Positions 1 to 64,000 of a stretch of DNA of 64,000 nucleotides are shown here, piece after piece. The notes beneath the pieces were generated by a model. That model made no database searches and had not been told where the DNA came from. It saw nothing but the letters and a program-made list of their open reading frames with translations. The stretch comes from Nitrospinota bacterium (lineage in GTDB: Bacteria > Nitrospinota_A > UBA7883 > JACRGQ01): the NCBI GenBank assembly GCA_016200345.1, contig JACQEX010000072.1, positions 7,233-71,232 on the forward strand, in the 5' to 3' direction. A program made the translations under genes and the position numbers. How positions within the stretch are numbered: position 1 is the first letter of the stretch; every line of letters starts with the position of its first letter.

Positions 1-78
1 ACGCTCATGAACGTGACCTAAAGAATTTTTGAAGATATGACGATGAGAACAGGATCAGGGATATAACGGAGAAATAAA

Positions 79-1611
79 ATGATTAGGTTAACGAACGCGA
101 TGCTCTACAACAACGCGCTGACCAACCTCAGCTCGGAAAACCAGAATTTGTTGCAGATTAACAACCAGGTTAGCTCCGGCAAGCGGGTAAACAGCCCCGC
201 CGACGATCCGGTCGCAATAGGGCAGATTCTTAACTACCAGACCAACCTTAACGACAACGCGCAGTTCACCTCGAACACAAACCATGCGAATAACCTTCTC
301 TCGCAGGCCGACACCGTGCTGACCTCCACCTCGTCGCTTGCCACCGAGGCGCAGACGCTTATTACCCAGATGTCCAGCGGCACCTACACGGCCCAAAACC
401 GCCTTACAAACGCGGCGCAGGCGGATAGTTTCATCGCGCAGGCCGAACAGCTGGGGAACACAAGGATTGGCTCCCAATATATTTTCGGCGGCACCAACAA
501 CGGAACCCCGCCGATAAACACAAACGGACAATACGTCGGCGGCTCGACTCCGCTCACAGCGCAGGTGGAAACCTCGACGATGGTTCAAACGGCCCCGCTG
601 GCCTCGAGCTTCCTTGCGGGTAGTATGAACCCAAATTTAAACATTTCCGCCGGTTCCTCGACGCCCCTCTCCGCAATAAAGGGCGGGGTGGGCGTAGGGA
701 CGACTCCCGCCACGTTTACGGTCACCGACAGGGCGGGAAACGTGACCACGGTGAACGTGGCCTCCGGTAGCAATCTTAACGCGGTGATAACCGCCATCAA
801 CGGTGGCGCCGCAAAAGTGACCGCCTCGCTCGCAAAAAACGGGCAGTCCATTCAGATAACGGACAACAATACAACCGGGATAACCGGGCCTTTGACGATA
901 ACGGACACCACCGGTACTGCGGCGGCTAGCCTTGGAATTGCCGGCTCAAGAAACATTAGCTCGTTCGCAGGGGACAACATCGCCCCGGCCCTCACCACAG
1001 GCACCAGCATCAGCGATCTTTTCGGCGGCGCTGGCATGTCCCTCACCAACATAAGCGTCCAAAACGGCGGCGTGACCAACACCGTTTCGTTCGCCGGGGC
1101 GAAGACTATAGGCGACATAATAACCGCAATCAACGGCGCCACTCCGTCGGCCAACGTAACCGCCGGAATCAACTCGGCGGGAAACGCGCTTACGGTTACC
1201 TCGAACAACCCCGCCACCGTGGCGATAGCCTCGGACATTGGCAACGGTTCCACCGCCTCGAAGCTCGGGTTAGACGGCGGGACAAACATGATAAAGACAC
1301 TGCAGGATCTTAGCTCCGCGCTAAAATTAAACGACACGGACGCCCTAAGGGCGCTGATACCGGCATTCCAGTCGGTCGTAAACAACATCTCGCTCGTGCA
1401 GGGCGTAGTCGGCGCGTCCGTCAACCAGCTTACGACCAACAATACCTTTTTGTCGTCGAATGTTAGCTCCGTTACGGCGGCGCTTTCGTCCGTGCAGGAC
1501 GCGGACATGGCGAGCGTGCTAACCCAGCTGGCGCAGTTGCAGACGGCATACCAGGCCACGGCCAAGGTGACCGCCCAAATACTACAACCCGGCCTTTTGA
1601 GCTACCTGTAA
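79..1611 (+). CDS. flgL: flagellar hook-associated protein 3 (FlgL/HAP3) with long Thr/Gly/Asn-rich central insertion
   Basis: N-terminus MIRLTNAM...SSGKRVNSPADDPVAIGQ matches the FlgL N-terminal helix signature (TGKRV-x-PSDDP), distinct from flagellin. C-terminal helical segment LAQLQTAYQATAKVTAQILQPGLLSYL. 510 aa because of a ~250 aa low-complexity central region with an internal ~50 aa duplication (..AINGG..VTA..NGQ.I.ITDNN). Confidence 0.75.
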   Translation: MIRLTNAMLYNNALTNLSSENQNLLQINNQVSSGKRVNSPADDPVAIGQILNYQTNLNDNAQFTSNTNHANNLLSQADTVLTSTSSLATEAQTLITQMSSGTYTAQNRLTNAAQADSFIAQAEQLGNTRIGSQYIFGGTNNGTPPINTNGQYVGGSTPLTAQVETSTMVQTAPLASSFLAGSMNPNLNISAGSSTPLSAIKGGVGVGTTPATFTVTDRAGNVTTVNVASGSNLNAVITAINGGAAKVTASLAKNGQSIQITDNNTTGITGPLTITDTTGTAAASLGIAGSRNISSFAGDNIAPALTTGTSISDLFGGAGMSLTNISVQNGGVTNTVSFAGAKTIGDIITAINGATPSANVTAGINSAGNALTVTSNNPATVAIASDIGNGSTASKLGLDGGTNMIKTLQDLSSALKLNDTDALRALIPAFQSVVNNISLVQGVVGASVNQLTTNNTFLSSNVSSVTAALSSVQDADMASVLTQLAQLQTAYQATAKVTAQILQPGLLSYL

Positions 1612-1767
1612 AAAAGGCGAGGCAATAAACCCTTATGACTCCATTTAAATCTACGGTAAAATGCGCTGACGCGGGCGTTCCGGCGGAGAGCTCGTGCGCT
1701 CCGCACGGTCTGCTTCACAATATTTTGCCGGTAGAATACGAACCAAGGACGGTTATGGAGGTAATGG

Positions 1768-2013
1768 ATGCTTGTATTGACGAGGAAAATCGGGGAGGCC
1801 ATAAACATAGGGGACTCCATAAAGGTCTCCATCATGGACGTAAAGGGACAGTCGGTGCGCATAGGCGTGGAGGCGCCTCGGTCGATGGGAGTGTTTCGCG
1901 AGGAAATCTACAGCAAAATCCAGCAGGAGAACAAGCTGGCCTCGGGCTGGGCGGACACGAATCTGGCCTCCTTGCAGAGCCTGATGAAAGGCCTGAAAAA
2001 GGGGGAGAAATGA
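1768..2013 (+). CDS. csrA: carbon storage regulator CsrA (RNA-binding global regulator)
   Basis: [48 protein letters not shown] matches the CsrA/RsmA consensus. GGAGG SD sits upstream; the 5' leader carries several GGA motifs. Confidence 0.93.
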
Positions 2014-2438
2014 TAATAAACACCCGCAGGTACGGCGACATAAAAATAGACCCCGCAAAAATAATTACCTTTAACGACGGCGTCATAGGATTTGGCAGAA
2101 ACACCAGGTACGTGCTCATTCCGTTCGCCGAGGGGACGCCGTTCGAGCTTTTGCAGGCGGTGGACGACTCCAACCTGGCCTTCGTCGTGATTAACCCGGC
2201 CCTGCTCGTGCCGGAATACAAGATAGATATTTCAGGCGACGATCTGGAGAGCATCCAGGTGAAGAATGTCGCCGACGTGGCTCTAAGGGTCATAGTCACG
2301 CTTCCGATGGAATTGAGCCAGATGACCGCAAACCTGCAGGGGCCGATTCTTATCAACGAGGCGAGACTGCTTGGCAAACAAATCGTGCTCGTCAACTCGG
2401 ACTACCATCTGAGGCACCCGGTTCTCTCCGTGGCATAG
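2010..2438 (+). CDS. fliW: flagellar assembly factor FliW (CsrA antagonist)
   Basis: ATG at 2010 overlaps the csrA stop (ATGA). 143 aa, [28 protein letters not shown]...[18 protein letters not shown] is the typical FliW (DUF180) N-terminus. Genomic context flgL-csrA-fliW. Confidence 0.85.
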
Positions 2439-2529
2439 CACGGCAGGTAGGCCGGGCAAAACCGTCCCGCCATCCGTCGTTCCGTAAAATTCATTTTCCT
2501 AATGCTCCAATCCGGGGTAAATTAACCCC

Positions 2530-3537
2530 ATGAAACTTTGCGAGCTTGCCTCGGCCCTTGGAAAACAATTTGTCGGGAATCCGGAAACGGAGATAACTTG
2601 TTGCTCTTCCCCACAAAGCGCAAAAAGCGGTTCGTTGATTTTTGTCGAGAACTCAAAATATGCCGCGGACGCGCAAAAATCCGGCGCCTCGGCGGCAATA
2701 GTCCCGCCGGACGTCGAAATTGATTTCCCCGCGATTAAATCAGAACGGCCGAGCGTGACCTTCGCCCAGGCCGTCTCGATTCTTCATCCGCAGAAAAAAA
2801 CCTCCGGCGGAAGGGACTCGCGCGCGTTTGTGGATCCGTCCGCCAAGGTGGGCGAGGGGACGGACATCGGCCCGTTTTCAACGGTCGGCGCGAACAGCCG
2901 AATCGGGAAAAATGTCTTGATTCACTCCAACGCGGCCATCGGCGAAAACGTGACCGTGGGGGACGACTGCGTGATTTACCCCAACGTAACGATTTACGAC
3001 GGAAGCATACTCGGTGCGCGGACCGTAATACACGCGGGTTGCGCTATTGGGGCCGACGGGTTCAAGTTCATGCCGGACAAAAGCGGTAGGCAGATAAAAT
3101 TTCAGCACATCGGAATTGTCCGCATCGGCGACGACGTGGAGATAGGAGCGAACAGTTGCGTGGACAGGGCGGTGTTGGACGAGACGATAATCGGAAACGG
3201 GGTGAAGCTCGACAACCTTGTCCAGGTCGGCCACAACTGCGAGATAGGAGACAACACGGTGGTGGCCGGATGCACGGGAATCGCCGGGTCGGTCAAAATA
3301 GGGAAGAACGTCATTATCGGCGGCCAAGTCGGGTTTAAGGATCATGTGACGATTGCCGACGGGGTCGTCATCGCCGCCAAAAGCGGGGTAATCGGCGACC
3401 TTGGCACAAGGGGCATATATTGCGGAATGCCGGCTGTGCCGCTTGGCGAGTGGAGAAAACAGTCTGCGGCGATATCCCGCGGGCCCGAGACGCTAAAAAG
3501 GGTAGCCAGGCTTGAAAAAGGCCCACGGGCAGATTGA
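2530..3537 (+). CDS. lpxD: UDP-3-O-acylglucosamine N-acyltransferase
   Basis: LpxD N-terminal domain followed by long left-handed beta-helix hexapeptide repeats (IGxxVxIGxxxxI...). 335 aa, typical length. Confidence 0.88.
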   Translation: MKLCELASALGKQFVGNPETEITCCSSPQSAKSGSLIFVENSKYAADAQKSGASAAIVPPDVEIDFPAIKSERPSVTFAQAVSILHPQKKTSGGRDSRAFVDPSAKVGEGTDIGPFSTVGANSRIGKNVLIHSNAAIGENVTVGDDCVIYPNVTIYDGSILGARTVIHAGCAIGADGFKFMPDKSGRQIKFQHIGIVRIGDDVEIGANSCVDRAVLDETIIGNGVKLDNLVQVGHNCEIGDNTVVAGCTGIAGSVKIGKNVIIGGQVGFKDHVTIADGVVIAAKSGVIGDLGTRGIYCGMPAVPLGEWRKQSAAISRGPETLKRVARLEKGPRAD

Positions 3538-3605
3538 ATTAGCCGGGCTTTTTAAGCTATCATCGTGATTCGTTAAAAATAATTTTGCTTGGAAAAGAGG
3601 TTTAA

Positions 3606-4100
3606 ATGGAAATGGACAGCGTTGACCGCGCGGTGTTAAACGTCATTCAAACCGGGTTTCCCGTCGCGTCGCGGCCCTACGCCGTGATTGGCGAGAAGAC
3701 CGGGCTTACCGAGGAGGAGGCGTTCAGCCGCATTCAAAATTTGAAGAAGGGGGGCATCATCAGGCGCATCGGGGCGAGCTACGACTCGCGCGGCCTGCAC
3801 TTCTCAAGCACGCTCTGCTCGGCCAAAGTGCCGCCGGAAAAAATAGAGGCCGTCGTAAAGGCGATAAACAAATACCACGAGGTGACGCACAACTACGAGC
3901 GAAACCACGCCTACAACATCTGGTTCACCCTCATCGCCGAGTCAAAGGAGAGGATACAACAAATACTGGACGAGATTTGCGGGGAGACCGGGATAAGCGT
4001 GATTCGCAACATGCCGGCCATTAAAAAATTCAAGATAAAGGTTGATTTCAAGTTCAAGGACGCGGGCTCGAACGGAAACAACGCGGAGGAGGACGAGTGA
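3606..4100 (+). CDS. siroheme decarboxylase subunit (AhbA/AhbB-like, NirD/L/G/H family, Lrp/AsnC-like fold)
   Basis: DRAVLNVIQTGFPVASRPYAVIGEKTGLTEEEAFSRIQNLKKGGIIRRIGA matches the AhbA/AhbB N-terminal HTH-like region. Adjacent paralog overlaps by 4 nt. Confidence 0.75.
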   Translation: MEMDSVDRAVLNVIQTGFPVASRPYAVIGEKTGLTEEEAFSRIQNLKKGGIIRRIGASYDSRGLHFSSTLCSAKVPPEKIEAVVKAINKYHEVTHNYERNHAYNIWFTLIAESKERIQQILDEICGETGISVIRNMPAIKKFKIKVDFKFKDAGSNGNNAEEDE

Positions 4101-4576
4101 ACCCCGAAATAACCGAGTTGGACAAAAAGATAATGAAGTGCCTCCAGGACGACATCCCGCGGACGCTCACCCCCTACAAGGACATAGCCGAAAGCGCCGG
4201 CACCACCGAGGACGTGGTGTTGGAGCGCATAAACCATTACAAGGAAAAAAAATGGATACGCCGTTTCGGCGCCACGCTACGCCACGCAAAGGCCGGCTTC
4301 AAGGCCAACGGCATGGGAATTTGGGTGGTGCCAAACGAAGGGGACAGGCAACGCATCGGGGAGGAAATGGCCTCGTTCAGGGAGGTCAGCCATTGCTACG
4401 AGCGTCCGTCGTACTCCGACTGGCCGTTCCACCTTTTCACCATGGTGCACGGGGAGAGCAAGGCGGAGTGCGAGGACGTCATGCGCAGAATCTCGGAGAA
4501 AACGGGGCTGAAGGAGTACGACATACTTTACAGCTCGAAAGAGTTTAAGAAATCCAGCATGAAATATTTTTTATAG
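4097..4576 (+). CDS. siroheme decarboxylase subunit (AhbA/AhbB-like paralog)
   Basis: Second Lrp/AsnC-like NirD/NirL-family protein (..LDKKIMKCLQDDIPRTLTPYKDIAE..WIRRFGA..). It is translationally coupled to the upstream paralog, as in ahbA-ahbB pairs. Confidence 0.72.
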   Translation: MNPEITELDKKIMKCLQDDIPRTLTPYKDIAESAGTTEDVVLERINHYKEKKWIRRFGATLRHAKAGFKANGMGIWVVPNEGDRQRIGEEMASFREVSHCYERPSYSDWPFHLFTMVHGESKAECEDVMRRISEKTGLKEYDILYSSKEFKKSSMKYFL

Positions 4577-4585
4577 GGGCGGGAA

Positions 4586-5521
4586 ATGACACATCCAAAA
4601 AAAGGCCAGCCGTTGTTGGTGGTCGGTACGGTGGCGATTGATTCGGTGGAGACGCCGTTTGGCAAGGCGGACGAGGTGCTTGGCGGCTCGGCCACGTATT
4701 TTTCGGTCGCGTCCAGTTTTTTCACCGACGTAAGGCTCGTCGCCGTCGTCGGGGAGGATTTTCCCGAACGTCACGTGGACGTGTTCAAAAAACACAAGGT
4801 TGACATACGCGGGCTTCAAAAGCTCAAAGGCGAGACCTTTCGATGGAGGGGCTCGTACGGGTACGACCTCAACACGGCGAACACGCTCGAGACAAAGCTC
4901 AACATCCTCACCGAGTTCGACCCGGTTTTGACCGACGAGCAAAAAAACACACCGTTTGTTTTTCTTGCAAACATAGACCCCGACCTGCAAATCAAGGTCA
5001 TCAAACAGCTTAAAAACCCCGGCTTCGTGGCGTTGGACAGCATGAACCTCTGGATAAAGATAAAAAAGGACTCCCTGTTAAAGGCGATGGGGATGGTGGA
5101 CATGGTGATTGTAAACGAGGGGGAGGCCAGGGAGCTTACCGGACAGTCCAACCTCGTAAAGGCGGCGAAGGAGATAAGAAAGTTCGGCGCAAAGGGCGTG
5201 ATAATAAAACAGGGGGAGTACGGTTCGCTCGGACTTTTTAACGACGAGATTTTTAGCGCGCCGGCCTACCCGCTGGAGGACGTGTTCGACCCGACCGGCG
5301 CCGGAGACTCGTTCGCCGGTGGCGTGATGGGCTACCTCGCAAGGCAGGGGAAGGTCACGCGCGACAGCCTTCGACAGGCGATGATAGTCGGCGCCGCCGT
5401 CGCCTCCTACAACGTCGAGGCCTTCAGCCTAGAGCGTCTTACGTCGCTTGAGTTCCACAACATCGTGGACAGATACAACGAGATAAAACGGCTCACGGTG
5501 TTCGACGATTTTACCCATTAG
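4586..5521 (+). CDS. PfkB-family carbohydrate/nucleoside kinase (ribokinase-like)
   Basis: Ribokinase-like fold. C-terminal DPTGAGDSFAGG anion-hole motif characteristic of PfkB kinases. 311 aa. Confidence 0.8.
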   Translation: MTHPKKGQPLLVVGTVAIDSVETPFGKADEVLGGSATYFSVASSFFTDVRLVAVVGEDFPERHVDVFKKHKVDIRGLQKLKGETFRWRGSYGYDLNTANTLETKLNILTEFDPVLTDEQKNTPFVFLANIDPDLQIKVIKQLKNPGFVALDSMNLWIKIKKDSLLKAMGMVDMVIVNEGEARELTGQSNLVKAAKEIRKFGAKGVIIKQGEYGSLGLFNDEIFSAPAYPLEDVFDPTGAGDSFAGGVMGYLARQGKVTRDSLRQAMIVGAAVASYNVEAFSLERLTSLEFHNIVDRYNEIKRLTVFDDFTH

Positions 5522-5566
5522 CAGGGGTATCGGACAATTAGGATAATAGGAGGCCTTGCAAAGGGG

Positions 5567-6088
5567 TGCACACTGGAGGGGCCGGGGCGCGAAAAAATTC
5601 GGCCCACCCCGGACAAAGTCAGGCAGGCGCTTTTTAACATAATCAATCCGGATGGCGCCGCCTTTCTCGACCTTTTTTCCGGCACCGGCGCCGTGGCGTG
5701 CGAGGCGATGAGCAGGGGAGCGGCTTCGGTTACAATCGTTGACTCCTCTAGGAAATCGGTCGAGATTATCAAACGCAACGTGGAGAAAACCGCCGCGTCG
5801 GCAAAGACCGCGTTCCGCCCGAAAATCGTCCAAAAGCCGGTCGTTGATTTTTTACGCGACACCGGCGGAAAGTACGATTTTGTTTTTGCCGACGCTCCGT
5901 ACGATTGGGACGGCTCGCCGACGCTTCCGGATTTGGTGGCGAACTCCGGAATTCTAAAACCGGGGGGGCTTTTCGTGATGGAGTGCGCGAGCAGGAACGT
6001 CCCAAAAGTATTGCGCGCCGCGGACAGGGTGAACAAATACGGCGACACCTCGCTCCTCTTCTACGGGCAATCCGGGGTAGAATCCTAG
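5567..6088 (+). CDS. rsmD: 16S rRNA (guanine966-N2)-methyltransferase RsmD
   Basis: ...RPTPDKVRQALFNII..FLDLFSGTGAVACEAMSRGA...DFVFADAPYD is the RsmD N6-adenine/N2-guanine MTase signature. Start is uncertain: GTG 5567 is the first canonical start after a GGAGG at 5547-5551. The conserved IRIIGG segment lies upstream of it (5537-5554), so a non-canonical ATT/ATA start is possible. Confidence 0.7.
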   Translation, partial: CTLEGPGREKIRPTPDKVRQALFNIINPDGAAFLDLFSGTGAVACEAMSRGAASVTIVDSSRKSVEIIKRNVEKTAASAKTAFRPKIVQKPVVDFLRDTGGKYDFVFADAPYDWDGSPTLPDLVANSGILKPGGLFVMECASRNVPKVLRAADRVNKYGDTSLLFYGQSGVES

Positions 6089-6090
6089 GC

Positions 6091-7182
6091 ATGGATACGA
6101 CGATTATTTTCGCGGCGGTTGTTGCCGTAGTGGGCGCGGTGTTTTATTTCATCGGCAGATCCTCTTCCGAGAAAAGAGGGGGTTCGGACGCCGATTTGCA
6201 AAAAACGCTGAACGACCGCCTGATGGAGCAGACGCAAAGGCTCGTGGAGACGATTGGCCGGGCGCGCGAGGAAAGCAAATCGGCCATTGGCGACGGGCTC
6301 GGCGACGCCCAAAAAAAACTTTCCGAGTCCCTTTCGGCGGGGCGAACGGAGGTCTCCGAGCGTCTGGAGCGAACGCAAAAAATGCTCTCCGAAAGGCTTG
6401 AAAGCCTCGCCCGCGAGACGTCGGAAATAAAGTCCGCCTCCGTCCGCCTTTTGGAAATTGGGGGCGACATACGAAACCTAAGCCAGATTTTGGAGGGGCC
6501 CAAGGGAAGGGGCGGGTTCGGCGAGTTTCAACTGGAGTTGTTGCTGAAACAGGCGGTGCCTGCGGACAGGTATGTTTTGCAATACGAGGTCGAAAACGGC
6601 AAGGTGGCCGACGCCGCGATTTTATTCAAGGACTCCGTCCTGTGCATAGACAGCAAGTTCCCGCTGGCGAACCTGCAAAAGTATTACGACACAAAGGAGC
6701 CGTCGGTCGAGAAGGAAAAGCTTCTTTCGCTTTTTTACTCCGACGTCAAAAACCGAGGAAAGGAAATCAGCAATAAATACGTGGCGCCGCCCAAGACGCT
6801 CGGTTTCGCGGTTATGTTCATCCCGGCCGAGTCGGTTTTCTTGGAGATAATCTCGAACGTCGACCTGCACAAAAGCCTTATGGACATGAGGGTCGTTCCG
6901 GCCTCGCCCAATTTCCTTTATGTCTATTTCCAGGCGCTTGCCATCGGGTTCGCGGGGATGGCGGTGGAGGCGAGGGCCAAGGAGATGTTGGACGCCTTTT
7001 CCGACCTAAAGGTGAATTTCGAAAAATTTCAGGACGGCTTCGCCACGCTCGGCAGGCACATAGGCGACGCCGCCAACACCTACGTTAAGTCCGAAAAACA
7101 GGCGGCCAAAATATCGCAGACGCTGGACAACCTCCGCCTCGGCCAGTCCGACGCGGATAACAAGGACGTTCCGGCGTCCTGA
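6091..7182 (+). CDS. rmuC: DNA recombination protein RmuC
   Basis: N-terminal TM helix and a long coiled coil. C-terminal RmuC nuclease-like domain (FAVMFIPAESVFLE...). ATG 6091 chosen inside the longer track ORF. Confidence 0.82.
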   Translation: MDTTIIFAAVVAVVGAVFYFIGRSSSEKRGGSDADLQKTLNDRLMEQTQRLVETIGRAREESKSAIGDGLGDAQKKLSESLSAGRTEVSERLERTQKMLSERLESLARETSEIKSASVRLLEIGGDIRNLSQILEGPKGRGGFGEFQLELLLKQAVPADRYVLQYEVENGKVADAAILFKDSVLCIDSKFPLANLQKYYDTKEPSVEKEKLLSLFYSDVKNRGKEISNKYVAPPKTLGFAVMFIPAESVFLEIISNVDLHKSLMDMRVVPASPNFLYVYFQALAIGFAGMAVEARAKEMLDAFSDLKVNFEKFQDGFATLGRHIGDAANTYVKSEKQAAKISQTLDNLRLGQSDADNKDVPAS

Positions 7183-7206
7183 ACGGCGGCGGCCGTTTAT
7201 CGGCGG

Positions 7207-8532
7207 TCAGGCGTGCGCCGGGTGGGCCTCCGCCAAATCCCGAATCCAGTTTGGCAGGGTGTTTTTGTTTTTATGCATCGCCGGCAGTACGGTGGACGTC
7301 ATAAACGCCCCGCACCCGGAGGTCTGTAGCCCGATGGCGGCGGCGTAGTTGTCAAAAAAAATCTCTTTTTCCGCGAAGTTCGGCGCACCCATCAGGCGGT
7401 CCGCGCAACGATTGGCAAGATACACGGCGGAAAGATGCTTCCTCGTCCCCTCCGGAATTTTTTCCGGCGGCATGAACTCCGGGTGTTCCAGCATTCCGAC
7501 CACGGCGCATATTTTCTCCGGAAGGCCCCAGCTGGTCAAAAGTTGCGCCCCGACTTTGGGGCCCGCCAGCAAATCCAGCAACGGCGCGGCCTTCGGGTTT
7601 TGTCTTTTGACAAGATACACCACGACCGAGCCCATGTTGTGCAAAAGCCCGATTGTTCCGTTCACGTTGCTCGCCCCCTTGTTTTTGGACGCGAGCGATA
7701 TGTCGTGGGCCAAAATTGACACCATGAGCGACTTGCGCCTCAGGGCCTCAAATTCCTTGGTTTTTGGCATGGAGCTGTGCAGTCCCTCGTCCATCACGAT
7801 GCTGATGATTTTATTGGCTCCGAGGAAAAGGAACGCGCGATAGATGTCGGATATTTTCTCCGCCACCCCGTAAAAAGGGGAGTTGACCGCCTTTAGAACA
7901 AGGCCCGTCAGGGAGGGGTCGGCCTTTATGGACTCGGCTATCTCCGCAACGGGGGCGTTCTCGTCCATTATTCTCGAGGCCAGGTTTCCCACGAACGGGG
8001 GGAGTTTTGGAATCTTGGCTATGATTTCTTGGACGACCTCGCTTTTAACGGATTCCTCGGCCCGCTGGCGATAGGCCTCCACGTACTTTCCCAGCTTGGA
8101 CAGCTTGTCCTTTGCGTCGGACATTTTTCTTTCCAACGCCGATAATCGCTTTGTCGCCAGAGTCAAAAAAAGTTTTTGAAAATGAACCCTTATTTTTTCC
8201 GGCAACGAGTTGAACGCCTCCGGCGTGAAAAGCATGGTGGTAAGCGCCGTGGCCGCGACAACCGTGGCAACGCGCTCCGTGTTTACCGCCATGGCGATCT
8301 CGCCAACCCACTCCCCGGCGGACAAATTTTCGATGTACACCTGGCCGCCGGACACCATTTTGTACACCTCGGCGGATCCTTCGACTATAAAATGGAACGA
8401 TTTTTCACGCTCCCCTTCTCGGACGATTTTATCCCCCGGCTTGAACTTTTTGGTCACGGCGACGTTGTAAATTGACGCCATTTCCTTTTTGGAAAGCTCA
8501 TCGAAACCGGCAATGCTAAACACGTTACCCAT
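7207..8532 (-). CDS. cyclic nucleotide-binding domain + HDOD domain signalling protein
   Basis: cNMP-binding (CAP-effector) domain (FKPGDKIVREGEREKSFHFIVEGSAEVYK..) followed by an HDOD-like domain. ATG at 8532 has an AGGGG SD; the longer track ORF would overlap the divergent gene. Confidence 0.7.
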   Translation of the reverse strand: MGNVFSIAGFDELSKKEMASIYNVAVTKKFKPGDKIVREGEREKSFHFIVEGSAEVYKMVSGGQVYIENLSAGEWVGEIAMAVNTERVATVVAATALTTMLFTPEAFNSLPEKIRVHFQKLFLTLATKRLSALERKMSDAKDKLSKLGKYVEAYRQRAEESVKSEVVQEIIAKIPKLPPFVGNLASRIMDENAPVAEIAESIKADPSLTGLVLKAVNSPFYGVAEKISDIYRAFLFLGANKIISIVMDEGLHSSMPKTKEFEALRRKSLMVSILAHDISLASKNKGASNVNGTIGLLHNMGSVVVYLVKRQNPKAAPLLDLLAGPKVGAQLLTSWGLPEKICAVVGMLEHPEFMPPEKIPEGTRKHLSAVYLANRCADRLMGAPNFAEKEIFFDNYAAAIGLQTSGCGAFMTSTVLPAMHKNKNTLPNWIRDLAEAHPAHA

Positions 8533-8677
8533 CCGCGAACCCCTGACGATGAATTTTGACACCCTCGTACGATTTGATGATACGCCTTTTTTCGCCCAAA
8601 ATAAAGAACCGCCCACAAATGCCCGGCCAGCCATTTTCTGCCAATGATAATCGGGGACAAACGTATAGAATGGGCGT

Positions 8678-9409
8678 ATGGCGAACATCGAAAAACGCGA
8701 GCTCTTGGCTTTGGTGGTCGAAGACGACAAGATTAACCAAAAGCTCGCCGGTTATTATCTAAAAAAACACGGTTACACGGTGACATTCGCGGACGACGGC
8801 CATGAGGCCCTGGGTCTGCTGGATGCGAATAAATTCGACGTCGTTTTAATGGACGTGAACATGCCGTTGATGGACGGGTACTCCGCCACGACAGCGTTCC
8901 GAAAAAAGGAAAAAAAATGGAAGGGACGTCTCCCGATTATCGCCCTGACAGCCGCAACCGACACGGAGGCGGTGGAAAAATGCATGGAGGCCGGGATGGA
9001 CGGATTTATCGCCAAACCTATTTCCAACGCGGCGCTGGGCGAAATTCTTGAAAGGTTCGTGGTGGGAAAAACGGCGGCGGAAGAACTCTTTTCGAGGGTG
9101 GCGGCCTTAAAGGTGTGCGACGACGACCCCCAACTTCTGGGCGAGGTGGCGGAGATGTTTCTAAAGGACGCTCCGAGGCAGATGGAACGGATAAGACTGG
9201 CCGTGCTGGAAAAAGATTTTATGAACCTGGAGTTCTTCGCGCACAAACTGAAGGGGGGAGCCTCAAATCTCGCGGCGAGAAAACTTGCCCTTGCGGCGGA
9301 TGAGGTGGAGAATTGCGCGACGAACCGGGACGCCAATGGATTTAGCCTTTCGGGCGCGTTGTTGGAAATGGCGGACAAATTTATGGACGAGCTAAAAACC
9401 GCCCTTTGA
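8678..9409 (+). CDS. response regulator receiver domain fused to HPt phosphotransfer domain
   Basis: REC domain (LVVEDDKIN...DVVLMDVNMP..DG) and C-terminal HPt motif HKLKGGASNLAA. Confidence 0.85.
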   Translation: MANIEKRELLALVVEDDKINQKLAGYYLKKHGYTVTFADDGHEALGLLDANKFDVVLMDVNMPLMDGYSATTAFRKKEKKWKGRLPIIALTAATDTEAVEKCMEAGMDGFIAKPISNAALGEILERFVVGKTAAEELFSRVAALKVCDDDPQLLGEVAEMFLKDAPRQMERIRLAVLEKDFMNLEFFAHKLKGGASNLAARKLALAADEVENCATNRDANGFSLSGALLEMADKFMDELKTAL

Positions 9410-9425
9410 GTTGGTGCGCCGCAAA

Positions 9426-10649
9426 CTAGATGCGGAAAACGGTTTGTTCGGTGGCGGTGCAGATGGTCATTGCAAGCTTGTTGTCGGCAACAAACTTTTT
9501 GGCGAAGGCGTCCATTTCGTCCATCATTGCGTCCGTGTGCGCCGGGTCGTGGTGGAATATGCATAGGGATTTCGCGCCGGCATCGCGAGCCAGGCCAAGC
9601 ACCTCGGAAACCGGAGAATGTCCCCACCCGACGTGGGATTTGTACTCCTCGTCAAAATATGTGGTGTCGTGTATTAATAGGTCTACCCCTTTTAGGAATG
9701 TCACAAGCTTGTCCCTGAAAAATTGGTCCATTCCCCCCATCTCTTTTGGTGGCAGTTCGTTGTCGGTGATGTACGCGACGGATTTGCCGGAGTTGTCGGT
9801 CAGTCTGAAACCCAGCGTGTTCCCCGGATGGTTCAGCAGGATGGTTTTTACGGAAATTCCGTCCACCGTCTGCGAGGCCTCGCGAATCTCCTTGAAATAA
9901 AGTCTCGACGCAAACTCGCGTATTGTTATGGGGAAATAGATGCTCTCCATCTGTCCGCTTATCACCTCTAGCAGGCTTATGTCGCCGTGGGCCGACCCGT
10001 AAACGGCTATTTCGTTCCCCTGCATAAACGCCGGCTTGAAAAACGGGAATCCCTGTATATGGTCCCAATGCGGATGGGAAATGAGGAGGTTCAGCTTTAG
10101 TTTTCTCTTTTCCGAGGCGAGGCTGTTGCCAAGGTTAATTATTCCCGTTCCGGCGTCGAAGATGAACGTCTCCCCCTTTGAAAATTCCACCGAAAAGCAG
10201 GGTGTGTTTCCGCCGTACTTTAAATATTCCGCCTGCGGGGTCGGGTAGGTGCCCCTTGCACCCCAGCATTTGACTACGACCGTGTTGCTGACGATTCGGT
10301 CTATTTTCTCCTTCAAAACTTCGAAGGGAACCGGCTTGGTTATGTACAAGTTGGCGCCGAGCGAAAGGGCGCGGGACTCGTCGTGGGCGAATGATTTTGA
10401 GCTAAGGACGATTATTTTTACGTCCGCGAATTCCGGCTGGGACTTTATATTTTTCATCACCGCAAACCCGTCGGTCTCCGGCATCATCAGGTCGACCAGC
10501 ACCACGTCGGGTTTGTTTGCGGCCATATGTTCCAGCGTATCCGACGGATTGGACAGGGTGGTTACGTTATATCCCCTTTTGGCGAGTCCGGCCTTCAATA
10601 GATGTAGCTGGCTCTGGTCGTCGTCAATAATAAGAATTTTATGTTCCAT
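9426..10649 (-). CDS. response regulator receiver domain fused to metallo-beta-lactamase-fold hydrolase
   Basis: REC (KILIIDDDQSQ..DVVLVDLMMPETDG) then an MBL fold with intact HPHWDH metal motif. ATG at 10649 has a GGGGGA SD. Confidence 0.8.
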   Translation of the reverse strand: MEHKILIIDDDQSQLHLLKAGLAKRGYNVTTLSNPSDTLEHMAANKPDVVLVDLMMPETDGFAVMKNIKSQPEFADVKIIVLSSKSFAHDESRALSLGANLYITKPVPFEVLKEKIDRIVSNTVVVKCWGARGTYPTPQAEYLKYGGNTPCFSVEFSKGETFIFDAGTGIINLGNSLASEKRKLKLNLLISHPHWDHIQGFPFFKPAFMQGNEIAVYGSAHGDISLLEVISGQMESIYFPITIREFASRLYFKEIREASQTVDGISVKTILLNHPGNTLGFRLTDNSGKSVAYITDNELPPKEMGGMDQFFRDKLVTFLKGVDLLIHDTTYFDEEYKSHVGWGHSPVSEVLGLARDAGAKSLCIFHHDPAHTDAMMDEMDAFAKKFVADNKLAMTICTATEQTVFRI

Positions 10650-10804
10650 TTTCCCCCGTTGCGGCAAACGTCAGACCACCCTGCATCGGTTTCTACGCAT
10701 AGACACATCGAAACATCCTACGGAAACGGCCTGGAATAGTCAAGAGTTTAGGTAAATCTAATATGAGTGGTTTCTTGGGGGGTAACTCCCGGCGGTCTAA
10801 AAAG

Positions 10805-11599
10805 TCATGAGTTCCCGTTGGTTTTTAAATACCGCGACCCGTAGAGGGCGAGTGTTACGGCCAGTATTGTTCGAAGTATCCGCTCGTCGAACAAAATGGC
10901 GATCGTCCCGCCCAAAAAGGAGCCGATAACGACTCCGAAAAGCAATCCGGGAATTAGTCCCGTCCCCACGTTCCCAAACTTCCAATGCGTTCTCGTCCCG
11001 GAAATTCCGGCAGGAACCATGGCCAGAAGCGACGTTCCCTGCGCCACGTGCTGGCCCATGCCGGCCAGAAGCACCATGGCGGGGACCATCATGCTTCCTC
11101 CTCCGACGCCCATCATGCCGGAAATAAATCCTGTCGCACCCCCGGCCAAAACCAGCACGGTGTATTTTTCGAAAAGTCCGCCGGCCACGGCCGAAGGGAG
11201 GTGCTCCTTTAACAGCAACATGGCCGAGATGAAGACCATAAAAAAACCAAAATATCTTTTTAGTCTGTTCTCGGAAAGCCTGTTGGCGTATTTTGCGCCC
11301 GAGTGGGCCGTAAAAATCGTCGGCGCCGATATGAGCGCGGCCGCGACTAAATCAACCCTTCCGCCGAGCCAGTATGCCGTCGCCCCCGCGATTCCGGTGA
11401 ACACCAGCGCGGCAAGGCTCGTGCCGTGGGCCTTGTGCTGGGTTAGGCCCAAAAACGCGGTCAGCATTGGGACCATCACGATCCCGCCGCCAAGCCCGAC
11501 AAGCCCGCCGAAGGCTCCGCCACATAGCCCGACGCCGAGGGATATTAGATTGTCCCTCGCGTTAAATTTTGTCTCCTCGGAGTGAAGTGGAAATGGCAT
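10805..11599 (-). CDS. TSUP/TauE-SafE family anion (sulfite/sulfonate) exporter
   Basis: Two internally repeated 4-TM halves rich in G/A (GGGxxxVP motifs), typical of DUF81/TauE. Confidence 0.8.
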   Translation of the reverse strand: MPFPLHSEETKFNARDNLISLGVGLCGGAFGGLVGLGGGIVMVPMLTAFLGLTQHKAHGTSLAALVFTGIAGATAYWLGGRVDLVAAALISAPTIFTAHSGAKYANRLSENRLKRYFGFFMVFISAMLLLKEHLPSAVAGGLFEKYTVLVLAGGATGFISGMMGVGGGSMMVPAMVLLAGMGQHVAQGTSLLAMVPAGISGTRTHWKFGNVGTGLIPGLLFGVVIGSFLGGTIAILFDERILRTILAVTLALYGSRYLKTNGNS

Positions 11600-11612
11600 C
11601 CGTCCCCTCCCC

Positions 11613-12128
11613 CTACCTTGTGACCGGCAGGCGTATGAAAAACGCCACGCCGATTCCCGGTTCGTTTTTTACGCCCAGTTCCCCGCCGTGCGCCTTCATG
11701 ATGTCGTGCGAAAGCGGTAGCCCCAGGCCTGTCCCAGTTTCTCCCCCGGTGCCGGGGAGCGAGGTTTTTACGTGGTGCTTGAATATGTCCGGAAGAATTT
11801 TTTCAGATATGCCGGCCCCGGTGTTTCTAACGCAGATGGAGCGCTCGTTCTCCATAAAGACGGATATGGCTCCGCCCGCCGGGGTGAATTTTACCGCGTT
11901 GTCCAGCAAGTTCTGTAAAACCGCCCCCACAAGGGACTCGTCCGCAAGCCACTCCAGTTCCCCGGGTATCTCGATGCTTAACCGCGAGCCTTTCTGGTCG
12001 GCAATTTGTCCTAGGCGAAGACCCTTCTCGGCGACCAGTGTTTTCAGGTTAAAGGGGCGCGTCTCGGGCTTTATTGTTCCGGTGTGTAGCCTGCCTATGG
12101 TCAGGAGGTTTTCGACTACTTTTGACAT
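11613..12128 (-). CDS. sensor histidine kinase, C-terminal fragment (HATPase_c catalytic domain)
   Basis: N, G1 and G2 boxes (LLDNAVKFT, NTGAGI, GGETGTGLGL). Begins 12 nt inside the end of the upstream HisKA ORF in a different frame. Confidence 0.7.
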   Translation of the reverse strand: MSKVVENLLTIGRLHTGTIKPETRPFNLKTLVAEKGLRLGQIADQKGSRLSIEIPGELEWLADESLVGAVLQNLLDNAVKFTPAGGAISVFMENERSICVRNTGAGISEKILPDIFKHHVKTSLPGTGGETGTGLGLPLSHDIMKAHGGELGVKNEPGIGVAFFIRLPVTR

Positions 12129-12898
12129 TGAATCGGCGGTAGAGCGCAGGCTTCCATTATCCTTCCAGTGTCGTCTGATGGAATTTGGCCGGATATAATA
12201 AGATCCATATAACCTTTTATCGTGCCGGCTGGCCCCTTAAGGTCGTGCGAGACAAGCGCTAAAAACTGGTTTTTAAGCAGGGTCGCCTGTTCGGCGCGTA
12301 TTTTTTCGGCGAGCAACTGTTTCCTTGCCATGTAATTTTTGCGAAAAAGCAGGTCGAAAACAATCACCAACACCAAACAGTAAAAGAGTGTGGGAACCGT
12401 GAAGGCCATTATTCCCGCCAGCGCCACGCTTTTCAGAAAACCGGAGGCAAAAAGTACGTACGGCGTCAGCGCCACGGCGAAAAGCACAGCTATGGCCTGC
12501 CTGCGGCCGACCCCCACGGACATTATTAGCACCCCGCCAAGTCCGCAGACCACTCCGGTGGCAATAAAGGCAATTTCACTGTTTAACCTAGAGGCGACAA
12601 AAAGGGCGATGATTGAGGTGATGCAAATGCCGACCGCCAGGGACAGGGGATACCATTTTCGCGGAAGGTTTAGGCGCAAGTATAAGGGGCAGGCCGTCAA
12701 CAAGACGACAGAGTTGAGCAGACGCCATTTCAACGTCCCCGCGGCCTCGCCGGGATTGACGACGAAATCCCCCATCGCCATGCTCAACACCACAAAGGCG
12801 GCGACCAAACCCGTGTAAATGGTCAAGGTTCGAAGCTCCGCGAACTTTTGCTCCTCGAATTCCTCGAGGTCGAAGCGCGTGACTTCAGTCCCGGGCAT
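12116..12898 (-). CDS. sensor histidine kinase, N-terminal fragment (6-TM sensor + HisKA dimerisation/H-box)
   Basis: Multiple TM helices, then H-box LALVSHDLKGP. Terminates 40 aa after the H-box, where the catalytic domain should continue. Confidence 0.7.
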   Translation of the reverse strand: MPGTEVTRFDLEEFEEQKFAELRTLTIYTGLVAAFVVLSMAMGDFVVNPGEAAGTLKWRLLNSVVLLTACPLYLRLNLPRKWYPLSLAVGICITSIIALFVASRLNSEIAFIATGVVCGLGGVLIMSVGVGRRQAIAVLFAVALTPYVLFASGFLKSVALAGIMAFTVPTLFYCLVLVIVFDLLFRKNYMARKQLLAEKIRAEQATLLKNQFLALVSHDLKGPAGTIKGYMDLIISGQIPSDDTGRIMEACALPPIQCQK

Positions 12899-13034
12899 CG
12901 GGCGTTTTACTCTTTTTCAATAGTTTCTCCCTAAAGGGAGATTTTAACCCGCTTTTCCCGCAAAGGAAAGCTCGCCAAATATTTTGTTGCCGTCTCAGAA
13001 AAAAGTTGTATCATTTCAGCTTCCTTGAAACGTT

Positions 13035-13460
13035 TTGGAAGGGAACATGAAGTTTACGACCGAGTATCTTAATTTTACGACAAAGCGAAAACGCGAGTAC
13101 GTGGACATAACCGACGAGGTCGCCCACGTCCTAAAAAGAAGCGGCATTTCCGAGGGGATGGTGCTCGTCTCCGCCATGCACATCACCGCCGGCGTCTACG
13201 TGAACGACGCCGAGGGGGGATTGTTGCAGGACATAGACAAATGGCTCGACGAACTGGCCCCGCACAACGAGGCATACCTTCACCACCACACCGGGGAGAG
13301 CAACGGCGACGCACATTTAAAGTCCCTGCTCGTCCACCACCAAATCATCGCCCCGGTCACGGGCGGAAGGCTCGACTTCGGGCCGTGGCAGAGGATTTTT
13401 TACGCCGAGTTCGACGGGCAGAGAAAAAAACGCGTCATTATAAAGGTGATGGGCGAGTGA
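13035..13460 (+). CDS. YjbQ/UPF0047 family protein (secondary thiamine-phosphate synthase-like)
   Basis: [23 protein letters not shown]...[15 protein letters not shown] matches the YjbQ conserved core. Possible internal start at 13047. Confidence 0.75.
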
Positions 13461-14545
13461 CAAAAAAAACCGTCCTTTACGACAGACACGTCTCCGCCGG
13501 GGCGAAGATTGTGGATTTCGCGGGGTGGATGATGCCGGTTCAGTACGCCGGGGTTTTGGCGGAGCACGCCACTGTTCGGAACAACGCCGGGGTCTTCGAC
13601 GTCTCCCACATGGGGGAGGTTTTCGTGACAGGGCCGGAGGCGCCCGCGTTCGTGGACAACTTGGTTACGAACGACACGCGCGGAATGTCCGATGGGAACA
13701 TCCTTTACACGGTGATGTGCGACAACGCGGGCTTCGTGATAGACGACCTGCTGGTCTATAAAATTGGGCCCCAGAAATTTTTGCTCGTCGTCAACGCGTC
13801 CAACACGGAAAAAGATTTTAAGTGGATGCTCTCGCAAAAGGGGCGGTTCAACGTCGAGGTGGCGGACAGGTCGCCCGATTTGGGGATGCTGGCGGTGCAG
13901 GGGCCGAAGGCCGTCGCAATCGCGTCCAAAATTATTGCCATCCCCAAAAACTTGAAGTACTACAATTTCTTCACCGTAATGCGCGACGGAAACGAGCTGA
14001 TAGTCTCCCGCACCGGCTACACCGGCGAGGACGGAGTGGAAATCATCGCCAAGAACGACGATATAGTAAAACTTTGGGACGCGCTGTTCGAGGCCGGGAA
14101 GAGCGAGGGAATCGCCCCGGCGGGCCTTGCGGCGCGCGACCTACTGCGGATAGAGGCCGGCTACAGCCTGTACGGGCACGAACTGGACGAAAAGACCGAT
14201 CCCCTCTCGGCGGGTCTCTCCTGGGTTGTCAAAATGGAAGGCAGGGAGTTTGTCGGAAAGGCCGTGCTCAAAAACTTCGGCCGCGATAATAAAAGAATCT
14301 GCTTTGCCATGGAGGGGAAGGCCGTCCCGAGGCAGGGATATAAGTTGTTGACAAACGGAAAAGAATCGGGCTTCGTCACAAGCGGCACCTTTTCCCCTGT
14401 TTTGCAAAAGCCGTTTGGAATCGGCTATATTTTAGGTGAAGGGGGGAATGCTCCCCTCGATGGCAGTCTGACGGTCGAAATCCGGGGCAGGGAGATTCCC
14501 GCCAAGATTGTCAAACCGCCGGTACGGTTAAGGGTTGGAGGTTGA
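13457..14545 (+). CDS. gcvT: glycine cleavage system aminomethyltransferase T
   Basis: GTG 13457 overlaps the yjbQ stop. [24 protein letters not shown]... is the GcvT N-terminus; full-length folate-binding domains. Confidence 0.9.
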
Positions 14546-14546
14546 A

Positions 14547-14933
14547 ATGGATTATCCTGACGGGCTGTATTACACAAAAGACCACGAGTGGGGAATGGAC
14601 GAGAACGGCATCCTGACAGTCGGCATCACGGACTACGCCCAAGGGGAACTGGGCGACGTCGTTTACGTCGAGCTTCCGCAGGAAGGGACGATTATAAAGG
14701 CGGGCGAGCCGTTTGGCGTCGTCGAGTCAGTCAAGTCAGTATCCGACCTTTATTCTCCCGTCAGCGGAGAGGTGGTGGAGATAAACCCGGATTTGGAGGC
14801 GGAGCCGGAAACGGTCAACTCCTCCCCTTACGACCGCGGCTGGATGATAAAGATAGCCATGAGCAAGCCGGCCGAGCTGGAAAAACTGCTCTCGCCCGAA
14901 GCTTACGCGGAATACTTGGCGACCCTTAAGTAG
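14547..14933 (+). CDS. gcvH: glycine cleavage system H protein (lipoyl carrier)
   Basis: YTKDHEW...VESVKSVSDLYSPVSGEVVEIN contains the lipoyl-lysine motif (ESVK). GGAG SD before ATG 14547. Confidence 0.9.
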   Translation: MDYPDGLYYTKDHEWGMDENGILTVGITDYAQGELGDVVYVELPQEGTIIKAGEPFGVVESVKSVSDLYSPVSGEVVEINPDLEAEPETVNSSPYDRGWMIKIAMSKPAELEKLLSPEAYAEYLATLK

Positions 14934-14952
14934 GGGTCGCAAAAAAAATAGA

Positions 14953-16302
14953 ATGAGATACATACCTCTAACCCCCGAGGACAGGAAAACAATGCTGTCC
15001 TCGATAGGGGCCGCCTCCGTGGAGTCGCTTTTCTCGCACATCCGGGATGAAATACGGTTCAAGGGGAAATTCTCCATTCCAACCGCCATGTCCGAGCAGG
15101 AGGTCATGCGGTTTGCTTCGGAGCTTGCCGCGCAAAACTCACCAGCGGCGTCGGCTCCGTGCTTTCTCGGCGCCGGGGCGTACAATCATTTCGTCCCTTC
15201 CGCGGTGGACCAGTTAATAATGAGGAGCGAGTTCTACACCTCCTACACCCCGTACCAGCCGGAGATAAGCCAGGGGAACCTGCAGGCCATTTACGAGTAC
15301 CAAAGCTACGTCTGCTCACTCTTCAACATGGAGGTCGCAAACGCCTCGATGTACGACGGCGCAAGCGCGCTGGCGGAGGCGGTGCTGATGGCGTGCCGCA
15401 TCACAGGAAAAAACGAGGTAGTGATTTCCGACCTGGTGCACCCGAGGTGGCGAAAAACCGTCGCGACCTACGTCTTAAACAGGGGGACGAACATAATTCA
15501 AACCGAGGACCATCCGACCGGGAAAACCGACCCTGAGCGTCTTCTGAAGGCAATCACCCAAAACACGTCGGCCGTCGTGGTGCAATCGCCGAACTTCTTT
15601 GGCAACGTGGAGGATTGGGACGCCGTCGGCAAGGTCTGCCGCGAAAAGGGGGTTTTGTTCATCGCCTGCACCGCGGAGGCGATGTCGCTCGGCCTGCTTC
15701 GTCCCGCCGGTGATTTCGGCGCGGACATCGTCGTCGGCGAGGGGCAGTCGCTCGGCCTCGGCCTTAACTTCGGCGGCCCGTACCTCGGGATGTTCGCGAC
15801 TCGCGAGAAGCATCTTCGGCAGACGCCGGGGCGCATTTGCGGGCGCACGACGGACAAGGACGGCAAAAAGGGTTTTGTCCTCACCATGTCCACCCGCGAA
15901 CAACACATAAGGCGCGAAAAGGCCACGTCGAACATCTGCTCAAACCAGGCGTTGTGCGCGCTCACCACGACGATTTATCTGACCCTCATGGGAAAAGGCG
16001 GTTTTTCGCAGACGGCAAAAAATTGCCATTACGCCGCGCTGGCCCTTAAACAAAAAATTTCTTCCGTCGGGAACGGCGCGCGGAACAGCTTCGACCTTCC
16101 GTTCTTCAACGAGTTTTTGGCCGACCTCCCCGTTTCGGCGGACGAGCTGAACAAACGCCTCGCGAAGAAAGGGGCGGTGGGCGGCTACGACGTCTCAAGG
16201 GATTATCCGAAGATGGAAAATAAAATTTTGCTCGCCGCCACGGAGCTTACGACCCCAGCGGAGATAGACCTTATGGTGAAAACGCTGGGGGAGGGGAAAT
16301 AG
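14953..16302 (+). CDS. gcvPA: glycine dehydrogenase (decarboxylating) subunit 1
   Basis: 449 aa N-terminal half of P-protein (split form). Order gcvT-H-PA-PB. Confidence 0.9.
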   Translation: MRYIPLTPEDRKTMLSSIGAASVESLFSHIRDEIRFKGKFSIPTAMSEQEVMRFASELAAQNSPAASAPCFLGAGAYNHFVPSAVDQLIMRSEFYTSYTPYQPEISQGNLQAIYEYQSYVCSLFNMEVANASMYDGASALAEAVLMACRITGKNEVVISDLVHPRWRKTVATYVLNRGTNIIQTEDHPTGKTDPERLLKAITQNTSAVVVQSPNFFGNVEDWDAVGKVCREKGVLFIACTAEAMSLGLLRPAGDFGADIVVGEGQSLGLGLNFGGPYLGMFATREKHLRQTPGRICGRTTDKDGKKGFVLTMSTREQHIRREKATSNICSNQALCALTTTIYLTLMGKGGFSQTAKNCHYAALALKQKISSVGNGARNSFDLPFFNEFLADLPVSADELNKRLAKKGAVGGYDVSRDYPKMENKILLAATELTTPAEIDLMVKTLGEGK

Positions 16303-17805
16303 ATGGGCGGCGCGCAATCAAGGAATATTTTGGGAAAGCCGTACGCGAGGGGCATCGTCTTCAACGAGCCGCTCATATTTGAGCGAAGCCGGGCCGGACG
16401 CAACGGGTGCGACGTCGCAAAATCCCCGTTTGAGCAAAAGGAAATTTCCGCCGGTTTTGCAAAGGGAACGCTGAGGGAGGATTTTACGGGGTTCGTGGAG
16501 GTGAGCGAACCATCCGCCGTGCGCCATTTCACCCGGCTGTCGCAATGGAACTACGGGGTGGACTCCAATTTCTACCCGCTCGGCTCGTGCACGATGAAAT
16601 ACAACCCGAAGGTCAACGAGGCTGTCGCAAGGCTCGCCGGTTTCACCGGCCTCCACCCACTTCAGGACGAGGCTACGGCGCAGGGGGCGCTGAGGGTTAT
16701 TTACGAGTTGGAAAAATATCTCTGCGACATAGTGGGGATGCACTCGGCCTCGCTTCAACCGGCGGCGGGGGCGCAGGGGGAGCTTACGGGACTCATGCTC
16801 ATCCACGCCTACCTAAAGGACAAGGGGAACGCCAGAAAAAAAGTGATACTACCCGACTCGTCCCACGGCACAAACCCGGCCAGCGCCGCCTTGTGCGAGT
16901 ACTCGACCGTGCCGCTGGCAAGCGGCACGGACGGTCTTATTGATTGCTCAGCGTTGGAAAAATTGATGGACGAGGAGACCGCGGCCCTGATGGTCACAAA
17001 CCCGAACACGCTCGGGATGTTCGAAAAAAACATAAAAAGGGTCTGCGAGATAGTCCACGCCAAAGGGGGGCTGGTGTATGCGGACGGAGCGAACCTGAAC
17101 GCAATTTTGGGCAAGACCCGGTTCGGCGACATGGGGGTGGACGTCTGCCACATGAACCTGCACAAGACCTTCTCCACTCCGCACGGCGGCGGCGGCCCCG
17201 GCTCCGGCCCGGTGCTCGCCAAGGATTTTCTGGCGCCGTACATGCCCGCCCCGCGCGTGGTGCTGGCAGACGGACGCTACAAATTGGAGCACAATCCGCC
17301 GAAAAGCGTCGGAGCGTTAAACGCCTTTTATGGCAACTTCGGCGTCTACCTTAGGGCGTACGTTTATCTGCTATCCGTCGGCGGCGAGGGGCTGGGCGAC
17401 ATCTCCGACGCGGCGGTGCTGAACGCCAACTATATTTTGTCCAGATTAAAGGGGCATTACCACGTCCCGTACGACGGGCCGTGCATGCACGAGTGCGTCC
17501 TTTCGGACAAGTTCCAAAAAGACGCGCACGTCTCGACGCTCGACATAGCAAAATCGCTCATTGACAGGGGCTTCCACCCACCGACGATTTATTTCCCGCT
17601 TATCGTCAAGGGGGCGATGATGATAGAGCCGACCGAGTCCGAGTCGCTCGAAACCATGGACACCTTCGTGGACGCGATGGTGGACATCGCGGAGGTGGCG
17701 AAAACCCATCCGCTCTCCCTCGCCGAGGCGCCGGTTTTGGCGAAGATGCGTCGGCTGGACGAGACGCAGGCCGTGCGCAACCCCGACCTCCGCCACAAAC
17801 CCTGA
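16303..17805 (+). CDS. gcvPB: glycine dehydrogenase (decarboxylating) subunit 2 (PLP-binding)
   Basis: 500 aa C-terminal half of P-protein with PLP-lysine region (CHMNLHKTFSTPHGGGGPG). Confidence 0.9.
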   Translation: MGGAQSRNILGKPYARGIVFNEPLIFERSRAGRNGCDVAKSPFEQKEISAGFAKGTLREDFTGFVEVSEPSAVRHFTRLSQWNYGVDSNFYPLGSCTMKYNPKVNEAVARLAGFTGLHPLQDEATAQGALRVIYELEKYLCDIVGMHSASLQPAAGAQGELTGLMLIHAYLKDKGNARKKVILPDSSHGTNPASAALCEYSTVPLASGTDGLIDCSALEKLMDEETAALMVTNPNTLGMFEKNIKRVCEIVHAKGGLVYADGANLNAILGKTRFGDMGVDVCHMNLHKTFSTPHGGGGPGSGPVLAKDFLAPYMPAPRVVLADGRYKLEHNPPKSVGALNAFYGNFGVYLRAYVYLLSVGGEGLGDISDAAVLNANYILSRLKGHYHVPYDGPCMHECVLSDKFQKDAHVSTLDIAKSLIDRGFHPPTIYFPLIVKGAMMIEPTESESLETMDTFVDAMVDIAEVAKTHPLSLAEAPVLAKMRRLDETQAVRNPDLRHKP

Positions 17806-17848
17806 CTTCTTCTTTATTAACTTCCGAAAGCGGGATATAATCCACAAA

Positions 17849-18472
17849 ATGAAAATACGGGTGTTCGAGTTGGCAAAGGCGAAAAACCTCCCCATTTCGA
17901 GGACGCTGGAGCTCCTCTCGCAAAAAGGAATCCAAGACGCCACAGCGGTGACGTACGTCGAGCAGGCGATTTTGGACGACGTGCCAAACGGCGAGGCGCA
18001 GACCCAGCCGTTGCCGGACGCGCCCGACAGGTCGGCCACCTTGGCCCGCAACATTCTCAACCGCTCCGAGACAAAAAGTGGTTGGGATAAGGAAGAGCCC
18101 CGTTCGTCAATGGAAAGCCCGCTTGCGATTATCGCCGTCGGAGTCGGCGCGGCGTCGCTACTGTTTGCGGTCTTTCTATTTTTCTCCGAAAGGTCCGACC
18201 GCGCGGATATTGCCAGGATGCAGGCGGAAATTAATCTTGTCAAGGCGGGGAACGCGAAGATCGAGGACGTGGTCGTAAGCAACAGGGCGCAGATTCTCGA
18301 GACGCGCGAACAGATGGTCGCGGTGGAAAAAAGGTTCTACGAGTTCAAAAAATCGTCGCTCACCTCCCAGCTAAAAAGCCAGGGGGTCGTGCTAAAGGCC
18401 CTTTCCGAAAACATGAGGGAGCCGCTCAAGAGCAAATTCCAGGCCCTTTCAAACGGGCTTTCCACGTTTTGA
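17849..18472 (+). CDS. hypothetical membrane protein with IF2-N-like N-terminal domain and coiled coil
   Basis: MKIRVFELAKAKNLPISRTLELLSQKGI resembles the IF2_N fold. One TM helix (LAIIAVGVGAASLLFAVFLFF), then a coiled coil. Confidence 0.5.
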   Translation: MKIRVFELAKAKNLPISRTLELLSQKGIQDATAVTYVEQAILDDVPNGEAQTQPLPDAPDRSATLARNILNRSETKSGWDKEEPRSSMESPLAIIAVGVGAASLLFAVFLFFSERSDRADIARMQAEINLVKAGNAKIEDVVVSNRAQILETREQMVAVEKRFYEFKKSSLTSQLKSQGVVLKALSENMREPLKSKFQALSNGLSTF

Positions 18473-18503
18473 CGCCCGGTTTGAGCAAAGGGAATTTTTA
18501 ACC

Positions 18504-19586
18504 ATGGGTTTTAACTGCGGAATAATCGGCCTTCCAAACGTCGGCAAATCCACCCTCTTCAACGCGCTCACCTCCGCAGGGGCCGCCGCGAGCAACTTTC
18601 CGTTCTGCACCGTTGACCCCAACGTCGGGCGCGTGGACATGCCGGACTCGCGGCTTTTAAAACTTAAGGAGATTGTCGTGCCGGAGCGCGTCGTTCCCAC
18701 GCAGATGGAGTTTGTGGACATCGCGGGTCTCGTAAAAGGGGCGAGCCAGGGGGAGGGGCTTGGTAATAAGTTTTTAAGCCACATCCGAAACGTGGACGCC
18801 GTGGCGCACATCGTCCGATGTTTCAAGTCCGCCGACGTCACGCACGTAGCGGGGGACGTGGACCCGGTGCGCGACATAGAGATTATCGAGAGCGAGTTGA
18901 TGCTTTCGGATTTGGACGGCGTGGAGAAAAAAATCAACTCGCTGAAGAAGTCCGCCAAAGGGGGCGGAAAAAAAGAGGACGCCGAGCTTTTAGTGGTGTT
19001 GGAAAAAATTGCCGAGGGGCTACAAAAGGGGATACCGGCCGCCGAGACAGGCGGCGCCGCGATAGCCAAAGATTTGCCGTTGTTGACCGCAAAGCCGGTC
19101 ATGTTCGTCGCCAACATCGGGGAGCCTTCCGAGGAGGGGGGACAGCTTGTCGCCTCCGTCCGCGAGTTCGCAAAAAAACGGGGCGCGGGTTTTTTAAGCA
19201 TCTGCACCAAGATAGAGTCCGAGATAGCCGAGCTGGATGCCGCCGAACGCGCCTCCTACCGGGCTGAGATGGGCTTAAAGCAGTCTTCGCTCGACAACAT
19301 GATATTGGAGGGCTACAAGCTGTTGAACCTTGCCACGTATTTTACGGCCGGCGTAAAAGAGGTTCGCGCTTGGACAATCCCGGTCGGCGCGAAGGCGCCG
19401 CAGGCGGCGGTGGTGATTCACACCGATTTCATAAAGCACTTCATCCGGGCCGAGGTAATTGCCTACGAGGATTTCGTGGCCTTCGGCGGCGAAAACGGCG
19501 CGAAGGAAAAGGGAAAGACGAGGCTTGAGGGAAAGGACTACGTCGTGAAGGACGGCGACGTGATTTTCTTCCGCGTCAGCGCGTAA
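18504..19586 (+). CDS. ychF: ribosome-binding ATPase YchF (Obg-family GTPase)
   Basis: GIIGLPNVGKSTLFNALT G1 motif, TGS C-terminal domain, 360 aa. Confidence 0.92.
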   Translation: MGFNCGIIGLPNVGKSTLFNALTSAGAAASNFPFCTVDPNVGRVDMPDSRLLKLKEIVVPERVVPTQMEFVDIAGLVKGASQGEGLGNKFLSHIRNVDAVAHIVRCFKSADVTHVAGDVDPVRDIEIIESELMLSDLDGVEKKINSLKKSAKGGGKKEDAELLVVLEKIAEGLQKGIPAAETGGAAIAKDLPLLTAKPVMFVANIGEPSEEGGQLVASVREFAKKRGAGFLSICTKIESEIAELDAAERASYRAEMGLKQSSLDNMILEGYKLLNLATYFTAGVKEVRAWTIPVGAKAPQAAVVIHTDFIKHFIRAEVIAYEDFVAFGGENGAKEKGKTRLEGKDYVVKDGDVIFFRVSA

Positions 19587-19798
19587 TTTCAGCAGGGAAA
19601 AAATAGAGCGACTCGGTTAATCGAGCTATTTTTTCTTTTTTGCGGCCTTTTTTTTGGGCTTCATGCCGCCCATTTTCGGTTTGCACTTCAGCTTTAAAAT
19701 CACCCCTTCCAAACTTTCTTAAAATCCAAGCAATATATTTTTCTTAGTAGAGTGGCCCTGCGGCTATTCTAATCCCGAAATAAATTTTTTTCAAAAAA

Positions 19799-20845
19799 TT
19801 ATGATGTCAACCAGTCGAGAAATTTTTTCTCGTCCCGCACTCTCGCCTCGACCGACAAAATATGGAAACGGTTTTTAAGCGCGTCCGGCACCCGAACCAA
19901 GTCCTTCCTCGTCGTAAGCAAAATCTCGCCGTCAGGAACCAAGTTCGCCGCATCGCGTATCTCGGTCTCATTGTACCGGTGGTGGTCCGCAAATACAAAA
20001 TGCCGCGCCACCGTTGCGCCAAGTTTTTTCACGCTCTCCGCGAATTGGACAGGCGACCCAAGCCCGCTCAAGAGCGCGACGTTTTTCCCCATGAGGGAGC
20101 TTAACGGCAAGAACGAGCCGTCGGGGGCGGTTAGGTTTGCCGGTTCGACGTCACACAAAAACAGCGGGACGTCCTTTTTCGCATAGCCAATTATCTCCTC
20201 CCTAATCGCATTAAGAAGTTCGTCGGAAACAAAATTTGCGCGAGTTATTACGACGCAGTCCGCGCGGGCGATTGAGGAGAGCGGCTCCCGCAACGTCCCC
20301 GCCGGCAAAAGGCGTTTGCCACCAAACGGGTCGAGCGCGTCCGTCAAAAGGATGTTTTTGTCCCTGTGCGCTGAGAGGTGCGAAAATGCGTCGTCCAACA
20401 CGACCGTTTTTGCGCCAAGCTTCACCGCCTTCCCAATCCCCAAATTTCTATTTGGCGAGCAGATGACAGGCGTCCCTTTTAGCTCGCCTGCGGTGACCAT
20501 CGCCTCGTCCCCGGCCTCCGGATATTCGGCCAAAAGTTTATTTCCGTCGGAGACAATTTGCACAGGCTCCTTGGATGTTCTACCATAGCCTCTGCTGACC
20601 ACCGCGACTTTGCCGCCGAGCATTTTTACGACCATTACGACCACCGGCGTTTTTCCGGTGCCGCCGGCGGTGATGTTGCCGACGCTGATTACTTTTACCC
20701 CCGCGGTTTTTTGCGCGCGCGGAAAACCGAGGGAGTAGGCAAAAAGCCTTAGGCGAACCGCCGCGCCGTAGAGGATGGAGAGGGGGATGAAGAAAAATCC
20801 CGCCAAGCCTTTGGAGGTCGGGCGAATTTTGAGGAGATCACTCAT
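19799..20845 (-). CDS. lpxK: tetraacyldisaccharide 4'-kinase
   Basis: Walker A ISVGNITAGGTGKTP. 348 aa, typical LpxK. Confidence 0.88.
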   Translation of the reverse strand: MSDLLKIRPTSKGLAGFFFIPLSILYGAAVRLRLFAYSLGFPRAQKTAGVKVISVGNITAGGTGKTPVVVMVVKMLGGKVAVVSRGYGRTSKEPVQIVSDGNKLLAEYPEAGDEAMVTAGELKGTPVICSPNRNLGIGKAVKLGAKTVVLDDAFSHLSAHRDKNILLTDALDPFGGKRLLPAGTLREPLSSIARADCVVITRANFVSDELLNAIREEIIGYAKKDVPLFLCDVEPANLTAPDGSFLPLSSLMGKNVALLSGLGSPVQFAESVKKLGATVARHFVFADHHRYNETEIRDAANLVPDGEILLTTRKDLVRVPDALKNRFHILSVEARVRDEKKFLDWLTS

Positions 20846-21098
20846 GTCCGAGCATTTCCCTTATCGCGGGCGGAACGAAAACCTCTTCCAGATTCAGCGT
20901 TTTTAGCGCGTCAAGCGCGGTTTGAATCCGTCCGTCGTCCCCTAATCTTTCGTCCACGATTAAATATTTTTTTCCGCCCATTTCGCAAAGCCCGCCCTTG
21001 ATTATTATGTCCTCGTCGTCGAGGTTTCGCAGTTCCACCAGCACTCCGCATCTTTCGAGTGTGTGCGCCAGTATTTCAAACGTAACCCCGCCTTCCAT
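20838..21098 (-). CDS. hypothetical small protein (86 aa) translationally coupled to lpxK
   Basis: ORF overlaps the lpxK start by 8 nt. No recognisable motif. Confidence 0.4.
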   Translation of the reverse strand: MEGGVTFEILAHTLERCGVLVELRNLDDEDIIIKGGLCEMGGKKYLIVDERLGDDGRIQTALDALKTLNLEEVFVPPAIREMLGHE

Positions 21099-21165
21099 GC
21101 CTAAAGATTCTACCTCACCCGGAACAATCCCTAACGGTGGTAATTCTTTTCTGATTTGATATCAT

Positions 21166-21474
21166 GTGTGTATGAATGGATTAAAAATTGACCTGCCGCT
21201 GAATAGCATCGCCGAAATATGTAAACGATACCAAGTGCGGGAGCTTTCCATCTTTGGCTCGGCAGTTCGCGAGGATTTCACCGCCAAAAGCGACGTGGAC
21301 TTTTTGGTCGAGTTCAAGCCGGAGGCCTCGATTGGCTTTCTTGAATTGGCCGGCATGAACATCGAGCTTTCGGAATTACTTGGCCGGCCGGTTGACCTTG
21401 TGTCCAAAAACGGGCTAAGCCCCGTTATTCGGGACGTGGTCTTGGAAAGTGCCAAGGTCTTCTATGCGTCGTGA
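21166..21474 (+). CDS. mntA: MntA-like minimal nucleotidyltransferase antitoxin
   Basis: GSAVREDFTAKSDVDFLVEF is the Pol-beta-like NTase signature (GS..x9-13..DxD). Confidence 0.8.
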   Translation: MCMNGLKIDLPLNSIAEICKRYQVRELSIFGSAVREDFTAKSDVDFLVEFKPEASIGFLELAGMNIELSELLGRPVDLVSKNGLSPVIRDVVLESAKVFYAS

Positions 21475-21808
21475 AAAGCTCTACCTTGTTGACATTGTTG
21501 ACGCCGCAAAAGCCATAAGTGAGTTCATATCCGGCGTAACTCTGGAGCAATTTTTAGGAAGCGACCAGTTAAAGAGCGCAGTGCTATATAAACTGGCAAT
21601 CATTGGCGAGGCCGCCTCTAAGATTTCCTAGGAATTTAAAGGCAAGTACCCGGATATTGACTGGGCCAGAATATCGGCCTTTCGCAACATTGCCGTTCAC
21701 GCATATTTCGCCGTGGACGTGGGCATAACATGGGTCGCCGCCACAAAGAACGCCCCAGCGCAAAAAGAAATGGTCGAACGGATAATGAAGACAGAATTCC
21801 ACGAATAA
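21464..21808 (+). pseudogene. hepT: HepT-like HEPN (DUF86) RNase toxin interrupted by an in-frame TAG (21629-21631)
   Basis: The N-terminal half (MRREKLYLVDIVDAAKAISEFISG...) ends at an amber codon. The same frame continues with EFKGKYPDIDWARISAFRNIAVHAYFAVD..., carrying the HEPN Rx4HxY motif (RNIAVHAY), to a TAA at 21806-21808. Confidence 0.7.
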
Positions 21809-22021
21809 TTGTGAGCCAACGTGTGATTAATCTCATCCGGGGCTTTACGCGGATTAGTGTCGGGTTTTGCGGCGGAGGGATATTATCAGGTGATAGATGA
21901 ACAACCCGGACAAGACCTTGTAAGGGACTAAAATCAATGCCGGTGGTTTGAAATAGGTGCCTTCAAATTTAATTTCTAAAGGGTTCATGAAGAGTAAAAA
22001 GTTGTTTGCTTCGCGGCGGGT

Positions 22022-22267
22022 TTATTTCTCGCCATAATAAATGTTCCCTGGCAAATGACTATAGACAGGGTTGGTATGTTCAAGTGTCCCAGCATCAAAA
22101 GATGCGGAAACTGGGTCGGAACCATCCCCAAAATGGGTTTCCTTCATGGGAGAAAAGGCTGGCTTCCCATCATGGACACCCAGTGCTGGTTCCCCCCTAA
22201 TCAGGCGGACTACCACCACCAATCCCAGCAAGCCAAGCAAACCGAAAAAAACTATATCGCCTTCCAT
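22022..22267 (-). CDS. small membrane-anchored protein (81 aa) downstream of hicAB
   Basis: Strong AAGGAG SD 5 nt before ATG 22267. N-terminal TM helix (IVFFGLLGLLGLVVVV), soluble C-terminal tail. Same strand as, and 45 nt after, hicB. Confidence 0.55.
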   Translation of the reverse strand: MEGDIVFFGLLGLLGLVVVVRLIRGEPALGVHDGKPAFSPMKETHFGDGSDPVSASFDAGTLEHTNPVYSHLPGNIYYGEK

Positions 22268-22312
22268 AAAAACTCCTTCTACCGCTTTTTATACACCCAA
22301 TTCCTAGCCAGG

Positions 22313-22810
22313 TCAAACCAAAGCATGTCTTCCGGCGGAAACCTTCCTACCTTTCGACCGTGCGCGTTTGCCGCCGAAATCGTCTCCAAAGATTATTGCC
22401 AACGGCTTTTCCGCGTTTGGATTGGCCGCTTTAAGCAATTGAGCCACCAGATGCAGTGTCGGTTCCCTTTTCCCCTGCTCGTAGGCGGCGTAGGCGTTCA
22501 CAAAGGCGCTTCCCATATTAGCCGCGGCCTGTTTAATGGTGACTTGGGCTATCTGCCGTTGTCGCCTAATAAGCAGGCCAAAAAAGGCCTTGGTGTCTTT
22601 ACTGCCTATATACACGTTTTCCCCTTCGCCCCGGCGGATCTCTAAGAACAGGACACGTTTTTCATGCAATGCCATAAGTTCAACAGCGTCCTTCAACATG
22701 GCCATGGCGTCGTTATAATCCTTTCCCTGGGTGATTATGGCCAGTGCCTCGCATTCCGCAACTAATCCACACTCCTTTCCGGCCTTAAAAATTCGTCCTT
22801 CAATCCACAT
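22313..22810 (-). CDS. hicB: HicB-family antitoxin with C-terminal HTH (XRE-like) domain
   Basis: N-terminal HicB/UPF0150-like fold (..GLVAECEALAIITQGKDYNDAMAMLKDAVELM..). C-terminal HTH (RQRQIAQVTIKQAAANMGSAFVNAYAAYEQGKREPTL). AGGAGG SD. Confidence 0.75.
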   Translation of the reverse strand: MWIEGRIFKAGKECGLVAECEALAIITQGKDYNDAMAMLKDAVELMALHEKRVLFLEIRRGEGENVYIGSKDTKAFFGLLIRRQRQIAQVTIKQAAANMGSAFVNAYAAYEQGKREPTLHLVAQLLKAANPNAEKPLAIIFGDDFGGKRARSKGRKVSAGRHALV

Positions 22811-22820
22811 TATGCCCTCC

Positions 22821-23000
22821 TTACTTCTTATATTTTTCCACTTGCTTTAGGATTCCCAACGCGGTGAATTCCTTTAATTCCGCATGGCGCGGAACATACA
22901 CGGAGTTCACGCCGTCCGTCCAAACCTCGTGGTTGCCACCCTCTCTTGTGAGATACCATCCCATCCTCGACAGCCTTTTGGTCAGTTCCGTTTTCTTCAT
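22821..23000 (-). CDS. hicA: HicA-family mRNA interferase toxin (59 aa)
   Basis: Not in the ORF track (<60 aa). The minus strand encodes MKKTELTKRLSRMGWYLTREGGNHEVWTDGVNSVYVPRHAELKEF..., the YcfA/HicA signature (GW...GSHH-like core). It lies 10 nt upstream of hicB. Confidence 0.75.
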   Translation of the reverse strand: MKKTELTKRLSRMGWYLTREGGNHEVWTDGVNSVYVPRHAELKEFTALGILKQVEKYKK

Positions 23001-23227
23001 AGCAAAATATTACAACTTTAGTTGTAAGTTGTCAAGCATAAATATTCCGTACGGGCAAATTTAAAATGGAAGGTTCCTATTATGAAAAGACGAACCCTTC
23101 AGCCGGTTTAATAAACTTCGCTGGAGGTGAAAAAATACTCCCACTCCCTCCTGTGACATGGAACGATTAATCATTGAAACGAGTGTATCAACAAATGATA
23201 CCGAAAGGAAGAGTGACGGTGCGGTTA

Positions 23228-23800
23228 TTAATTCTGGGAGCGGAGGTGGGCCAATAGCTCGTCTTTGGTGAAAATGGCCTCGACTGCGGGGACTTCGGCC
23301 AGAAGGCGTTCGCGTCCACCTTCCTGCCTGTCAACCAAAGCAACAACCGCAAGCACCTTCAGGCCAAAATCGCGCGCGCTCTTGATTGCCGTTAAGGCGG
23401 AGTCGCCGGTCGTTATCACGTCCTCCAAAATAACCACTGCGTCCCCGGCTGACACGTCCCCCTCAACCGGGCTTTTGGTGCCGTGCTCTTTCGTCACTTT
23501 GCGGACGACGAACGCCTTTATCGGCGAGCCGCGCCGGAAACTTTCCCCCGCCACCGCAATGGCTATTGGGTCGGCGCCGAGCGTAAGCCCCCCGACCGCC
23601 GTGGGGGAATATTTTTTTACCGCGTCGAACACCACGGAGCCGATGAGGTTAATCCCCTCCGCGTCGTATGCGGTTTTTTTGCAATTGACGTAGTAGGAGG
23701 ACATTTTTCCCGAGGCGAGCTTGAAGGTAGGCGTTTCGGAAAACATGAACGATTTTTCAACCAGTAGGGAAAGGAGCCCGTTGCGTGCGTATTGGCCCAC
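23228..23800 (-). CDS. pyrE: orotate phosphoribosyltransferase
   Basis: PRPP-binding motif VVILEDVITTGDS. Start uncertain: GTG 23800 gives 190 aa, ATG 23746 gives 172 aa. The longer track ORF has a non-PyrE, Arg-rich N-terminus. Confidence 0.8.
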   Translation of the reverse strand: MGQYARNGLLSLLVEKSFMFSETPTFKLASGKMSSYYVNCKKTAYDAEGINLIGSVVFDAVKKYSPTAVGGLTLGADPIAIAVAGESFRRGSPIKAFVVRKVTKEHGTKSPVEGDVSAGDAVVILEDVITTGDSALTAIKSARDFGLKVLAVVALVDRQEGGRERLLAEVPAVEAIFTKDELLAHLRSQN

Positions 23801-23805
23801 GGGGG

Positions 23806-24462
23806 TCAGTCCTTTATCGGGTTTTTGGCGATGGACTTTTCGGCGTCCTTTATCAGGGTGTTTATCCTCGCCGTCTTCGTTTTGAGCGAGCCTCGGCATA
23901 CGACCAGCCGAGCGGTGACGTTCATGATTGTCTCGACCTCCACAAGGCCGTTGGCCTTCAGCGTGTTGCCTGTGGAGACCAGATCCACGATTCTTTCGCA
24001 AAGGCCGACCAGCGGCGCGATTTCGATTGAGCCGTAAAGTTTGATGACCTCCACGTGTATCCCCTGGTCGCGGAACCATTGCGTGGCGAGGTTTGTGAAC
24101 TTTGTCGCCACGCGAAGGTGCGTCCACCTGCGCGGGTCGTCGTGCTCCTTAAGCGATGCCGGTTCGGCTATGACGAGTCTGCACGCGCCGAAGCCGAGGT
24201 CGAGCATTTCGTAGATGGATTTGTCCTGTTCCTCAAGCTGGTCTTTGCCGGAGACGCCGAGGTCGGCGGCGCCGTTTTCCACGTAGACCGGTATGTCGGT
24301 GTCCCTTACTATTATAGCCCTCGAGCGCGAGGCGGGATCCTCGAAAATCAATTTTCTGTTGTCCTCAAGCGCGCCGCTAAAATCCATCCCTAGCCGCTTA
24401 AAAAGCTCGACCGAGGGCCTCAAGTTTCTGCCGCGCGGGATGGCGACGGTTAGTTGTGACAT
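23806..24462 (-). CDS. hisG: ATP phosphoribosyltransferase (short form)
   Basis: MSQLTVAIPRGR...; short-form HisG, 218 aa. Confidence 0.85.
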   Translation of the reverse strand: MSQLTVAIPRGRNLRPSVELFKRLGMDFSGALEDNRKLIFEDPASRSRAIIVRDTDIPVYVENGAADLGVSGKDQLEEQDKSIYEMLDLGFGACRLVIAEPASLKEHDDPRRWTHLRVATKFTNLATQWFRDQGIHVEVIKLYGSIEIAPLVGLCERIVDLVSTGNTLKANGLVEVETIMNVTARLVVCRGSLKTKTARINTLIKDAEKSIAKNPIKD

Positions 24463-24569
24463 TTTGTTATTTCCATGATTGTAAGAAAATACCATTCAAT
24501 CGCCCCCCAAGCAAATAAATGTGCGCGCCTTGACTTGACCCTAACGCCATAAAAGAGCGAAAATGGGTC

Positions 24570-24773
24570 ATGTCCAACAGGTTTGAAATAATTGCGTCGG
24601 ACGGCGCGGTTGTCCACGGGGTTAAGGTCGGCCTCGGCAGATGGCTGGTGACGGTTCGATATAAGACGGCGACAAAGAAAATAGAGGTCGGGGGCTCCAA
24701 TCTCGTTGCGATTCTAAAGTGGCTTGGGCAGGATGAACACTTCATACGGCGTATTCTTGAAAACGGAGAATGA
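24570..24773 (+). CDS. hypothetical small protein (67 aa)
   Basis: ORF whose stop overlaps the next small ORF start (ATGA). No known motif. An alternative antisense ORF exists. Confidence 0.35.
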   Translation: MSNRFEIIASDGAVVHGVKVGLGRWLVTVRYKTATKKIEVGGSNLVAILKWLGQDEHFIRRILENGE

Positions 24774-25006
24774 AAGGGCTGAAGATGAAAAACAAGGGCG
24801 GCGATAAAATAATTCGAGGAACGACGAAAAGAACCGGCGGGGAGATATTTGCCATGATTGACCAATTTTCGGACATGGAGCCGGTTTTTGTAGAGAGGAG
24901 TTTGGCGAGGAAGATTGAACAAGGCGCCAAGCGCCTCAAAGTTTCGACGGGCCAGTATGCCTCGGCCTTGTTGGACGCGCAGTTGAACTCCAAGACGAAC
25001 AGATAA
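24770..25006 (+). CDS. hypothetical small protein (78 aa), possible ribbon-helix-helix-like
   Basis: Translationally coupled to the upstream small ORF; basic N-terminus. Speculative. Confidence 0.35.
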   Translation: MKGLKMKNKGGDKIIRGTTKRTGGEIFAMIDQFSDMEPVFVERSLARKIEQGAKRLKVSTGQYASALLDAQLNSKTNR

Positions 25007-25017
25007 CGGAGGCGACA

Positions 25018-25647
25018 ATGGGTGCTACGGTTTTTCACGGCGGGCTGTCCAAAAAAATGCTGGACGCCGCGACGAAGGCGTTGCGCGACGGGGAACTGAT
25101 AATCTACCCGACCGACACGATATACGGCATCGGTTGCGACATGAGAAACGGCAAGGCCCTCGAAAAACTCAACCGCCTAAAGAACAGGCCGAGCAACAAG
25201 CCGTTCAGCTTCATCTGCAACAACATAAGCGAGGCGGCCCAGTACGCCCGCCTTTCCAACGCCGCGCACCGCGTGATGAAGCGTTTTCTTCCCGGCCCGT
25301 ACACCTTCATCCTCCCCGTCGGGAGCGGTGTGCCAAAAAAAATGACATCCGCCGAGCACACGGTCGGCATACGAATCCCGAACCATTTCATAACGCTCGA
25401 GCTGGCGAAGGCGTTCGGCTCCCCGATTATCACCACATCCGTGAACCTCTCCGGCGACGCCCCGGTCTGCGCAATCGGCGACCTGCCGCCGGAGTTCACC
25501 TCGGCTGTCTCCGTAATAATCGACGGCGGCCCGCTTGAGTACGAGCCTTCGACGATAATTAATTTTGTTGGCGAGGCCCCCGTCGTGGAGAGGGAGGGGA
25601 GGGGCTTCGCTGAGATAAAACCGTTTTTAGAAACCCACCAAAGTTAA
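25018..25647 (+). CDS. tsaC: L-threonylcarbamoyladenylate synthase (YrdC/Sua5 family)
   Basis: YPTDTIYGIGCD and later ..TSVNLSG.. motifs of the YrdC fold. 209 aa. Confidence 0.85.
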   Translation: MGATVFHGGLSKKMLDAATKALRDGELIIYPTDTIYGIGCDMRNGKALEKLNRLKNRPSNKPFSFICNNISEAAQYARLSNAAHRVMKRFLPGPYTFILPVGSGVPKKMTSAEHTVGIRIPNHFITLELAKAFGSPIITTSVNLSGDAPVCAIGDLPPEFTSAVSVIIDGGPLEYEPSTIINFVGEAPVVEREGRGFAEIKPFLETHQS

Positions 25648-27192
25648 ATGGCCGCCGACGAACCCGTATTTAAGTACAAGTGGTGGGCCGCGGGGGACGT
25701 AAACGCCTTTTTCGGCCTGATGCTGGACAACCTCACCGGCCTCGTTATTTTGTCATCCATACTCACCGGCATTTTTAAGATGCCCGCCGACGTGGTTTTG
25801 CTAAAAATGGTTCCCGGCACCGCGTTGGGCGTGATGCTGGGCGACCTCGCGTACACGTACATGGCCTTTCAACTCGCCAAAAAAGAGCGGAGGCAGGACG
25901 TTTGCGCCATGCCGCTTGGGATAGACGCGATAGCGTTGTTCGGCCTCTCTCTCGGCGTGGTGGGGCCGGCGTTCGCCGTTACGAAAGACGCCGACAAGGC
26001 GTGGGCCGTCGGCATGGCGGTCCTCGTCGTGATGGGCGCCGTCAAGGTCGTCACCGCGTTCTTCGGCGAGGCGGTGCGGCGCAACGTGCCCCGCGCGGCG
26101 TTGCTCGGCTCGCTTGCCGCGCTCGCGGTAGTGTTCATCGCGTACCTTCCGTTTCTAAAAATAATCTCCGACCCAATGGCGGGGCTCGTTTCGCTCGGCG
26201 TGATACTTCTTACGCTCACCGCGCGGGTAAAGCTCCCGCTAAAAATTCCAGGCGCACTCGCCGGGGTCGGCCTTGGTACGCTCGTCTATTACGCGGCGGA
26301 CGCCTTCGGCCTTTCGGAGGGGAGGCACGTCGCGGAGGCGGGCTTTGCATTCGCCTTCCCGAACCCGACGTTGCATTTTATGGACGGACTCTCGATGGGG
26401 CTAAACTACCTTCCGCTCTCCATTCCCATAGCCATCTCCAGCATCATCGGCGGGATAGACAACACCGAAAGCGCGGCCGTCGCCGGCGACAAGTACGACA
26501 CGCGGGACATACTGCTTGTGGAGGGGGTCGCCACGCTGGTGGCCGGCGTTTGCGGCGGGGTCATTCAAAACACGCCGTACATCGGCCACCCGGCGTACAA
26601 GGCGATGGGGGGAAGGGCGGCCTACACGCTGGCGTCGGGCCTGTTCATCGGCCTCGGCGCGTTGGTCGGCCTGACCGGGTATTTGATAAGCGTCCTTCCG
26701 GAGTCGGTCATGGTGCCGATACTCGTCTTCATCGGTCTAGAGGTCTGTTCGCAGGCTTATGGGGAGTCGGACAAAAGCCACCTTGCGGCTGTTTCCATCT
26801 GTTTCGTGCCGACGATTGCGAACCTCGTGTTCATCCAATACAACTCGCTGATGGGGGCCGCGGGAATCGGGCTTGGGAAGCTCGGGCCCGATTTTCAGGA
26901 GACCTATCGTTCGGTGATGCTATTGGGAAACGGCTTTGTGCTGACCGCGATGATATGGGCGGCGATGATAGCGTTCTTGACGGACGATAATTTTGCCAGC
27001 GCGGCTTGGGTGGCGTTTATCGCCTCGGTCTGCGCCATGACGGGGTTTATACACTCCCCATTTCCGGACGGGCGGCTTTTTGCGCCGTGGGGGGTGCCGG
27101 CGACGACCTATAAAATCGCCGTCGGGTATTTGTTAATGGGCGGAATTTACCTTACAATGTTTTTCCTACGAAGACCGAAAACAGATTTATAG
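25648..27192 (+). CDS. polytopic membrane permease (NCS2/AzgA-like nucleobase or solute transporter family)
   Basis: About 12-14 TM helices, G/A-rich. Family assignment tentative. Confidence 0.55.
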   Translation: MAADEPVFKYKWWAAGDVNAFFGLMLDNLTGLVILSSILTGIFKMPADVVLLKMVPGTALGVMLGDLAYTYMAFQLAKKERRQDVCAMPLGIDAIALFGLSLGVVGPAFAVTKDADKAWAVGMAVLVVMGAVKVVTAFFGEAVRRNVPRAALLGSLAALAVVFIAYLPFLKIISDPMAGLVSLGVILLTLTARVKLPLKIPGALAGVGLGTLVYYAADAFGLSEGRHVAEAGFAFAFPNPTLHFMDGLSMGLNYLPLSIPIAISSIIGGIDNTESAAVAGDKYDTRDILLVEGVATLVAGVCGGVIQNTPYIGHPAYKAMGGRAAYTLASGLFIGLGALVGLTGYLISVLPESVMVPILVFIGLEVCSQAYGESDKSHLAAVSICFVPTIANLVFIQYNSLMGAAGIGLGKLGPDFQETYRSVMLLGNGFVLTAMIWAAMIAFLTDDNFASAAWVAFIASVCAMTGFIHSPFPDGRLFAPWGVPATTYKIAVGYLLMGGIYLTMFFLRRPKTDL

Positions 27193-27203
27193 AAAGGTGC
27201 CAG

Positions 27204-28952
27204 ATGGACGTTAATTCGATGAGACATTCCGCCGCCCACGTTATGGCGCAGGCGATTCGCGAGATCCACCCGAACGCGCAGTTTGCGTTCGGCCCGGAAA
27301 CGGAGAACGGCTTTTACTACGACGTTAAAATTCCCGGCGGGGCGATACACAACGACGACCTCGGGAAAATCGAAAAGGCCATGTTGCGCATCGCAAAGGG
27401 GAAGCACCCCTTCGAAAGGACCGAGGTGGGGCGCGACGAGGCGCTTAAGCGTTTTGCCGACCAGGAGTTTAAGGTGAGGGCGTTGAACGACCTTTTGAAG
27501 GACGAGGCCACCGTTTCGCTCTACACGCAGAACGGCTTCACCGACCTCTGCAAGGGGCCGCACGTGGAGCACACGGGGCAGATAGGCGCGTTTAGCATAG
27601 ATAGAATCGCGGGGGCGTACTGGCTGGGCGACTCCAAAAACGAGCCTCTGCAAAGGGTATACGGGCTTTGCTTCCGCACGATGGAGGAGTTGAAGGAATA
27701 CAAGGCGATGATGGAGGAGGCCCGAAAAAGGGATCACCGCGAGGTGGGGAAAAAGCTCGACCTCTTTTCCTTCCACGAGGAGGGGCCGGGCTTTGTTTTC
27801 TGGCACCCGAAGGGGCTTACGCTTTTCAACACGCTAATAAGCTTCATCCGCGCCGAGAACGAAAAACGGGGCGCGCACGAGATTAAGACGCCGGAAATTT
27901 TAAGCGTGGACCTTTGGCACAGGTCGGGCCACTACGACAATTTTAGGGAGAGCATGTACTTCACCTCGGCGGAGGAAAAGCCCTTCGCAGTGAAGCCGAT
28001 GAACTGCCCCGGCTCGATATTGGTCTACAAGGACGGGCTTCACTCCTTCCGCGATTTGCCGCTGAGGCTCATGGAGATGGGGCACGTCCACAGGTTCGAG
28101 CTTTCCGGCGTTTTGCACGGCCTGTTCCGACTGCGCGCGTTCACGCAGGACGACGGGCACATCTACTGCGCGCAGGAGCAGGTGGAGGGGGAGATATCGG
28201 CCTTCGTGGACTACGTCTACTCCGTGTACGGCATATTCGGGTTCGAGGAGATAACGGTGTTCGTCTCCACCCGCCCGGAGCATTCGATGGGCTCGGACGA
28301 GGTGTGGGAGAGCGCGACGAACGCGCTGAAGTCCGCGTTGGACAAGAAGGGCGTGCAATACAAGATTAAGGAAGGGGAGGGGGCCTTCTACGGCCCCAAG
28401 ATTGAGTTCAACGTAAAGGACTGCATAAAGCGAAATTGGCAGTTGGGGACCATACAGGTGGATTTCTCGATGCCCGAGAGGTTCGATTTGGAATACGTTG
28501 CGAGCGACGGCACGCGGAAAAGGCCGGTGTTGTTGCACCGTGCCGTGCTCGGTTCCCTCGAAAGATTTTTGGCGATATACATGGAGCAGGTCGCGGGGGC
28601 CTTCCCGCCGTGGCTCGCGCCGGTTCAGGCGGTGATTTTGTCCGTTACCGACAACCTTAACGATTACGCATTGGAGGTCTTGGCGGCGATAAAGGCCGGC
28701 GGGGTCAGGGGGGAGTTGGACGTCTCCGGCGAAAGACTGAACAAAAAAATACGCAACGCTCAAATCGCCAAAATTCCGTACATGATTATTCTCGGCGACA
28801 AAGAGGCGGCCTCGAAGACCGTCTCCGTGCGCCTGCGCTCCGGCGAGAACGTGAACGAAATATCGGTTGACGATTTCATCAAGATAGTGGCGGAGAGAAC
28901 CGCTACGAAGAGTCCGGCCCTCTGGCCGACGCCGGTCGCGCCCGCCGCTTGA
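27204..28952 (+). CDS. thrS: threonine--tRNA ligase lacking the N-terminal TGS domain
   Basis: Begins at the N2 editing-domain motif RHSAAHVMAQA (E. coli ThrRS ~residue 73). Class II motifs and anticodon-binding domain present. 582 aa. Confidence 0.9.
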   Translation: MDVNSMRHSAAHVMAQAIREIHPNAQFAFGPETENGFYYDVKIPGGAIHNDDLGKIEKAMLRIAKGKHPFERTEVGRDEALKRFADQEFKVRALNDLLKDEATVSLYTQNGFTDLCKGPHVEHTGQIGAFSIDRIAGAYWLGDSKNEPLQRVYGLCFRTMEELKEYKAMMEEARKRDHREVGKKLDLFSFHEEGPGFVFWHPKGLTLFNTLISFIRAENEKRGAHEIKTPEILSVDLWHRSGHYDNFRESMYFTSAEEKPFAVKPMNCPGSILVYKDGLHSFRDLPLRLMEMGHVHRFELSGVLHGLFRLRAFTQDDGHIYCAQEQVEGEISAFVDYVYSVYGIFGFEEITVFVSTRPEHSMGSDEVWESATNALKSALDKKGVQYKIKEGEGAFYGPKIEFNVKDCIKRNWQLGTIQVDFSMPERFDLEYVASDGTRKRPVLLHRAVLGSLERFLAIYMEQVAGAFPPWLAPVQAVILSVTDNLNDYALEVLAAIKAGGVRGELDVSGERLNKKIRNAQIAKIPYMIILGDKEAASKTVSVRLRSGENVNEISVDDFIKIVAERTATKSPALWPTPVAPAA

Positions 28953-29010
28953 ACGGTAGGCGCGGACTTTAGTCTGCGCTAGTATTGGCGCTCCGCGCCC
29001 ACCGGTGCGC

Positions 29011-29283
29011 TTATTTCAGTATGGAGGGGAGGTCGAGCCCGTTGTCGCGCGCGGCCCTGCCCACGGCGACCTTGCAACCCATGACGGCGACCGCGCCGTA
29101 TTTGTCGTGCAACGTTTGAACCAGCGCCTCAAGTTCCTTTATGGTGTAGGCTCCGTTGGAAAGGAGGCCCTCCCCGTTCACCTTCATCTTCATGTCGGAA
29201 AGAATGTCCATCATTCTTTCTTTTCCAAGAATGCCGAACTCCCGTTTGATAACGGTTTCAATCAGGTCTTTATAAGTCGCCAT
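29011..29283 (-). CDS. hypothetical small protein (90 aa) downstream of MBL-fold di-iron-like gene
   Basis: ORF 35 nt downstream of the ODP-like gene on the same strand. No secure family. Confidence 0.45.
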   Translation of the reverse strand: MATYKDLIETVIKREFGILGKERMMDILSDMKMKVNGEGLLSNGAYTIKELEALVQTLHDKYGAVAVMGCKVAVGRAARDNGLDLPSILK

Positions 29284-29318
29284 CGTCGTGTTATTTACCT
29301 TTTTGCCTTGTTGTGTTT

Positions 29319-30059
29319 TTATTCAAAGTAAAATTCGCCGCATTCGCAGTTCTTAAGAATTTCGATGTAGTTCTTCACGTCCTTTTTGGGGATTATGGAG
29401 CCGTGTTGCGGCGCAATCATGTCTATCTCAAATTTGTCCAGCTTGTTGATGGTGTGCCTTAGTATGTGGTTGGAGGGCATGTAGTTCTCGTGCCACGCCT
29501 TCATCGCCTCGGCGTAATGCTCGTTTGCGTAAAGGCTCCAGTCGAAGCTCAGTCCGCCGAAGATGTCGCCCGAAAAAAGAATCTTGGATTTTTCGTCGTA
29601 GGTCATGAACGCCGCCGGGAAATGGAGGAACGGCGCAAAAATGAACCTAAGCGTCCGACCGGACTTGAGCGTAAGCTTCCAGTCGTTCGCGTCCACCCGG
29701 TAAAAATTTGAGATGGTGCCGTAGTAGGCGATGAGGACGGAGGCGCGGGTGTGCGTGCAGATGTCGAAAGCGCCGCCGATGCCGGTCACAAGCTCCTCGA
29801 ACCTCGGTATGGCGGAGCAAAGATCCGGGTCTTGGTGCGTTACGACCACGTGCTTGATTTTGTTCAGGGTGGTCACCTGCAGGGTCTTTTCAAGAACCAT
29901 CGGAAAGTGCGGGACGCTCCCCGGGTCGAAGAAGACGGTTTCGTCCCCGTCGTTTAGTATGTACGGGTTGCACCGGAACCCCGCGGTCGGGTCGTCGAAG
30001 CCGACCCAATATATGCCGTCGGCTATCTCGACTGCCTTCGTCAAATCCGATTTTTTCAT
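29319..30059 (-). CDS. metallo-beta-lactamase-fold protein resembling the di-iron domain of flavodiiron proteins (ODP-like, no flavodoxin domain)
   Basis: MBL fold with VVVTHQDPDL metal motif region. 246 aa, matching stand-alone FprA N-terminal domain proteins. Confidence 0.6.
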   Translation of the reverse strand: MKKSDLTKAVEIADGIYWVGFDDPTAGFRCNPYILNDGDETVFFDPGSVPHFPMVLEKTLQVTTLNKIKHVVVTHQDPDLCSAIPRFEELVTGIGGAFDICTHTRASVLIAYYGTISNFYRVDANDWKLTLKSGRTLRFIFAPFLHFPAAFMTYDEKSKILFSGDIFGGLSFDWSLYANEHYAEAMKAWHENYMPSNHILRHTINKLDKFEIDMIAPQHGSIIPKKDVKNYIEILKNCECGEFYFE

Positions 30060-30150
30060 GTTAGAAAAACCTCCTGTTCGGGCGGGTAATCATTCCGCCC
30101 ATTATCGTAATATAGCCCAGCCGACGCCGCAGACAATTTTTTGCGGAAAC

Positions 30151-30399
30151 CTATTGCGCGGAATCGCCGCGTCCGCCCTTAACGTCCCAATAAAGCGTCC
30201 GCACGGAAAAAAATATTATTGCGCCGAACGCGACCAGCAGAATTAAGGCGTACGGGGATCGCGCCACCTTTTCAAGGTTGTTGTTCAGCAGTATCGCCGC
30301 CGCGTACCCGATTCCGACGAACGCCGCCGAAATCGGGAAAATAAGCGACTCGGCCTTTCTCCAAGCGGAGGAGTTTTCGTCCTTCTTCTCGTCCGCCAT
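30151..30399 (-). CDS. small 2-TM membrane protein (82 aa) directly after radical SAM gene stop
   Basis: Its ATG abuts the TAG of the upstream radical SAM gene (TAGATG). Two hydrophobic helices. Confidence 0.5.
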   Translation of the reverse strand: MADEKKDENSSAWRKAESLIFPISAAFVGIGYAAAILLNNNLEKVARSPYALILLVAFGAIIFFSVRTLYWDVKGGRGDSAQ

Positions 30400-31611
30400 C
30401 TAGCCCTTTGCGGCGTCCGTGATTTTTACCGGCTCGTAGATGCAGTACGGCTCCTCTTCCATGTAGTCGCCGTTTTTTTCGTAGAAGGCGCGCGCACGGC
30501 ACCCCTCGCAGACTTTTTTGTACTCGCAAATTCCGCATTTGCCCTTCAGCGCGTCCGGGTTTCGCAGGTTGGCGAAAACCTCGGAGTAGTCCCACACCTC
30601 TTTGAAGGACTGTTTGTGTATGTTGCCCGCCTCAACGGGAAGGTATCCGCACGGGAACACCTGCCCCTTGTGGGATATGAAGCAGATGGCCGAGCCGGCA
30701 AGGCACCCCTTGGTCATGGCCGCCATTCCGTGCGTTTTCGGGGTTATTTGGATTCCCTCCTCCTTGGCCTTTTGGCGCATTATTCGGAAATAATGCGGGG
30801 CGCACGTCGCCTTCGTCTCTATTTTCTTCTCCTTGCTTATCTCGTAGAACCAGGAGAGCGTCTCCTCGTACACCTGCGGGTCCAGCATCTGGTCCTCGGC
30901 TATCGAGACGCCGCAACCGACCGGCACGAGCATGAAGATGTGCAGGGCCACCGCGCCCAGGTCTATGGCGTTTTGGTAGATTTCCTTAACCTGGTGGATG
31001 TTGTGCTTTGCGATGGTGCAGTTTATCTGCACCGGCATTCCTATCTTTTGAAGCTCCTTCATTCCCCTTATCGCCATGTCGTAGGAGCCCACGAGCTTTC
31101 TCAGCTTGTCGTGCGTCTCGCCTATGCCGTCCAGCGAAATGGAGACGCGCTGAATTCCGGAATCAACGATTTTTTGCGCGACCTCGGCGTTTATCAGTGT
31201 GCCGTTGGTCGCAAGCGCAACGGTAAGCCCCTTGCCCTTGGCGTATTTTGCTATGTCGTATATGTCCGGCCTGTAGAGCGGCTCGCCGCCGGAAAGAACC
31301 AATATGGGGCTTCCGACGTCGAGCAGTCCGTCAATCATTTTGCACGATTCCTCGAAGGTGAGGTCGTCCTTCATCAGCGTATTGGCCACGTCGAGGCGCC
31401 TGCAATGGGCGCACTCCAGGTTGCAACCGGCGGTCGTCTCCCAAAAGACCAGCCTTAGCTGGTTGGCCTTGTTCATCATGTACGAGTGCGATTTGGCGTG
31501 CGCGTCGGGCGCGTCCTTAATGTCCTTGAACGCCTCCTTTATGGTGCCTGGGTGCCCGCCTGGATGTCCCCCCGGATGTCCGCCGGGATGGCCTTTCATT
31601 TTGTCGCTCAT
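30400..31611 (-). CDS. NirJ/AhbC/AhbD-family radical SAM/SPASM enzyme (alternative heme biosynthesis) with N-terminal (GHPGG)x3-4 His-rich tail
   Basis: CNLECAHC radical SAM CxxxCxxC. C-terminal SPASM cysteines (CGICEYKKVCEGCRARAF...PYC). N-terminus MSDKMKGHPGGHPGGHPGGHPG...DAHAKSH. Confidence 0.8.
   Translation of the reverse strand: MSDKMKGHPGGHPGGHPGGHPGTIKEAFKDIKDAPDAHAKSHSYMMNKANQLRLVFWETTAGCNLECAHCRRLDVANTLMKDDLTFEESCKMIDGLLDVGSPILVLSGGEPLYRPDIYDIAKYAKGKGLTVALATNGTLINAEVAQKIVDSGIQRVSISLDGIGETHDKLRKLVGSYDMAIRGMKELQKIGMPVQINCTIAKHNIHQVKEIYQNAIDLGAVALHIFMLVPVGCGVSIAEDQMLDPQVYEETLSWFYEISKEKKIETKATCAPHYFRIMRQKAKEEGIQITPKTHGMAAMTKGCLAGSAICFISHKGQVFPCGYLPVEAGNIHKQSFKEVWDYSEVFANLRNPDALKGKCGICEYKKVCEGCRARAFYEKNGDYMEEEPYCIYEPVKITDAAKG
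31546..31593 (-). repeat. 15-nt tandem repeat encoding (G-H-P-G-G)x3.2 at the N-terminus of the radical SAM gene
   Basis: Plus strand shows ...ggatgtcc(c/g)ccggg... units. Translated on the minus strand as GHPGGHPGGHPGGHPG. Confidence 0.8.
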
Positions 31612-32903
31612 ATTGCCGTCACCGGCGCCTTCTTCTGCAACAGGTGGGCCGGCACGGCGAACTCCTCTCCCTTTGCCTTTAGCGCGGCAAGCTTGTCCTG
31701 GGTCAGCCCTATCTCCTCGTCCGTCAGGTAGCAGGCGGGGTCTGGCGCGAACGGGTCGCTAAAAATCGCGTCCGCCCTAACGCGCATGCTACCGCCGCAG
31801 GCGTTGAGCCATTTGCAGACGGAGCACCTTCCCTTAAGGTGGTCGAGCCTGTTTTTCAGCCCCTTCATAAGCGGGTCGCTTTGGTCGAGCCAAATCTCGC
31901 TGAACGGGCGCTCCTTTACGTTTCCGAAGGAGTAATACTGCCAGAACTGGTCGGCGTGGACGTTGCCGTAGAAATCAATGTTGGAAAAGCTCACGCCGGA
32001 GGAGTACCGCCCGCCGCCGTTCCATTCGAGCATCTTTAGCGTTTCGGCGGCCTTTTCCGGATTTTTCTCCGCCTGCTTCATATATAGGTATACGCCGTCC
32101 ACGTGGTTGTCCACCGTCAGGATGTCCTTTTGAAGGCCGCGCGCGTGGAAATCCGCCGAGCGCTCCAAAATAATGTCCATGGCGTGGCGCGACTCCTCGT
32201 GGGTAAGATCCTCGTTGCTAAGGCCCCTTCCCCTGCCGGAATAGACAAGGTGGTAAAAACAGGCGCGGTTTATCTCCTCGCGCTCGATGAAGTCAAAAAT
32301 TTCGTTTAGGTTTTCGTAGTTGTGGCGCGTGAGCGTTAGCCTAAGGCCGACGCGCTGGTCCACCGCCACGCAGTTTTTAAAGGCCGACATCGCCTTTGCG
32401 AAGGCCCCCGCCTTTCCGCGAAATTTGTCGTTAATCTCCCCGATTCCGTCGAGCGAGATGCCGACGTACACGAAGCCGCTTTCCTTTATTCTCTTGGCCG
32501 TGGCCGGGTCAATCAGCGTCCCGTTGGTCGAGAGGGTGCTTCTTAGCCCCAGCGACCTCGCGTGCGCCACAAGCTCGAACACGTCCGGCCTAATAAGCGG
32601 TTCTCCGCCCGAAAAGAGAAGTGCGGGGCTTTTGAACTGCGCGACGTCGGCGATGACCTCCTTGGCCTGCGCCGTTGTAAGCTCGCCGTCGTATGCTTTG
32701 GCCTCGGAGTCGCTGTAGCAATGGATGCAACTAAGGTTGCAGGTGCGGGTTATGTTCCAAGACACGACCGGCCTACGCTCGCCGGACGCCTTGGGCACGC
32801 TGTGGGCGTGGGGCATTTTTGACATATGCACGGACTGTTTGCCGTACCGTATGGCGTCCCCTTCGTTTTCGATTCCGCAATATAGTTTAGAAATTCCAAT
32901 CAT
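31608..32903 (-). CDS. NirJ/AhbC/AhbD-family radical SAM/SPASM enzyme (alternative heme biosynthesis)
   Basis: CNLSCIHC radical SAM motif, SPASM C-terminus (CSVCKWLNACGGSMRVRA). 4-nt ATGA overlap with the downstream paralog. GGAG SD 8 nt before ATG 32903; alternative internal ATG at 32825. Confidence 0.8.
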   Translation of the reverse strand: MIGISKLYCGIENEGDAIRYGKQSVHMSKMPHAHSVPKASGERRPVVSWNITRTCNLSCIHCYSDSEAKAYDGELTTAQAKEVIADVAQFKSPALLFSGGEPLIRPDVFELVAHARSLGLRSTLSTNGTLIDPATAKRIKESGFVYVGISLDGIGEINDKFRGKAGAFAKAMSAFKNCVAVDQRVGLRLTLTRHNYENLNEIFDFIEREEINRACFYHLVYSGRGRGLSNEDLTHEESRHAMDIILERSADFHARGLQKDILTVDNHVDGVYLYMKQAEKNPEKAAETLKMLEWNGGGRYSSGVSFSNIDFYGNVHADQFWQYYSFGNVKERPFSEIWLDQSDPLMKGLKNRLDHLKGRCSVCKWLNACGGSMRVRADAIFSDPFAPDPACYLTDEEIGLTQDKLAALKAKGEEFAVPAHLLQKKAPVTAI

Positions 32904-33573
32904 GCATGTTTCTCCATGTTAGTAATGTCCGACTCCTCGCAATTTCCGCGAACCCCCATTTTACCTTGAAACCTCGCCCCCCGTAAATCCCCAAAGAGGA
33001 AAATCTTATTATCCACGGCTCGGACGCGAGCGGGCGTGGCGGTCGCACAAAACGCGGCGTCTTTTTTTCTTGAGTTATTATTTTCAACATGATAGTTTAT
33101 CGCCTAGTGAGTAATACCCGCGGACACAGACCGGCGCAAGAGCGTCGCTTTGGAGCGGCGGACTAACCTTTTGGGGGGATTTTTGCGGATGGCAAGCGCC
33201 GTTTTTTCAGCAATCACGCCCTTTCTTTGCGTATTTTTATCGGGGTTGGTCGCGTCGGTTTTAATGTCGGGAAATGTTCGCGGCGTGGGACGGAACCAGT
33301 TTTTGTCGGTAAATAATAGTTTGTTTCAGATAATTACGCTTTCAACATCTCAAAAGCGCTTTTCCATGAACCCGGAGATAAAACGCGGCTTTTATTCGCC
33401 GCAATTCGCCATTTCCACCTCGCCGGGTTTATCTGAATTAACCGCACTCGCCGCGTTCGCGGGCGGGTTCGCGGCATTGAAAACAAACTCCTAAAAACCG
33501 CCGACACTAACCTTTCGTAATCCCGCCGCTTGTTGGCGTTCGCGCCGTTTTTTTACTGGAGGCATTTGAAATT

Positions 33574-35127
33574 ATGAACTCGATATTAATTTACGCGGCA
33601 ATAGCGTTGGGCGGCGTGGCGGTCGGCTGGCTTGTCAGCTGGTTCGTGGAATCGCGAAAGGCGGTGAAATCCACCCAACAGGCGGAGCAGATAATCAAGT
33701 CGGCGAAAAAAGAGGCGGCTGACGTCGTCCGTGACGGCCAGTTGGAGGCGAAGGACACCATCCTGAAGGGGAGGAACGAATTGGCGCGGGAGATCAGGGA
33801 GGCCAAAAGCGACCAGTCCCAGATTGAGCGAAGACTTCAACAACGTCAGAGCCAGATGGACAAAAGAATCGAGCAGGTGGAGCAGAGAGACCGCGAGTTC
33901 CAAGGCAAGGAGAAGGAAGTAAAAAGACTGGCCGACAAGGCGACCGAGGCGGCCTCTAGGTACGATGCGCTTTTGCAGGACCAGCTTAAAAAGCTGGAGT
34001 CAATAGCCGTGATGACGCAATCCGAGGCCAAGGAGGAGCTCAAGACGCGCCTTCTCGACCAGGCGCGCAACGAGTCCGGCATATTGATGAAGAAAATCGA
34101 GGAAGAGGCGACAACCGAGGCGAATCGGAAGGCGCAGAAAATCATCGGCCTGGCCATACAGCGTTGCGCCGCCGACACGGTGGCCGAGTCGTCCGTCTCG
34201 GTAGTGGCCCTTTCGGGTGACGAGATGAAGGGGCGGATAATCGGGCGCGAGGGGCGAAACATAAAGGCTATAGAGCAGGCGACCGGTGTAGACCTGATAA
34301 TAGACGACACGCCAGAGGCGGTCATCCTTTCCTCCTTCGACCCGATAAAGCGCGAGGTTGCGCGCCTTTCGCTTGAGAGGCTCGTGACGGACGGAAGAAT
34401 ACATCCGGCGCGAATAGAGGACGTGGTCAACAAGGTCAAAAAAGACGTCGAACGAACCATCATCGAGGCGGGCGAAAAGGCCGTCATGGAGGTCGGTTGC
34501 GACGCGGTTCATCCTGAGATTTTGCGGCTTTTGGGGCGGCTGAAATTTAGGACCTCGTACTCGCAAAACGTGCTGTTGCATTCCGTCGAGGTGGCGTTCC
34601 TTTGCGGCATGATGGCCTCCGAGCTTGGTTTGGATCCGAAGGTGGCGCGAAGGGCCGGGCTGTTGCACGACATCGGCAAGGCCGTGACGCACGAGATAGA
34701 GGGGCCGCACGCCGCCATCGGCGCGGATTTCGCCCGACGCTACAACGAAAAGCCGATAATCATCAACGCAATCGCGTCTCACCACGAGGACGTGGAGGCC
34801 GAGTCGGTCACGGCCACCTTGGTCGCGGCGGCGGATTCGCTTTCCGCGTCGCGCCCCGGCGCGCGCATAGAGATGCTGGAGGCCTACGTAAAGCGGCTTG
34901 AGCAGTTGGAGGGAATAGCCAACTCCTTTAAAGGGGTGGACAAAACCTTCGTCATGCAGGCCGGCAGGGAGATAAGGGTCAGCGTCATTCCCGAGACGAT
35001 ATCGGACGGCGCGACCTATTTGCTGGCGAAGGACATCGCGAAGAAAATCGAGTCCGAGATGGCGTACCCCGGCGAGATAAAGGTGACGGTCATACGCGAG
35101 ACCCGCGTGACGGAGACAGCGAAGTAA
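33574..35127 (+). CDS. rny: ribonuclease Y
   Basis: N-terminal TM helix, coiled coil, KH domain, HD domain (LLHDIGK). 517 aa. Confidence 0.93.
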   Translation: MNSILIYAAIALGGVAVGWLVSWFVESRKAVKSTQQAEQIIKSAKKEAADVVRDGQLEAKDTILKGRNELAREIREAKSDQSQIERRLQQRQSQMDKRIEQVEQRDREFQGKEKEVKRLADKATEAASRYDALLQDQLKKLESIAVMTQSEAKEELKTRLLDQARNESGILMKKIEEEATTEANRKAQKIIGLAIQRCAADTVAESSVSVVALSGDEMKGRIIGREGRNIKAIEQATGVDLIIDDTPEAVILSSFDPIKREVARLSLERLVTDGRIHPARIEDVVNKVKKDVERTIIEAGEKAVMEVGCDAVHPEILRLLGRLKFRTSYSQNVLLHSVEVAFLCGMMASELGLDPKVARRAGLLHDIGKAVTHEIEGPHAAIGADFARRYNEKPIIINAIASHHEDVEAESVTATLVAAADSLSASRPGARIEMLEAYVKRLEQLEGIANSFKGVDKTFVMQAGREIRVSVIPETISDGATYLLAKDIAKKIESEMAYPGEIKVTVIRETRVTETAK

Positions 35128-35169
35128 ACTTGGGCTTCACAAGGCCGGCATTGCAACTGGAGAAATAGA

Positions 35170-35994
35170 ATGAGGCTTTTGTTTATCGGCGACTGCATCG
35201 GCAGGATAGGGCGCGAGGGGGTTAAATCCCTTTTGCCCAAACTTGTCGAGCTTTACAAGGCGGACTTTGTGGTGCTAAACGGCGAGAACCTCGCGGGCGG
35301 TTTCGGCCTCACGGCCGACACGGTGCACGAGATGTATTCCGCCGGTGTGGACGTAATCACAAGCGGCAACCACATCTGGGACAAAAAGGTCGCCCTTAAA
35401 ATGCTTGACGAGGACGACCGAATCCTAAGGCCCGCCAACTACCCGCCCGGCGTGCCGGGCAGGGGGAGTGCGGTTTACCAAAAAAACGGCCTTTCCATAG
35501 GCGTGGTGAACCTTATCGGAAGGGTGTACATGGATTTTTACGACGACCCGTTCCGCGGCGTCGACGAGGAGCTAAAAAAAATCGCCGGCGAGACAAACCT
35601 TATCTTTGTGGATTTTCACGCCGAGGCTACGTCCGAAAAACAGGCGATGGGCTATTATCTGGACGGGCGTGTGACCGCCGTGATGGGAACCCACACCCAC
35701 GTGCAGACGGCGGACGAAAGATTGCTTTCCAAAAACACCGCGTACATAACCGACGCCGGGATGACGGGGCCGGTTGACTCCGTAATCGGCCTTAACAAGA
35801 AAGAGGCGTTGGACAGGTTCTTCACCAGAATTCCGCACAGGTTCATGGAGGTTCCGAAAGGGGAGGGGGTTTTGTCCGGCGTGCTGGTTGAGGCGGACAA
35901 GGAGACCGGCAGGGCGCGCGCCATCACCCGCGTGTCGTCAAAATTCAACGTCACCACGGAGCCGCCCCCGCAACACCACAAGGGCAGACAGTAA
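35170..35994 (+). CDS. ymdB: YmdB-family 2',3'-cyclic-nucleotide 2'-phosphodiesterase (metallophosphoesterase)
   Basis: MRLLFIGDCIGRIGR...GNHIWD calcineurin-like motifs. Conserved position downstream of rny. Confidence 0.88.
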   Translation: MRLLFIGDCIGRIGREGVKSLLPKLVELYKADFVVLNGENLAGGFGLTADTVHEMYSAGVDVITSGNHIWDKKVALKMLDEDDRILRPANYPPGVPGRGSAVYQKNGLSIGVVNLIGRVYMDFYDDPFRGVDEELKKIAGETNLIFVDFHAEATSEKQAMGYYLDGRVTAVMGTHTHVQTADERLLSKNTAYITDAGMTGPVDSVIGLNKKEALDRFFTRIPHRFMEVPKGEGVLSGVLVEADKETGRARAITRVSSKFNVTTEPPPQHHKGRQ

Positions 35995-36017
35995 CAATAA
36001 TTCTTTTTTACGCGAAG

Positions 36018-36042
36018 ACCCCAACGCACGGGGTAGGTTTTT
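36018..36042 (+). terminator. possible intrinsic terminator after ymdB
   Basis: acccc-aacgcac-ggggt stem-loop followed by aggTTTTT. Confidence 0.35.
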
Positions 36043-36107
36043 CCGCATGGTAGGGGCGAATTTATTCGCCCGCCGGATGGAACGGCGGATAGACTCGCTT
36101 TAAAAGA

Positions 36108-36605
36108 TTATTTTTTCTTCGGCGCGTATTCCTTAAACACCCAGCGTCGCGGTGCCTTTCCATGGGTTTTTCGTAGAATGTTGACCTCCTCGTTGTCCAC
36201 GGCCCCGTCGCAAGCGGGACAGTGGTATCGAATTTCCAAATCGCCGCCGCACTTTTCATGCACCAAAGACATCTCGTGCCCGAAGTGCCGTCCCCCCCAG
36301 TGGATAAAAACCCCCAGAAGAAACTTCAGGCTCTCCCCCTCTTTCGTCAGTCGGTACTCCATTCTGCGCGGATGCTCCTCGTACGTCTTGCGTTTCACCA
36401 GTTTGGCGGCCTCGAGCGTTTTTAGGCGGGAGGAGAGAAGGTTGGGGGATATCCCACCCAGGGCGTCCATAATCTCCTGGTACTTTGTCTTGCCGATTAA
36501 TAGCTCCCTGACTACCAGCAGGGTCCATCTGTCGCCGAATATGTCGAGGCTTTTTGCGACGGGGCAGTTTTGACCGTATGTCCTAACCATGATGTTGACA
36601 ATCAT
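36108..36605 (-). CDS. HxlR-family (MarR-like) transcriptional regulator with Cys-containing C-terminal extension
   Basis: CPVAKSLDIFGDRWTLLVVREL is the HxlR wHTH signature. The extra ~50 aa C-terminus contains HCPAC. Confidence 0.8.
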   Translation of the reverse strand: MIVNIMVRTYGQNCPVAKSLDIFGDRWTLLVVRELLIGKTKYQEIMDALGGISPNLLSSRLKTLEAAKLVKRKTYEEHPRRMEYRLTKEGESLKFLLGVFIHWGGRHFGHEMSLVHEKCGGDLEIRYHCPACDGAVDNEEVNILRKTHGKAPRRWVFKEYAPKKK

Positions 36606-36667
36606 ACCCCGGGACAGTATATTATAAAAGTAGTAACTATCTTTTTAATAGTAACTTTTTAGGAGGC

Positions 36668-37207
36668 ATGATGAAAAAAGGTTTTTTTGTGTTTATTCCG
36701 CTGTTCGCCGTCCTGGCGTGGATTGCGATTCCAGTCGTATTCGCGGGGGACGAACACCGCGGCGCCTCGCATCACGACCACATGGAGGGAGAGGGGGATT
36801 CCGCGGACGGCAAGGTCGAACGGGTGCCGGGCGGAACAGCGCACGAGCACGCTGACCGGAAGGACGGCAGGATCTCGCTGGGACTTTCGCCGATGATGAG
36901 GAGCCACCAGCACGCCGAGATGCGGGAGCACTTTAAGGGGGTTCAAATGATTGTCAAGGGCATTTCTGAGGGGGACTTCGAGACGGCCTCCAAGGCGGCC
37001 CACGAAAAACTGGGGCTCACCCCGGAAGTGGCAAAGATGTGCGACTTGATGCCAAACCAACAATTCCGCGAAATCGGCATCGCCTTCCATAACGCCGGCG
37101 ACGAACTGGGGGAGGTGCTTTTAAAGAGGGACGTTACGTCGTCATTAAAGTCGCTTGAGGCGGTTCTGGCAAAATGCGCCTCCTGCCACGAAAAATTCAG
37201 GCAATAG
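36668..37207 (+). CDS. secreted class II cytochrome c (cytochrome c'-like four-helix bundle) with His-rich N-terminal region
   Basis: Signal peptide. Single CxxCH (CASCHEKF) 6 residues from the C-terminus, as in cytochrome c'/c556. HHDHMEGEGD...HEHADR His-rich stretch. AGGAGG SD. Confidence 0.7.
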   Translation: MMKKGFFVFIPLFAVLAWIAIPVVFAGDEHRGASHHDHMEGEGDSADGKVERVPGGTAHEHADRKDGRISLGLSPMMRSHQHAEMREHFKGVQMIVKGISEGDFETASKAAHEKLGLTPEVAKMCDLMPNQQFREIGIAFHNAGDELGEVLLKRDVTSSLKSLEAVLAKCASCHEKFRQ

Positions 37208-37324
37208 GATAGGAGAATTAACCGCGAAAAGCACGAAAATACACGAAAGGTTTTTTGGTGTTAGTCAAAACATAACCCTCCCTCTTTCGTGTTCTTTCGC
37301 GTTTTTCGTGGTTGTCTTTGTAAG

Positions 37325-37867
37325 TTATTTTGAGGAGATTTTGGAGTCGGGCATTCCCGATTCCTCCGGCTCCTGAACGTCGAACTGTTCCTCGTAGGCC
37401 TCGGCTATGGAGCCGAGCGTCGCGTTGCGTATTTCAGTGTGTCGAACCTGGCCGCCCGACTGCGCTGTGCGCTCCCCTATGATGGCGGCGAGAACGGCCA
37501 CCACGAAAAGGGCCTTGTACAGCGAGGGGTTGACAGTCGCGTTCTTTTTTTGCAGATATAAAATCGCGCAGGAAACCAGTCCCGCGATACATGCGATGAT
37601 TAGGAAAAACAGACCCGCCGTCTCGTGCGCGTGTATGACCTGCTCGGTAACTCCCGGCATTTTTTTGACCAAATCTTCCGCCGACTCGCCTGTGGAGAAC
37701 GTGATGATTGCGAAAATTGCAACCACCACAAACGTCCATACCGCGGCATTTTTTAAGTCCGCGCTCTCATTTTTCAGTCCGAATGCCAGCAGGGGGACCC
37801 CGAATAAGAATCCGATGAAGGGAACGTGGTTGACCATAAGGTGCAAATGACCAAGAAATGAGTCCAT
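37325..37867 (-). CDS. hypothetical integral membrane protein (4 TM)
   Basis: Four hydrophobic helices; acidic C-terminal tail. Confidence 0.55.
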   Translation of the reverse strand: MDSFLGHLHLMVNHVPFIGFLFGVPLLAFGLKNESADLKNAAVWTFVVVAIFAIITFSTGESAEDLVKKMPGVTEQVIHAHETAGLFFLIIACIAGLVSCAILYLQKKNATVNPSLYKALFVVAVLAAIIGERTAQSGGQVRHTEIRNATLGSIAEAYEEQFDVQEPEESGMPDSKISSK

Positions 37868-37888
37868 ACGACCTCCAGAGTTAATTGT

Positions 37889-38461
37889 TTATCCCGGTGT
37901 TCTCCCAGTATACCGCATCACGGTCGCCACTTTAAATTGGAAATTGTAGAGCCTTTTTTCGGCGTCTATGGCGACCGGGATGATGACCGAGAAGGTCTTG
38001 TCCAGATTCGCCGGCGCCTTGTCGTCCTTGAGGTTGAAAAGCGGCTTTATGTACCACGTCCATTGTTCCATCTGCTCCTGGTTGTCCGCCGGAACGATTA
38101 GGTTTTCCTCGTCGGCCCCCGGCGCGATGCTTGTAGGCTTAATTTTGTCCTGGTCCTTGGAGATTGCGGTTTGTTTGTTCGCAACCTTGTGCTTGAATCC
38201 CTCCGGATCCACGTATTGCGCGTCGGGCCATTCCACCTCCACCGGTTTTGCGCCACGGTTGGAGATGAGCACGTTGATTTTCTTTTCCGTGAATTCGAAC
38301 TGAAACCGGAGAGAGGCATCCTCGTATACGCCGTCGTAGTTTTGAACCGGGGATATCATGGCGTAGGACTGGCGGTATTTGTAGGCCGAAAATCCGGCGC
38401 AAGAGACGGCGGAAAAGGCTCCCGCCAAAATGGCCGCGGACAGAATAGATTTCTTTTTCAT
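37889..38461 (-). CDS. hypothetical lipoprotein
   Basis: Signal peptide with lipobox-like ..FSAVSC. Its ATG overlaps the metH stop (ATGA). Confidence 0.6.
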   Translation of the reverse strand: MKKKSILSAAILAGAFSAVSCAGFSAYKYRQSYAMISPVQNYDGVYEDASLRFQFEFTEKKINVLISNRGAKPVEVEWPDAQYVDPEGFKHKVANKQTAISKDQDKIKPTSIAPGADEENLIVPADNQEQMEQWTWYIKPLFNLKDDKAPANLDKTFSVIIPVAIDAEKRLYNFQFKVATVMRYTGRTPG

Positions 38462-40893
38462 TTTGCCATCGCCTTCATCAGTTTTTCGGCCAGGGCCGGA
38501 ATTTCGCTTACGTCCCTTCCGTAGCCGTCCGCGCCGATCTCCTGGGCGAAGGATTTGGTGACCACCGCGCCCCCCACCATAATCCTATAGGGGAGGTTGC
38601 GCTTTTTAACCTCCTCCACAACGAGCGGCATTTGTATCATAGTCGTGGTCATAAGGGCGGAAAGCGCGAGGATGTCCGCGTTGTTTTCCTCCGCCGACCT
38701 TAGAATGTCGTCCAGTGGGACGTTTCTGCCCAAATCAACCACCTTGTAGCCGTAGTTTTGCAACATTATGCAACATACGTTTTTGCCGATGTCGTGAACG
38801 TCCCCCTTCACCGTCGCGAAAATAATCGTGCCGGCGTTTTTCCCCTTTCGTTCGGCGGCCAGCAATGGCTCCAATATTTCCATCGCCTTTTTCATCGTGT
38901 CCGCCGAGGCGACGAGGTGCGGGATGAATTTTTTACGCTCCGCGAAAAGATCCCCCACGCGCCGGATGGCCGGGGTCAGGTGATTAAAGAAAATGTCCAT
39001 CGGCTTCTCGCCTCCGGCCAGCGCGGTCTTGACCAGCGCCATAACCGAGTCCTTCTCCCCCTCCACCACCGCGTTAAAAATCGGGTGGTGTTTTACGGGC
39101 GATTCCCCCCCGGCGGAGGCCGACGGGGCGATAATTTTCGACTGCGGCTCCGAGACGGACTGAACCCATTTTCCCGCCTCCTCCATGTACCTTTTGCAAC
39201 CTACGTCGCGCCTTGTGAAAAGCGAGGCCGCTGACGAGGTTTTGTGTATCCATTCGTCATACGGGTTGACTATCGCGGCGTCCAGCCCCTCGGCCATGCA
39301 CATAGCCAAAAAGCCGTTGTTTATCGCCTGCCTGTCCGGCAGGCCGAAGGAGGTGTTTGAAAGCCCAACCGTGGTCGCGCAACCAAGCTCCTCCCTGATT
39401 CGGCGGATGGTGATAAGCGTCTGCGCCGCCCCCTCCTGCATGGCGGAAACCACCACCGAAAGGCAGTCGAACACAATGTCCTCGCGCCGAAGGCCGAGCG
39501 CAAGCGCGCGGTCAAGAATTCTTTTTGCGTACTCAAACCGTTTTTGGGCCGATTCCGGCACGTCCTCGCCCGCGGTGAGGGCGATTACGGCGGCGCCCAT
39601 CCGTTTTATGAGAGGGAGAATCGCCTCCATTTTTTCCGCCTCCGCGTTGACGGAGTTGACCAGCGCCCTGCCGGCATACACCGAAAGGCCGGTCGCAAGC
39701 GCGTTGTTGTTGGAGGAGTCAATCACCAGCGGAAGTCTTGTGACGTTTTGCAGGGCGGTCACGGCCTTCGCCATCATCTTCGGCTCGTCCGTTAGGGGAA
39801 CGCCGACGTTGACGTCGAGCGCCGATGCACCGGCCTCCTCCTGCTTGCGCGCCTCCAATAAAATGAGGTCGGTGTCCCCGTCCTTCACCGACTGGGCGAA
39901 TTTTTTTCTGCCGGTGGGGTTTATTTTTTCGCCGATTTTTACGAACGGTTTTCCCTCGCCAATCCATAACGCGCTGGAGCGGGATGATATGCCGACGCCC
40001 CCCCTGCCGCGTCTGGCGAGAACCGGCTTCCCCTTGACCAGGGCGGATATTTTTTGGATGTACTCCGGTCTTGTTCCACAACAGCCGCCGATGATGTTGG
40101 CGCCTAGCTCCACGAATTTTTCGGAGTAGGAGGCGATTTCGTCCATGGAGGCGAGGTAGCTGGTAATTCCGCCTTTTATGGTCGGAAGTCCGGCGTTTGG
40201 CTCCACCATTATGGGTAGGCTGGAGACCTCCGCAATTCGCCCGACGACCTCCAGCATCTCGGCCGGGCCTGTGGAGCAGTTCACGCCGATGACGTCCACG
40301 CCAAGCCCCTCCATGACGACCGCCGCGGCTTCGGGGCCGGTGCCGGTGTCGGTCACACCCCCGGCGGCGTACGTCATGCTCGCGATAAGCGGTGTGTTTT
40401 TTCGCACCTCGTTGCAGGCTATTATCGCGGCCTTCATCTCCATGAGGTCGAACATGGTCTCGATTATCAGGATGTCCGTCCCGGCCTCGACGAGCGCGGA
40501 GGCCTGTTGCCTGAAAATTGTTATCGCGTCCTCGAACGCCAGGTCGCCCACGGGGAACACCAGCCTACCGGACGGCCCCATGCCCCCCGCGACAAGCGCC
40601 CTGCCGTCGGCGCCGCGCCGCGCGTTTTCCACTGCGGCCCTGTTGATGGCCTTTAGGTCGCCATGTCTGCCGTATTCCTCCAGGCGCGGAACGCACGCTC
40701 CGAATGTGTTGGTGATTACAATCTGCGCCCCGGCGTCCACGTACCTCTTGTGGACGTTTACGATTACGTCCGGTTTTTCCAGGTTCCAAAGGTCGGGCGC
40801 GTACCCGGCGGGAAGCCCCTCGCCCTGTAGCAAGGCCCCCATGGAGCCGTCAATTATCATCACCTCTTTGGAGACTCTTTCGACGAATTTCAT
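38458..40893 (-). CDS. metH: cobalamin-dependent methionine synthase lacking the C-terminal AdoMet reactivation domain
   Basis: Hcy-binding, pterin-binding and B12-binding domains (DVHDIGKNV...SALMTTTM). 811 aa versus ~1230 for full-length MetH. Confidence 0.88.
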   Translation of the reverse strand: MKFVERVSKEVMIIDGSMGALLQGEGLPAGYAPDLWNLEKPDVIVNVHKRYVDAGAQIVITNTFGACVPRLEEYGRHGDLKAINRAAVENARRGADGRALVAGGMGPSGRLVFPVGDLAFEDAITIFRQQASALVEAGTDILIIETMFDLMEMKAAIIACNEVRKNTPLIASMTYAAGGVTDTGTGPEAAAVVMEGLGVDVIGVNCSTGPAEMLEVVGRIAEVSSLPIMVEPNAGLPTIKGGITSYLASMDEIASYSEKFVELGANIIGGCCGTRPEYIQKISALVKGKPVLARRGRGGVGISSRSSALWIGEGKPFVKIGEKINPTGRKKFAQSVKDGDTDLILLEARKQEEAGASALDVNVGVPLTDEPKMMAKAVTALQNVTRLPLVIDSSNNNALATGLSVYAGRALVNSVNAEAEKMEAILPLIKRMGAAVIALTAGEDVPESAQKRFEYAKRILDRALALGLRREDIVFDCLSVVVSAMQEGAAQTLITIRRIREELGCATTVGLSNTSFGLPDRQAINNGFLAMCMAEGLDAAIVNPYDEWIHKTSSAASLFTRRDVGCKRYMEEAGKWVQSVSEPQSKIIAPSASAGGESPVKHHPIFNAVVEGEKDSVMALVKTALAGGEKPMDIFFNHLTPAIRRVGDLFAERKKFIPHLVASADTMKKAMEILEPLLAAERKGKNAGTIIFATVKGDVHDIGKNVCCIMLQNYGYKVVDLGRNVPLDDILRSAEENNADILALSALMTTTMIQMPLVVEEVKKRNLPYRIMVGGAVVTKSFAQEIGADGYGRDVSEIPALAEKLMKAMAK

Positions 40894-40973
40894 TGTGCGC
40901 CTATTCTACAGCGACAAATCGTTTAAATGATAGGCGGGAAAAAAGTGGTTGAGGTGTCGGAGTTTTACGAAAT

Positions 40974-41576
40974 TCAACGGTCAACTTTTCGCATCTCCTC
41001 GGCGGTGAGGATGTCAAGCGGGGTTCCACGTTCGACAAGTTTTTCAATTATGGTTTTTTTGGTCTCCGGCGGGAGGTTTTGCCCCATTTTGTTTTTCACC
41101 TCCGCGGTCTCCGGCAAAATTTTGAACACGGCGGTCTCGGCCAGCCCGTTTTTATAAAGCGGGTCGTCCGCCGAGATTTGCGAGTATCCCCCCTCGGGCT
41201 GGTATTTTTGCATTATCACGTTTAGCGCGTCCGCCTTTTCCGCCGGATTCTCCACCAAAGAGCCGCGCCCCTTAATGTAGGCGGACTTGTAATAAATGCT
41301 CGCCGGACAGGCGTATTTCGGCGAACGCCAGTAGGAGGGTACCGACGAGTAGGTGAGGTAGGCCATGAACGTCACCTTCGGGCCGTTTGTCAACAGCTCG
41401 AATTTTTCGCCAGACCCGGCCCCGTGAAAATAAACCGCCCCTTCGTGCCAAGCAAAATTAACCGGGATCACGCGGGGAAAGCCGGACGAATCGGTAATTC
41501 CAAGCTCCCCCACGATGGCGGATGCGAAGATGAAATCAAGCTCCTCGTTTTGGCCGGCGAAGTCTTCCCTTCTCAT
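40974..41576 (-). CDS. pyridoxamine 5'-phosphate oxidase-like FMN-binding split-barrel protein
   Basis: PNPOx-like fold (..FPRVIPVNFAWHEGAVYFHGAGSGEK..). ATG 41576 preferred over the upstream TTG. Confidence 0.65.
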   Translation of the reverse strand: MRREDFAGQNEELDFIFASAIVGELGITDSSGFPRVIPVNFAWHEGAVYFHGAGSGEKFELLTNGPKVTFMAYLTYSSVPSYWRSPKYACPASIYYKSAYIKGRGSLVENPAEKADALNVIMQKYQPEGGYSQISADDPLYKNGLAETAVFKILPETAEVKNKMGQNLPPETKKTIIEKLVERGTPLDILTAEEMRKVDR

Positions 41577-41681
41577 TTTGGGGATGATACGCGATGAGCG
41601 GGGTCTTTTCAATTATTTTGAATGTTGCGAATCATCCATTTTCCCCCTTCGCGGGCTTCGGGGCTTCGCGCGAGCTTCTTT

Positions 41682-42725
41682 TTAGTCGGTTTTTCCGGAC
41701 GGCGCGAAGACAGAATCTTTTTCGGACATTTTCTTTCGGGGAACCGGAACCTTTAGAAGATAGCCGGACGGAACGGCGTCTTTCTCTGTCATGCCGTTCA
41801 TCACCGCAATTTCAAACGCCATCCCCTCGTCCTTGGAAAGCTCCCTAGCGATGCCCCTGTACGTGTCTCCTTCCTTTGTCCTATACGCCTTCAAGACAAA
41901 CGGCGGTGGGGTTTTTGTGTTCTTATCTCCCCTCCCGTACGCAAGACCCTCAATCGCAATTATGTACTGCTCGCGGTTTACGACGGAGCTTTTTCCGCGG
42001 TTGAGGAGTATGTCCGCCTTTTCCCTGCTTTTTACCACGCGCTCCACCGTTTCCGGGTGGCTTGCCATGAACCCGTGGTATTCCACGCCGGAAACGCGCT
42101 CCTTAAACTGTAGCGACCTGAAAAATCTTGACTGCTCCCTCGGGTCGAACCCGGCGTCCATGGAGTAGATGAGGCCGAACTCGTCGGCCTGCGACTCCAA
42201 ATCCCTGCCGTAACCGGCCCCGTTCAAGGCGGAAAGGGTGGACGCGGCCGTTACCCAGGCCGCCGCCCCCTGCGCGCCGCCGCCGCCGGCCACCGTCGCG
42301 CCAAGTCCGGCAAGCATCAAAAGCGAGTCCCCCATGCTTTTTTGCATCTGCTTGTAGGAGTGGTGGCCTATGACGTGCCCCATCTCGTGTCCCAGCACCC
42401 CGGCAAACTCCGCCTCGCTGTCCAGATAGGCAAGCATCCCGCGCGCGATGTAAACGTAGCCGCCGGGGACGGCGAATGCGTTTATCATCGGGTCGTCTAT
42501 AACCAGAATGTGAAATTGAAACTCCGGGTTTTCTATGGACGCCGCAAGTTTTTGCGACATTTCCGAGGCGTATTTTTGTATTTTTTCGTCATGGACCACG
42601 CCGAACTGATCTCGGACGAATTTGTCGTACTGTTCGCCTATTTTAACCTCGTCCTTGGCGGTCTCGGCTGAAGCCCCCACGACGAGCGCAATCGCCGTGC
42701 AAAAAACCAATAATGTCTTTTTCAT
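41682..42725 (-). CDS. secreted M48-family Zn-metallopeptidase with C-terminal LysM domain
   Basis: Signal peptide. HEMGHVIGHH (HExxH) zincin motif, LysM-like C-terminus (YRTKEGDTYRGIARELS...). Confidence 0.8.
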   Translation of the reverse strand: MKKTLLVFCTAIALVVGASAETAKDEVKIGEQYDKFVRDQFGVVHDEKIQKYASEMSQKLAASIENPEFQFHILVIDDPMINAFAVPGGYVYIARGMLAYLDSEAEFAGVLGHEMGHVIGHHSYKQMQKSMGDSLLMLAGLGATVAGGGGAQGAAAWVTAASTLSALNGAGYGRDLESQADEFGLIYSMDAGFDPREQSRFFRSLQFKERVSGVEYHGFMASHPETVERVVKSREKADILLNRGKSSVVNREQYIIAIEGLAYGRGDKNTKTPPPFVLKAYRTKEGDTYRGIARELSKDEGMAFEIAVMNGMTEKDAVPSGYLLKVPVPRKKMSEKDSVFAPSGKTD

Positions 42726-42802
42726 TTTCCTGTCCACATGGTAGCACCTTTCAAACAAAATAATCCTGCAAAACGCCGGTTCGCCGGGGGTATCATGGCG
42801 CG

Positions 42803-43399
42803 ATGGGGCAGATGGAAATTAATTTTAACGCCGGGCGCGAGAAGCGGGTGGTGACGTTCGACATAGAGACGCGCCTCTCAGCCCAAGAAGTCGGCGGCTG
42901 GAACAACAAGCATCTCATGCGGGTCGCCGTCGTCGTGGCGCACGATTCGGCGGACGGCCAGTTCAAGGTTTTTTACGAGGAGCAGACCCCCGCGCTTTTG
43001 GAGCTTTTAAAAAACGCCGACCTCGTCGTCGGTTATAACTCCAGAAACTTCGACTACGCCGTCCTTGGCGGCTACACAAAGGAGCCACTGCATAAAACCC
43101 TCCCCACCTTTGACGTGATGGAGGAGATTGAGAAAAAAATCGGCTTCCGCGTCAAGCTGGACAACGTGGCGCAGTTCACGCTCGGCGTGGGGAAAAGCGG
43201 CGACGGCCTTCAGTCGCTTGAGTGGGTTAAACAGGGAAAGATGGACTTGGTGCGCGACTATTGCATACAGGACGTGAAGGTGACGCTGGACGTGTTTAAA
43301 TACGCCGTGGAGCACAAGGAGCTTTTTTATTCGGACAAAAAGGGGAACAAGGTCTCGATAAAGATGGACGTGGATCTCGGCAAGTTTTATAAAAAATGA
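42803..43399 (+). CDS. DEDDy-type 3'-5' exonuclease (RNase H-like fold)
   Basis: Exo I FDIET, Exo II VGYNSRNFDYAVL, Exo III YCIQDVKVT motifs. Confidence 0.65.
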   Translation: MGQMEINFNAGREKRVVTFDIETRLSAQEVGGWNNKHLMRVAVVVAHDSADGQFKVFYEEQTPALLELLKNADLVVGYNSRNFDYAVLGGYTKEPLHKTLPTFDVMEEIEKKIGFRVKLDNVAQFTLGVGKSGDGLQSLEWVKQGKMDLVRDYCIQDVKVTLDVFKYAVEHKELFYSDKKGNKVSIKMDVDLGKFYKK

Positions 43400-43532
43400 G
43401 GCTCCGAAAAGTTCCGTTGCCGGAAGGCCACTTCGAACCCATAAAACCTCGGGGAAAATGTAGATGAGGCGTATTCGTGGCGCCTATTAAAAATAATTTT
43501 TGGCACCATAATTGCTTCTTGGAGACGACCAG

Positions 43533-44459
43533 ATGATGAGGGGTTGTAATGGAAGAAACAAATTTTGGGTGGTCATTTCACTTTTGGCCACCATTATGAT
43601 TTCATCCACAGGCTGTTCCGGCTCCGCCACCCCAAGTGCGTCATCCGGTAGCGGGACTTGGGCCGGCCTGGGCGTCAGCACAAAATCCGACACCATAACG
43701 GGCGTCGGCGGTCTGCCACACGCCCAGTACATGGTGGACAGCCACGCCACGCTTAGTTGTGTAAACTGCCATGCCTCCGGGGTGGCGAGGGAATCCATCT
43801 GCGTCAACTGCCACCCGTTAAACGCACTAGGCTCCTCAATCACCGGCACGGCGGTCGACCTCTCGACGGTAACCACAAATGCCAACCACGTCACTCTGTC
43901 CACCGGCACGCATTGCAACGCCTGCCACTACTCCAACAACGGTTCCGGCGCGGGCCAGGGGTGGCGATGGCCGACCATAACCGACACGACGATAGTGTCG
44001 CCGACGTTGAAGACTAGAATTAACCACGCGCAGTGGCACGGCATTTTAAAAGGGGTCTGCCTAAAATGCCATCCGTTTGCAAGCATAACGCTTCCGTCCG
44101 CGCATCCCTCCGTAAACTCCTCCACCGCCTGCGAGTCTTGCCACTATTATTTGAACGGCAAATGGGGCGGCAGGCACATCTTGGTGTCGAGCGGGTGCAA
44201 CCAGTCCGGTTGTCACGCCACCCACGCCCACTCCACCGTCTCCAGCAGAACCATCACGTCCGGGCAGTCGTTCGGGAGCATAGATTGCGCCAACTGCCAC
44301 CAGGCGTCGGTGTCGGGTAGCTTTGCGAACTGGCTTGGCGCGGGTCATGAATCCGTAAGCAACGGTTGCAACGCCTGCCACCAATACCACCACAACTCAA
44401 GCGACTGCGTAAGTTGCCACTCCGTAAACTATTCTTCCTGGTCGGGCGCGAGGGATTGA
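43533..44459 (+). CDS. lipoprotein multiheme c-type cytochrome (8 CxxCH + 1 CX4CH)
   Basis: Signal peptide with lipobox (LATIMISSTGCSG). Heme motifs CVNCH, CVNCH, CNACH, CLKCH, CESCH, CNQSGCH, CANCH, CNACH, CVSCH. GGAG SD before ATG 43533. Confidence 0.85.
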   Translation: MMRGCNGRNKFWVVISLLATIMISSTGCSGSATPSASSGSGTWAGLGVSTKSDTITGVGGLPHAQYMVDSHATLSCVNCHASGVARESICVNCHPLNALGSSITGTAVDLSTVTTNANHVTLSTGTHCNACHYSNNGSGAGQGWRWPTITDTTIVSPTLKTRINHAQWHGILKGVCLKCHPFASITLPSAHPSVNSSTACESCHYYLNGKWGGRHILVSSGCNQSGCHATHAHSTVSSRTITSGQSFGSIDCANCHQASVSGSFANWLGAGHESVSNGCNACHQYHHNSSDCVSCHSVNYSSWSGARD

Positions 44460-44488
44460 TTGAAAAACAATATTGGCAGAGATTTAAA

Positions 44489-47365
44489 ATGACGGTTCGT
44501 AAGGGGGGGGCGCATAAGGTTGCGTCGGCGCCGCGTCTATGGCTGTTTCTACTTTTGTTTCCGCTTGTTTTTGCGTCCCCGGCCCTTGCCGCCGATTTTG
44601 GAAGCCTGATAACTCCGGGCGAGCTTTCCTCCCTCCATAAGGAGGCGGACGGAATATCAAACTGCACCAAGTGCCACATAAGGGGGAGCGGAATAACCAA
44701 CTCGGCCTGTCTGGAATGCCACAAGGACGTCTCCTCCGCCATTGACTCCAAAATCGGGTACCACGCCTCCGTATCGTCGCAAAAGTGCATAGAGTGCCAC
44801 ACCGACCACAAGGGGAAATCGTTCTCGCTGGTGGATTGGAGCCCGAAAAAATTCGACCACTCCAAGGCCGGGTACAACCTCACGGGCAAACACTCGCAGA
44901 CCGCCTGCGAAAAATGCCACAAGACAAAAACAAAGGGAGGGGCTCAGAGCTACCTCGGCGCGCAAACCGCGTGCAAATCGTGCCACGAGGACGTCCATAA
45001 AGGGGAGTTCAAGGAGGCCGCCTGCGACACGTGCCACAACACCGAGGGGTGGAAGTGGAAATACGTCAGGTTCGACCACAACAAGCCCTACCCGCTTGAC
45101 GGCAAACACGAAAAAGTCCCGTGCCTAAAATGCCATCCCGTCAAGGCAATATTCCTCGTGCCTGAAAAAGAGAAGTGCGTCACCTGCCATTTGAAGGACG
45201 ACAAGCACAAGGGCAAGCTCGGCCCGGCCTGTGAAAAATGCCACAAGACCGCCGGGTGGAAGGACATTTTGATGGATCACTCAAAGACAAGGTATCCGCT
45301 TGTCGAAAAACATTTGCAGGTCGCGTGCGAAAAATGCCATGTTGACTCGAAGAAGACCGGCTCTTTCAAACTGGCCCGGTTCGACGTCTGCGACGCGCCG
45401 GGATGCCACGACGTCGGCAAATTTGGCAACGTGCACGAAAAACAGTTCGTCGGCAAAACCTGCGACGCGTGCCACAACGTCGCGGGGTTCAAGCCGTCGT
45501 TGTTCAAGCACGAGGCCCAGGCTTACGTTGGTTTCAAACTGGCCGGCAAACACGCGCAGACCGCGTGCGTAAAATGCCACAGGCCCGATCCCATCACGAA
45601 GGTCGCTCTCTTCAAGCCCATTGTAACCACGTCTTGCGACGTAAAAGGGTGCCACGACGTGAAGGAGCGCGGGAACATCCACGGGCTTCAGTTCAAGGGG
45701 CAGAAGTGCGACGCATGCCACAACGAGCAGGGATGGAAACCGACCGTGTTCAGGCACAACGACGAGCGGTACGCGGGCTTTAAACTTTTGGGCAAACATG
45801 AAAAGACGGAGTGCTCCAAGTGCCACGTTCCCGATTCGCTCACCAAAGCGGCGTTGTACAAGCCATTAAACAGTTCCTCGTGCGACGCGAGGGGATGCCA
45901 CGACGTGAAGGAGCGGGGGGGCGTACATGGTTCGCAGTTCAAGGGTCTGCGGTGCGAGACCTGCCACAACGAGCAGGGGTGGAAGCCGACCCTTTTCAAG
46001 CATTCCGACGATAGATTCCAAATCTTCCGGCTTGTCGGGAAGCACGAGAAAACTCCGTGCGAAAAATGTCACAGAGCCGACGCGGACACGAAGGTGGTCA
46101 AATACAGGCCGATAGTCAGCACCACGTGCGACTGGGGCGGTTGCCACGACGTGAAGGAGCGCGGGAACGTCCACGGCCCTCAGTTCAAGCGGCAAACGTG
46201 CGACTCCTGCCACAACGAGCAGGGATGGAAGCCGACGCTTTTCAAACACGACGACCCGAAGTACGCCGGGTTCAAACTTTTGGGCAAGCACGAGAAAACG
46301 CCCTGCGAAAAATGTCATCCGACCGGCCCCGTCGGGACGGCTGTATACAAGCCGATAAACTACTCCTCCTGCTCCGAGGTGGCCTGCCACAAAAATCCGC
46401 ACGGCGAACAGTTCACGGATAAAAAATGCGAGCAGTGCCACAACGAGAGGGATTGGAAGGAGCTTACCTTCAACCACAAGACTCAGTCGCGCTTCCCCTT
46501 GGAAGGAAAACATATCCCGGCAAAATGCGACAAGTGTCACGCCAACAAAGTTTGGCGTCCTCTGGCGATGGAGTGCATAAACTGCCACAAGAAAGACGAC
46601 GACAAGGCCCACGGCGGTAAAATGGGGGACAAGTGCGTCTCGTGCCACACCGCCCAAAACTGGGAGCCGAATAATTTCTTCCACGACGTAACGGGGTTCA
46701 AGCTCCAATGGGCGCACAAGCAGATTGCCTGCACCGAGTGCCACAAGACGAAGGGCGTTTTCGCCGGCCTCGGGCCGGAGTGCACAAAATGCCACACCGA
46801 CCCGCATCTGAACCAATTCGGGCCGGCCCAGTGCTCGCAATGCCACACGGCCAAAAACTGGTACGCGGAAAAATTCAACCACGGCTTCACCGGCTTCAGG
46901 CTGGAGGGGGGGCACAGGGCGGCCTCGTGCGAGCAGTGCCACAAAAACAGGGCGTACAGGAGCCTTTCCACGGACTGCTACCGATGCCACCAAAAAGAAT
47001 TTACGCGGTCCGCGTTCCACGCCGGGCAGGGCTCCACGAACTGCGTCCTCTGCCACAAGGTTTACGGATGGAATCCGGCCTCGTTTTTCCACAAGACTAT
47101 GACGTTTACCGGCTATCACAAGGTGATTCAGTACACCTGCACGTCGTGCCACACCTCCAACCCGCCGACGACGGCCAACCTAAAATGGGCCGCGTCCGTG
47201 CAGTCGCAATGCTCCGTTTGTCACACCCCGCCGCACCCGGCGTCGGGGGCGCACTCCACCGGGACCTGTCCGACGTCGTGCGATTTGTGCCACAACACGT
47301 CGAATTTTACCTCCGTCTCGTCCAGCCTTCCGTCCTGCAAGCCGGGGGTGAAACATGGGCGTTGA
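44489..47365 (+). CDS. secreted giant multiheme c-type cytochrome (~31 CxxCH + ~5 CX4CH; tandem c7-like triheme modules)
   Basis: Signal peptide (..LVFASPALA|ADFG). 958 aa with CxxCH roughly every 25-30 aa. Repeated module C-x4-CHDVKERG...C-x2-CHNEQGWKPT.F.H....GFKL.GKHE.T.C.KCH, four times. Confidence 0.9.
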   Translation: MTVRKGGAHKVASAPRLWLFLLLFPLVFASPALAADFGSLITPGELSSLHKEADGISNCTKCHIRGSGITNSACLECHKDVSSAIDSKIGYHASVSSQKCIECHTDHKGKSFSLVDWSPKKFDHSKAGYNLTGKHSQTACEKCHKTKTKGGAQSYLGAQTACKSCHEDVHKGEFKEAACDTCHNTEGWKWKYVRFDHNKPYPLDGKHEKVPCLKCHPVKAIFLVPEKEKCVTCHLKDDKHKGKLGPACEKCHKTAGWKDILMDHSKTRYPLVEKHLQVACEKCHVDSKKTGSFKLARFDVCDAPGCHDVGKFGNVHEKQFVGKTCDACHNVAGFKPSLFKHEAQAYVGFKLAGKHAQTACVKCHRPDPITKVALFKPIVTTSCDVKGCHDVKERGNIHGLQFKGQKCDACHNEQGWKPTVFRHNDERYAGFKLLGKHEKTECSKCHVPDSLTKAALYKPLNSSSCDARGCHDVKERGGVHGSQFKGLRCETCHNEQGWKPTLFKHSDDRFQIFRLVGKHEKTPCEKCHRADADTKVVKYRPIVSTTCDWGGCHDVKERGNVHGPQFKRQTCDSCHNEQGWKPTLFKHDDPKYAGFKLLGKHEKTPCEKCHPTGPVGTAVYKPINYSSCSEVACHKNPHGEQFTDKKCEQCHNERDWKELTFNHKTQSRFPLEGKHIPAKCDKCHANKVWRPLAMECINCHKKDDDKAHGGKMGDKCVSCHTAQNWEPNNFFHDVTGFKLQWAHKQIACTECHKTKGVFAGLGPECTKCHTDPHLNQFGPAQCSQCHTAKNWYAEKFNHGFTGFRLEGGHRAASCEQCHKNRAYRSLSTDCYRCHQKEFTRSAFHAGQGSTNCVLCHKVYGWNPASFFHKTMTFTGYHKVIQYTCTSCHTSNPPTTANLKWAASVQSQCSVCHTPPHPASGAHSTGTCPTSCDLCHNTSNFTSVSSSLPSCKPGVKHGR
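45389..46372 (+). repeat. four tandem in-frame 246-bp repeats (82-aa triheme modules) inside the giant cytochrome gene, plus a degenerate fifth unit
   Basis: TGCGAC...GGNTGCCACGACGT repeat anchors at 45389, 45635, 45881 and 46127 (period exactly 246 nt). A divergent unit starts at 46370. Confidence 0.85.
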
Positions 47366-48638
47366 GAGGCCTGGTATCGCGAAGGTCTTGTGCGCGGCGG
47401 CGCTGGTGTTGTTGCCTGTCGAGGGCTTTGCGATGAACCTTAAGGGGCGTGTTTCGGAGTCGGTCTTGTACGTTACCGACGACTCCGCAAAACAAAACTA
47501 CTCCTACACGTGGAGCAAGCTAAGGCTGGACGCAACCGATATTTACGGCAACAAGGAGAACAGCGCGCATTTCGACGGCGCCTACACGGGCGCGTCCTCC
47601 AACGTTTACAACAGCCAGACCCCGCCGACAAGGATTAATTACGCGAACGTAAAAATGGAGAAACTGTTTCAAGACACCGACGTGGTCATCGGCAGGCAGG
47701 CGATAGACGACCTTGTGGGGGCGAGGCTGGACGGCGCGCTATTTGACATGCACTCGTCCGACGCCGCCGGTCTCGGCGTTTTCGGCGGCACGATGCCGGA
47801 TCCGTACATGGATTATTTTTCCTCCGGCTTCCTAACTTTTGGCGGCTTTGGGTATTACAAAAAAAAGGAGGCCGGGGTCACGCTTGGTTACGCGGAAAGC
47901 CTGTACAACGGCAACGAGGACCAGGCGTATATTTACGGCTCGACCTACCTGGCCCCGACGGACGAATTTGACGTGAACGGCTCCGCAAGGCTCGACCACA
48001 ACGCCGGCAACACCAGCGGATATGATTTCACCAACCTTTTGGTCAACGCCAACTACCGAAGCGGGTGGCGCGCCAACTTAAACCTAACGTACAACCAATA
48101 CCGCGCCGTCTGGTACCAGGCGTCGGAAACGATGAACTACGGGCTTGACATGGCGTTGCAAAAATCGGCGCGCGTTTTCACCGACGTCGCGTTGGTTCCG
48201 ACCGTGAAGGTGTACGCCGACTATGACTATCGCATAAGGGACAGCGACGGCCTGTCTGCCTCCCTGCTGATGGTGGGGCTGAAGGAGAACGACTTGATGG
48301 AGATTTTTTACTACAACGTCTCGTATCGCAACATAAATTATTTCACCGCCGTTTCATGGCAGGGGGCGCTTGCGGTCGGGGCGCAGTTCAACGAAAAGGC
48401 CACGGCCGAGTTGGGCGCGGCATACTCTGAAAACCAGCAAAACCAGACCTCGAACGGCATGACGCAGATTATTTACACCGCCTCGGCCGACTACACCGCC
48501 TCAAAATCTTGGATGTTCAACTGCTCGGTGGAGACCTCCACCCAGAAGTTTGTAAGCGTCGACTCCGTGTATCTGTCGAAATACAACGACCAATACCAGA
48601 CCACGACGGTTTTTGCCAACCTCACCTACCGTTTTTAA
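47355..48638 (+). CDS. outer-membrane beta-barrel (porin-like) protein
   Basis: Signal peptide (..LLPVEGFA|). Alternating amphipathic beta-strand pattern rich in Y/N/G/T. C-terminal ...ANLTYRF with terminal Phe. Start overlaps the cytochrome gene end. Confidence 0.75.
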   Translation: MGVERPGIAKVLCAAALVLLPVEGFAMNLKGRVSESVLYVTDDSAKQNYSYTWSKLRLDATDIYGNKENSAHFDGAYTGASSNVYNSQTPPTRINYANVKMEKLFQDTDVVIGRQAIDDLVGARLDGALFDMHSSDAAGLGVFGGTMPDPYMDYFSSGFLTFGGFGYYKKKEAGVTLGYAESLYNGNEDQAYIYGSTYLAPTDEFDVNGSARLDHNAGNTSGYDFTNLLVNANYRSGWRANLNLTYNQYRAVWYQASETMNYGLDMALQKSARVFTDVALVPTVKVYADYDYRIRDSDGLSASLLMVGLKENDLMEIFYYNVSYRNINYFTAVSWQGALAVGAQFNEKATAELGAAYSENQQNQTSNGMTQIIYTASADYTASKSWMFNCSVETSTQKFVSVDSVYLSKYNDQYQTTTVFANLTYRF

Positions 48639-48820
48639 CCGCGCTTCCGAAAAAAAGGGGGCTTTCGCAACAACGCTACACGCCCCGTCGCATGGAGTCT
48701 ATTTTTTCTTGTCCTTCTTCGGTTTCTTTTTTTCCCTTCTCTTGTCCATTCCCTTTGCCACTGTCAATCACCTCCTTCAGTTTTTCCGTTAGTGTGAGAG
48801 CAAAAAATCGCCAACCCGCA

Positions 48821-49903
48821 TCAATCGCTGAACGGGTCCTGTTGGTCGTAGATTATGGAGTAGCTTATCGGACGGTAATTGGCCGAGCCGGACTTGGGGA
48901 TTAGAAACTGGTTCGCCACCCTCAGCCATTGGACGTCGGGCAAAAGCTCGCGAAGCTTTCCGTCCGGCGGAGGCGTGGAGTGCTCGTTCCTTTCGTACAC
49001 CACCTGAAAAACCGCCACGCCGTAGTCGTCGGCCCGGTGCACCAGGTAGTTGTCCCTAAATTCCCTCGCGGTCATCAGCCCGTCCTTTTCTATCATCTCG
49101 ACGTGCTCCGACGGAATTTTAACCAGGCAGTGCTTGGCGACGTTGTCCCGCGTGATTTTTGAGAACGTGCGCGACTCGGAGCTGTTCACGTACACGGTCG
49201 CCAGCGAGTCCCCCATGCTGAGAAGCTGATAGGCGACCATGGCGGCCGTCCGCCTGCCCGATACGGTGTGGTGGAAGCTGTAGTACTCGAAAAGTTTCTC
49301 CACCAGCGTCTCGGCGTATTTGTCCCCCTTTTCGTAAAGGTCCTTCGATATGTAGCGAAGTTGTTTCCCCAGCGACTCCGCGGCGAAGTCAATCAGCCAG
49401 TCTATGCGCACGTGAAAATGCGAGAGGTGGTAGCGCACCCTTTTTCGGGCGGAGGCGTCCTGCTGTATGAGCAGGGCGTAGTCCACGGGGAGGAGGCTTT
49501 TCAAAAGGTCGTGGAATTTTTCGTGCTCGTAATATTTTTGCACCTTCAAAAGTTGCGGGGCCACGCGCGCGCTTGAAAGGACTATCTCGGGCAGGTTTTC
49601 CTTGGTGACCTTGTTGTTGTCGAAATATCGGATGTATTTTTTCAGGTCGGCGCGCACCTCGTCCTCGGTAAAAATAACTATGAAGCCGTTGATGAGGTCG
49701 TTCTCGGTCTCCGTGACCTTGCCGCGCGGCTTTAGCTCCCTTTTTTCGACGAACTTGTAGTCGGCCTTCGCGTCGAGAAAATTCTTATAGGAGTCGTTCA
49801 CGCCGTAGTCAATGAGCGAGAAATCCAGCTCGTTGCGCAGGGTCGTGTAAAGCGCCCTTCGCAACTTTTGGTTTCTACTCAGCTCGGCGTCGGATTTAAA
49901 CAT
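48821..49903 (-). CDS. hypothetical cytoplasmic protein (360 aa), no recognisable family
   Basis: Long uninterrupted ORF starting at ATG 49903. Has an Rx5H segment (RKRVRYHLSHFH) of uncertain meaning. Confidence 0.55.
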   Translation of the reverse strand: MFKSDAELSRNQKLRRALYTTLRNELDFSLIDYGVNDSYKNFLDAKADYKFVEKRELKPRGKVTETENDLINGFIVIFTEDEVRADLKKYIRYFDNNKVTKENLPEIVLSSARVAPQLLKVQKYYEHEKFHDLLKSLLPVDYALLIQQDASARKRVRYHLSHFHVRIDWLIDFAAESLGKQLRYISKDLYEKGDKYAETLVEKLFEYYSFHHTVSGRRTAAMVAYQLLSMGDSLATVYVNSSESRTFSKITRDNVAKHCLVKIPSEHVEMIEKDGLMTAREFRDNYLVHRADDYGVAVFQVVYERNEHSTPPPDGKLRELLPDVQWLRVANQFLIPKSGSANYRPISYSIIYDQQDPFSD

Positions 49904-50004
49904 AGCTCCAATCCCCTAAGGACAATTTTTTCGGTCGCACCACGTCCGTCTAAAATTATCAGGTTGCGGGGAATAACTCAACGGGAAAGAGAGTGAAAGG
50001 AACC

Positions 50005-51354
50005 CTATCGGGGTCTGGATTCGCCGTGGTGCGTGTCCATGCTGACTCCGCAGGCGCGAAGAAATTCGTTCGGAAGGTTGCCGCCCGCAAACACAAAGAC
50101 GGAGTCGTTCGGATATTCGCGCACGTTCCCCTTTTGCTCGATTGTCACGGAGTCGGTCTTTATCTCCTTCACGTTGGACTCCATCATGAGGGCCACTTTT
50201 TTACCCGCGACAAGGTTGTCCAGCCTTTTTTGATTGTCCGCCTTGATTCTTCCGAACGCCGGACCGCGATACGAAAGCGACACATTTGTCCCTTTCTGGC
50301 ACGAAAAGGCGACCGCGGCCTCCACAGCGCTGTCGCCGCCGCCGACTACCAAAATTTTTTGGTTTTCGTGGTGTTCCGGCTCCAATAGCCTGTACATCAC
50401 CTTTGGAAGTTGCTCCCCCGGAACGCCGAGTTTTCTAGGCGTGCCCCTTCGTCCCGTGGTCAGCAGAACATACCTTGTGCTGATGTTTCTATTCGAGGTC
50501 TTAACATTAAACGCCTCTCCCGTGTTTTCGATGGAGAGGGCCTTTTCGCCGGTGTTTATCTCCAGCCCCGTTTTCTCGACGATGTTTTTCCAAAGCGCCA
50601 CAAGCTCCTCTTTGCTAAGCGTGCCGACTTTTATTTTGCCGTACATCGGAACGTCCGCTGGCCGGGTCATGACCACCTTTGCGCGCGGGTAGGAGAGTAT
50701 GGCGCCGCCGAAGGATTCCTCCTGGTCCAGCAACAAGAACTTCATCTTTAAAAATTTCGCCTGTAGGGCGGCGGACATCCCCGCCGGGCCGGCGCCGACA
50801 ACCACCAAGTCCACCATGTCCGCCGGTCTGTTATACGGCGCACCCCTAAAATCCTCGAAACTATAATCCACCGCCTCCTTTCCCTGAAGGATGGCGTTTT
50901 TTATAAGGCCCATTCCACCCAATTCCCCGGCGATAAAAAGTCTTTTTACGTTGGACTCGAAGTTTGGAAAAACCTGCGGCAGGTCTACGCCGCGCTTTTC
51001 CGTTCCGAACACAAGCTCGATGGCTCCGACCGGGCACGCCCTGGCGCAGGCCCCGTGCCCCACGCACCTCGAGGCGTATATGGGCTCGGCCTGGTTGTTT
51101 ACCTTGCCCAAAATCTCCTGCTCGGGGCAGGCGGTGATGCAGGCCCCGGAGCCTATGCATATGGCCTTGTTAACCTTCGGGTGAATCGTCGCCGGCTCGT
51201 AAAGCCCGAATTTTTGCGCCTCGGATATCTTGACCCTCACCTTTTTCGACTTCTTTTTTTGCGACATCAGATAAGGAACGAGCACGACGGCCACGATGAA
51301 CGCCCCCACCACAAACGTGGCGTTTTCCATTAACAGCGACGTTAAAAAATCCAT
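50005..51354 (-). CDS. membrane-anchored 2x[4Fe-4S] ferredoxin domain fused to FAD/NAD(P)-dependent pyridine nucleotide-disulfide oxidoreductase (TrxR-like)
   Basis: N-terminal TM helix. CIGSGACITACP and CVGHGACARACP cluster motifs. Two Rossmann GxGxxG/A motifs (VVVGAGPAGMSAA, ILVVGGGDSAVEAA). Confidence 0.8.
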   Translation of the reverse strand: MDFLTSLLMENATFVVGAFIVAVVLVPYLMSQKKKSKKVRVKISEAQKFGLYEPATIHPKVNKAICIGSGACITACPEQEILGKVNNQAEPIYASRCVGHGACARACPVGAIELVFGTEKRGVDLPQVFPNFESNVKRLFIAGELGGMGLIKNAILQGKEAVDYSFEDFRGAPYNRPADMVDLVVVGAGPAGMSAALQAKFLKMKFLLLDQEESFGGAILSYPRAKVVMTRPADVPMYGKIKVGTLSKEELVALWKNIVEKTGLEINTGEKALSIENTGEAFNVKTSNRNISTRYVLLTTGRRGTPRKLGVPGEQLPKVMYRLLEPEHHENQKILVVGGGDSAVEAAVAFSCQKGTNVSLSYRGPAFGRIKADNQKRLDNLVAGKKVALMMESNVKEIKTDSVTIEQKGNVREYPNDSVFVFAGGNLPNEFLRACGVSMDTHHGESRPR

Positions 51355-51355
51355 T

Positions 51356-52249
51356 TCAAACCTTGAACAGGTAAAAGACCCCTATGTGCAAAAACATCAC
51401 GATGAACATGATTACGGCAAACGGTTTATGGAAGACGTGCCAGTGGTGGAGCAGTTTGTGCGACACGTCCAAAAACATCCGCGAACGGACCAGCCTTCGT
51501 TTCTCCTTTATCAACCAGTAGAGCCTGTGCTTCACGTGGGCGGGCATGGAGACGTCGCCCTTCAACTCGGCCCGCACCCGCCACAGGGCGCCCATGTTTT
51601 CCAAATCGGCCTTCGCCATCGCGAAGAGCGAGGCAAGGGCGCCGCTTTCCTCGTCGGGCGGCTCCGTCGAAATGCCGTCGAAATGCGACGATACGCGCGG
51701 CCCCGACTCGTATTTGTTTATCTGGGCGTTAATAGTCTCCATAGACTCGTCCAAATCTCCCATCATCAGTTCGTTTCCCGTGACGCTTCTGGGAATCTTC
51801 ACGTAAAGATAGCGGCCCAATATGCCGCTAAGCGCCACCAGCACCGCCGACCAGTAGCTGAGGGAGACGATGCCGCCGAATTTGTAGGTGCTGTGCACGG
51901 TAATCAGCACGGTGCCGACGATTCCCAAAAAAATATGAACGTCCAGCCACAACCTTATCGGCCCGGCGTCCACCATAAACTTAAAGCGCTTTCTAAAGGA
52001 GTAGAGCATCATTATAACAAAACAGGCGGAACCGAGCCAGCCGGTGAGGTGCCAAATCCCCTTGTTTGGCTCTTTGGCGACCTTGTATGTCGTCATCCCC
52101 GCCTCGTTCAGCCACTTAACGATGCCGTACGGTTTGCCGGTCAGCTGTAGCCAGCTTTCGACCAAAATGACGGCCGACCCGGCAAGACCGGCGATGGTAA
52201 GAAAATTTATCGTCAATTCCAGCAGGCCGCCCTGTTTTTTTTGCGCCAT
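51356..52249 (-). CDS. integral membrane protein with paired conserved His in TM helices (ferric-reductase/cytochrome b-like di-heme transmembrane domain)
   Basis: Five or six TM helices. His pairs 13 residues apart in TM3 (DVHIFLGIVGTVLITVHS) and His-rich TM5 (HHWHVFHKPF...FLHIG). AGGAG SD. Only 1 nt gap to the oxidoreductase gene. Confidence 0.6.
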   Translation of the reverse strand: MAQKKQGGLLELTINFLTIAGLAGSAVILVESWLQLTGKPYGIVKWLNEAGMTTYKVAKEPNKGIWHLTGWLGSACFVIMMLYSFRKRFKFMVDAGPIRLWLDVHIFLGIVGTVLITVHSTYKFGGIVSLSYWSAVLVALSGILGRYLYVKIPRSVTGNELMMGDLDESMETINAQINKYESGPRVSSHFDGISTEPPDEESGALASLFAMAKADLENMGALWRVRAELKGDVSMPAHVKHRLYWLIKEKRRLVRSRMFLDVSHKLLHHWHVFHKPFAVIMFIVMFLHIGVFYLFKV

Positions 52250-52545
52250 CTTTTTCTCCTACTCTTTTATTTCGTGGCGCCCGATTTTATTACATACCCG
52301 GTGCCCGTGTATACAGGGTAGTTTAGCCGGGTCAGTTCATAGCAATTTGTCCAATTATTGCAAAAAGCACAAAAAACGCCAAAGATGCAAAAAAGGTCAA
52401 TAAAGTCAAAGACGCAAAGGCCCTCCATGCAGATGCGGTGTATAAAGTAGACATGATGGATTGTGGCATAGGAGCAGAAGTTAAGAATGTGAATTTTCGC
52501 TTTTCTTTCTGGAGTTGTCAAGAAGCCACATAAAGGAAAATCCAT

Positions 52546-52574
52546 TTGACAAAAAATCACGGTTTTGGTAGTCT
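52546..52574 (+). promoter_or_regulatory. sigma70-like promoter (TTGACA -17 nt- TAGTCT) upstream of small ORF 52621
   Basis: TTGACA at 52546-52551, 17-nt spacer, TAGTCT at 52569-52574. It lies in an AT-rich divergent intergenic region. Confidence 0.4.
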
Positions 52575-52620
52575 CCAGTAAGAAGTCAGCGAAGTAATTC
52601 ATTTTATAGAGAGAACACAT

Positions 52621-52839
52621 ATGACGGATTTTTTATTCGCCACCCCGGGATTTTTTATGGGGATGGTTCGGGCATTGGATTTGGGCTCTACGTTTAACGC
52701 TTATAACGCAAGCAAAACCCCCTCTGAAGCTGATGCACTGGCTTTTTATAATGACTTTAAGGCCATTGGCGACGACCTTCGCTTGGTTATGAAGAGTGAA
52801 GAGGCGAAAATAGCCGCAAAATCTCTTAAGTTGGCGTGA
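52621..52839 (+). CDS. hypothetical small protein (72 aa) in AT-rich segment
   Basis: Preceded by a sigma70-like promoter (TTGACA-17-TAGTCT). No known family. Confidence 0.4.
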   Translation: MTDFLFATPGFFMGMVRALDLGSTFNAYNASKTPSEADALAFYNDFKAIGDDLRLVMKSEEAKIAAKSLKLA

Positions 52840-52991
52840 GCAAACGTAAGAGCCATTCCGTAAGTATCACCCAACACAAACTTACTGTTGGCCCTATCCC
52901 ACCTCCCGAGCAACTCGCCCGGTATAATGCGATTGTTCCTGGGTTCGCCGAACGTATCATAAGCAGATGGGAAGAATAGGGAACCCATCGC

Positions 52992-53234
52992 ATGAAGTTG
53001 GAGAGGGATGTCATCGGGTCGGGTATTTGGCTAGCGTATCTTGGCCTTCTTTCTGCATTTGTTTTGGGGCTGGTTGGCGTTGGAGGCGGGATTTGGCTTA
53101 TCCACGATGGAAAAGATGTATATGGGCTAGCCGCCAGCATTACGGCCTTGGGGACGCTTGCGGGTGTATATATTTGGGGAAAATCAAAACAGGGGAAAGA
53201 GCTTCAAGGGAAGCGTGAGATCATAGGACGATAG
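52992..53234 (+). CDS. hypothetical small 2-TM membrane protein (80 aa)
   Basis: Two G-rich hydrophobic helices (GIWLAYLGLLSAFVLGLVGVGGGIWLI; GLAASITALGTLAGVYIW). Confidence 0.4.
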   Translation: MKLERDVIGSGIWLAYLGLLSAFVLGLVGVGGGIWLIHDGKDVYGLAASITALGTLAGVYIWGKSKQGKELQGKREIIGR

Positions 53235-53587
53235 ACTTCTTGTCCATTGTCCCATACCAGTTTGGCAAGCTGTACTGGGTCGCTCGGACATTCTAATCGC
53301 TTTTTCATGCTCCCGTTATAAGACACAAGTTAAGGAAAATACACTTTTTGACTTATTCACAATTCAAACTGGCCCACTACAGTTTTGCCACATCGTAAAA
53401 CGTGGGGTCATTGGTAGCGACATTCCCACTCCCCTAGAATTACTGGTGCGGTGTTTTTGTGGCGCGAGTGTTACGATTCCAACGCATTTCGTCGATTTTG
53501 CTTGAAATCTGAAGTTATTAAGTCAAAAATTTCAATAAGTTAAGAAATGGCCTTTGGCATTTAAATTGCTCATTTGGAGCGGGCATT

Positions 53588-54445
53588 ATGAAAAGGGTCA
53601 ACACACTTAATTGGAATAATCGCATGGCGAGGCTGTCGCCGGTTTTTGCAACGATTTCTGCGTTACTTTTCTTTGCGGGGTGCGGGGAGGGGGAGTCAAA
53701 ACCGAACCTTCAGTCACCAACGTCGGGTAGTGTTGGGATTGTCCTTAAGGATTGGGTCGGGGTGGGGGTGAATACCGTCACCACTTCGGCGGCTTTGTCG
53801 TCCGTCAACCACAGCGAATATCTATTGGGTTCCCACGCTTCTTATACGTGCGCCGATTGCCACAATCCGGTGGATTCGACCACCGGTTTGCAGACCGCGA
53901 TACAACGCGACCAAATATGCGCCCGATGTCATCCGTTTTCTAGATATAGCGCGGTGACGACAAGCGTGGATCACGTCGCGTTGAAATCCGGGACTCATTG
54001 CAACGCCTGCCACCATTCAGCCTCCGGCGCGTCGCTTTCCACAATTATCGGATGGAGGTGGTCCTCCGTCACCAGCCCCATCGTCCGCGTGACGCACAAA
54101 ACATGGCACGGCAACGTTAAGGGAACCTGCCTAAACTGCCACACTCTGGCAAACGAAACGCTTCCGTCCTCCCACCCGGCCGTGACGTCCGCCACGGCGT
54201 GCGAGCCGTGCCACCATTACTCAAACGGCAAATGGGCCGGCCAGCACCGCAAGGTCACGAGCGGATGCAACATATCCGGGTGCCACACCGGGCATTATTC
54301 CGGCAACGACTGCTCCCTGTGTCACACCGGCGCCGCGGCGGGGGGATACACGAACTGGGCTATTTCATTCAGCAAAGGGGGGCACCAAATACAGTTCGGT
54401 TCGGCCTCGTGCGGGATATGCCACAGCGGGGGCTTTGGCGACTAA
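53588..54445 (+). CDS. lipoprotein multiheme c-type cytochrome (7 CxxCH + 1 CX4CH), paralog of 43533-44459
   Basis: Lipobox LLFFAGCG. Heme motifs CADCH, CARCH, CNACH, CLNCH, CEPCH, CNISGCH, CSLCH, CGICH. About 50% identity to the upstream lipoprotein cytochrome over the core (SGTHCNACH...GCN.SGCH). Confidence 0.85.
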   Translation: MKRVNTLNWNNRMARLSPVFATISALLFFAGCGEGESKPNLQSPTSGSVGIVLKDWVGVGVNTVTTSAALSSVNHSEYLLGSHASYTCADCHNPVDSTTGLQTAIQRDQICARCHPFSRYSAVTTSVDHVALKSGTHCNACHHSASGASLSTIIGWRWSSVTSPIVRVTHKTWHGNVKGTCLNCHTLANETLPSSHPAVTSATACEPCHHYSNGKWAGQHRKVTSGCNISGCHTGHYSGNDCSLCHTGAAAGGYTNWAISFSKGGHQIQFGSASCGICHSGGFGD

Positions 54446-54582
54446 CCCCTTTCGGCATTTTTCTATCGGGCGCCTCGGGAGAAATAATCGGGGGAATTTT
54501 TGCAAAACCTTGACGAACAGCCTAGGCGGTCTTATTTATCAACCATGAGAAAGACACTAGCATTTAAGAAATTGGAGGATTA

Positions 54583-56493
54583 ATGGGAAAAATTATTGGA
54601 ATTGACCTTGGCACAACCAACTCGGTGGTTGCCATTATGGAAGGCGGACAGCCGAAAGTCATTGTAAATGAAGAGGGTTCACGGCTCACTCCCTCTATCG
54701 TCGCTTTTGCGAAGGACGGCGAGGTGCTTGTCGGCCAAGTCGCCAAACGGCAGGCCATAACAAACCCAACCAACACGGTTTATTCCATAAAGCGGTTTAT
54801 GGGGCGAAAATTCTCCGAGGTGCAGGAAGAGATGAAGATGGTCCCTTACAAAGTGGTCGAGGGGCCGAACCAAGACGTACGAATCGTCGCCTCCGGGAAG
54901 CAGTACAGCCCGCCGGAGATTTCCGCCATGATTCTCGGCAAACTGAAAAAATCGGCCGAGATATACCTCGGCGAAAAAGTAACGGAGGCGGTAATCACCG
55001 TCCCGGCGTATTTTAACGACGCGCAAAGGCAGGCGACAAAGGACGCGGGACGAATCGCGGGCCTTGAGGTAAAAAGAATAATCAACGAGCCGACGGCCGC
55101 CGCGCTGGCGTACGGGCTGGACAAGTCGCGCGACCACATGATAGCCGTTTACGACCTTGGCGGCGGAACGTTCGACATCTCCGTGCTGGAGGTCGGGGAC
55201 AACGTCGTGGAGGTCAAGGCGACCAACGGCGACACGCATCTGGGCGGCGATAACTTTGACCAGCGGATAATTGACTGGCTGGCGACGGAATTTAAAAAGG
55301 AGCAGGGGATAGACCTTACCAAGGACGCGATGGCCCTCCAGCGTCTAAAAGAGGCGGCTGAAAAGGCGAAAATGGAGCTTTCATCGGTTGTCGAGACCGA
55401 CATAAACCTCCCGTTCATCACTGCGGACGCCACCGGGCCGAAGCACATGAACCTAAAGCTCACACGCTCCAAGTTCGAACAGATGATAGACGACTATCTG
55501 CAAAGGACGCTCGGCCCGCTAAAACAGGCCATGAGCGACTCCGGCCTAAAGCCGGACGACATACAAGAGGCCGTTATGGTCGGCGGCTCCACCCGCGTTC
55601 CGAAGGTCAACGAAATCGTAAAAGGATACTTCGGCGGAAAAGAGCCCCACAAGGGCGTCAACCCGGACGAGGTCGTGGCGCTCGGCGCCGCCGTCCAAGC
55701 GGGAGTTTTGGCGGGCGACGTGAAGGACATCCTTCTTTTGGACGTCACCCCGTTGTCCCTCGGCATAGAAACTTTGGGCGGGGTCATGACGAAGCTCATC
55801 GAGCGCAACACGACGATTCCCACTAGAAAAGGCGAGGTCTTTTCCACCGCCGCGGACGGGCAGACGTCGGTCGAAATCCACGTGCTCCAAGGGGAGCGCG
55901 AGATGGCGCGGGACAACCGCACCCTCGGCAAGTTTCATCTGGACGGCATACCCTCCGCGCCCAGGGGAATCCCGCAGATAGAGGTCGCTTTCGACATAGA
56001 CGCCAACGGAATAGTCCATGTAACGGCAAAGGACAAAGGCACCGGCAAGGAGCAGAAGATAACCGTGACCGCCAGCTCCGGCATCAACGAGGAAGAAATC
56101 AAGAAGATGGTCAAGGAAGCCGAGGCGAACGCCGAGGACGACCGCAAAAAACGCGAGGCGGTTGACGCAAAAAACACGGCCGACAACCTTGTCTATCAAA
56201 CCGAGAAAACACTTACGGAGAACAAGGAGAAAGTCGGGGGCGAAGTCGCCAAGCAGGTCGAGGAAGCCCTCGCCAAGTGTAAAAAGGCGATGGAGGGAAC
56301 CAACGTGGACGAGATAAAAGCGACAGCCGAGGAATTGCGAAAGGCCTCCCATAAGATGGCCGAGGCGATTTACCAGCAGGCCTCCGCCCAAGGCGGCGCA
56401 GGCACCCCTCCGCAGGGCGGAGCGGGCGGCGAGGCGCCGGGCGGCGACAAAGGAAACGTGGTAGACGCCGAGTTCGAGGACGCGAAGAAGTAA
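54583..56493 (+). CDS. dnaK: molecular chaperone DnaK (Hsp70)
   Basis: [18 protein letters not shown] and the rest of the Hsp70 signatures. 636 aa. Confidence 0.97.
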
Positions 56494-56522
56494 AGCTGAC
56501 TGACCCACTCCCCCCAAAAAAA

Positions 56523-56566
56523 CCCGTCCGGTCTTGTCGAACGACAGGGCCGGGCGGGTAAAATTT
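56523..56566 (+). terminator. GC-rich stem-loop downstream of dnaK (putative intrinsic terminator)
   Basis: cccgtccggtc-t-tgtcg-aa-cgaca-g-ggccgg-gcggg is a nested hairpin, followed by TAAAATTT and preceded by an A-run. Confidence 0.45.
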
Positions 56567-56639
56567 AACCAAAACCTAATATAAAACCCCCAAGGAATGA
56601 GATAGAGTTCACCATGATAATGTTTAAGGAATTATTCAA

Positions 56640-57386
56640 ATGACGGCCCACGAAGAGGCGTTGGTCAAGAAGCACAACGAGATTCTTTCAATGGTCAGCC
56701 ACGACCTAAAGTCGCCGATGGTGGCGATCATCGGCGCGGCGCAGTTCATAGTCAACGACATGAAAAACAAGCCGCACGACCCCGTTTGGGCCGAGCTTCT
56801 CAACCGCGTGTCAAACGCCGGAAAGGGAATGCAAAAACTGATCGAGGACATCCTCTCGATGGCGAAACTGGAGGCCGGAAACGAAGTGGTTGAGACCGAC
56901 TGGATTCCCGACCTGGAGGACGAGATAAAAAGGGCGGTCCGGACGTTTGACTTCGAGGCGGACTCGAAAAAAATCGCCATGTCCGTCGAGACAAGCGGGG
57001 TAATTCCGCCGGTAAGGTGGGACATGAGGAGAATCCACTATCACGTCCTAAACAACCTGCTTTCCAACGCGCTGAAATTTACGCCTTCCGGCGGACGCGT
57101 CAATATTTCACTGTCCGAGGCGGACGGCAAGGTGGACATACGGGTTTCCGACACCGGGCGCGGCATACCCCCCGGCGAGCAAAAAAGAATTTTCAACCGG
57201 TTCGAGCGCGGCGTGACCGCCTCCGAAAGGGTGCAGGGTGGCTTTGGCCTCGGACTTTACAACGCCAATTTTTTCGTGAAAAAGCACGGCGGATGCATAA
57301 AGGTGGAAAGTTCCAACGAAACCGGCACGACGTTTTTGATAAAACTTCCGCTCGACGCCGCGACGGCGGAGCCAGCGGGCGTTTAG
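56640..57386 (+). CDS. cytoplasmic sensor histidine kinase (HisKA + HATPase_c only)
   Basis: H-box MVSHDLKSP. N box LSNALKFT, G boxes DTGRGI and GGFGLGL. No TM or sensor domain. Confidence 0.85.
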   Translation: MTAHEEALVKKHNEILSMVSHDLKSPMVAIIGAAQFIVNDMKNKPHDPVWAELLNRVSNAGKGMQKLIEDILSMAKLEAGNEVVETDWIPDLEDEIKRAVRTFDFEADSKKIAMSVETSGVIPPVRWDMRRIHYHVLNNLLSNALKFTPSGGRVNISLSEADGKVDIRVSDTGRGIPPGEQKRIFNRFERGVTASERVQGGFGLGLYNANFFVKKHGGCIKVESSNETGTTFLIKLPLDAATAEPAGV

Positions 57387-57525
57387 CCCGCCTCCGCGGC
57401 TTCCCCCGTGGCGCGGTTTTTTCGTTTTTTTAAGCGCAACCGAAGGGTTATACTACCCGCAGTATGGCAAATAATTGTGTCAATCCCCGTTTCGGCCCCG
57501 TGAAAACGGCGAAGGCAGGCGCTTA

Positions 57526-58398
57526 ATGCAGAGCATGACCGGCTTCGCAAGGGCCGAATCCGAAAACGGCGGCAAAAAATGCGTGGTGGAGACGCGCTCC
57601 GTCAACCACAGGTTTATGGAAATAAACCTTCGCATGCCGGCCAAGGATTTGGAGTTGGAGCGAAGGATAAAAAAACTCCTCGAGCAAAAAATCTCGCGCG
57701 GGTACGTCGAGGTGACCATAACGCTGGGCGATAATGGCAACGCGAAAAAAAAGCTCTCCCTGGACGAGGGTTTGGTTAAGCAGTTCCTCGCCGCCTCGGA
57801 AACCCTTGGAAAAAAGTTCGGCGTCGGCGGCTCGCCGGACATGTCCTCCATTCTCTCCCTAAAGGACATCTTTAAGTACGAGGAGGACGCCGCGACCATC
57901 GAGGACCGCTGGGCCGTCTTGAAACCGGTGCTGGAGTCCGCGTTTGCCGGGCTTGTCGTAATGCGGGAGTCCGAGGGGGCGGAGTTGAAGAAGGACGTTC
58001 ACGCCAGGTTGGAGGCGATTGAGAAAAGCGCGAAGGCGATTTTTGCGGCGCGAAAGGGGCAGGAGACGGAAATCGTCGAAAAGTACAGAAAAAAAATTGC
58101 CGAAATCGCCGGGGTCGAGGTCGAAAAAGAAAGGGCGTTGATAGAGGCGGCGGTGCTCGCGGAGAGATCCGACATTTCGGAGGAGTTGGTGAGGCTGGAC
58201 TGCCATCTGAAACAAATGCGCGAGCTTATGTCCTCCGGCGCGCCGGCGGGGAGAAAAATGGAGTTCATAACGCAGGAGATGAACCGCGAGGCGAACACCA
58301 TAGGCTCCAAAAGCGTGCTGTACGAGATAAGCAGGGAAGTGGTGGAGATAAAAAGCAACTTGGAAAAAATTCGCGAGCAGACCGCCAATGTCGAATAA
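57526..58398 (+). CDS. yicC: YicC-family stress-induced protein (DUF1732)
   Basis: MQSMTGFARAE...ETRSVNHRFMEINLRMP matches the YicC N-terminus. ATG 57526 chosen inside the longer track ORF. Confidence 0.85.
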   Translation: MQSMTGFARAESENGGKKCVVETRSVNHRFMEINLRMPAKDLELERRIKKLLEQKISRGYVEVTITLGDNGNAKKKLSLDEGLVKQFLAASETLGKKFGVGGSPDMSSILSLKDIFKYEEDAATIEDRWAVLKPVLESAFAGLVVMRESEGAELKKDVHARLEAIEKSAKAIFAARKGQETEIVEKYRKKIAEIAGVEVEKERALIEAAVLAERSDISEELVRLDCHLKQMRELMSSGAPAGRKMEFITQEMNREANTIGSKSVLYEISREVVEIKSNLEKIREQTANVE

Positions 58399-59053
58399 CG
58401 AGGGCGCGACGGATAAAAACCACGGCGCGGCCGGCGTGCTGTTCGTCATCTCCGCCCCGTCAGGCGCGGGGAAAACAACCCTTGCCGGCATGACAACGCA
58501 AAACGTGGGGGGAATCAAGCAGTCCGTTTCACACACAACCCGTCTTAAAAGGCCGGGGGAGACGGAGGGGAAATCTTATTTCTTCGTGGACAAGAAACGC
58601 TTCGAAACCATGATCAAGAAAAAAATGTTTGTGGAATGGGTTAGAGTTCACAACGAATATTACGGCACGTCGTACGAAACCGTAGACAACATCATCAAGG
58701 GCGGAAGCGACCTTCTTCTTGTGATTAACGTGGAGGGGGCCTTGGCGTTGCGGAGGCGTTTTAAGGAGACGGCGTTGATATTCATCATTCCGCCGACGAT
58801 GGCGCATCTGGAGGAGAGGCTCGGAAGGCGCGGGACGGAGGTGGTCGAATCCATAAGGCAAAGGATAATCGAGGCAAAGAGGGAGATGGCCGCCAGCGTA
58901 AAGTTCGACTATCTGGTCGTGAACGACAAAATAGAGGTCGCCGCGAGGGAGATTGAGGGCATAGTGCGCGCCGAAAGATGCAAAACATGGAGGAGGGTTA
59001 AAAACTTTCCGGAATTTTTCAAGAAACGAACGGGGAAGGGGCGAAAAAAATGA
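58388..59053 (+). CDS. gmk: guanylate kinase
   Basis: P-loop ISAPSGAGKTT. GMP-binding and lid motifs. Confidence 0.9.
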   Translation: MSNNEGATDKNHGAAGVLFVISAPSGAGKTTLAGMTTQNVGGIKQSVSHTTRLKRPGETEGKSYFFVDKKRFETMIKKKMFVEWVRVHNEYYGTSYETVDNIIKGGSDLLLVINVEGALALRRRFKETALIFIIPPTMAHLEERLGRRGTEVVESIRQRIIEAKREMAASVKFDYLVVNDKIEVAAREIEGIVRAERCKTWRRVKNFPEFFKKRTGKGRKK

Positions 59054-59910
59054 GCGCAAAAATTATCGACGGAAAGGCGACCGCGCAGGAGCTAAAAAAC
59101 GAAATTAAGATTGAGGTGGACAAAATAACCTCCGGCGGAAGCAGGCCCCCCGCGCTTGCCGTGGTGCTGGTCGGCAAAGACCCCGCCTCGCAGATATACG
59201 TGAACAACAAGCGCAAGGCGTGCCATGCGCTCGGCATCAAGTCCGTCGAGCACCTCTTGGACGCCGCCACAAGCGAAAAAAACCTTATGGAGCTCGTCAC
59301 CGCGCTGAACAACGACAACGACATAGACGGGATACTCGTCCAGCTCCCCCTTCCGAAACATATCCACGAGCCGCACATCCTGGAGCACATCAACCCGCTG
59401 AAGGACGTGGACGGGTTCCACCCGGTGAACGTGGGGCGGCTCGTCGCGAATTCGACGGGGCTTCGCCCGTGCACCCCCGCCGGAATACTGGAGATGTTAA
59501 AACGCTCCGGACAGGAGTTGTCCGGTAAAAAAGTGGTTGTGCTCGGCAGAAGCAACATCGTCGGCAAGCCGACCGCCACGCTTTTACTGCACGAAAGTTG
59601 CACCGTGACTATTTGTCACTCGAAGACGCGCCACTTAAACGACATCACGAGCAGGGCGGACATCATCATAGCCGCCATCGGAAAGCCGGAGTTCGTAACC
59701 GCCGAGATGGTGAAGCCGGGCGCGGTGGTCATAGACGTCGGCGTTAACCGCACGGCGAAGGGAGTGGTCGGCGACGTGGATTTCGAGGGGGTCAAAAAAG
59801 TGGCGGGTTTTATTTCGCCCGTTCCCGGCGGCGTCGGCCCGATGACGATTGCGATGTTGATGTACAACACGCTCAAGGCCTACAAGGGCCTCTCCCCCTC
59901 GGGTCACTAA
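59050..59910 (+). CDS. folD: bifunctional methylenetetrahydrofolate dehydrogenase/methenyl-THF cyclohydrolase
   Basis: MSAKIIDGKA...; conserved YVNNKRKAC and GRSNIVGKP motifs. Confidence 0.93.
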   Translation: MSAKIIDGKATAQELKNEIKIEVDKITSGGSRPPALAVVLVGKDPASQIYVNNKRKACHALGIKSVEHLLDAATSEKNLMELVTALNNDNDIDGILVQLPLPKHIHEPHILEHINPLKDVDGFHPVNVGRLVANSTGLRPCTPAGILEMLKRSGQELSGKKVVVLGRSNIVGKPTATLLLHESCTVTICHSKTRHLNDITSRADIIIAAIGKPEFVTAEMVKPGAVVIDVGVNRTAKGVVGDVDFEGVKKVAGFISPVPGGVGPMTIAMLMYNTLKAYKGLSPSGH

Positions 59911-59927
59911 AGGTTTGACTAGTCGGC

Positions 59928-60179
59928 ATGAAGAAAAGCGTGCTTGAGTTCATTTTATCCGGGCTTTCGGACAACAACATACGGTTTCTTGACTTAAGGA
60001 AAGTCATTGTTGATTTCGGTTTTAATGAAAGAATCAAGGGTAGCCATCATATTTTTTTCAAATCCGGGATAGAGGAAATAATTAACTTGCAACCCTTGGG
60101 CAACGGAAAGGCGAAACCTTACCAGGTAAAGCAAGTCCGCGGTATAATCATGAAGTACAAGCTACATCAGGAGGATTAA
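59928..60179 (+). CDS. hicA: HicA-family toxin (second copy)
   Basis: ..IKGSHHIFFKSG.. is the HicA/YcfA signature. 83 aa. Confidence 0.75.
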   Translation: MKKSVLEFILSGLSDNNIRFLDLRKVIVDFGFNERIKGSHHIFFKSGIEEIINLQPLGNGKAKPYQVKQVRGIIMKYKLHQED

Positions 60180-60388
60180 TGTACAAATATGAAGTGATAA
60201 TTTATTGGAGCGAGGAAGACTCGGCTTTTCTGGCCGAGGTGCCTGAATTGCCGGGATGCATGGCGGACGGGCCGACGCAGGAAGAGGCGTTGCGCAATTC
60301 CCAAACGGTAATTGCGGAATGGATTAAAACCGCCAAAGCCATTAAGCGTCCCGTTCCAAAACCCAAGGGCAAGCTTCAATACGCATAG
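60179..60388 (+). CDS. hicB: HicB-family antitoxin (UPF0150, short form)
   Basis: MYKYEVIIYWSEEDSAFLAEVPELPGCMADGPTQEEALRNSQTVIAEWI matches the HicB N-terminal fold. Its ATG overlaps the hicA stop (TAATG), with an AGGAGG SD. Confidence 0.8.
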   Translation: MYKYEVIIYWSEEDSAFLAEVPELPGCMADGPTQEEALRNSQTVIAEWIKTAKAIKRPVPKPKGKLQYA

Positions 60389-60543
60389 AAGATATCCGCC
60401 GTCACGCCATCGCCCAAGCATCCCTTATTAGCATGATGTCTTAAATGCCATAAAGTTTTTCAGGGGGTGTGGGTACATTTTTTCGTGTATCATGACCTTT
60501 GTCATTTGAACGCGCGGCTATTGCCGTTATTTTAGGGGTAACA

Positions 60544-61290
60544 ATGCTTGAAATAAAAGATTTGCGCGCCGGGCTGGTCGAGGGCACGGAGATATTAAGG
60601 GGTATTTCCCTCACGGTTAAAAAAGGGGAGATACACTCCATAATGGGGCCGAACGGCCACGGGAAAAGCACGCTCTCGAAAATCCTCATCGGCCATCCGG
60701 CCTACAAGGTCTTCTCCGGCTCCGTGCTCTGGAACGGAAAAGACCTGCTGGCCCTTTCGCCGGAGGAGCGCGCCTTGGAGGGGTTATTTTTGGCCTACCA
60801 ATACCCGGTGGAAATTCCCGGCGTGAATAACGCCGAGTTTCTTCGCATGGCCTACAACGCTAAGCTAAAAAAACAGGGGAAGGAAACGGTCGACCCGCTC
60901 GACTTCGAGGACATCCTGACGGCGAAGATGGAACTGCTCGGCATGGACCAAAAATTCCGCGAGCGAGCCGTCAACGAGGGATTCTCCGGCGGCGAGAAAA
61001 AGAAAAACGAAATCCTGCAGATGGCGGTGCTGGAGCCACAGCTTGCCGTGTTGGACGAGATTGACTCCGGTCTGGACATAGACGCACTTAGAATCGTGGC
61101 GGACGGCGTGAACAAACTCTCGAACTCCGAAAACGCGGTGCTGGCAATCACGCACTACCCGCGCCTGCTCCAATACATCAAACCGAGGTTCGTCCATGTT
61201 TTGTTCAACGGCGCGATAGTACGCTCCGGCGGTTACGAGCTTGCCGAGGAGTTGGAGGAAACCGGCTACGACTCCTACCTGAAGAAATAG
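60544..61290 (+). CDS. sufC: Fe-S cluster assembly ATPase SufC
   Basis: Walker A GPNGHGKST. ABC signature FSGGEKKKNEI. Walker B LAVLDEIDSGLD. Confidence 0.93.
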   Translation: MLEIKDLRAGLVEGTEILRGISLTVKKGEIHSIMGPNGHGKSTLSKILIGHPAYKVFSGSVLWNGKDLLALSPEERALEGLFLAYQYPVEIPGVNNAEFLRMAYNAKLKKQGKETVDPLDFEDILTAKMELLGMDQKFRERAVNEGFSGGEKKKNEILQMAVLEPQLAVLDEIDSGLDIDALRIVADGVNKLSNSENAVLAITHYPRLLQYIKPRFVHVLFNGAIVRSGGYELAEELEETGYDSYLKK

Positions 61291-61294
61291 CCCG

Positions 61295-62581
61295 ATGAGC
61301 CCGCAACCAGGATCCCCGGAATCAGCGTTTTTGGAGGGTTACGACGCCTTCAAGCACGAGGGGCGGTTCCGCCACATCAACGAAACCGGGGCCGCGCGTT
61401 TCGGCGCCCTGGGCTTTCCTGCAAAAAAACACGAGATGTTCACATTCGTGAACCTGCGCGAGTTTTTGGCGGAAAAATTCGAGCACGTGGAGGGGCCGGA
61501 AAAAATGCCCTCCAAGGATGAGATAAAACCGTTCGTATACGCCGGTTGTGAAAACTCCCTGGTCGTTTTGGTGGACGGGCGTTTTTCCGCGGCGCTATCG
61601 GACATGACCGCGCACGACGGAAACGCGTCGGCCACGGAGCTTGACGAAGGAAACCCCGCCTTGGACGTCCATGCGGAAAACGACGTTTTTGCCAGCATTA
61701 ACGCGCTTTTCCTAACAGGCGGTGTTAAAATAGAGGTGACAAATGAAGGGGCGCAAATCGGCGTCCCCATTCAGGTATTGCACATATCGACGGCGCAGGC
61801 GCGAAGCGCCGGAAAGGTTCCGGCCTATTCGCCGCGAATCGTTGTTAACTTACCCGGGGACGCCAAGGCCCGAATCGCGGTCAAGTATTGCGGTTTGGGA
61901 AAGGCGTATTTTGTGAACACCGTCACCGACCTTGTTTTGGGCGAGGGGGCGGAGTTGGACGTTTCGTCGGTTCAGGGTGACCCTGCGTCAGCCTGGCATT
62001 TTTCAAAAACCACCGCGAGGCAGAAAAAAAACAGCAGGCTCGGAATCGTCGGCGCCACAACCGGCGGGAGGCTTGTGCGGCACAACTTCGACCTCAGGCT
62101 GGAGGGCGAGGGCGCCGCGCTGTCGCTTTTGTCGCTTGCCATTCTCGACGGGGCCGAGCAGTCGCACAACTACGTTCGCGTCACGCACGACGCGCCGGGT
62201 TGCAAAAGCTTCGAGCATTACAAAAACATTTTACGCGGCAGGTCGGTCTCCAGCGTGGACACCACGGTCACGGTGAACGCCGGGGCGCAACTCGCCGTGT
62301 CCGAGCAGTTGGTGAACAACCTTATGTTCTCGTCGACGGCGCGGGCCGACACGAAGCCGCGCCTTATGATTCGCGCGGACGACGTTAAGTGCAAACACGG
62401 GGCAACAGTCGGCAGGATTGACGAGGCGCAGATTTTTTACCTGGTCAGCCGCGGGCTGTCGGAAAAGGCGGCGAAGGCGCTCATCATATCGGGTTTCGCG
62501 AAGGGCGTTTTAAACGCCATGCCGAACGGGCCGATATCCGCCGACGCGGAGAGCCTGCTTCTAAACAAACTTGGAGAGTAA
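61295..62581 (+). CDS. sufD: Fe-S cluster assembly protein SufD (SufB/SufD family)
   Basis: C-terminal right-handed beta-helix region conserved in SufB/D. No SufB-type N-terminal Cys motifs. Confidence 0.8.
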   Translation: MSPQPGSPESAFLEGYDAFKHEGRFRHINETGAARFGALGFPAKKHEMFTFVNLREFLAEKFEHVEGPEKMPSKDEIKPFVYAGCENSLVVLVDGRFSAALSDMTAHDGNASATELDEGNPALDVHAENDVFASINALFLTGGVKIEVTNEGAQIGVPIQVLHISTAQARSAGKVPAYSPRIVVNLPGDAKARIAVKYCGLGKAYFVNTVTDLVLGEGAELDVSSVQGDPASAWHFSKTTARQKKNSRLGIVGATTGGRLVRHNFDLRLEGEGAALSLLSLAILDGAEQSHNYVRVTHDAPGCKSFEHYKNILRGRSVSSVDTTVTVNAGAQLAVSEQLVNNLMFSSTARADTKPRLMIRADDVKCKHGATVGRIDEAQIFYLVSRGLSEKAAKALIISGFAKGVLNAMPNGPISADAESLLLNKLGE

Positions 62582-62585
62582 GAAA

Positions 62586-63827
62586 GTGGAAAAGATAAAA
62601 ACCAATCCGGCCCCGTTCGACGTGGACGCGGTAAGGCGCGATTTCCCCATGCTGGCGACAGAACTCGACGGCAAACCTCTGGTGTATCTGGACAACGCGG
62701 CCACCACGCACAAGCCGAGGGCGGTGATTGACAGAATCGTAAAATTCGAGTCCGAACAGTACGCCCCCGTCCGGCGCGGCTCCTACAGGCTGGGCGAGGC
62801 GGCCACGGAGATGTTCGAGGACGTCCGCAAAAAGGTCGCCGCGTTCATCAACGCCGGCGACCACAGGCAGATCGTGTTCACAAGCGGGGCGACGCAGTCC
62901 ATAAACTTGGTCGCGCACAGTTTTGGCAAACGCCTCTTGGCGGGGGACGAGATAATAATTTCCAACATGGAGCACCACGCCAACACCGTTCCGTGGCAGA
63001 TGCTAAGGGACGAAAAAGGGTGCGTGCTGAGGGTGATACCGGTCAACGACGACGGCACGCTTTCGATGGAGGGATACGCGAAGCTTCTAGGCCCAAAGAC
63101 AAAACTCGTGGCAATTACGCAGGCCTCCAACGTGCTCGGCACGGTGAACCCGATTAAGGAAATCGTCAAAATGGCCCGCTCCGTCGGCGCAAAGGTTTTG
63201 GTGGACGGCGCGCAGAGCGTTCCGCACATGAGGATTGACGTGAGGGAGATGGACTGCGATTTCCTCGCCTTCTCCGGACACAAGATTTACGCGCCGAACG
63301 GCGTCGGGGTTCTGTTTGGCAAATACGACGTTTTGGAGTCCATGCCGCCGTACGTTACGGGCGGGGACATGATAAACACCGTTACATTGGAGCGCGCCAC
63401 GTTTGCAAAGCCCCCCGGACGGTTCGAGGCGGGAACGCCCGCCGCGTCGCAGGTGATTGGTCTTGGCGCCGCGCTGGAATACGTCAACGGGCTGGGGATG
63501 GAAAAAATCGCGGCCCACGAGCAGTCGCTGTTGGAATACGGCACGCGGGTTTTGTCCGGCGTGAAGGGGCTTAGGATTATCGGCAACGCCCCGCACAAGG
63601 CGGCGATAATCTCCTTTTGGCTGGAGGCCGCCCATCCGCACGACGTGATAACGATAATCGACCAAGACAACGTGGCGGTGCGCGGCGGGCACCACTGCGC
63701 CCAGCCGGTGATGGACCGGTTCAAAGTCCCCGCCACCACCCGCGCCTCCTTCTCCTTTTACAACAAGTACGAGGAGATAGACGCGCTGGCGGAGAACCTG
63801 CAAAAAGTGATAAAGGTTTTCGGCTGA
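62586..63827 (+). CDS. sufS: cysteine desulfurase SufS (class V aminotransferase, group II)
   Basis: ...FDVDAVRRDFPML...NAATTHKP.. PLP-lysine region FSGHKIYAPNGVG, catalytic-Cys region RGGHHCAQP. GTG 62586 preceded by GGAGAG SD. Confidence 0.9.
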   Translation: MEKIKTNPAPFDVDAVRRDFPMLATELDGKPLVYLDNAATTHKPRAVIDRIVKFESEQYAPVRRGSYRLGEAATEMFEDVRKKVAAFINAGDHRQIVFTSGATQSINLVAHSFGKRLLAGDEIIISNMEHHANTVPWQMLRDEKGCVLRVIPVNDDGTLSMEGYAKLLGPKTKLVAITQASNVLGTVNPIKEIVKMARSVGAKVLVDGAQSVPHMRIDVREMDCDFLAFSGHKIYAPNGVGVLFGKYDVLESMPPYVTGGDMINTVTLERATFAKPPGRFEAGTPAASQVIGLGAALEYVNGLGMEKIAAHEQSLLEYGTRVLSGVKGLRIIGNAPHKAAIISFWLEAAHPHDVITIIDQDNVAVRGGHHCAQPVMDRFKVPATTRASFSFYNKYEEIDALAENLQKVIKVFG

Positions 63828-64000
63828 TGTCGTACCAAAGCGACCTTTACCAGCAGGTGATTTTGGACCACAACAAAAACCCGAAGAACTTTCGGGAGAT
63901 TGCCGAGCACTCCCACTCGTGCGACGGATACAACCCGCTCTGCGGAGACAAGATAAAAATTTGGATGAACATAAGCCCGGCAGGAGCTGTGGAGGACGTG
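63827..64000 (+). CDS. sufU: SufU/IscU-like Fe-S scaffold/sulfur acceptor (5' partial, runs off window)
   Basis: MSYQSDLYQQVILDHNKNPKNFREI...NPLCGD is the SufU N-terminus with the first conserved Cys-Gly-Asp. Confidence 0.8.
   Translation, partial: MSYQSDLYQQVILDHNKNPKNFREIAEHSHSCDGYNPLCGDKIKIWMNISPAGAVEDV

Follow-up and report, generated by a model that had tools for sequence, protein, structure and literature searches.

The window analysed here, a 64,000-nucleotide stretch of a groundwater Nitrospinota metagenome-assembled genome (MAG; NCBI proteins MBI3794585-599, locus tags of the form HY280_..., related MAG records being named 'NC_groundwater'), belongs to a contig of 91.9 kb and contains an MntA-HepT type of toxin-antitoxin pair in which the toxin reading frame is interrupted by an amber codon 5′ of its RNase motif. 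The question raised by this locus is whether the interruption denotes a disarmed toxin gene, a sequencing error, or a site of stop codon readthrough or suppression, which were the three options set out in a preliminary description of the DNA. The features that bear on the question are as follows.

21172-21474, + strand: mntA, minimal nucleotidyltransferase antitoxin of 100 amino acids, intact; PF01909
21464-21808, + strand: hepT, full frame across the stop; 55 sense codons, TAG, 58 sense codons, TAA
21464-21631, + strand: hepT 5′ part, 55 codons and the premature TAG (21629-21631), from translation
21569-21586, + strand: six-codon synonymous patch in hepT codons 36-41, present in the window haplotype only and separable from the TAG
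21629, + strand: causal substitution, AAG (Lys56) to TAG, from base-by-base comparison with Logan contigs
21632-21808, + strand: hepT 3′ part, 58 codons and TAA, now untranslated; carries R74-x4-H79-x-Y81

The mntA gene is located upstream of hepT and the two overlap by 11 nt, with the hepT ATG at 21464 and the mntA TGA at 21472-21474. The longest open reading frame for the nucleotidyltransferase spans 21166-21474 from a GTG start, and both the gene callers and NCBI choose the ATG at 21172. The initial reading of the antitoxin gene as intact held, as the frame is uninterrupted, but its start is probably at 21172 and not at 21166. The interruption of hepT is an in-frame TAG at codon 56, 18 codons 5′ of the RX4HXY motif. 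Translation reproduced the course of the frame that had been described after this codon, with 58 codons that include FRNIAVHAY and a closing TAA at 21806-21808. A 60-amino acid product from a GTG start at 21449 is not on record, and scans of 20500-23300 for promoters, terminators and repeats yielded nothing above shuffled expectation.

Family assignments were made with Pfam and NCBIfam. MntA matched NTP_transf_2 (PF01909, E=4.9e-15) and PF18765 (E=9.8e-13), and the closest solved structure was 1WOT, a minimal nucleotidyltransferase (E=1.6e-9). Read from the translation, the GSX10DXD motif is exact (G29-S30-AVREDFTAKS-D41-V42-D43) and all catalytic residues are kept. HepT read across the stop matched the HepT-like family PF01934 over residues 13-107 (E=1.4e-21, 76.9 bits against a cutoff of 23.5 bits), a match that spans both sides of the stop. 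The NCBIfam scores were 50.2 bits for MntA_antitoxin and 27.1 bits for the HepT_toxin equivalog, each under the 60-bit cutoff. The RX4HXY motif of HepT, R74-NIAV-H79-A-Y81, is encoded at 21683-21706 and is untranslated in the window's allele; R74, H79, and Y81 did not vary among 101 aligned sequences. The definition of class I type VII HepT/MntA modules comprises GSX10DXD and RX4HXY in neighboring genes, with a HEPN toxin of PF01934 or PF08780 and an MNT protein of PF01909 encoded upstream of it, and MntA neutralizes HepT via AMPylation in which both motifs are involved (Yao et al., PMC7641770). Judged by this sequence definition, the mntA-hepT pair is a class I type VII module. RNase toxicity of HepT and AMPylation-based neutralization by MntA would be expected here from family membership and the literature on the family.

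The intact form of HepT, which has lysine at position 56 and is described below, was modeled with AlphaFold2 (pLDDT 90.7). The predicted helices comprise residues 3-22, 27-32, 34-53, 56-61, 67-71, 73-83, which is the RX4HXY helix, and 86-112. The top Foldseek matches of the model were 7AE9, 7AE6, 7AE8, and 7BXO (TM 0.65-0.72), which confirmed that the intact allele is predicted to adopt the HEPN-toxin fold. The HEPN/MNT entries 7AE6, 7AE8, and 7AE9 were matched with a probability of about 1.0, TM values of 0.65-0.67 and 15-19% identity. The PDB titles of 7AE2, 7AE6, 7AE8, and 7AE9, which we take to be the HEPN/MNT proteins of Aphanizomenon flos-aquae, refer to AMPylated HEPN toxins in complex with MNT antitoxin, in agreement with AMPylation-based neutralization. 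A profile search of PDB sequences also matched HepT of Shewanella oneidensis (5YEP, 6M6U) over the catalytic helix. The type VII HepT/MntA system of that organism (SO_3166/SO_3165; 5YEP, 7BXO, 6M6U) resembles the pair in the window in having mntA upstream of hepT, in belonging to the same families (PF01909 and PF01934) with both GSX10DXD and RX4HXY, and in the helical HEPN fold (TM 0.71-0.72 between the AlphaFold2 model and 7BXO). However, identity in the structural alignment is only 16-17%, HepT here is 114 amino acids in length compared to about 133-139, and the allele in the window is cut short at codon 56 and hence would be neither an RNase nor a substrate for AMPylation. The pair as first recognized, with its amber codon preceding the motif for RNase activity, thus was borne out by translation, by the Pfam and NCBIfam searches, and by Foldseek.

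In the model of the intact allele, residue 56 is placed directly after the helix of residues 34-53. The 55-residue product consists of N-terminal helices only and is without the catalytic helix of residues 73-83, the target tyrosine, and the C-terminal helix. As the RNase center and the AMPylation tyrosine both are lost, the truncated toxin is considered to be null. The option of a disarmed toxin is supported accordingly, the TAG cutting HepT to 55 residues, short of the RNase motif. Production of the C-terminal portion of HepT from an internal start was considered and rejected: the earliest canonical in-frame start that follows the TAG is a GTG at 21713, past the RNase motif, with none between the TAG and the motif, and an ATT at 21656 is without a convincing ribosome binding site on reading of the sequence. 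This rare ATT start is the one used in NCBI entry MBI3794589.1, a 50-amino acid 'DUF86 domain-containing protein' (21656-21808), and the locus is unflagged as a pseudogene in the record. The call is regarded as an annotation convenience and not as evidence of expression.

Further copies of the locus were recovered through exact-protein look-ups in Logan and NCBI. The MntA protein was identical in four Logan contigs and in NCBI entry MBI3794588.1, and hepT is intact with AAG in three of these four contigs and carries TAG in the fourth. A homology search identified a 114-amino acid HepT (P0001) that is identical to the frame in the window except for lysine at position 56. Its gene is located on two Logan contigs, one of 22.8 kb from SRR12113411 and one of 5.9 kb from SRR12113410. 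These intact-allele contigs aligned gaplessly to positions 20660-31808 of the window (11,149 nt); identity was 99.9% and the mismatches numbered 12 and 11. The base at 21629 is A (AAG) in contigs L001 and L002, and T (TAG) in the window and in contig L003 of a separate Logan assembly (SRR12113413), in which the 55-amino acid truncated HepT also was called. After the TAG, every base of hepT in the window agrees with the intact allele. Lysine was the commonest residue in alignment column 56 (46 of 100 homologs, including the five closest), which otherwise is variable (K, A, R, S, and others). The comparison with orthologous hepT genes that had been proposed as a check therefore points to lysine, encoded by AAG in the nearest allele. 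As TAG is separated from AAG by a single A-to-T step and lysine predominates in the column, the TAG is read as the derived change. Furthermore, the lesion is viewed as very young, since the 3′ remainder of hepT is unchanged. A 36-mer around the TAG, with the variable base given as N, had no exact match in the GTDB representative genomes or JGI metagenomes.

The window derives from the metagenome assembly of a mixed population, and its differences from the sister contigs occur in small clusters that may reflect strain mixing. Both points would accord with a sequencing or assembly artefact, in which case position 21629 would really be an A and hepT would be uninterrupted. Nevertheless, the same T is present in the independently assembled L003, which differs from the window at six positions in 21569-21586, 43-60 nt upstream of the TAG, and agrees at all six with the intact-allele contigs. 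Three haplotypes therefore are distinguished, of which two carry the TAG. Because the same TAG occurs on two different local haplotypes, a sequencing or assembly error is very unlikely; moreover, the change is a substitution and not a homopolymer indel. The window's MAG and L003 could have overlapping read sets as their source, yet the six differing sites are situated within 60 nt of the TAG. Thus, the error option raised initially is effectively excluded and an artefact remains an improbable account of the locus. By these comparisons, the TAG allele is genuine and derived, and it segregates alongside the intact allele within the population.

The six positions that distinguish the window from both L003 and the intact-allele contigs are synonymous differences in six consecutive codons (36-41). 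Seven of 12 differences over 11.1 kb are inside hepT (P about 2e-8). The patch resembles a short tract acquired by recombination from a divergent, unseen allele, or the product of strain mixing in assembly. Neither a donor for the patch nor another copy of hepT or mntA is present in the window. A paralog as the source, by gene conversion, was rejected on the basis that the window is without a donor and that the closest other hepT (74% identity) mismatches the patch. A second micro-cluster of the same type, comprising three synonymous third-position differences from the Logan contigs at 26130, 26133, and 26136, is found in codons 161-163 of a 514-amino acid ORF (25648-27192) for which there was no Pfam match. 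Separately, three independent Logan contigs from three runs start within 2 nt of one position, about 20658-20660, inside lpxK, suggesting that a junction immediately upstream is repeated or varies among the strains of the population.

Overall, the TAG in hepT very probably reflects a recent nonsense mutation that abolished the function of a type VII toxin, and the resulting allele segregates alongside the intact one in the groundwater population. In the intact form, mntA and hepT would be translated from one operon as overlapping genes. HepT would act as a four-helix HEPN RNase that cleaves mRNA via the RX4H site, and the GSX10DXD center of MntA would add AMP to the tyrosine of RX4HXY and thereby neutralize HepT. 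A single A-to-T transversion in the strain to which the window belongs converted the AAG codon of Lys56 to amber, such that translation would end after 55 residues to leave a two-helix fragment and a null toxin, with mntA remaining intact. The intact and null alleles coexist in one groundwater metagenome series. There is good documentation of toxin pseudogenes that neighbor an intact antitoxin, examples being a parE pseudogene with ParD in Caulobacter and a YacB with a premature stop in Shigella (PMC7354431). The hepT allele shares with these cases a premature toxin stop and an apparently functional cognate antitoxin. In contrast, those systems are type II, whereas the module here is type VII and both of its alleles segregate in one natural population.

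Loss of the toxin instead might have been selected, either with MntA kept as an anti-addiction (orphan) antitoxin or as an armed/disarmed polymorphism balanced by phages or plasmids. The coexistence of armed and disarmed alleles in sister samples and the retention of every catalytic residue in mntA are compatible with this scenario, and orphan antitoxins have been proposed to act in such a way, although it has yet to be demonstrated that this role is a widespread one (PMC7354431). However, one substitution with no further divergence provides no signal of selection in either direction. The lesion, being a single substitution with no other decay, is too young for antitoxin retention or decay to have become apparent, and the initial suggestion of an orphan antitoxin kept against incoming toxins is unsupported. 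It is simpler to assume that a chromosomal toxin was lost neutrally or with a slight benefit, and selected loss is deemed unlikely.

The third option concerned translation across the TAG. In this scenario, a suppressor tRNA, pyrrolysine or leaky termination would deliver an attenuated dose of full-length HepT. The 58 codons after the TAG are perfectly intact and in frame. Low-level natural UAG readthrough exists in bacteria, and basal amber readthrough could produce traces of full-length toxin from the TAG allele. However, the intact 3′ frame is explained by the youth of the mutation, as the sister allele differs only at 21629. TAG also is a routine terminator in the window: the stops of 59 long, mutually non-overlapping ORFs are TAA (26), TGA (21), and TAG (12), so that the TAG share is ~20% and is not depleted. 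No tRNA was detected in the 64-kb window with ARAGORN, nor any Rfam family in the Rfam scan. A scan of GTDB representative genomes produced 80 related hepT loci, 78 of which have a GSX10DXD partner motif on the same strand. In-frame stops are present in five of the 80, at codons 26 (TAG), 37 (TAA), 95 (TAG), 100 (TAA), and 110 (TAA), but none is at column 56, where homologs have ordinary residues. Two of the five stops are 5′ of the catalytic motif, i.e., roughly 2-3% of relatives are likewise disarmed. The scattered positions fit sporadic decay and not a conserved recoding site. Functional readthrough or suppression consequently is unsupported and is highly improbable. An alternative genetic code or recoding was rejected on the frequency of TAG among the 59 ORFs and on the empty tRNA (window) and Rfam scans. 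Among the TAG-terminated ORFs is that at 14953-16302, taken as gcvPA, which is followed directly by the gcvPB ATG in the same frame (14953-17805). The gcvPB gene was assigned by Pfam and gcvPA was inferred from size and position. Readthrough at the gcvPA TAG would give a product like the single-chain P-protein found in other bacteria, which probably is a coincidence. Finally, it is very doubtful that the amber allele is maintained as a balanced polymorphism in an 'attenuated' state, whether through a rare readthrough trickle of HepT or through interference by the 55-residue fragment with the HepT/MntA complexes of related modules.

The module is flanked by chromosomal housekeeping genes, comprising two glycine cleavage P-protein subunit genes, ychF, lpxK, hisG, a Sua5/TsaC-family gene, and thrS. 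A gene for a HicA toxin (59 amino acids, PF07927, E=6e-9) is positioned about 0.5 kb downstream of hepT in a module on the - strand (22313-23000); its upstream partner encodes a 165-amino acid protein with an HTH domain (weak HTH_31 and MqsA-like matches). The hicA module and mntA-hepT form a small toxin-antitoxin islet between lpxK and a phosphoribosyltransferase/hisG pair. Further along the window, two adjacent radical SAM/SPASM proteins of 403 and 431 amino acids are encoded at 30400-32903 on the - strand, adjoined by an ODP-family metallo-beta-lactamase-fold gene (29319-30059); this group may form a cluster for peptide maturation or for a cofactor. Of the other hepT/mntA pairs, the closest (74% identity) is in Nitrospinota MAG JACRGR010000070.1 (L004 5096-6345, L005 1917-3166), at another chromosomal location beside coaBC and with a second, divergently oriented MNT gene adjoining. 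From the different location of the closest pair, it is concluded that the module is mobile within the phylum.

The mntA-hepT pair is an uncharacterized but typical member of a very abundant toxin-antitoxin family and the lesion is of an ordinary type. The TAG in hepT has no bearing on genetic-code variation and matters little beyond annotation, in which respect the public record hides the lesion by presenting MBI3794589.1 rather than a pseudogene. At this locus, armed and disarmed hepT alleles occur together in a natural population of groundwater Nitrospinota. It shows a toxin gene just as it becomes inactivated, and thereby offers a small, clean data point on the decay of chromosomal toxin-antitoxin modules.

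What the first reader, a model, noticed from the sequence alone, without database searches (positions are those of the whole stretch)
43533..48638. Undescribed porin-cytochrome gene cluster: lipoprotein nonaheme cytochrome, a ~36-heme secreted cytochrome and a porin-like outer-membrane barrel
Three co-directional, tightly spaced genes. The cytochrome and porin genes overlap by 11 nt. They encode (i) a lipobox-bearing cytochrome with 8 CxxCH + 1 CX4CH, (ii) a 958 aa signal-peptide cytochrome with ~31 CxxCH + ~5 CX4CH, and (iii) a 427 aa beta-barrel protein ending in ...LTYRF. Lipoprotein cytochrome + periplasmic multiheme cytochrome + porin is the architecture of the porin-cytochrome conduits used for extracellular electron transfer (Mtr/Pcc-type). 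Here the gene order, the heme count, the modular repeat structure and the barrel sequence do not correspond to any conduit I can name. A 36-heme chain at ~1 nm per heme could span tens of nanometres. That makes it a candidate for a nanowire-like or periplasm-spanning conduit.
Basis: partly seen in the sequence, partly recalled or inferred. Interest (0 to 1): 0.88.

Follow-up and report, generated by a model that had tools for sequence, protein, structure and literature searches.

The report
PCC3-type porin-cytochrome conduit in Nitrospinota
The three genes are real and most likely encode an electron conduit across the outer membrane, but it is a Nitrospinota version of the predicted, never tested "PCC3" porin-cytochrome system of iron-oxidising bacteria, not an undescribed kind.

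Summary
There is a lipobox cytochrome with 9 heme motifs (43533-44459), a 958-aa secreted cytochrome with 36 heme motifs (44489-47365) and a 427-aa outer-membrane beta-barrel (47355-48638) that overlaps the cytochrome gene by 11 nt.

The conduit reading is supported; the claim that it matches no known conduit is not. The 36-heme protein is 36% identical over 725 residues to the 27-heme periplasmic cytochrome of Gallionellaceae clusters with PCC3 architecture (He et al. 2017).

- The defining PCC3 inner-membrane protein (51356-52249), with two WX3HX13H motifs and SGxxG; hhalign probability 99.8% against the Gallionellaceae one.
- A membrane-anchored 2[4Fe-4S]-FAD oxidoreductase (50005-51354), 47-49% identical to the one beside those clusters.

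The barrel is the divergent part. Its family is rare (53 cluster representatives among 1.84 billion), the model has 22 strands, and similarity to the 720-aa PCC3 porin appears only with a family profile.

New points: this is a Nitrospinota variant, the Fe-S flavoprotein is a recurrent companion not mentioned in the PCC3 papers I read, and sigma-54-type promoter elements precede the cytochrome operons.

Verdict: new variant of a known but experimentally unproven kind.

The parts
43501..43515 (+). Sigma-54-type -24/-12 promoter-like element (TGGCACCATAATTGC), 17 nt before the start codon of gene A
   Evidence: Exact consensus match. Similar elements lie upstream of the first cytochrome gene at all 8 Nitrospinota operon starts checked. 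The background rate is 0.064 per upstream region, so P is about 3e-10. Function is inferred, not shown.
43533..44459 (+). Gene A: lipoprotein-type nonaheme c-type cytochrome (308 aa), the proposed outer-surface cytochrome
   Evidence: 8 CxxCH and 1 Cx4CH with a lipobox. Pfam Cytochrome_C7 at 25.3 bits. S+T+G+A is 44% of residues, as described for PCC3 extracellular cytochromes. 36% identical to a lipoprotein cytochrome in L001 and 26% to the one preceding B in L011.
44489..47365 (+). Gene B: secreted 36-heme c-type cytochrome (958 aa) built of 12 triheme modules, the proposed periplasm-spanning wire
   Evidence: 31 CxxCH and 5 Cx4CH; motif spacing repeats as 35-23-24 (82-aa module, four times) or about 32-17-18. 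Pfam Cytochrome_C7 matches 6 stretches, E 1.5e-26. 36% identical over 725 aa to the 27-heme cytochrome of Gallionellaceae locus L013, E 1e-103.
47355..48638 (+). Gene C: 427-aa outer-membrane beta-barrel, the proposed sheath for the cytochrome chain
50005..51354 (-). Membrane-anchored 2[4Fe-4S] ferredoxin domain fused to an FAD/NAD(P)H oxidoreductase (449 aa), the proposed cytoplasmic electron entry or exit point
   Evidence: Pfam Fer4_10 and Pyr_redox_3/2. The flavodomain is nearest YpdA/Bdr, thioredoxin-reductase-type and ferredoxin-NADP reductase proteins. 47-49% identical to the protein next to Gallionellaceae PCC3-type clusters and 42% to the one inside the L005 operon.
51356..52249 (-). 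PCC3-type inner-membrane protein (297 aa), a putative di-heme b transmembrane relay; its stop codon overlaps the start of the flavoprotein gene
   Evidence: WLDVH-x13-H, SGILG and WHVFH-x13-H motifs. H105, H119, H274 and H288 are invariant in 30 homologues. The AF2 model has five long membrane helices and pLDDT 76.5. hhalign probability 99.8%, E 1.7e-27, against the Gallionellaceae IMP. Pfam Ferric_reduct is only weak, at 17 bits.
53555..53569 (+). Second sigma-54-type promoter-like element (TGGCATTTAAATTGC), 18 nt before the start codon of A2
   Evidence: One mismatch to the consensus, at the same distance from the start codon as the element before gene A.
53588..54445 (+). Gene A2: paralogous lipoprotein octaheme cytochrome (285 aa; lipobox FFAGC), followed by dnaK
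   Evidence: 7 CxxCH and 1 Cx4CH. Pfam Cytochrome_C7 and Paired_CXXCH_1. 35% identical to the lipoprotein cytochrome in L001, which occupies the same position beyond the IMP operon.

Best explanation
The locus encodes a PCC3-type electron conduit across the cell envelope of a Nitrospinota bacterium.

Proposed path, all inferred:
1. A cytoplasmic, membrane-anchored flavoprotein (FAD plus two [4Fe-4S] clusters) exchanges electrons with NAD(P)H.
2. It passes them to a five-helix inner-membrane protein that holds two b-type hemes between four invariant histidines.
3. The periplasmic-side heme hands electrons to the 36-heme cytochrome B. B is a chain of 12 triheme modules, long enough in principle to cross the periplasm.
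4. One end of B sits in the 22-strand barrel C. The genes are translationally coupled, and the S/T-rich, charge-poor C-terminal 80 residues of B are my guess for the inserted end.
5. Electrons reach the surface lipoprotein cytochrome A (and perhaps A2), and from there an insoluble or extracellular redox partner.

I favour outward flow, that is disposal of cytoplasmic reducing equivalents onto extracellular acceptors. The inner end is an NAD(P)H-type flavoenzyme rather than a quinol oxidase, and outward electron movement runs with the membrane potential. Direction is the weakest step.

The cytochrome operons appear to be transcribed from sigma-54 promoters.

Shown: gene content, motifs, folds, homology and synteny. 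Inferred: cofactor binding, localisation, assembly, direction and substrate.
For: - Anatomy: heme motif counts, signal peptides, lipobox and the 11-nt overlap.
- B-C adjacency is conserved in all seven related loci examined: L001, L002, L003/L004, L009, L011 and L012. The full A-B-C trio is conserved in L011.
- Homology to Gallionellaceae clusters with PCC3 architecture (IMP, 27-heme cytochrome, 11-12-heme cytochrome, 720-aa porin, with the flavoprotein gene divergent):
  - B: 36% over 725 aa, E 1e-103.
  - Flavoprotein: 47-49%, E about 1e-124 to 1e-134.
  - IMP: E 7e-14 by BLASTP, and 99.8% probability by hhalign.
  - Loci.
- IMP motifs match He et al.'s definition, WX3HX13H twice plus SGxxG.
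- In L005 all five component types lie in one co-directional operon: IMP, MHC, MHC, barrel, flavoprotein. Its barrel is a relative of C.
- The IMP, flavoprotein and multiheme cytochrome genes are also linked in L015 and L016.
- The flavodomain belongs to the NAD(P)H-dependent TrxR/YpdA/FNR-like group.
- LpxD and LpxK genes in the window indicate an LPS outer membrane.
- Sigma-54-like elements occur at 8 of 8 operon starts.
Against: - No PCC3 system has been shown experimentally to move electrons. In Sideroxydans ES-1 both PCC3 clusters were down-regulated on Fe(II), and the outer cytochrome was not detected in proteomes.
- The barrel is not detectably similar to the PCC3 porin by BLASTP or by hhalign with 16 sequences (probability 0.6%). 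Only a broader family HMM gives 29.6 bits, over the first third of the profile.
- Gene A is not adjacent to B-C in most relatives (L001, L002, L003), so a three-protein complex is not universal.
- IMP and B-C lie on different contigs in one MAG (L004 and L007).
- The barrel model rests on 8 sequences, and only one of five models was confident.
- No complex model could be made.
- Outer-surface exposure of a lipoprotein is assumed.
Confidence: 0.65

Rival explanations
1. The hardware is the same PCC3-type conduit but it runs inward. The surface cytochrome takes electrons from Fe(II), Mn(II) or reduced minerals, and the inner-membrane protein delivers them to the quinone pool. This is He et al.'s original model.
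For: - PCC3 was discovered in neutrophilic iron oxidisers, and this direction was proposed for it.
- Relatives of the barrel come mostly from groundwater and vent MAGs, where Fe(II) is plausible.
- The electron-transfer direction of multiheme conduits such as Mto/Mtr is considered reversible.
Against: - The conserved partner at the inner end is an NAD(P)H-type Fe-S flavoprotein, not a quinone-site protein.
- Inward electron movement through a two-heme transmembrane relay works against the membrane potential (established bioenergetics).
- PCC3 genes in ES-1 are down-regulated on Fe(II).
Confidence: 0.2
2. B is a periplasmic-only electron store or shuttle (a capacitor) for the IMP-flavoprotein module. 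The barrel is a porin or assembly factor that does not carry electrons, and nothing reaches the cell surface.
For: - Large periplasmic multiheme cytochromes have been suggested to store charge.
- IMP, flavoprotein and cytochrome linkage occurs in L015 without an identified barrel in the part of the contig seen.
- Distant barrel relatives (P0035, P0036, P0044) carry non-cytochrome N-terminal domains, so the fold is not exclusive to cytochrome systems.
Against: - B-C coupling, by overlap or abutment, is strictly conserved from 37% to 56% barrel identity.
- The close barrel family is found next to B homologues in every locus examined.
- Lipoprotein cytochromes accompany the system.
- Barrels also occur in the L005 and Gallionellaceae operons.
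Confidence: 0.1
3. This is a member of an established conduit family (MtrCAB/MtoAB/PioAB, Geobacter Pcc/Ext, or Cyc2) that has diverged beyond recognition.
For: - The overall three-part logic is the same.
- There are weak sub-threshold hits: DmsE/MtrA family at 24.4 bits and MtrC/MtrF domain II/IV at 41 bits, within the repeat region.
Against: - C has no MtrB_PioB (Pfam) match.
- TIGR03508 scores 24 bits against a cut-off of 192.
- The barrel carries no heme motif, so it is not Cyc2-like.
- Much stronger full-length homology exists to PCC3 components.
Confidence: 0.03

Closest known systems
PCC3 porin-cytochrome c cluster (He et al. 2017, PMC5566968; Gallionellaceae survey PMC10734462; Sideroxydans ES-1 Slit_1446-1449 and Slit_0867-0870)
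   Same: - Same component set: beta-barrel, a very heme-rich repeat-built periplasmic cytochrome at about 26-27 residues per heme, a second S/T/G/A-rich cytochrome, and a roughly 300-aa five-helix IMP with SGxxG and two WX3HX13H motifs.
- B, the IMP and the neighbouring Fe-S flavoprotein are demonstrably homologous to those of Gallionellaceae loci with PCC3 architecture.
- The Leptothrix PCC3 porin is also predicted to have 22 strands.
   Different: - Phylum Nitrospinota instead of Proteobacteria. I found no paper that mentions both PCC3 and Nitrospin*.
- B has 36 hemes against 21-27, three extra triheme modules.
- The outer cytochrome is a small lipoprotein with 9 hemes, against 10-63 hemes. 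The Gallionellaceae ones I read have a Sec-type signal peptide rather than a lipobox. Homology of A to them is not established.
- The barrel is 427 aa against about 720 aa, and is only profile-level similar.
- The IMP and flavoprotein form a separate, divergent operon.
- Gene order is outer cytochrome, periplasmic cytochrome, barrel, rather than IMP, periplasmic, outer, porin.
PCC4 cluster (He et al. 2017)
   Same: A porin, periplasmic multiheme cytochromes and an IMP with the same motif architecture. Subgroup II also has an Fe-S protein gene next to the IMP gene.
   Different: PCC4 has three small cytochromes (4, 5 and 10 hemes) and no outer cytochrome. Its Fe-S protein is a pfam13247 type without a flavin domain. 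Its IMP family is stated to be unrelated in overall sequence to the PCC3 IMP.
MtrCAB / MtoAB / PioAB
   Same: A periplasmic multiheme cytochrome sheathed by an outer-membrane barrel and capped by a surface lipoprotein cytochrome. This is the only such architecture with a solved structure (6r2q).
   Different: Those systems have a 10-heme MtrA and a 26-strand MtrB, with CymA/quinol as the inner-membrane link. Family models were tested here and not met.
Ferric-reductase-domain systems: NOX/FRE and bacterial MsrQ with its cytoplasmic flavin reductase (my knowledge of these families)
   Same: The logic of the inner module is shared: NAD(P)H, then flavin, then two stacked b hemes held by paired His on two helices, then an acceptor on the outer face of the membrane. 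He et al. noted the HX13H resemblance.
   Different: Here the flavin module is a separate polypeptide carrying two [4Fe-4S] clusters. The Pfam Ferric_reduct match is below threshold, at 17 bits against 28. There are five helices rather than six. The acceptor is a multiheme cytochrome.
Polymerised c7-type triheme cytochromes of Geobacter (GSU1996 type; NCBIfam TIGR04257 'nanowire_3heme')
   Same: B is a concatenation of triheme units that hit Cytochrome_C7 six times.
   Different: TIGR04257 scores only 16.4 bits against a cut-off of 40. B has 12 modules rather than 4. Five of the modules (four 82-aa repeats and the following variant copy) each contain a Cx4CH site. No PDB relative was found by sequence.

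Membership tests
PCC3 (He et al. 2017) | Predicted beta-barrel outer-membrane protein encoded next to a multiheme cytochrome gene | tested here: met
PCC3 (He et al. 2017) | Periplasmic multiheme cytochrome with very many hemes, a low residues-per-heme ratio (about 26-27) and internal repeats each carrying heme sites | tested here: met
   36 motifs in 958 aa gives 26.6 residues per heme. Triheme periodicity, with four 82-aa repeats. Compare PCC3 values.
PCC3 (He et al. 2017) | Second, extracellular multiheme cytochrome enriched in Thr, Ser, Ala and Gly | tested here: inconclusive
   A has 44% S+T+G+A and a lipobox. It has only 9 hemes and no significant BLASTP match to the Gallionellaceae outer cytochromes. 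A2 gives E 1e-6 to one of them. Localisation cannot be tested here.
PCC3 (He et al. 2017) | Conserved inner-membrane protein of about 300 aa with five TM helices, SGxxG on TM4, and WX3HX13H on TM3 and TM5 | tested here: met
   297 aa, with W101-H105-H119 on helix 98-120, S141-G142-G145 on helix 127-150, and W270-H274-H288 on the last helix. All are invariant in 30 homologues.
PCC3 (He et al. 2017) | Sequence homology of the components to PCC3 clusters of iron oxidisers | tested here: met
   - B: 36% over 725 aa, E 1e-103.
- IMP: hhalign probability 99.8%.
- Barrel: only a family-HMM hit of 29.6 bits, with shuffled controls at or below 2.5 bits, and none by hhalign with 16 sequences.
- Caveat: L013 and L014 are taken as PCC3 from taxon, gene order and heme counts, not from direct comparison with the Slit_ proteins.
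PCC3 (He et al. 2017) | All four genes in one cluster | tested here: inconclusive
   The IMP is 2.7 kb beyond the barrel, in a divergent operon. The arrangement is the same in L001. In one MAG the two parts are on different contigs.
PCC3 (He et al. 2017) | Carries electrons between the cell and an extracellular partner | not testable with these tools
   This has never been shown for any PCC3. Expression data in ES-1 argue against a role in Fe(II) oxidation under the conditions tested.
MtrCAB/MtoAB/PioAB | MtrB/PioB-family barrel (26 strands in the solved Mtr complex 6r2q, my knowledge) | tested here: not met
MtrCAB/MtoAB/PioAB | Decaheme MtrA/DmsE-family periplasmic cytochrome | tested here: not met
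   TIGR03508 scores 24.4 bits against a cut-off of 192.2.
Cyc2 | Monoheme cytochrome fused to the barrel | tested here: not met
   C has no CxxCH motif.
Geobacter Pcc/Ext conduits (OmaB-OmbB-OmcB, ExtABCD and others) | Homology to OmbB/ExtB-type barrels and OmaB/OmcB cytochromes | not tested
   No reference sequences or dedicated models were available. The only related NCBIfam hits (ExtN/ExtO, to A2) score 16.6 bits against a cut-off of 200.
Ferric reductase domain superfamily (PF01794) | Two pairs of His, 13 residues apart, on two helices, binding two b hemes; match to the family model | tested here: inconclusive

The most novel reading that the evidence does not exclude
PCC3-type systems are five-component, NOX-like electron export chains: NAD(P)H, then FAD, then two [4Fe-4S] clusters, then two b hemes, then a periplasm-spanning multiheme wire, then a barrel and a surface cytochrome. 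They bypass the quinone pool. The same inner module (IMP plus Fe-S flavoprotein) feeds giant cytochromes in several phyla, namely Nitrospinota, Gallionellaceae and at least three unclassified lineages, including a 2518-aa cytochrome in L015. The Nitrospinota form is a minimal, sigma-54-controlled version with its own compact 22-strand barrel. That would give supposedly aerobic nitrite-oxidiser relatives a way to respire or vent electrons onto minerals.
Probability: 0.3. Interest if true: 0.7.

Novelty: new variant of a known kind. Interest (0 to 1): 0.5.

Why it matters
- PCC3 is one of the most widespread predicted extracellular electron transfer systems with no experimental proof. This locus extends it to Nitrospinota, a phylum known for aerobic nitrite oxidation.
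- It offers the most compact barrel yet linked to such a system, at 427 aa, which could be easier to express and solve.
- The consistent pairing of the PCC3 inner-membrane protein with an NAD(P)H-type Fe-S flavoprotein is not mentioned in the PCC3 papers I could read. If real, it changes the proposed inner end of the pathway from the quinone pool to cytoplasmic pyridine nucleotides. It would also bear on why PCC3 is not induced by Fe(II) in Sideroxydans.
- For this window alone, the result is a solid functional annotation of eight features currently labelled 'hypothetical protein'.

Tried and rejected
- **B as a fusion of the PCC3 periplasmic and outer cytochromes.** B residues 729-940 hit the Gallionellaceae outer cytochrome (E 8e-14). 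Tested alone, that segment matches internal repeats of the periplasmic cytochromes better (E 1e-23 to 1e-26, against 1e-15). I read it as repeat expansion, not fusion.
- **Direct profile comparison of the barrel with the PCC3 porin.** Probability 0.6%. Only the wider family HMM gave a signal.
- **Genome scan with the 16-sequence barrel alignment.** It failed for lack of a conserved stretch. The 8-sequence alignment found only 5 loci.
- **Sequence searches of A, B and the IMP against the PDB.** Nothing usable.
- **Foldseek against AFDB.** The library was unavailable.
- **Sigma-70 promoter and terminator scans.** At chance level.
- **Window-wide count of sigma-54-like sites.** At chance, 5 found against 4.5 expected. 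Only their position upstream of cytochrome operons is non-random.
- **He et al. supplement.** It holds no sequences.
- **Bioanode paper PMC7399161.** No relevant text.
- **Literature on genes flanking Slit PCC3.** None found.
- **The 360-aa ORF at 48821-49903.** It has no family match and is not conserved in related loci, so I left it out of the system.
Full report
**1. Observation**

- Gene A (43533-44459, +) encodes 308 aa with 8 CxxCH and 1 Cx4CH. Its N-terminus ends in ...IMISSTGC, which fits the lipoprotein signal pattern.
- Gene B: the long ORF opens at a TTG at 44366. The ATG at 44489 gives 958 aa, identical to the NCBI protein 'hypothetical protein HY280_07785 [Nitrospinae bacterium]'.
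- B has 31 CxxCH and 5 Cx4CH, 75 histidines and a Sec-type signal peptide.
- Gene C (47355-48638, +) encodes 427 aa without heme motifs. It has a signal peptide and ends ...LTYRF. It overlaps B by 11 nt.
- Two independent Logan assemblies reproduce the gene order.

The surroundings are ordinary chromosomal genes: flagellin, lpxD, lpxK, glycine cleavage, thrS, metH, dnaK and suf genes. This is therefore a diderm chromosome and not an island.

**2. The three proteins**

*Cytochrome B*
- B hits Pfam Cytochrome_C7 in six stretches, plus Cytochrom_c3_2 and the MtrC/MtrF domain II/IV model. No named NCBIfam family comes near its cut-off.
- Heme-motif spacing shows 12 triheme modules. Four are near-identical 82-aa repeats that each contain a Cx4CH; the following, more divergent module carries the fifth Cx4CH.
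- That gives 26.6 residues per heme.
- The last 80 residues are 32% Ser+Thr and almost uncharged.

*Cytochrome A*
- A is 44% Ser+Thr+Gly+Ala.

*Barrel C*
- C has no Pfam or NCBIfam family.
- An AlphaFold2 model built from eight homologues has pLDDT 76.4 and 22 beta-strands. Only one of the five models was confident.
- So the refutation condition 'not a beta-barrel' is not met.
- The family is rare. There are 7 hits in the 5.8-billion-protein set, 53 cluster representatives among 1.84 billion and 5 loci among 185,579 species genomes. All five are Nitrospinota or 'Nitrospirae' MAGs, mostly from groundwater.

**3. Synteny**

- In every related locus the barrel gene directly follows, overlapping or abutting, a B homologue with 29-36 heme motifs. 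These are L001, L002, L003/L004, L009, L011 and L012.
- In L011, where the barrel is 37% identical, a 12-heme lipoprotein cytochrome precedes the pair, so the trio recurs.
- In L001, L002 and L003 no lipoprotein cytochrome is adjacent. L001 has one 6.7 kb downstream, which is where the window has a paralogue, A2 (53588-54445, 8 heme motifs, lipobox FFAGC).
- The conserved core is therefore B plus C, with A-type lipoprotein cytochromes loosely attached.

**4.

Two translationally coupled genes lie on the minus strand downstream of C.

*Inner-membrane protein (52249-51356, 297 aa)*
- It carries WLDVH-x13-H, SGILG and WHVFH-x13-H. This is exactly the motif set that He et al. (2017) give as the signature of the conserved inner-membrane protein of their PCC3 and PCC4 clusters.
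- The four histidines are invariant in 30 homologues.
- The model shows five long membrane helices and a helical insert of about 110 residues between helices 4 and 5.
- By the positive-inside rule (my inference), H105/H274 lie near the cytoplasmic face and H119/H288 near the periplasmic face. That is the geometry of a two-heme transmembrane relay.

*Fe-S flavoprotein (51354-50005, 449 aa)*
- It has an N-terminal membrane helix followed by a lysine-rich stretch, then a 2[4Fe-4S] ferredoxin domain, then an FAD/NAD(P)H domain.
- The flavin domain is nearest to YpdA/Bdr, thioredoxin-reductase-type and ferredoxin-NADP reductase proteins.

**5. Link to PCC3**

A search with B found a 666-aa protein from a Gallionellaceae MAG. 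Its contig (L013) and a second one (L014) carry, in order:
- a divergent Fe-S flavoprotein gene;
- a 295-309-aa IMP with the same motifs;
- a 27-heme cytochrome;
- an 11-12-heme cytochrome;
- a 717-722-aa protein without Pfam domains.

This matches the gene order given for Sideroxydans ES-1 PCC3, Slit_1446 to Slit_1449 (IMP, periplasmic cytochrome, extracellular cytochrome, porin). It also fits the heme ranges reported for Gallionellaceae PCC3.

Comparison of the window proteins with the L013 and L014 proteins:

| Component | Result |
|---|---|
| B vs periplasmic cytochrome | 36% over 725 aa, E 1e-103 |
| Flavoprotein | 47-49% over full length, E 1e-124 to 1e-134 |
| IMP (BLASTP) | 21-25%, E about 1e-13 |
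| IMP (hhalign) | probability 99.8%, E 1.7e-27 |
| Barrel (BLASTP, 16-sequence profile) | no match |
| Barrel (HMM of the whole family) | 29.6 bits on L013 porin residues 274-407; reversed and shuffled controls at most 2.5 bits |

The barrel HMM hit includes the family's invariant GRQ...R.DG motif. I read the barrel as a distant, N-terminally truncated relative of the PCC3 porin, and I mark this as weak.

A third arrangement, L005 (a 4.7-Mb unclassified genome), puts everything in one operon: IMP, 20-heme cytochrome, 25-heme cytochrome, 526-aa barrel, flavoprotein. Its barrel is recognisably related to C. L015 and L016 again link the IMP and flavoprotein to multiheme cytochromes, one of them 2518 aa long.

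**6. Mechanism**

The best-supported reading is a PCC3-type trans-envelope conduit. Every step is inferred from sequence, fold and synteny; none is shown biochemically.
1. Flavoprotein (cytoplasmic face).
2. Di-heme IMP.
3. 36-heme cytochrome B across the periplasm.
4. Barrel C.
5. Lipoprotein cytochrome A.

On length: by analogy with MtrA, whose 10 hemes span about 8-10 nm (my knowledge; also cited), a linear 36-heme chain would exceed the width of a periplasm.

On direction, I favour outward flow for three reasons:
- The conserved inner partner is an NAD(P)H-class flavoenzyme.
- Outward electron movement is aided by the membrane potential.
- PCC3 in ES-1 is down-regulated on Fe(II).

He et al.'s inward model, ending at the quinone pool, remains a live rival.

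**7. Regulation**

A sigma-54-type element lies at the same distance from the start codon of two paralogous genes:
- TGGCACCATAATTGC, 17 nt before A.
- TGGCATTTAAATTGC, 18 nt before A2.

Elements with the GG/GC core and at most 2 mismatches occur upstream of the first cytochrome gene at all 8 Nitrospinota operon starts examined. The background chance is 0.064 per region, so P is about 3e-10.

A sigma-54 enhancer-binding response regulator gene adjoins the IMP gene in L001 and L007. None is present in this window. The very short distance to the start codon leaves the Shine-Dalgarno-like GGAG upstream of the expected transcription start, and I cannot explain that.

**8. Comparison and novelty**

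- The cluster fails the membership tests for Mtr/Mto/Pio and for Cyc2.
- It meets the motif, architecture and homology tests for PCC3, except for the barrel and the outer cytochrome, which are inconclusive.
- I found no paper that mentions PCC3 together with Nitrospinota.
- He et al.'s text does not mention the flavoprotein, and no paper in the searched library mentions the genes flanking the Sideroxydans PCC3 clusters.

My verdict is a new variant of a known, purely predicted kind. Its features are a new phylum, an expanded periplasmic wire, a compact divergent barrel, a lipoprotein outer cytochrome, a split operon layout and sigma-54 control.

Interest is moderate. The locus does sharpen an open question, namely what PCC3 does and where its electrons come from.

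Noticed in passing
window 43501-43515 and 53555-53569; L001, L002, L003, L009, L011 upstream of the first cytochrome gene: Sigma-54-type -24/-12 elements precede all 8 Nitrospinota cytochrome operon starts examined. In the window they sit 17 and 18 nt before the start codons of the paralogues A and A2. That would place the GGAG ribosome-binding motif upstream of the expected transcription start.
   Followed up: partly
window 50005-51354 (-); L001, L005, L007, L013, L014, L015, L016: A membrane-anchored 2[4Fe-4S]-FAD/NAD(P)H oxidoreductase is encoded next to, or in the same operon as, the PCC3-type inner-membrane protein in 8 of the 9 IMP loci where the neighbours could be read, across several phyla. 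The exception is L006. The PCC3 papers I read do not mention it.
   Followed up: partly
L015 13466-18861 (runs off the locus): A multiheme cytochrome gene with a called product of 2518 aa follows an IMP, flavoprotein, TPR protein and 564-aa cytochrome operon in an unclassified metagenome contig.
   Followed up: no
proteins P0035, P0036, P0044: Distant relatives of the barrel (E 1e-8 to 1e-12) carry long N-terminal extensions with duplicated SPOR-like repeats instead of sitting next to cytochromes. The barrel fold is therefore reused in another, unknown context.
   Followed up: no
L002 7296-10011: In the MAG GCA_016194375 the B homologue is split into two overlapping frames inside the 82-aa repeat region. 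This is probably a frameshift or a collapsed repeat in the assembly.
   Followed up: no
window 48821-49903 (-): A 360-aa ORF lies between the barrel gene and the flavoprotein gene. It has no Pfam or NCBIfam match and is not conserved at this position in related loci, which carry HEPN and nucleotidyltransferase genes there.
   Followed up: partly
window 52250-53580: A low-GC stretch (0.47 against about 0.56) between the IMP gene and A2 holds only small ORFs, for example an 80-aa membrane-like ORF at 52992-53234. In L001 and L007 a sigma-54 activator gene occupies the position next to the IMP gene.
   Followed up: no
window 37889-40893 (-) and L007 4115-7098: A metH-like gene followed by a conserved lipoprotein-like gene of about 190 aa lies near the IMP operon both in the window and in another Nitrospinota MAG. 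This suggests a rearranged but shared neighbourhood.
   Followed up: no
window 30400-32903 (-): Two adjacent radical SAM/SPASM-domain genes, a type often tied to peptide maturation. They are unrelated to the finding.
   Followed up: no

Follow-up and report, generated by a model that had tools for sequence, protein, structure and literature searches.

A putative porin-cytochrome conduit of the PCC3 type from a Nitrospinota bacterium, with a 36-heme cytochrome carrying conserved CX4CH motifs

What could be the function of a secreted protein with 36 heme motifs, and what are we to make of its five C-x4-CH sites and of its 246-bp in-frame repeats? These questions are raised by a gene located in a window of 64,000 nucleotides from a Nitrospinota bacterium (contig JACQEX010000072.1 of assembly GCA_016200345.1). 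The features of interest are collected in Table 1, and all positions refer to the window. A sequence-only reading had described the product as a giant modular cytochrome and had made several proposals on its repeats, their evolution and the maturation of its heme sites. Our analysis indicates that the 246-base repeats and the CX4CH sites are genuine; they are also old and conserved, and belong to a type already known. As for the function, we propose that the protein is probably the multiheme "wire" that spans the periplasm in a porin-cytochrome conduit of the PCC3 type.

Table 1. Features of the cytochrome locus (positions in the window)
Feature	Position	Strand	Remarks
Small multiheme lipoprotein cytochrome, 9 heme motifs	43512..44459	+	8 CxxCH and CNQSGCH; lipobox-like STGC
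36-heme cytochrome, 958 aa	44489..47365	+	secreted; signal peptide at 44489..44590
CX4CH triheme unit 1, 82 aa, CDAPGCH...	45389..45634	+	orthologous by position to unit 1 of P0002-P0007
CX4CH triheme unit 2, 82 aa, CDVKGCH...	45635..45880	+	sister of unit 4, 70% DNA identity
CX4CH triheme unit 3, 82 aa, CDARGCH...	45881..46126	+	clusters with unit 2 in P0002 and P0003
CX4CH triheme unit 4, 81 aa, CDWGGCH...	46127..46369	+	243 nt
Shorter triheme module, 68 aa, opens with CSEVACH	46370..46573	+	plain CxxCH aligned in distant homologues
Outer-membrane beta-barrel, 427 aa	47355..48638	+	22 predicted strands; C-terminus YRF
Fe-S flavoprotein	50005..51354	-	Pfam: 2x[4Fe-4S] and pyridine-nucleotide-disulfide-type FAD domain
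Inner-membrane protein, 297 aa, putative di-heme b	51356..52249	-	WLDVH-x13-H, SGILG, WHVFH-x13-H
Second small lipoprotein cytochrome (285 aa) with CNISGCH among its 8 heme motifs	53588..54445	+	

A cytochrome made of triheme modules

The enclosing open reading frame (44366..47365, plus strand) has its first ATG at 44489. The N-terminus of the resulting protein, ...FASPALA followed by ADFG, was recognized by eye as a Sec signal peptide of the plain type, without lipobox. We counted 31 CxxCH and five CX4CH motifs, 36 heme motifs in all, and no CX3CH over the 958 residues. Nearly all the cysteines (72/74) lie inside these motifs and the heme density amounts to 26.6 residues per heme. A long heme-to-heme gap returns after each third heme, from which we deduce twelve triheme modules, and the C-terminal part (~150 residues) is rich in serine and threonine. 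Altogether, with 2636 homologues found, the product is a genuine 36-heme cytochrome consisting of twelve three-heme modules, so that the earlier description as a giant modular protein was well founded.

The best family match of the whole cytochrome is Pfam Cytochrome_C7 (PF14522), with 91.7 bits for a cut-off of 24.8, and Pfam Cytochrom_c3_2 gives 71.5 bits. The match to the MtrC/MtrF domain II/IV is weak (38.8 bits) and that to Cytochrom_CIII (35.3 bits) is restricted to residues 849-898 of the 999-residue reading frame, that is to the C-terminal part outside the CX4CH units. The scores stayed below the cut-off both for NCBIfam TIGR04257, the c7-type triheme "nanowire" domain (16.4 bits versus 40), and for the DmsE/MtrA decaheme family TIGR03508 (24.4 bits versus 192.2). 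On Cytochrome_C7, the modules flanking the CX4CH units reach about 50 bits and the block of four units 25.8 bits; single units remain at 13.9-16.9 bits. Thus, the assignment of each unit to the c7/c3-type triheme domains can be kept at the superfamily level only, single units scoring 14-17 bits, below the cut-off. In line with this, a profile built from 29 units found no related solved structure in the PDB (best E-value 0.021, due to the motifs only, and 0.7-0.9 against cytochrome c3 chains) and did not support a c7/c3 kinship of the unit.

Unfortunately, the structure of the whole protein could not be predicted reliably. The AlphaFold2 model, computed from a 44-sequence alignment, has a pLDDT of 58.6 and a pTM of 0.28 and supports no claim. 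Foldseek found no match for it in the PDB, and a search of the PDB with the full sequence gave nothing at E ≤ 0.01.

The CX4CH sites and the 246-nucleotide units

The five CX4CH motifs start at 45389 (CDAPGCH), 45635 (CDVKGCH), 45881 (CDARGCH), 46127 (CDWGGCH) and 46370 (CSEVACH), interspersed as previously claimed with the canonical motifs, whereas composition-matched shuffles yield a mean of only 0.45 by chance. The sequence-only reading had pointed out that CX4 cysteines unconserved in orthologues would argue against their binding heme. We found on the contrary that C1, C6 and H7 of CX4CH are invariant in 29 aligned orthologue units, and that the same is true of the two CxxCH motifs and of three other histidines (H16, H41 and H55). 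These invariant residues imply three hemes per 82-residue unit, with enough histidines for bis-His ligation. The CX4CH units contain no methionine, and the invariant histidines apparently provide all three distal ligands. At the aligned position, plain CxxCH is found in distant homologues and C-x5-CH in one orthologue. CX4CH is moreover a catalogued minor heme motif (PMC11492766). Two such sites exist in a tetraheme cytochrome c3, where heme is bound via both cysteines (PMC10454114), and that of MmcA carries heme according to mass spectrometry (PMC11024163).

It is thus very likely that the CX4CH sites of the cytochrome bind heme. One could nevertheless imagine that the first cysteine of each motif is not engaged and that the site holds a heme through a single thioether, forms a disulfide or binds a metal. 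This would leave unexplained the invariance of C1, C6 and H7, the canonical CxxCH aligned in distant homologues, and the fact that each unit has, for its three hemes, precisely three invariant histidines to spare. It would also go against the precedents of cytochrome c3 and MmcA, and we regard it as very improbable.

The view that CX3-4CH motifs are rare and require a tolerant heme lyase was overstated, since the motif was already known from these two proteins. A dedicated heme lyase need not be invoked. The Ccm system of Escherichia coli matures CX3CH and CX4CH variants. No heme lyase or cytochrome-maturation gene was recognized with Pfam and NCBIfam among about 34 reading frames of the window, a scan that left aside some ten reading frames of at least 180 residues at 29-38 kb and 60-64 kb. 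A review of Ccm System I (PMC3601427) makes no statement on CX4CH.

The first four CX4CH motifs are separated by 246, 246 and 246 nucleotides, and the shorter module opening with the fifth is out of register with the other four. The exact 246-nt period announced for the four units holds therefore for their spacing and register, but the copies are far from identical: their pairwise identity is 60-70% in DNA and 49-65% in protein, and Tandem Repeats Finder detects only 2.7 copies with 70% matches. Between units, third codon positions are 44-60% identical, versus about 30% for unrelated modules, and 31-46% of the codons specifying the same amino acid differ. In a tree of the units, unit 1 clusters with unit 1 of six orthologues, and the only lineage-specific pair, formed by units 2 and 4, has already diverged by 30% in DNA. 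This divergence, together with the grouping of units 1 and 3 with their positional orthologues, leads us to reject recent duplication or ongoing concerted evolution for the present genome. Selection against insertions and deletions in a heme-packing module accounts more simply for the exact period. The four 82-residue units represent an enlarged variant of the usual 66-71-residue triheme module of the family, arisen through old duplications.

Repeats can be collapsed or expanded in metagenome assemblies, and an exact period could also be the mark of an artefact or of a very recent amplification, in which case the real heme count would differ. The divergence of the units speaks against this, the longest exact run common to any two of them being 27 nt, as do the intact reading frame and the same unit structure in orthologues. 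The identical 958-residue protein is furthermore present in two sources (NCBI and Logan) on two contigs. Mis-assembly of the block is unlikely and was rejected on the basis of the short shared runs and of these two contigs; taken as a whole, artefact or very recent amplification has hardly any chance of being correct. In relatives, the CX4CH unit is present in one to six copies, some of them amplified more recently with the same 246-nt period (83-86% matches), and the orthologues examined carry 27, 30, 33, 36, 42 or 51 hemes. The suggestion that expansion and contraction could vary the heme count is thus borne out between lineages, where gain or loss of whole modules would shift it by threes.

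The gene neighbourhood and the PCC3 clusters

The small cytochrome gene upstream (likely start ATG 43533 or 43536) encodes a protein with 43% of S+G+T+A and 26.8 bits on Pfam Cytochrome_C7; a 335-residue homologue occupies the same position in the related locus L005. It is a candidate cell-surface cytochrome, and the second small lipoprotein cytochrome is its paralogue (36% identity, E-value 6e-57). Downstream, the ATG of the barrel gene and the stop codon of the cytochrome gene overlap by 11 nt. The AlphaFold2 model of the barrel (pLDDT 89.3, pTM 0.81) displays 22 strands, and its Foldseek matches are porins, ushers and AlgE. A homologue of this barrel lies directly 3' of the big cytochrome in all five related loci, hence in 6/6 Nitrospinota-type loci counting the window.

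On the opposite strand, the gene of the Fe-S flavoprotein stands about 1.4 kb beyond the barrel gene, from which an unrelated reading frame of 360 residues separates it, and the gene of the inner-membrane protein follows at 2.7 kb. The flavoprotein has an N-terminal hydrophobic stretch, which we read as a membrane anchor. It shares 59-60% identity with the neighbours in L002 and L004, and 49% with the gene beside the Gallionellaceae-type cluster L003. The inner-membrane protein is related to that of L003 (E-value 5e-15), and the same motifs are found in L002, L003 and L004. A Kyte-Doolittle scan detects three hydrophobic regions (about 9-35, 97-123 and 125-146); two further helices, one of them at the second motif (270-288), were seen by eye only. 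Both genes are adjacent in three of the six Nitrospinota-type loci and also in L003, and absent beside the orthologues in L001, L005 and L006.

This gene set is reminiscent of the PCC3 clusters. In these, the inner-membrane protein has about 300 residues and five transmembrane helices, with SGXXG on TM4 and WX3HX13H on TM3 and TM5, and the extracellular cytochromes have a lipobox and are rich in S/T/G/A (PMC5566968). The periplasmic subunit carries 21, 24 or 27 hemes in the Gallionellaceae pangenome (PMC10734462), and both PCC3 clusters of Sideroxydans ES-1 are down-regulated on Fe(II) (PMC8788666). Our cytochrome matches 27-heme proteins of 664-666 residues with E-values of about 1e-146 to 1e-141 (35-36% identity, covering 74% of the query); among these, P0090 is labelled Gallionellaceae by its source. 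The match to PCC3 is thus a match to 27-heme homologues that fit the described subunit, rather than a direct comparison with Slit_0869 and Slit_1448. The locus of one of these proteins, L003, contains an inner-membrane protein, a periplasmic cytochrome, a second cytochrome and a porin, which is the PCC3 gene set. The window likewise combines a repetitive, periplasmic-type cytochrome of very high heme count homologous to the described subunit, a beta-barrel gene, a second multiheme cytochrome rich in S/T/A/G with a lipobox-like signal (43512..44459), and an inner-membrane protein with two WX3HX13H and SGXXG in the expected order. The barrel itself shows no significant similarity to the 717-residue Gallionellaceae-type porin in pairwise BLAST (E-value 0.18), and hhalign gives a probability of 33%, with a shared GRQ...R-DG stretch, which is only suggestive. 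We propose that the locus is a new Nitrospinota member of the predicted PCC3 conduit family; the titles and abstract openings found by our literature search described no porin-cytochrome cluster from Nitrospinota.

A proposed conduit compared with known systems

The gene neighbourhood points to a conduit function. The cytochrome would be exported by the Sec pathway and c-type heme attached at its 36 sites, five of them having an attachment loop two residues longer than usual. All hemes are probably bis-histidine ligated and would form one continuous chain through the twelve modules. One end of this chain may enter the 22-strand barrel encoded by the overlapping gene and meet there, at the cell surface, the lipoprotein cytochrome with its 9 hemes. 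At the inner membrane, which the other end could reach, electrons would be exchanged between the chain and both the di-heme-type membrane protein and the anchored Fe-S flavoprotein.

On the other hand, the cytochrome could store electrons as a free protein of the periplasm, a "capacitor" similar to the Geobacter GSU1996 family, and not be threaded into the barrel. Its plain Sec signal without lipobox, its triheme build and the matches of the whole protein to Cytochrome_C7 and Cytochrom_c3_2 would suit such a role. However, the score on TIGR04257 is far below the cut-off, the CX4CH units lack methionine and have apparently invariant histidines as all three distal ligands, and the barrel gene overlaps the stop codon in a pairing kept in every locus of the Nitrospinota type. 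We consider this function unlikely.

One would also wonder whether the cytochrome could itself be secreted, as an extracellular cytochrome or filament, the small lipoproteins having then a different role. The S/T-rich C-terminal region resembles extracellular PCC3 cytochromes, and in the orthologues P0008 and P0015 this region is prolonged by numerous repeats, while a separate gene for a small cytochrome is absent alongside. Yet most of the protein is homologous to a subunit predicted in the literature to be periplasmic, there are no secretion-system genes nearby and we see no sign of polymerisation, which makes this hypothesis less likely still than an electron store.

The periplasmic wire of a PCC3-type conduit remains the reading that we favor. 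Against it stand the down-regulation of the ES-1 clusters on Fe(II), the poor similarity of the barrel to the Gallionellaceae-type porin, the unreliable model of the cytochrome, the separate strand of the flavoprotein and inner-membrane genes with their absence from three loci, and the lack of recognized maturation genes among the reading frames scanned. A more speculative extension, in which we place little confidence, would bring all these elements together in a path that leads from cytoplasm to surface on its own, without recourse to the quinone pool. The anchored Fe-S flavoprotein and the di-heme membrane protein would then constitute a split NOX/ferric-reductase-like architecture, through which the 36-heme chain could exchange electrons with NAD(P)H or ferredoxin of the cytoplasm. 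Gain or loss of the 82-residue module (1-6 copies) would tune the length of the wire, either to how wide the periplasm is or to how far the wire reaches through the barrel. In P0008 and P0015, the periplasmic and extracellular parts could be fused in one polypeptide threading the barrel.

Clusters of the PCC3 type are widespread and could serve to exchange electrons with minerals. The locus extends them to Nitrospinota in a compact form, with the wire gene overlapped by the gene of a 22-strand barrel and flanked by those of lipoprotein cytochromes. It indicates that the length of the wire evolves by whole triheme modules, and the enlarged CX4CH module offers a clean natural case of a longer attachment loop in a heme chain. 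Current ideas are not overturned; the value of the locus is to provide a well-defined target for expression and cryo-EM.

A parallel can first be drawn with the tetraheme cytochrome c3 of Desulfovibrio (class III), the classical carrier of CX4CH, which also mixes this motif with CxxCH and has bis-His hemes (PMC10454114). In our protein, however, the Cytochrom_CIII match lies outside the CX4CH units, and the profile of these units gives no significant match to c3.

The Geobacter GSU1996 family consists of polymers of c7-type triheme domains, which use one His-Met heme. Like these, our cytochrome has tandem triheme modules (about 70-80 residues) that would form a long heme chain, with Cytochrome_C7 as best family match. 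It differs in its low TIGR04257 score, in its apparently all-His ligands, in the CX4CH that forms the first heme site of the units and in the coupled barrel gene.

In the MtrCAB complex of Shewanella, the lipoprotein decaheme MtrC is associated with MtrA, another decaheme, which is periplasmic and sits within MtrB, a barrel of 26 strands. The order surface lipoprotein cytochrome, periplasmic cytochrome, barrel is the same here, and a heme chain insulated by the barrel is presumed for our locus as well. There is nevertheless no homology to MtrA or MtrB, as judged for the former from the DmsE/MtrA score, and MtrB is not among the best 50 Foldseek matches of the barrel. With 36 hemes instead of 10, the wire might span the whole periplasm without a shuttle.

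The described PCC3 clusters belong to Proteobacteria, whereas the identical NCBI protein is labelled Nitrospinae here. The 36 hemes, the five CX4CH and the enlarged modules also set our cytochrome apart, CX4CH being absent from the six 27-heme homologues of 662-666 residues listed (P0090, P0097, P0100, P0102, P0105 and P0112). The barrel has 427 residues instead of the 717 of the porin. Its gene comes after that of the big cytochrome, which in turn follows that of the lipoprotein cytochrome, and the inner-membrane genes run on the other strand. What both have in common is a very low ratio of residues per heme, triheme repeats with hemes changing in threes (21, 24 and 27 there, 27 to 51 here) and, in L003, the same adjoining Fe-S flavoprotein.

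Heme motifs and modules of the large cytochrome

The gene of the large cytochrome starts at the first ATG (44489) of the only long open reading frame of the region, 29 nt past the stop of the preceding gene, and the N-terminal sequence of its 958-residue product, MTVRKGGAHKVASAPRLWLFLLLFPLVFASPALA/ADFG, reads as a typical signal peptide for Sec export, with cleavage at the slash. On recounting its heme motifs, we obtained 31 CxxCH, five CX4CH and no CX3CH, and the CX4CH sites fell exactly where the sequence-only reading had placed them. These five sites are not due to chance, since composition-matched shuffled sequences contain only 0.45 on average. Heme motifs account for 72 of the 74 cysteines; for 36 hemes there are 75 histidines, and only 4 methionines past the signal peptide. 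A gap of 32-40 residues follows each third heme throughout the protein, which is therefore composed of twelve triheme modules. The four 82-residue CX4CH units are an enlarged form of this module, with a spacing of 24/35/23; the fifth CX4CH begins a 68-residue module of ordinary size. The whole protein matches Pfam Cytochrome_C7 (91.7 bits) and Cytochrom_c3_2 (71.5 bits). For Cytochrome_C7, single CX4CH units reach 14-17 bits, under the cut-off of 24.8, and the modules flanking them on both sides about 50 bits. The MtrA/DmsE model scored the protein far under its cut-off, and no related solved structure was detectable by sequence searches. An AlphaFold2 model of the cytochrome, computed without hemes, was of too low quality for use.

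A rival reading is that the CX4CH cysteines do not bind heme. A lack of conservation in orthologues had been named beforehand as a refutation of heme binding, and the cysteines proved to be conserved: in an alignment of 29 CX4CH units, the window's own and those of its orthologues, the columns that never vary are C1, C6, H7, H16, C25, C28, H29, H41, L51, H55, C60, C63 and H64, which comprise three attachment motifs and exactly three additional histidines per unit. Heme at CX4CH has been demonstrated by mass spectrometry in MmcA (PMC11024163), tetraheme cytochrome c3 has two such motifs (PMC10454114) and CX4CH is catalogued as a minor motif (PMC11492766), so that its earlier description as rare and requiring a tolerant lyase was overstated. 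Among the window ORFs scanned for families, no cytochrome-maturation (Ccm/Ccs) gene was found. A whole-protein alignment of 44 sequences shows what relatives have where the window has CX4CH: the same motif in most close relatives, plain CxxCH in more distant ones (for example 'CSD--CHYD' below 'CSEVACHKN') and, in the orthologue P0013, C-x5-CH (CAEEAACH) at the column of the first site, CDAPGCH. Because the aligned relatives carry these three forms, CX4CH is a length variant of the ordinary attachment loop. Loops of 2, 4 or 5 residues seem to be tolerated at this position.

Divergence and age of the 246-nt units

The first four CX4CH motifs start at 45389, 45635, 45881 and 46127, in steps of exactly 246 nt. 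The exact fourfold period claimed earlier thus holds for the motif starts, which are in register; the fourth unit itself measures 243 nt. Identity among the four units is 60-70% at the DNA level and 49-65% at the protein level. Their third codon positions are 44-60% identical, versus 28-36% against the unrelated fifth module, and 31-46% of the same-amino-acid codons differ between two units. Tandem Repeats Finder reported only 2.7 copies with 70% matches. One could also suspect that the repeat block is an artefact, collapsed or expanded during assembly. This is very unlikely, because the longest exact stretch common to any two units is 27 nt and the identical 958-residue protein is present in both NCBI and Logan, on two contigs.

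In a neighbour-joining tree of 49 units out of 16 proteins, unit 1 of the window clusters with unit 1 from six orthologues and unit 3 with unit 2 of the homologues P0002 and P0003. The two remaining units, 2 and 4, pair up in a lineage-specific branch beside unit 3 of the same two homologues, so one duplication is younger than the separation from the nearest relatives known, which are only 51% identical overall. Even so, at 70% DNA identity, this duplication is old. The recent duplication or concerted evolution that had been proposed for this genome is thus contradicted by both the tree and the divergence. A simpler explanation of the exact period is that, in a module packing three hemes, indels are selected against.

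Elsewhere in the family, amplification with the 246-nt period is more recent than in the window, namely at the related loci L001 (3.2 copies, 86% matches) and L004 (4.4 copies, 83% matches). In a Gallionellaceae-type homologue, a triheme unit of 213 nt is repeated at 87%. The orthologues examined contain 1 to 6 full CX4CH units, and those tallied have 27, 30, 33, 36, 42 or 51 heme motifs in total. Variation of the heme count by gain and loss of units, as first suggested, is therefore seen across the family but not as a recent event in this genome. The periplasmic subunit of Gallionellaceae PCC3, a class of porin-cytochrome gene clusters, has 21, 24 or 27 hemes (PMC10734462), steps of three as in the window's orthologues.

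The surrounding genes

Features of the window locus and of related loci
Feature	Coordinates	Strand	Details
Small cytochrome	43512..44459	+	upstream; 9 heme motifs including one CX4CH; lipobox-like signal; S/G/T/A-rich
Long ORF (large cytochrome)	44366..47365	+	sole long ORF in region
Barrel gene	47355..48638	+	downstream; 427 aa; ATG overlaps large cytochrome's stop by 11 nt
ORF without Pfam/NCBIfam match	48821..49903	-	360 aa; between barrel and flavoprotein genes
Fe-S flavoprotein	50005..51354	-	2x[4Fe-4S] domain and Pyr_redox FAD domain
Inner-membrane protein	51356..52249	- (opposite)	297 aa; WLDVH-x13-H, SGILG, WHVFH-x13-H
Second small lipoprotein cytochrome	53588..54445	+	285 aa; 8 heme motifs including CNISGCH; lipobox FAGC
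Flavoprotein homologues	L002 12838..14178; L004 11562..12902; L003 5555..6862		49-60% identity
P0015	L002 8001..11507		large-cytochrome orthologue; long S/T-rich C-terminal extension
P0008	L004 6001..10218		large-cytochrome orthologue; long S/T-rich C-terminal extension

The barrel protein has no match in Pfam or NCBIfam. A profile search gave about 300 representative relatives, 40 of which served as the AlphaFold2 alignment; the resulting model is, with good confidence, a 22-strand beta-barrel (pLDDT 89.3, pTM 0.81), and its structural matches are outer-membrane porins, usher pores and AlgE. The second small cytochrome is a paralogue of the first (36% identity, E 6e-57), and thus two candidate surface cytochromes bracket the cluster. 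In the window's copy of the flavoprotein, a hydrophobic stretch at the N-terminus reads as a membrane anchor. The unmatched 360-residue ORF may be a lineage-specific insertion.

Between the inner-membrane protein and second small cytochrome genes, 52250..53587 has a GC content of 0.45-0.48 versus about 0.56 in the surroundings and only small ORFs (72-119 residues). The Nitrospinota-type loci L002 and L004 have no space for a gene of 360-residue size at the position of the unmatched ORF. The chromosomal context is ordinary, with flagellin and FliW, the glycine-cleavage T and P proteins, and DnaK (79..2438, 13241..17805 and 54583..56493).

A predicted conduit and its comparison with PCC3

PCC3 is defined by four parts: a porin, an extracellular multiheme cytochrome rich in S/T/A/G, a repetitive periplasmic multiheme cytochrome, and an inner-membrane protein of about 300 residues with five helices, SGXXG and two WX3HX13H motifs, a putative di-heme b protein (He et al. 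2017, PMC5566968). Over 74% of its length, the large cytochrome is 35-36% identical to 27-heme proteins of 664-666 residues (E ~1e-146 to 1e-141), among them one with a Gallionellaceae label. The Gallionellaceae-type locus L003 encodes an inner-membrane protein (E 5e-15 with that of the window), a 666-residue cytochrome from among these matches, a 373-residue cytochrome and a 717-residue porin, adjoined by a divergently encoded Fe-S flavoprotein (49% identity). The barrel and this porin show no significant pairwise similarity (E 0.18; hhalign probability 33%). In all six Nitrospinota-type loci, the large cytochrome is directly followed by a homologous barrel; the flavoprotein and inner-membrane pair is adjacent in three and a small cytochrome lies upstream in two. 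Because every defining PCC3 feature testable in silico was found, we class the window locus with PCC3 as an additional member.

The twelve modules of the large cytochrome carry 36 conserved heme sites, the protein is homologous to the PCC3 periplasmic subunit, and the barrel gene is coupled to its gene; the locus also encodes lipoprotein cytochromes and the inner-membrane protein with the PCC3 signature. Most likely, the large cytochrome serves a predicted PCC3-type conduit as its periplasmic heme wire. Heme would be bis-His-ligated at every site, and the hemes would form one continuous chain. MtrA, with 10 hemes, is about 8 nm long; by analogy, the chain could be long enough to span the periplasm. 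One end would lie within the barrel and contact the surface cytochrome; at the other, the flavoprotein and the di-heme membrane protein would exchange electrons with the chain. A rival is a capacitor of the c7-polymer type, free in the periplasm; the large cytochrome scores far under the cut-off of TIGR04257, the curated model of Geobacter c7-polymer domains. Another rival gives it an extracellular role. The extension of P0008 and P0015 consists of repeated modules ('...MTF-G-H...C..CH...KWPGA...DC..CH'), and no separate small cytochrome gene was found beside either; in these two orthologues, extracellular and periplasmic parts may be fused into one polypeptide. In Sideroxydans ES-1, Fe(II) did not induce the PCC3 genes (PMC8788666).

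The large cytochrome is already in public databases, annotated as hypothetical and coming from a metagenome-assembled genome of Nitrospinae, and its family exceeds 2600 homologues. Among the papers listed in literature searches, none has a title or abstract opening that describes a Nitrospinota cluster of this kind. Nor did we find prior descriptions of the Nitrospinota cluster form with its compact 22-strand barrel, of the enlarged triheme module with CX4CH, of the 246-nt amplification of this module in several lineages or of the Fe-S flavoprotein as a recurrent neighbour. The locus is no surprise, and a good target for structural and biochemical work. The flavoprotein recurs beside the PCC3-type inner-membrane protein in Nitrospinota-type and Gallionellaceae-type loci alike. 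The published four-gene description of PCC3 does not include it.
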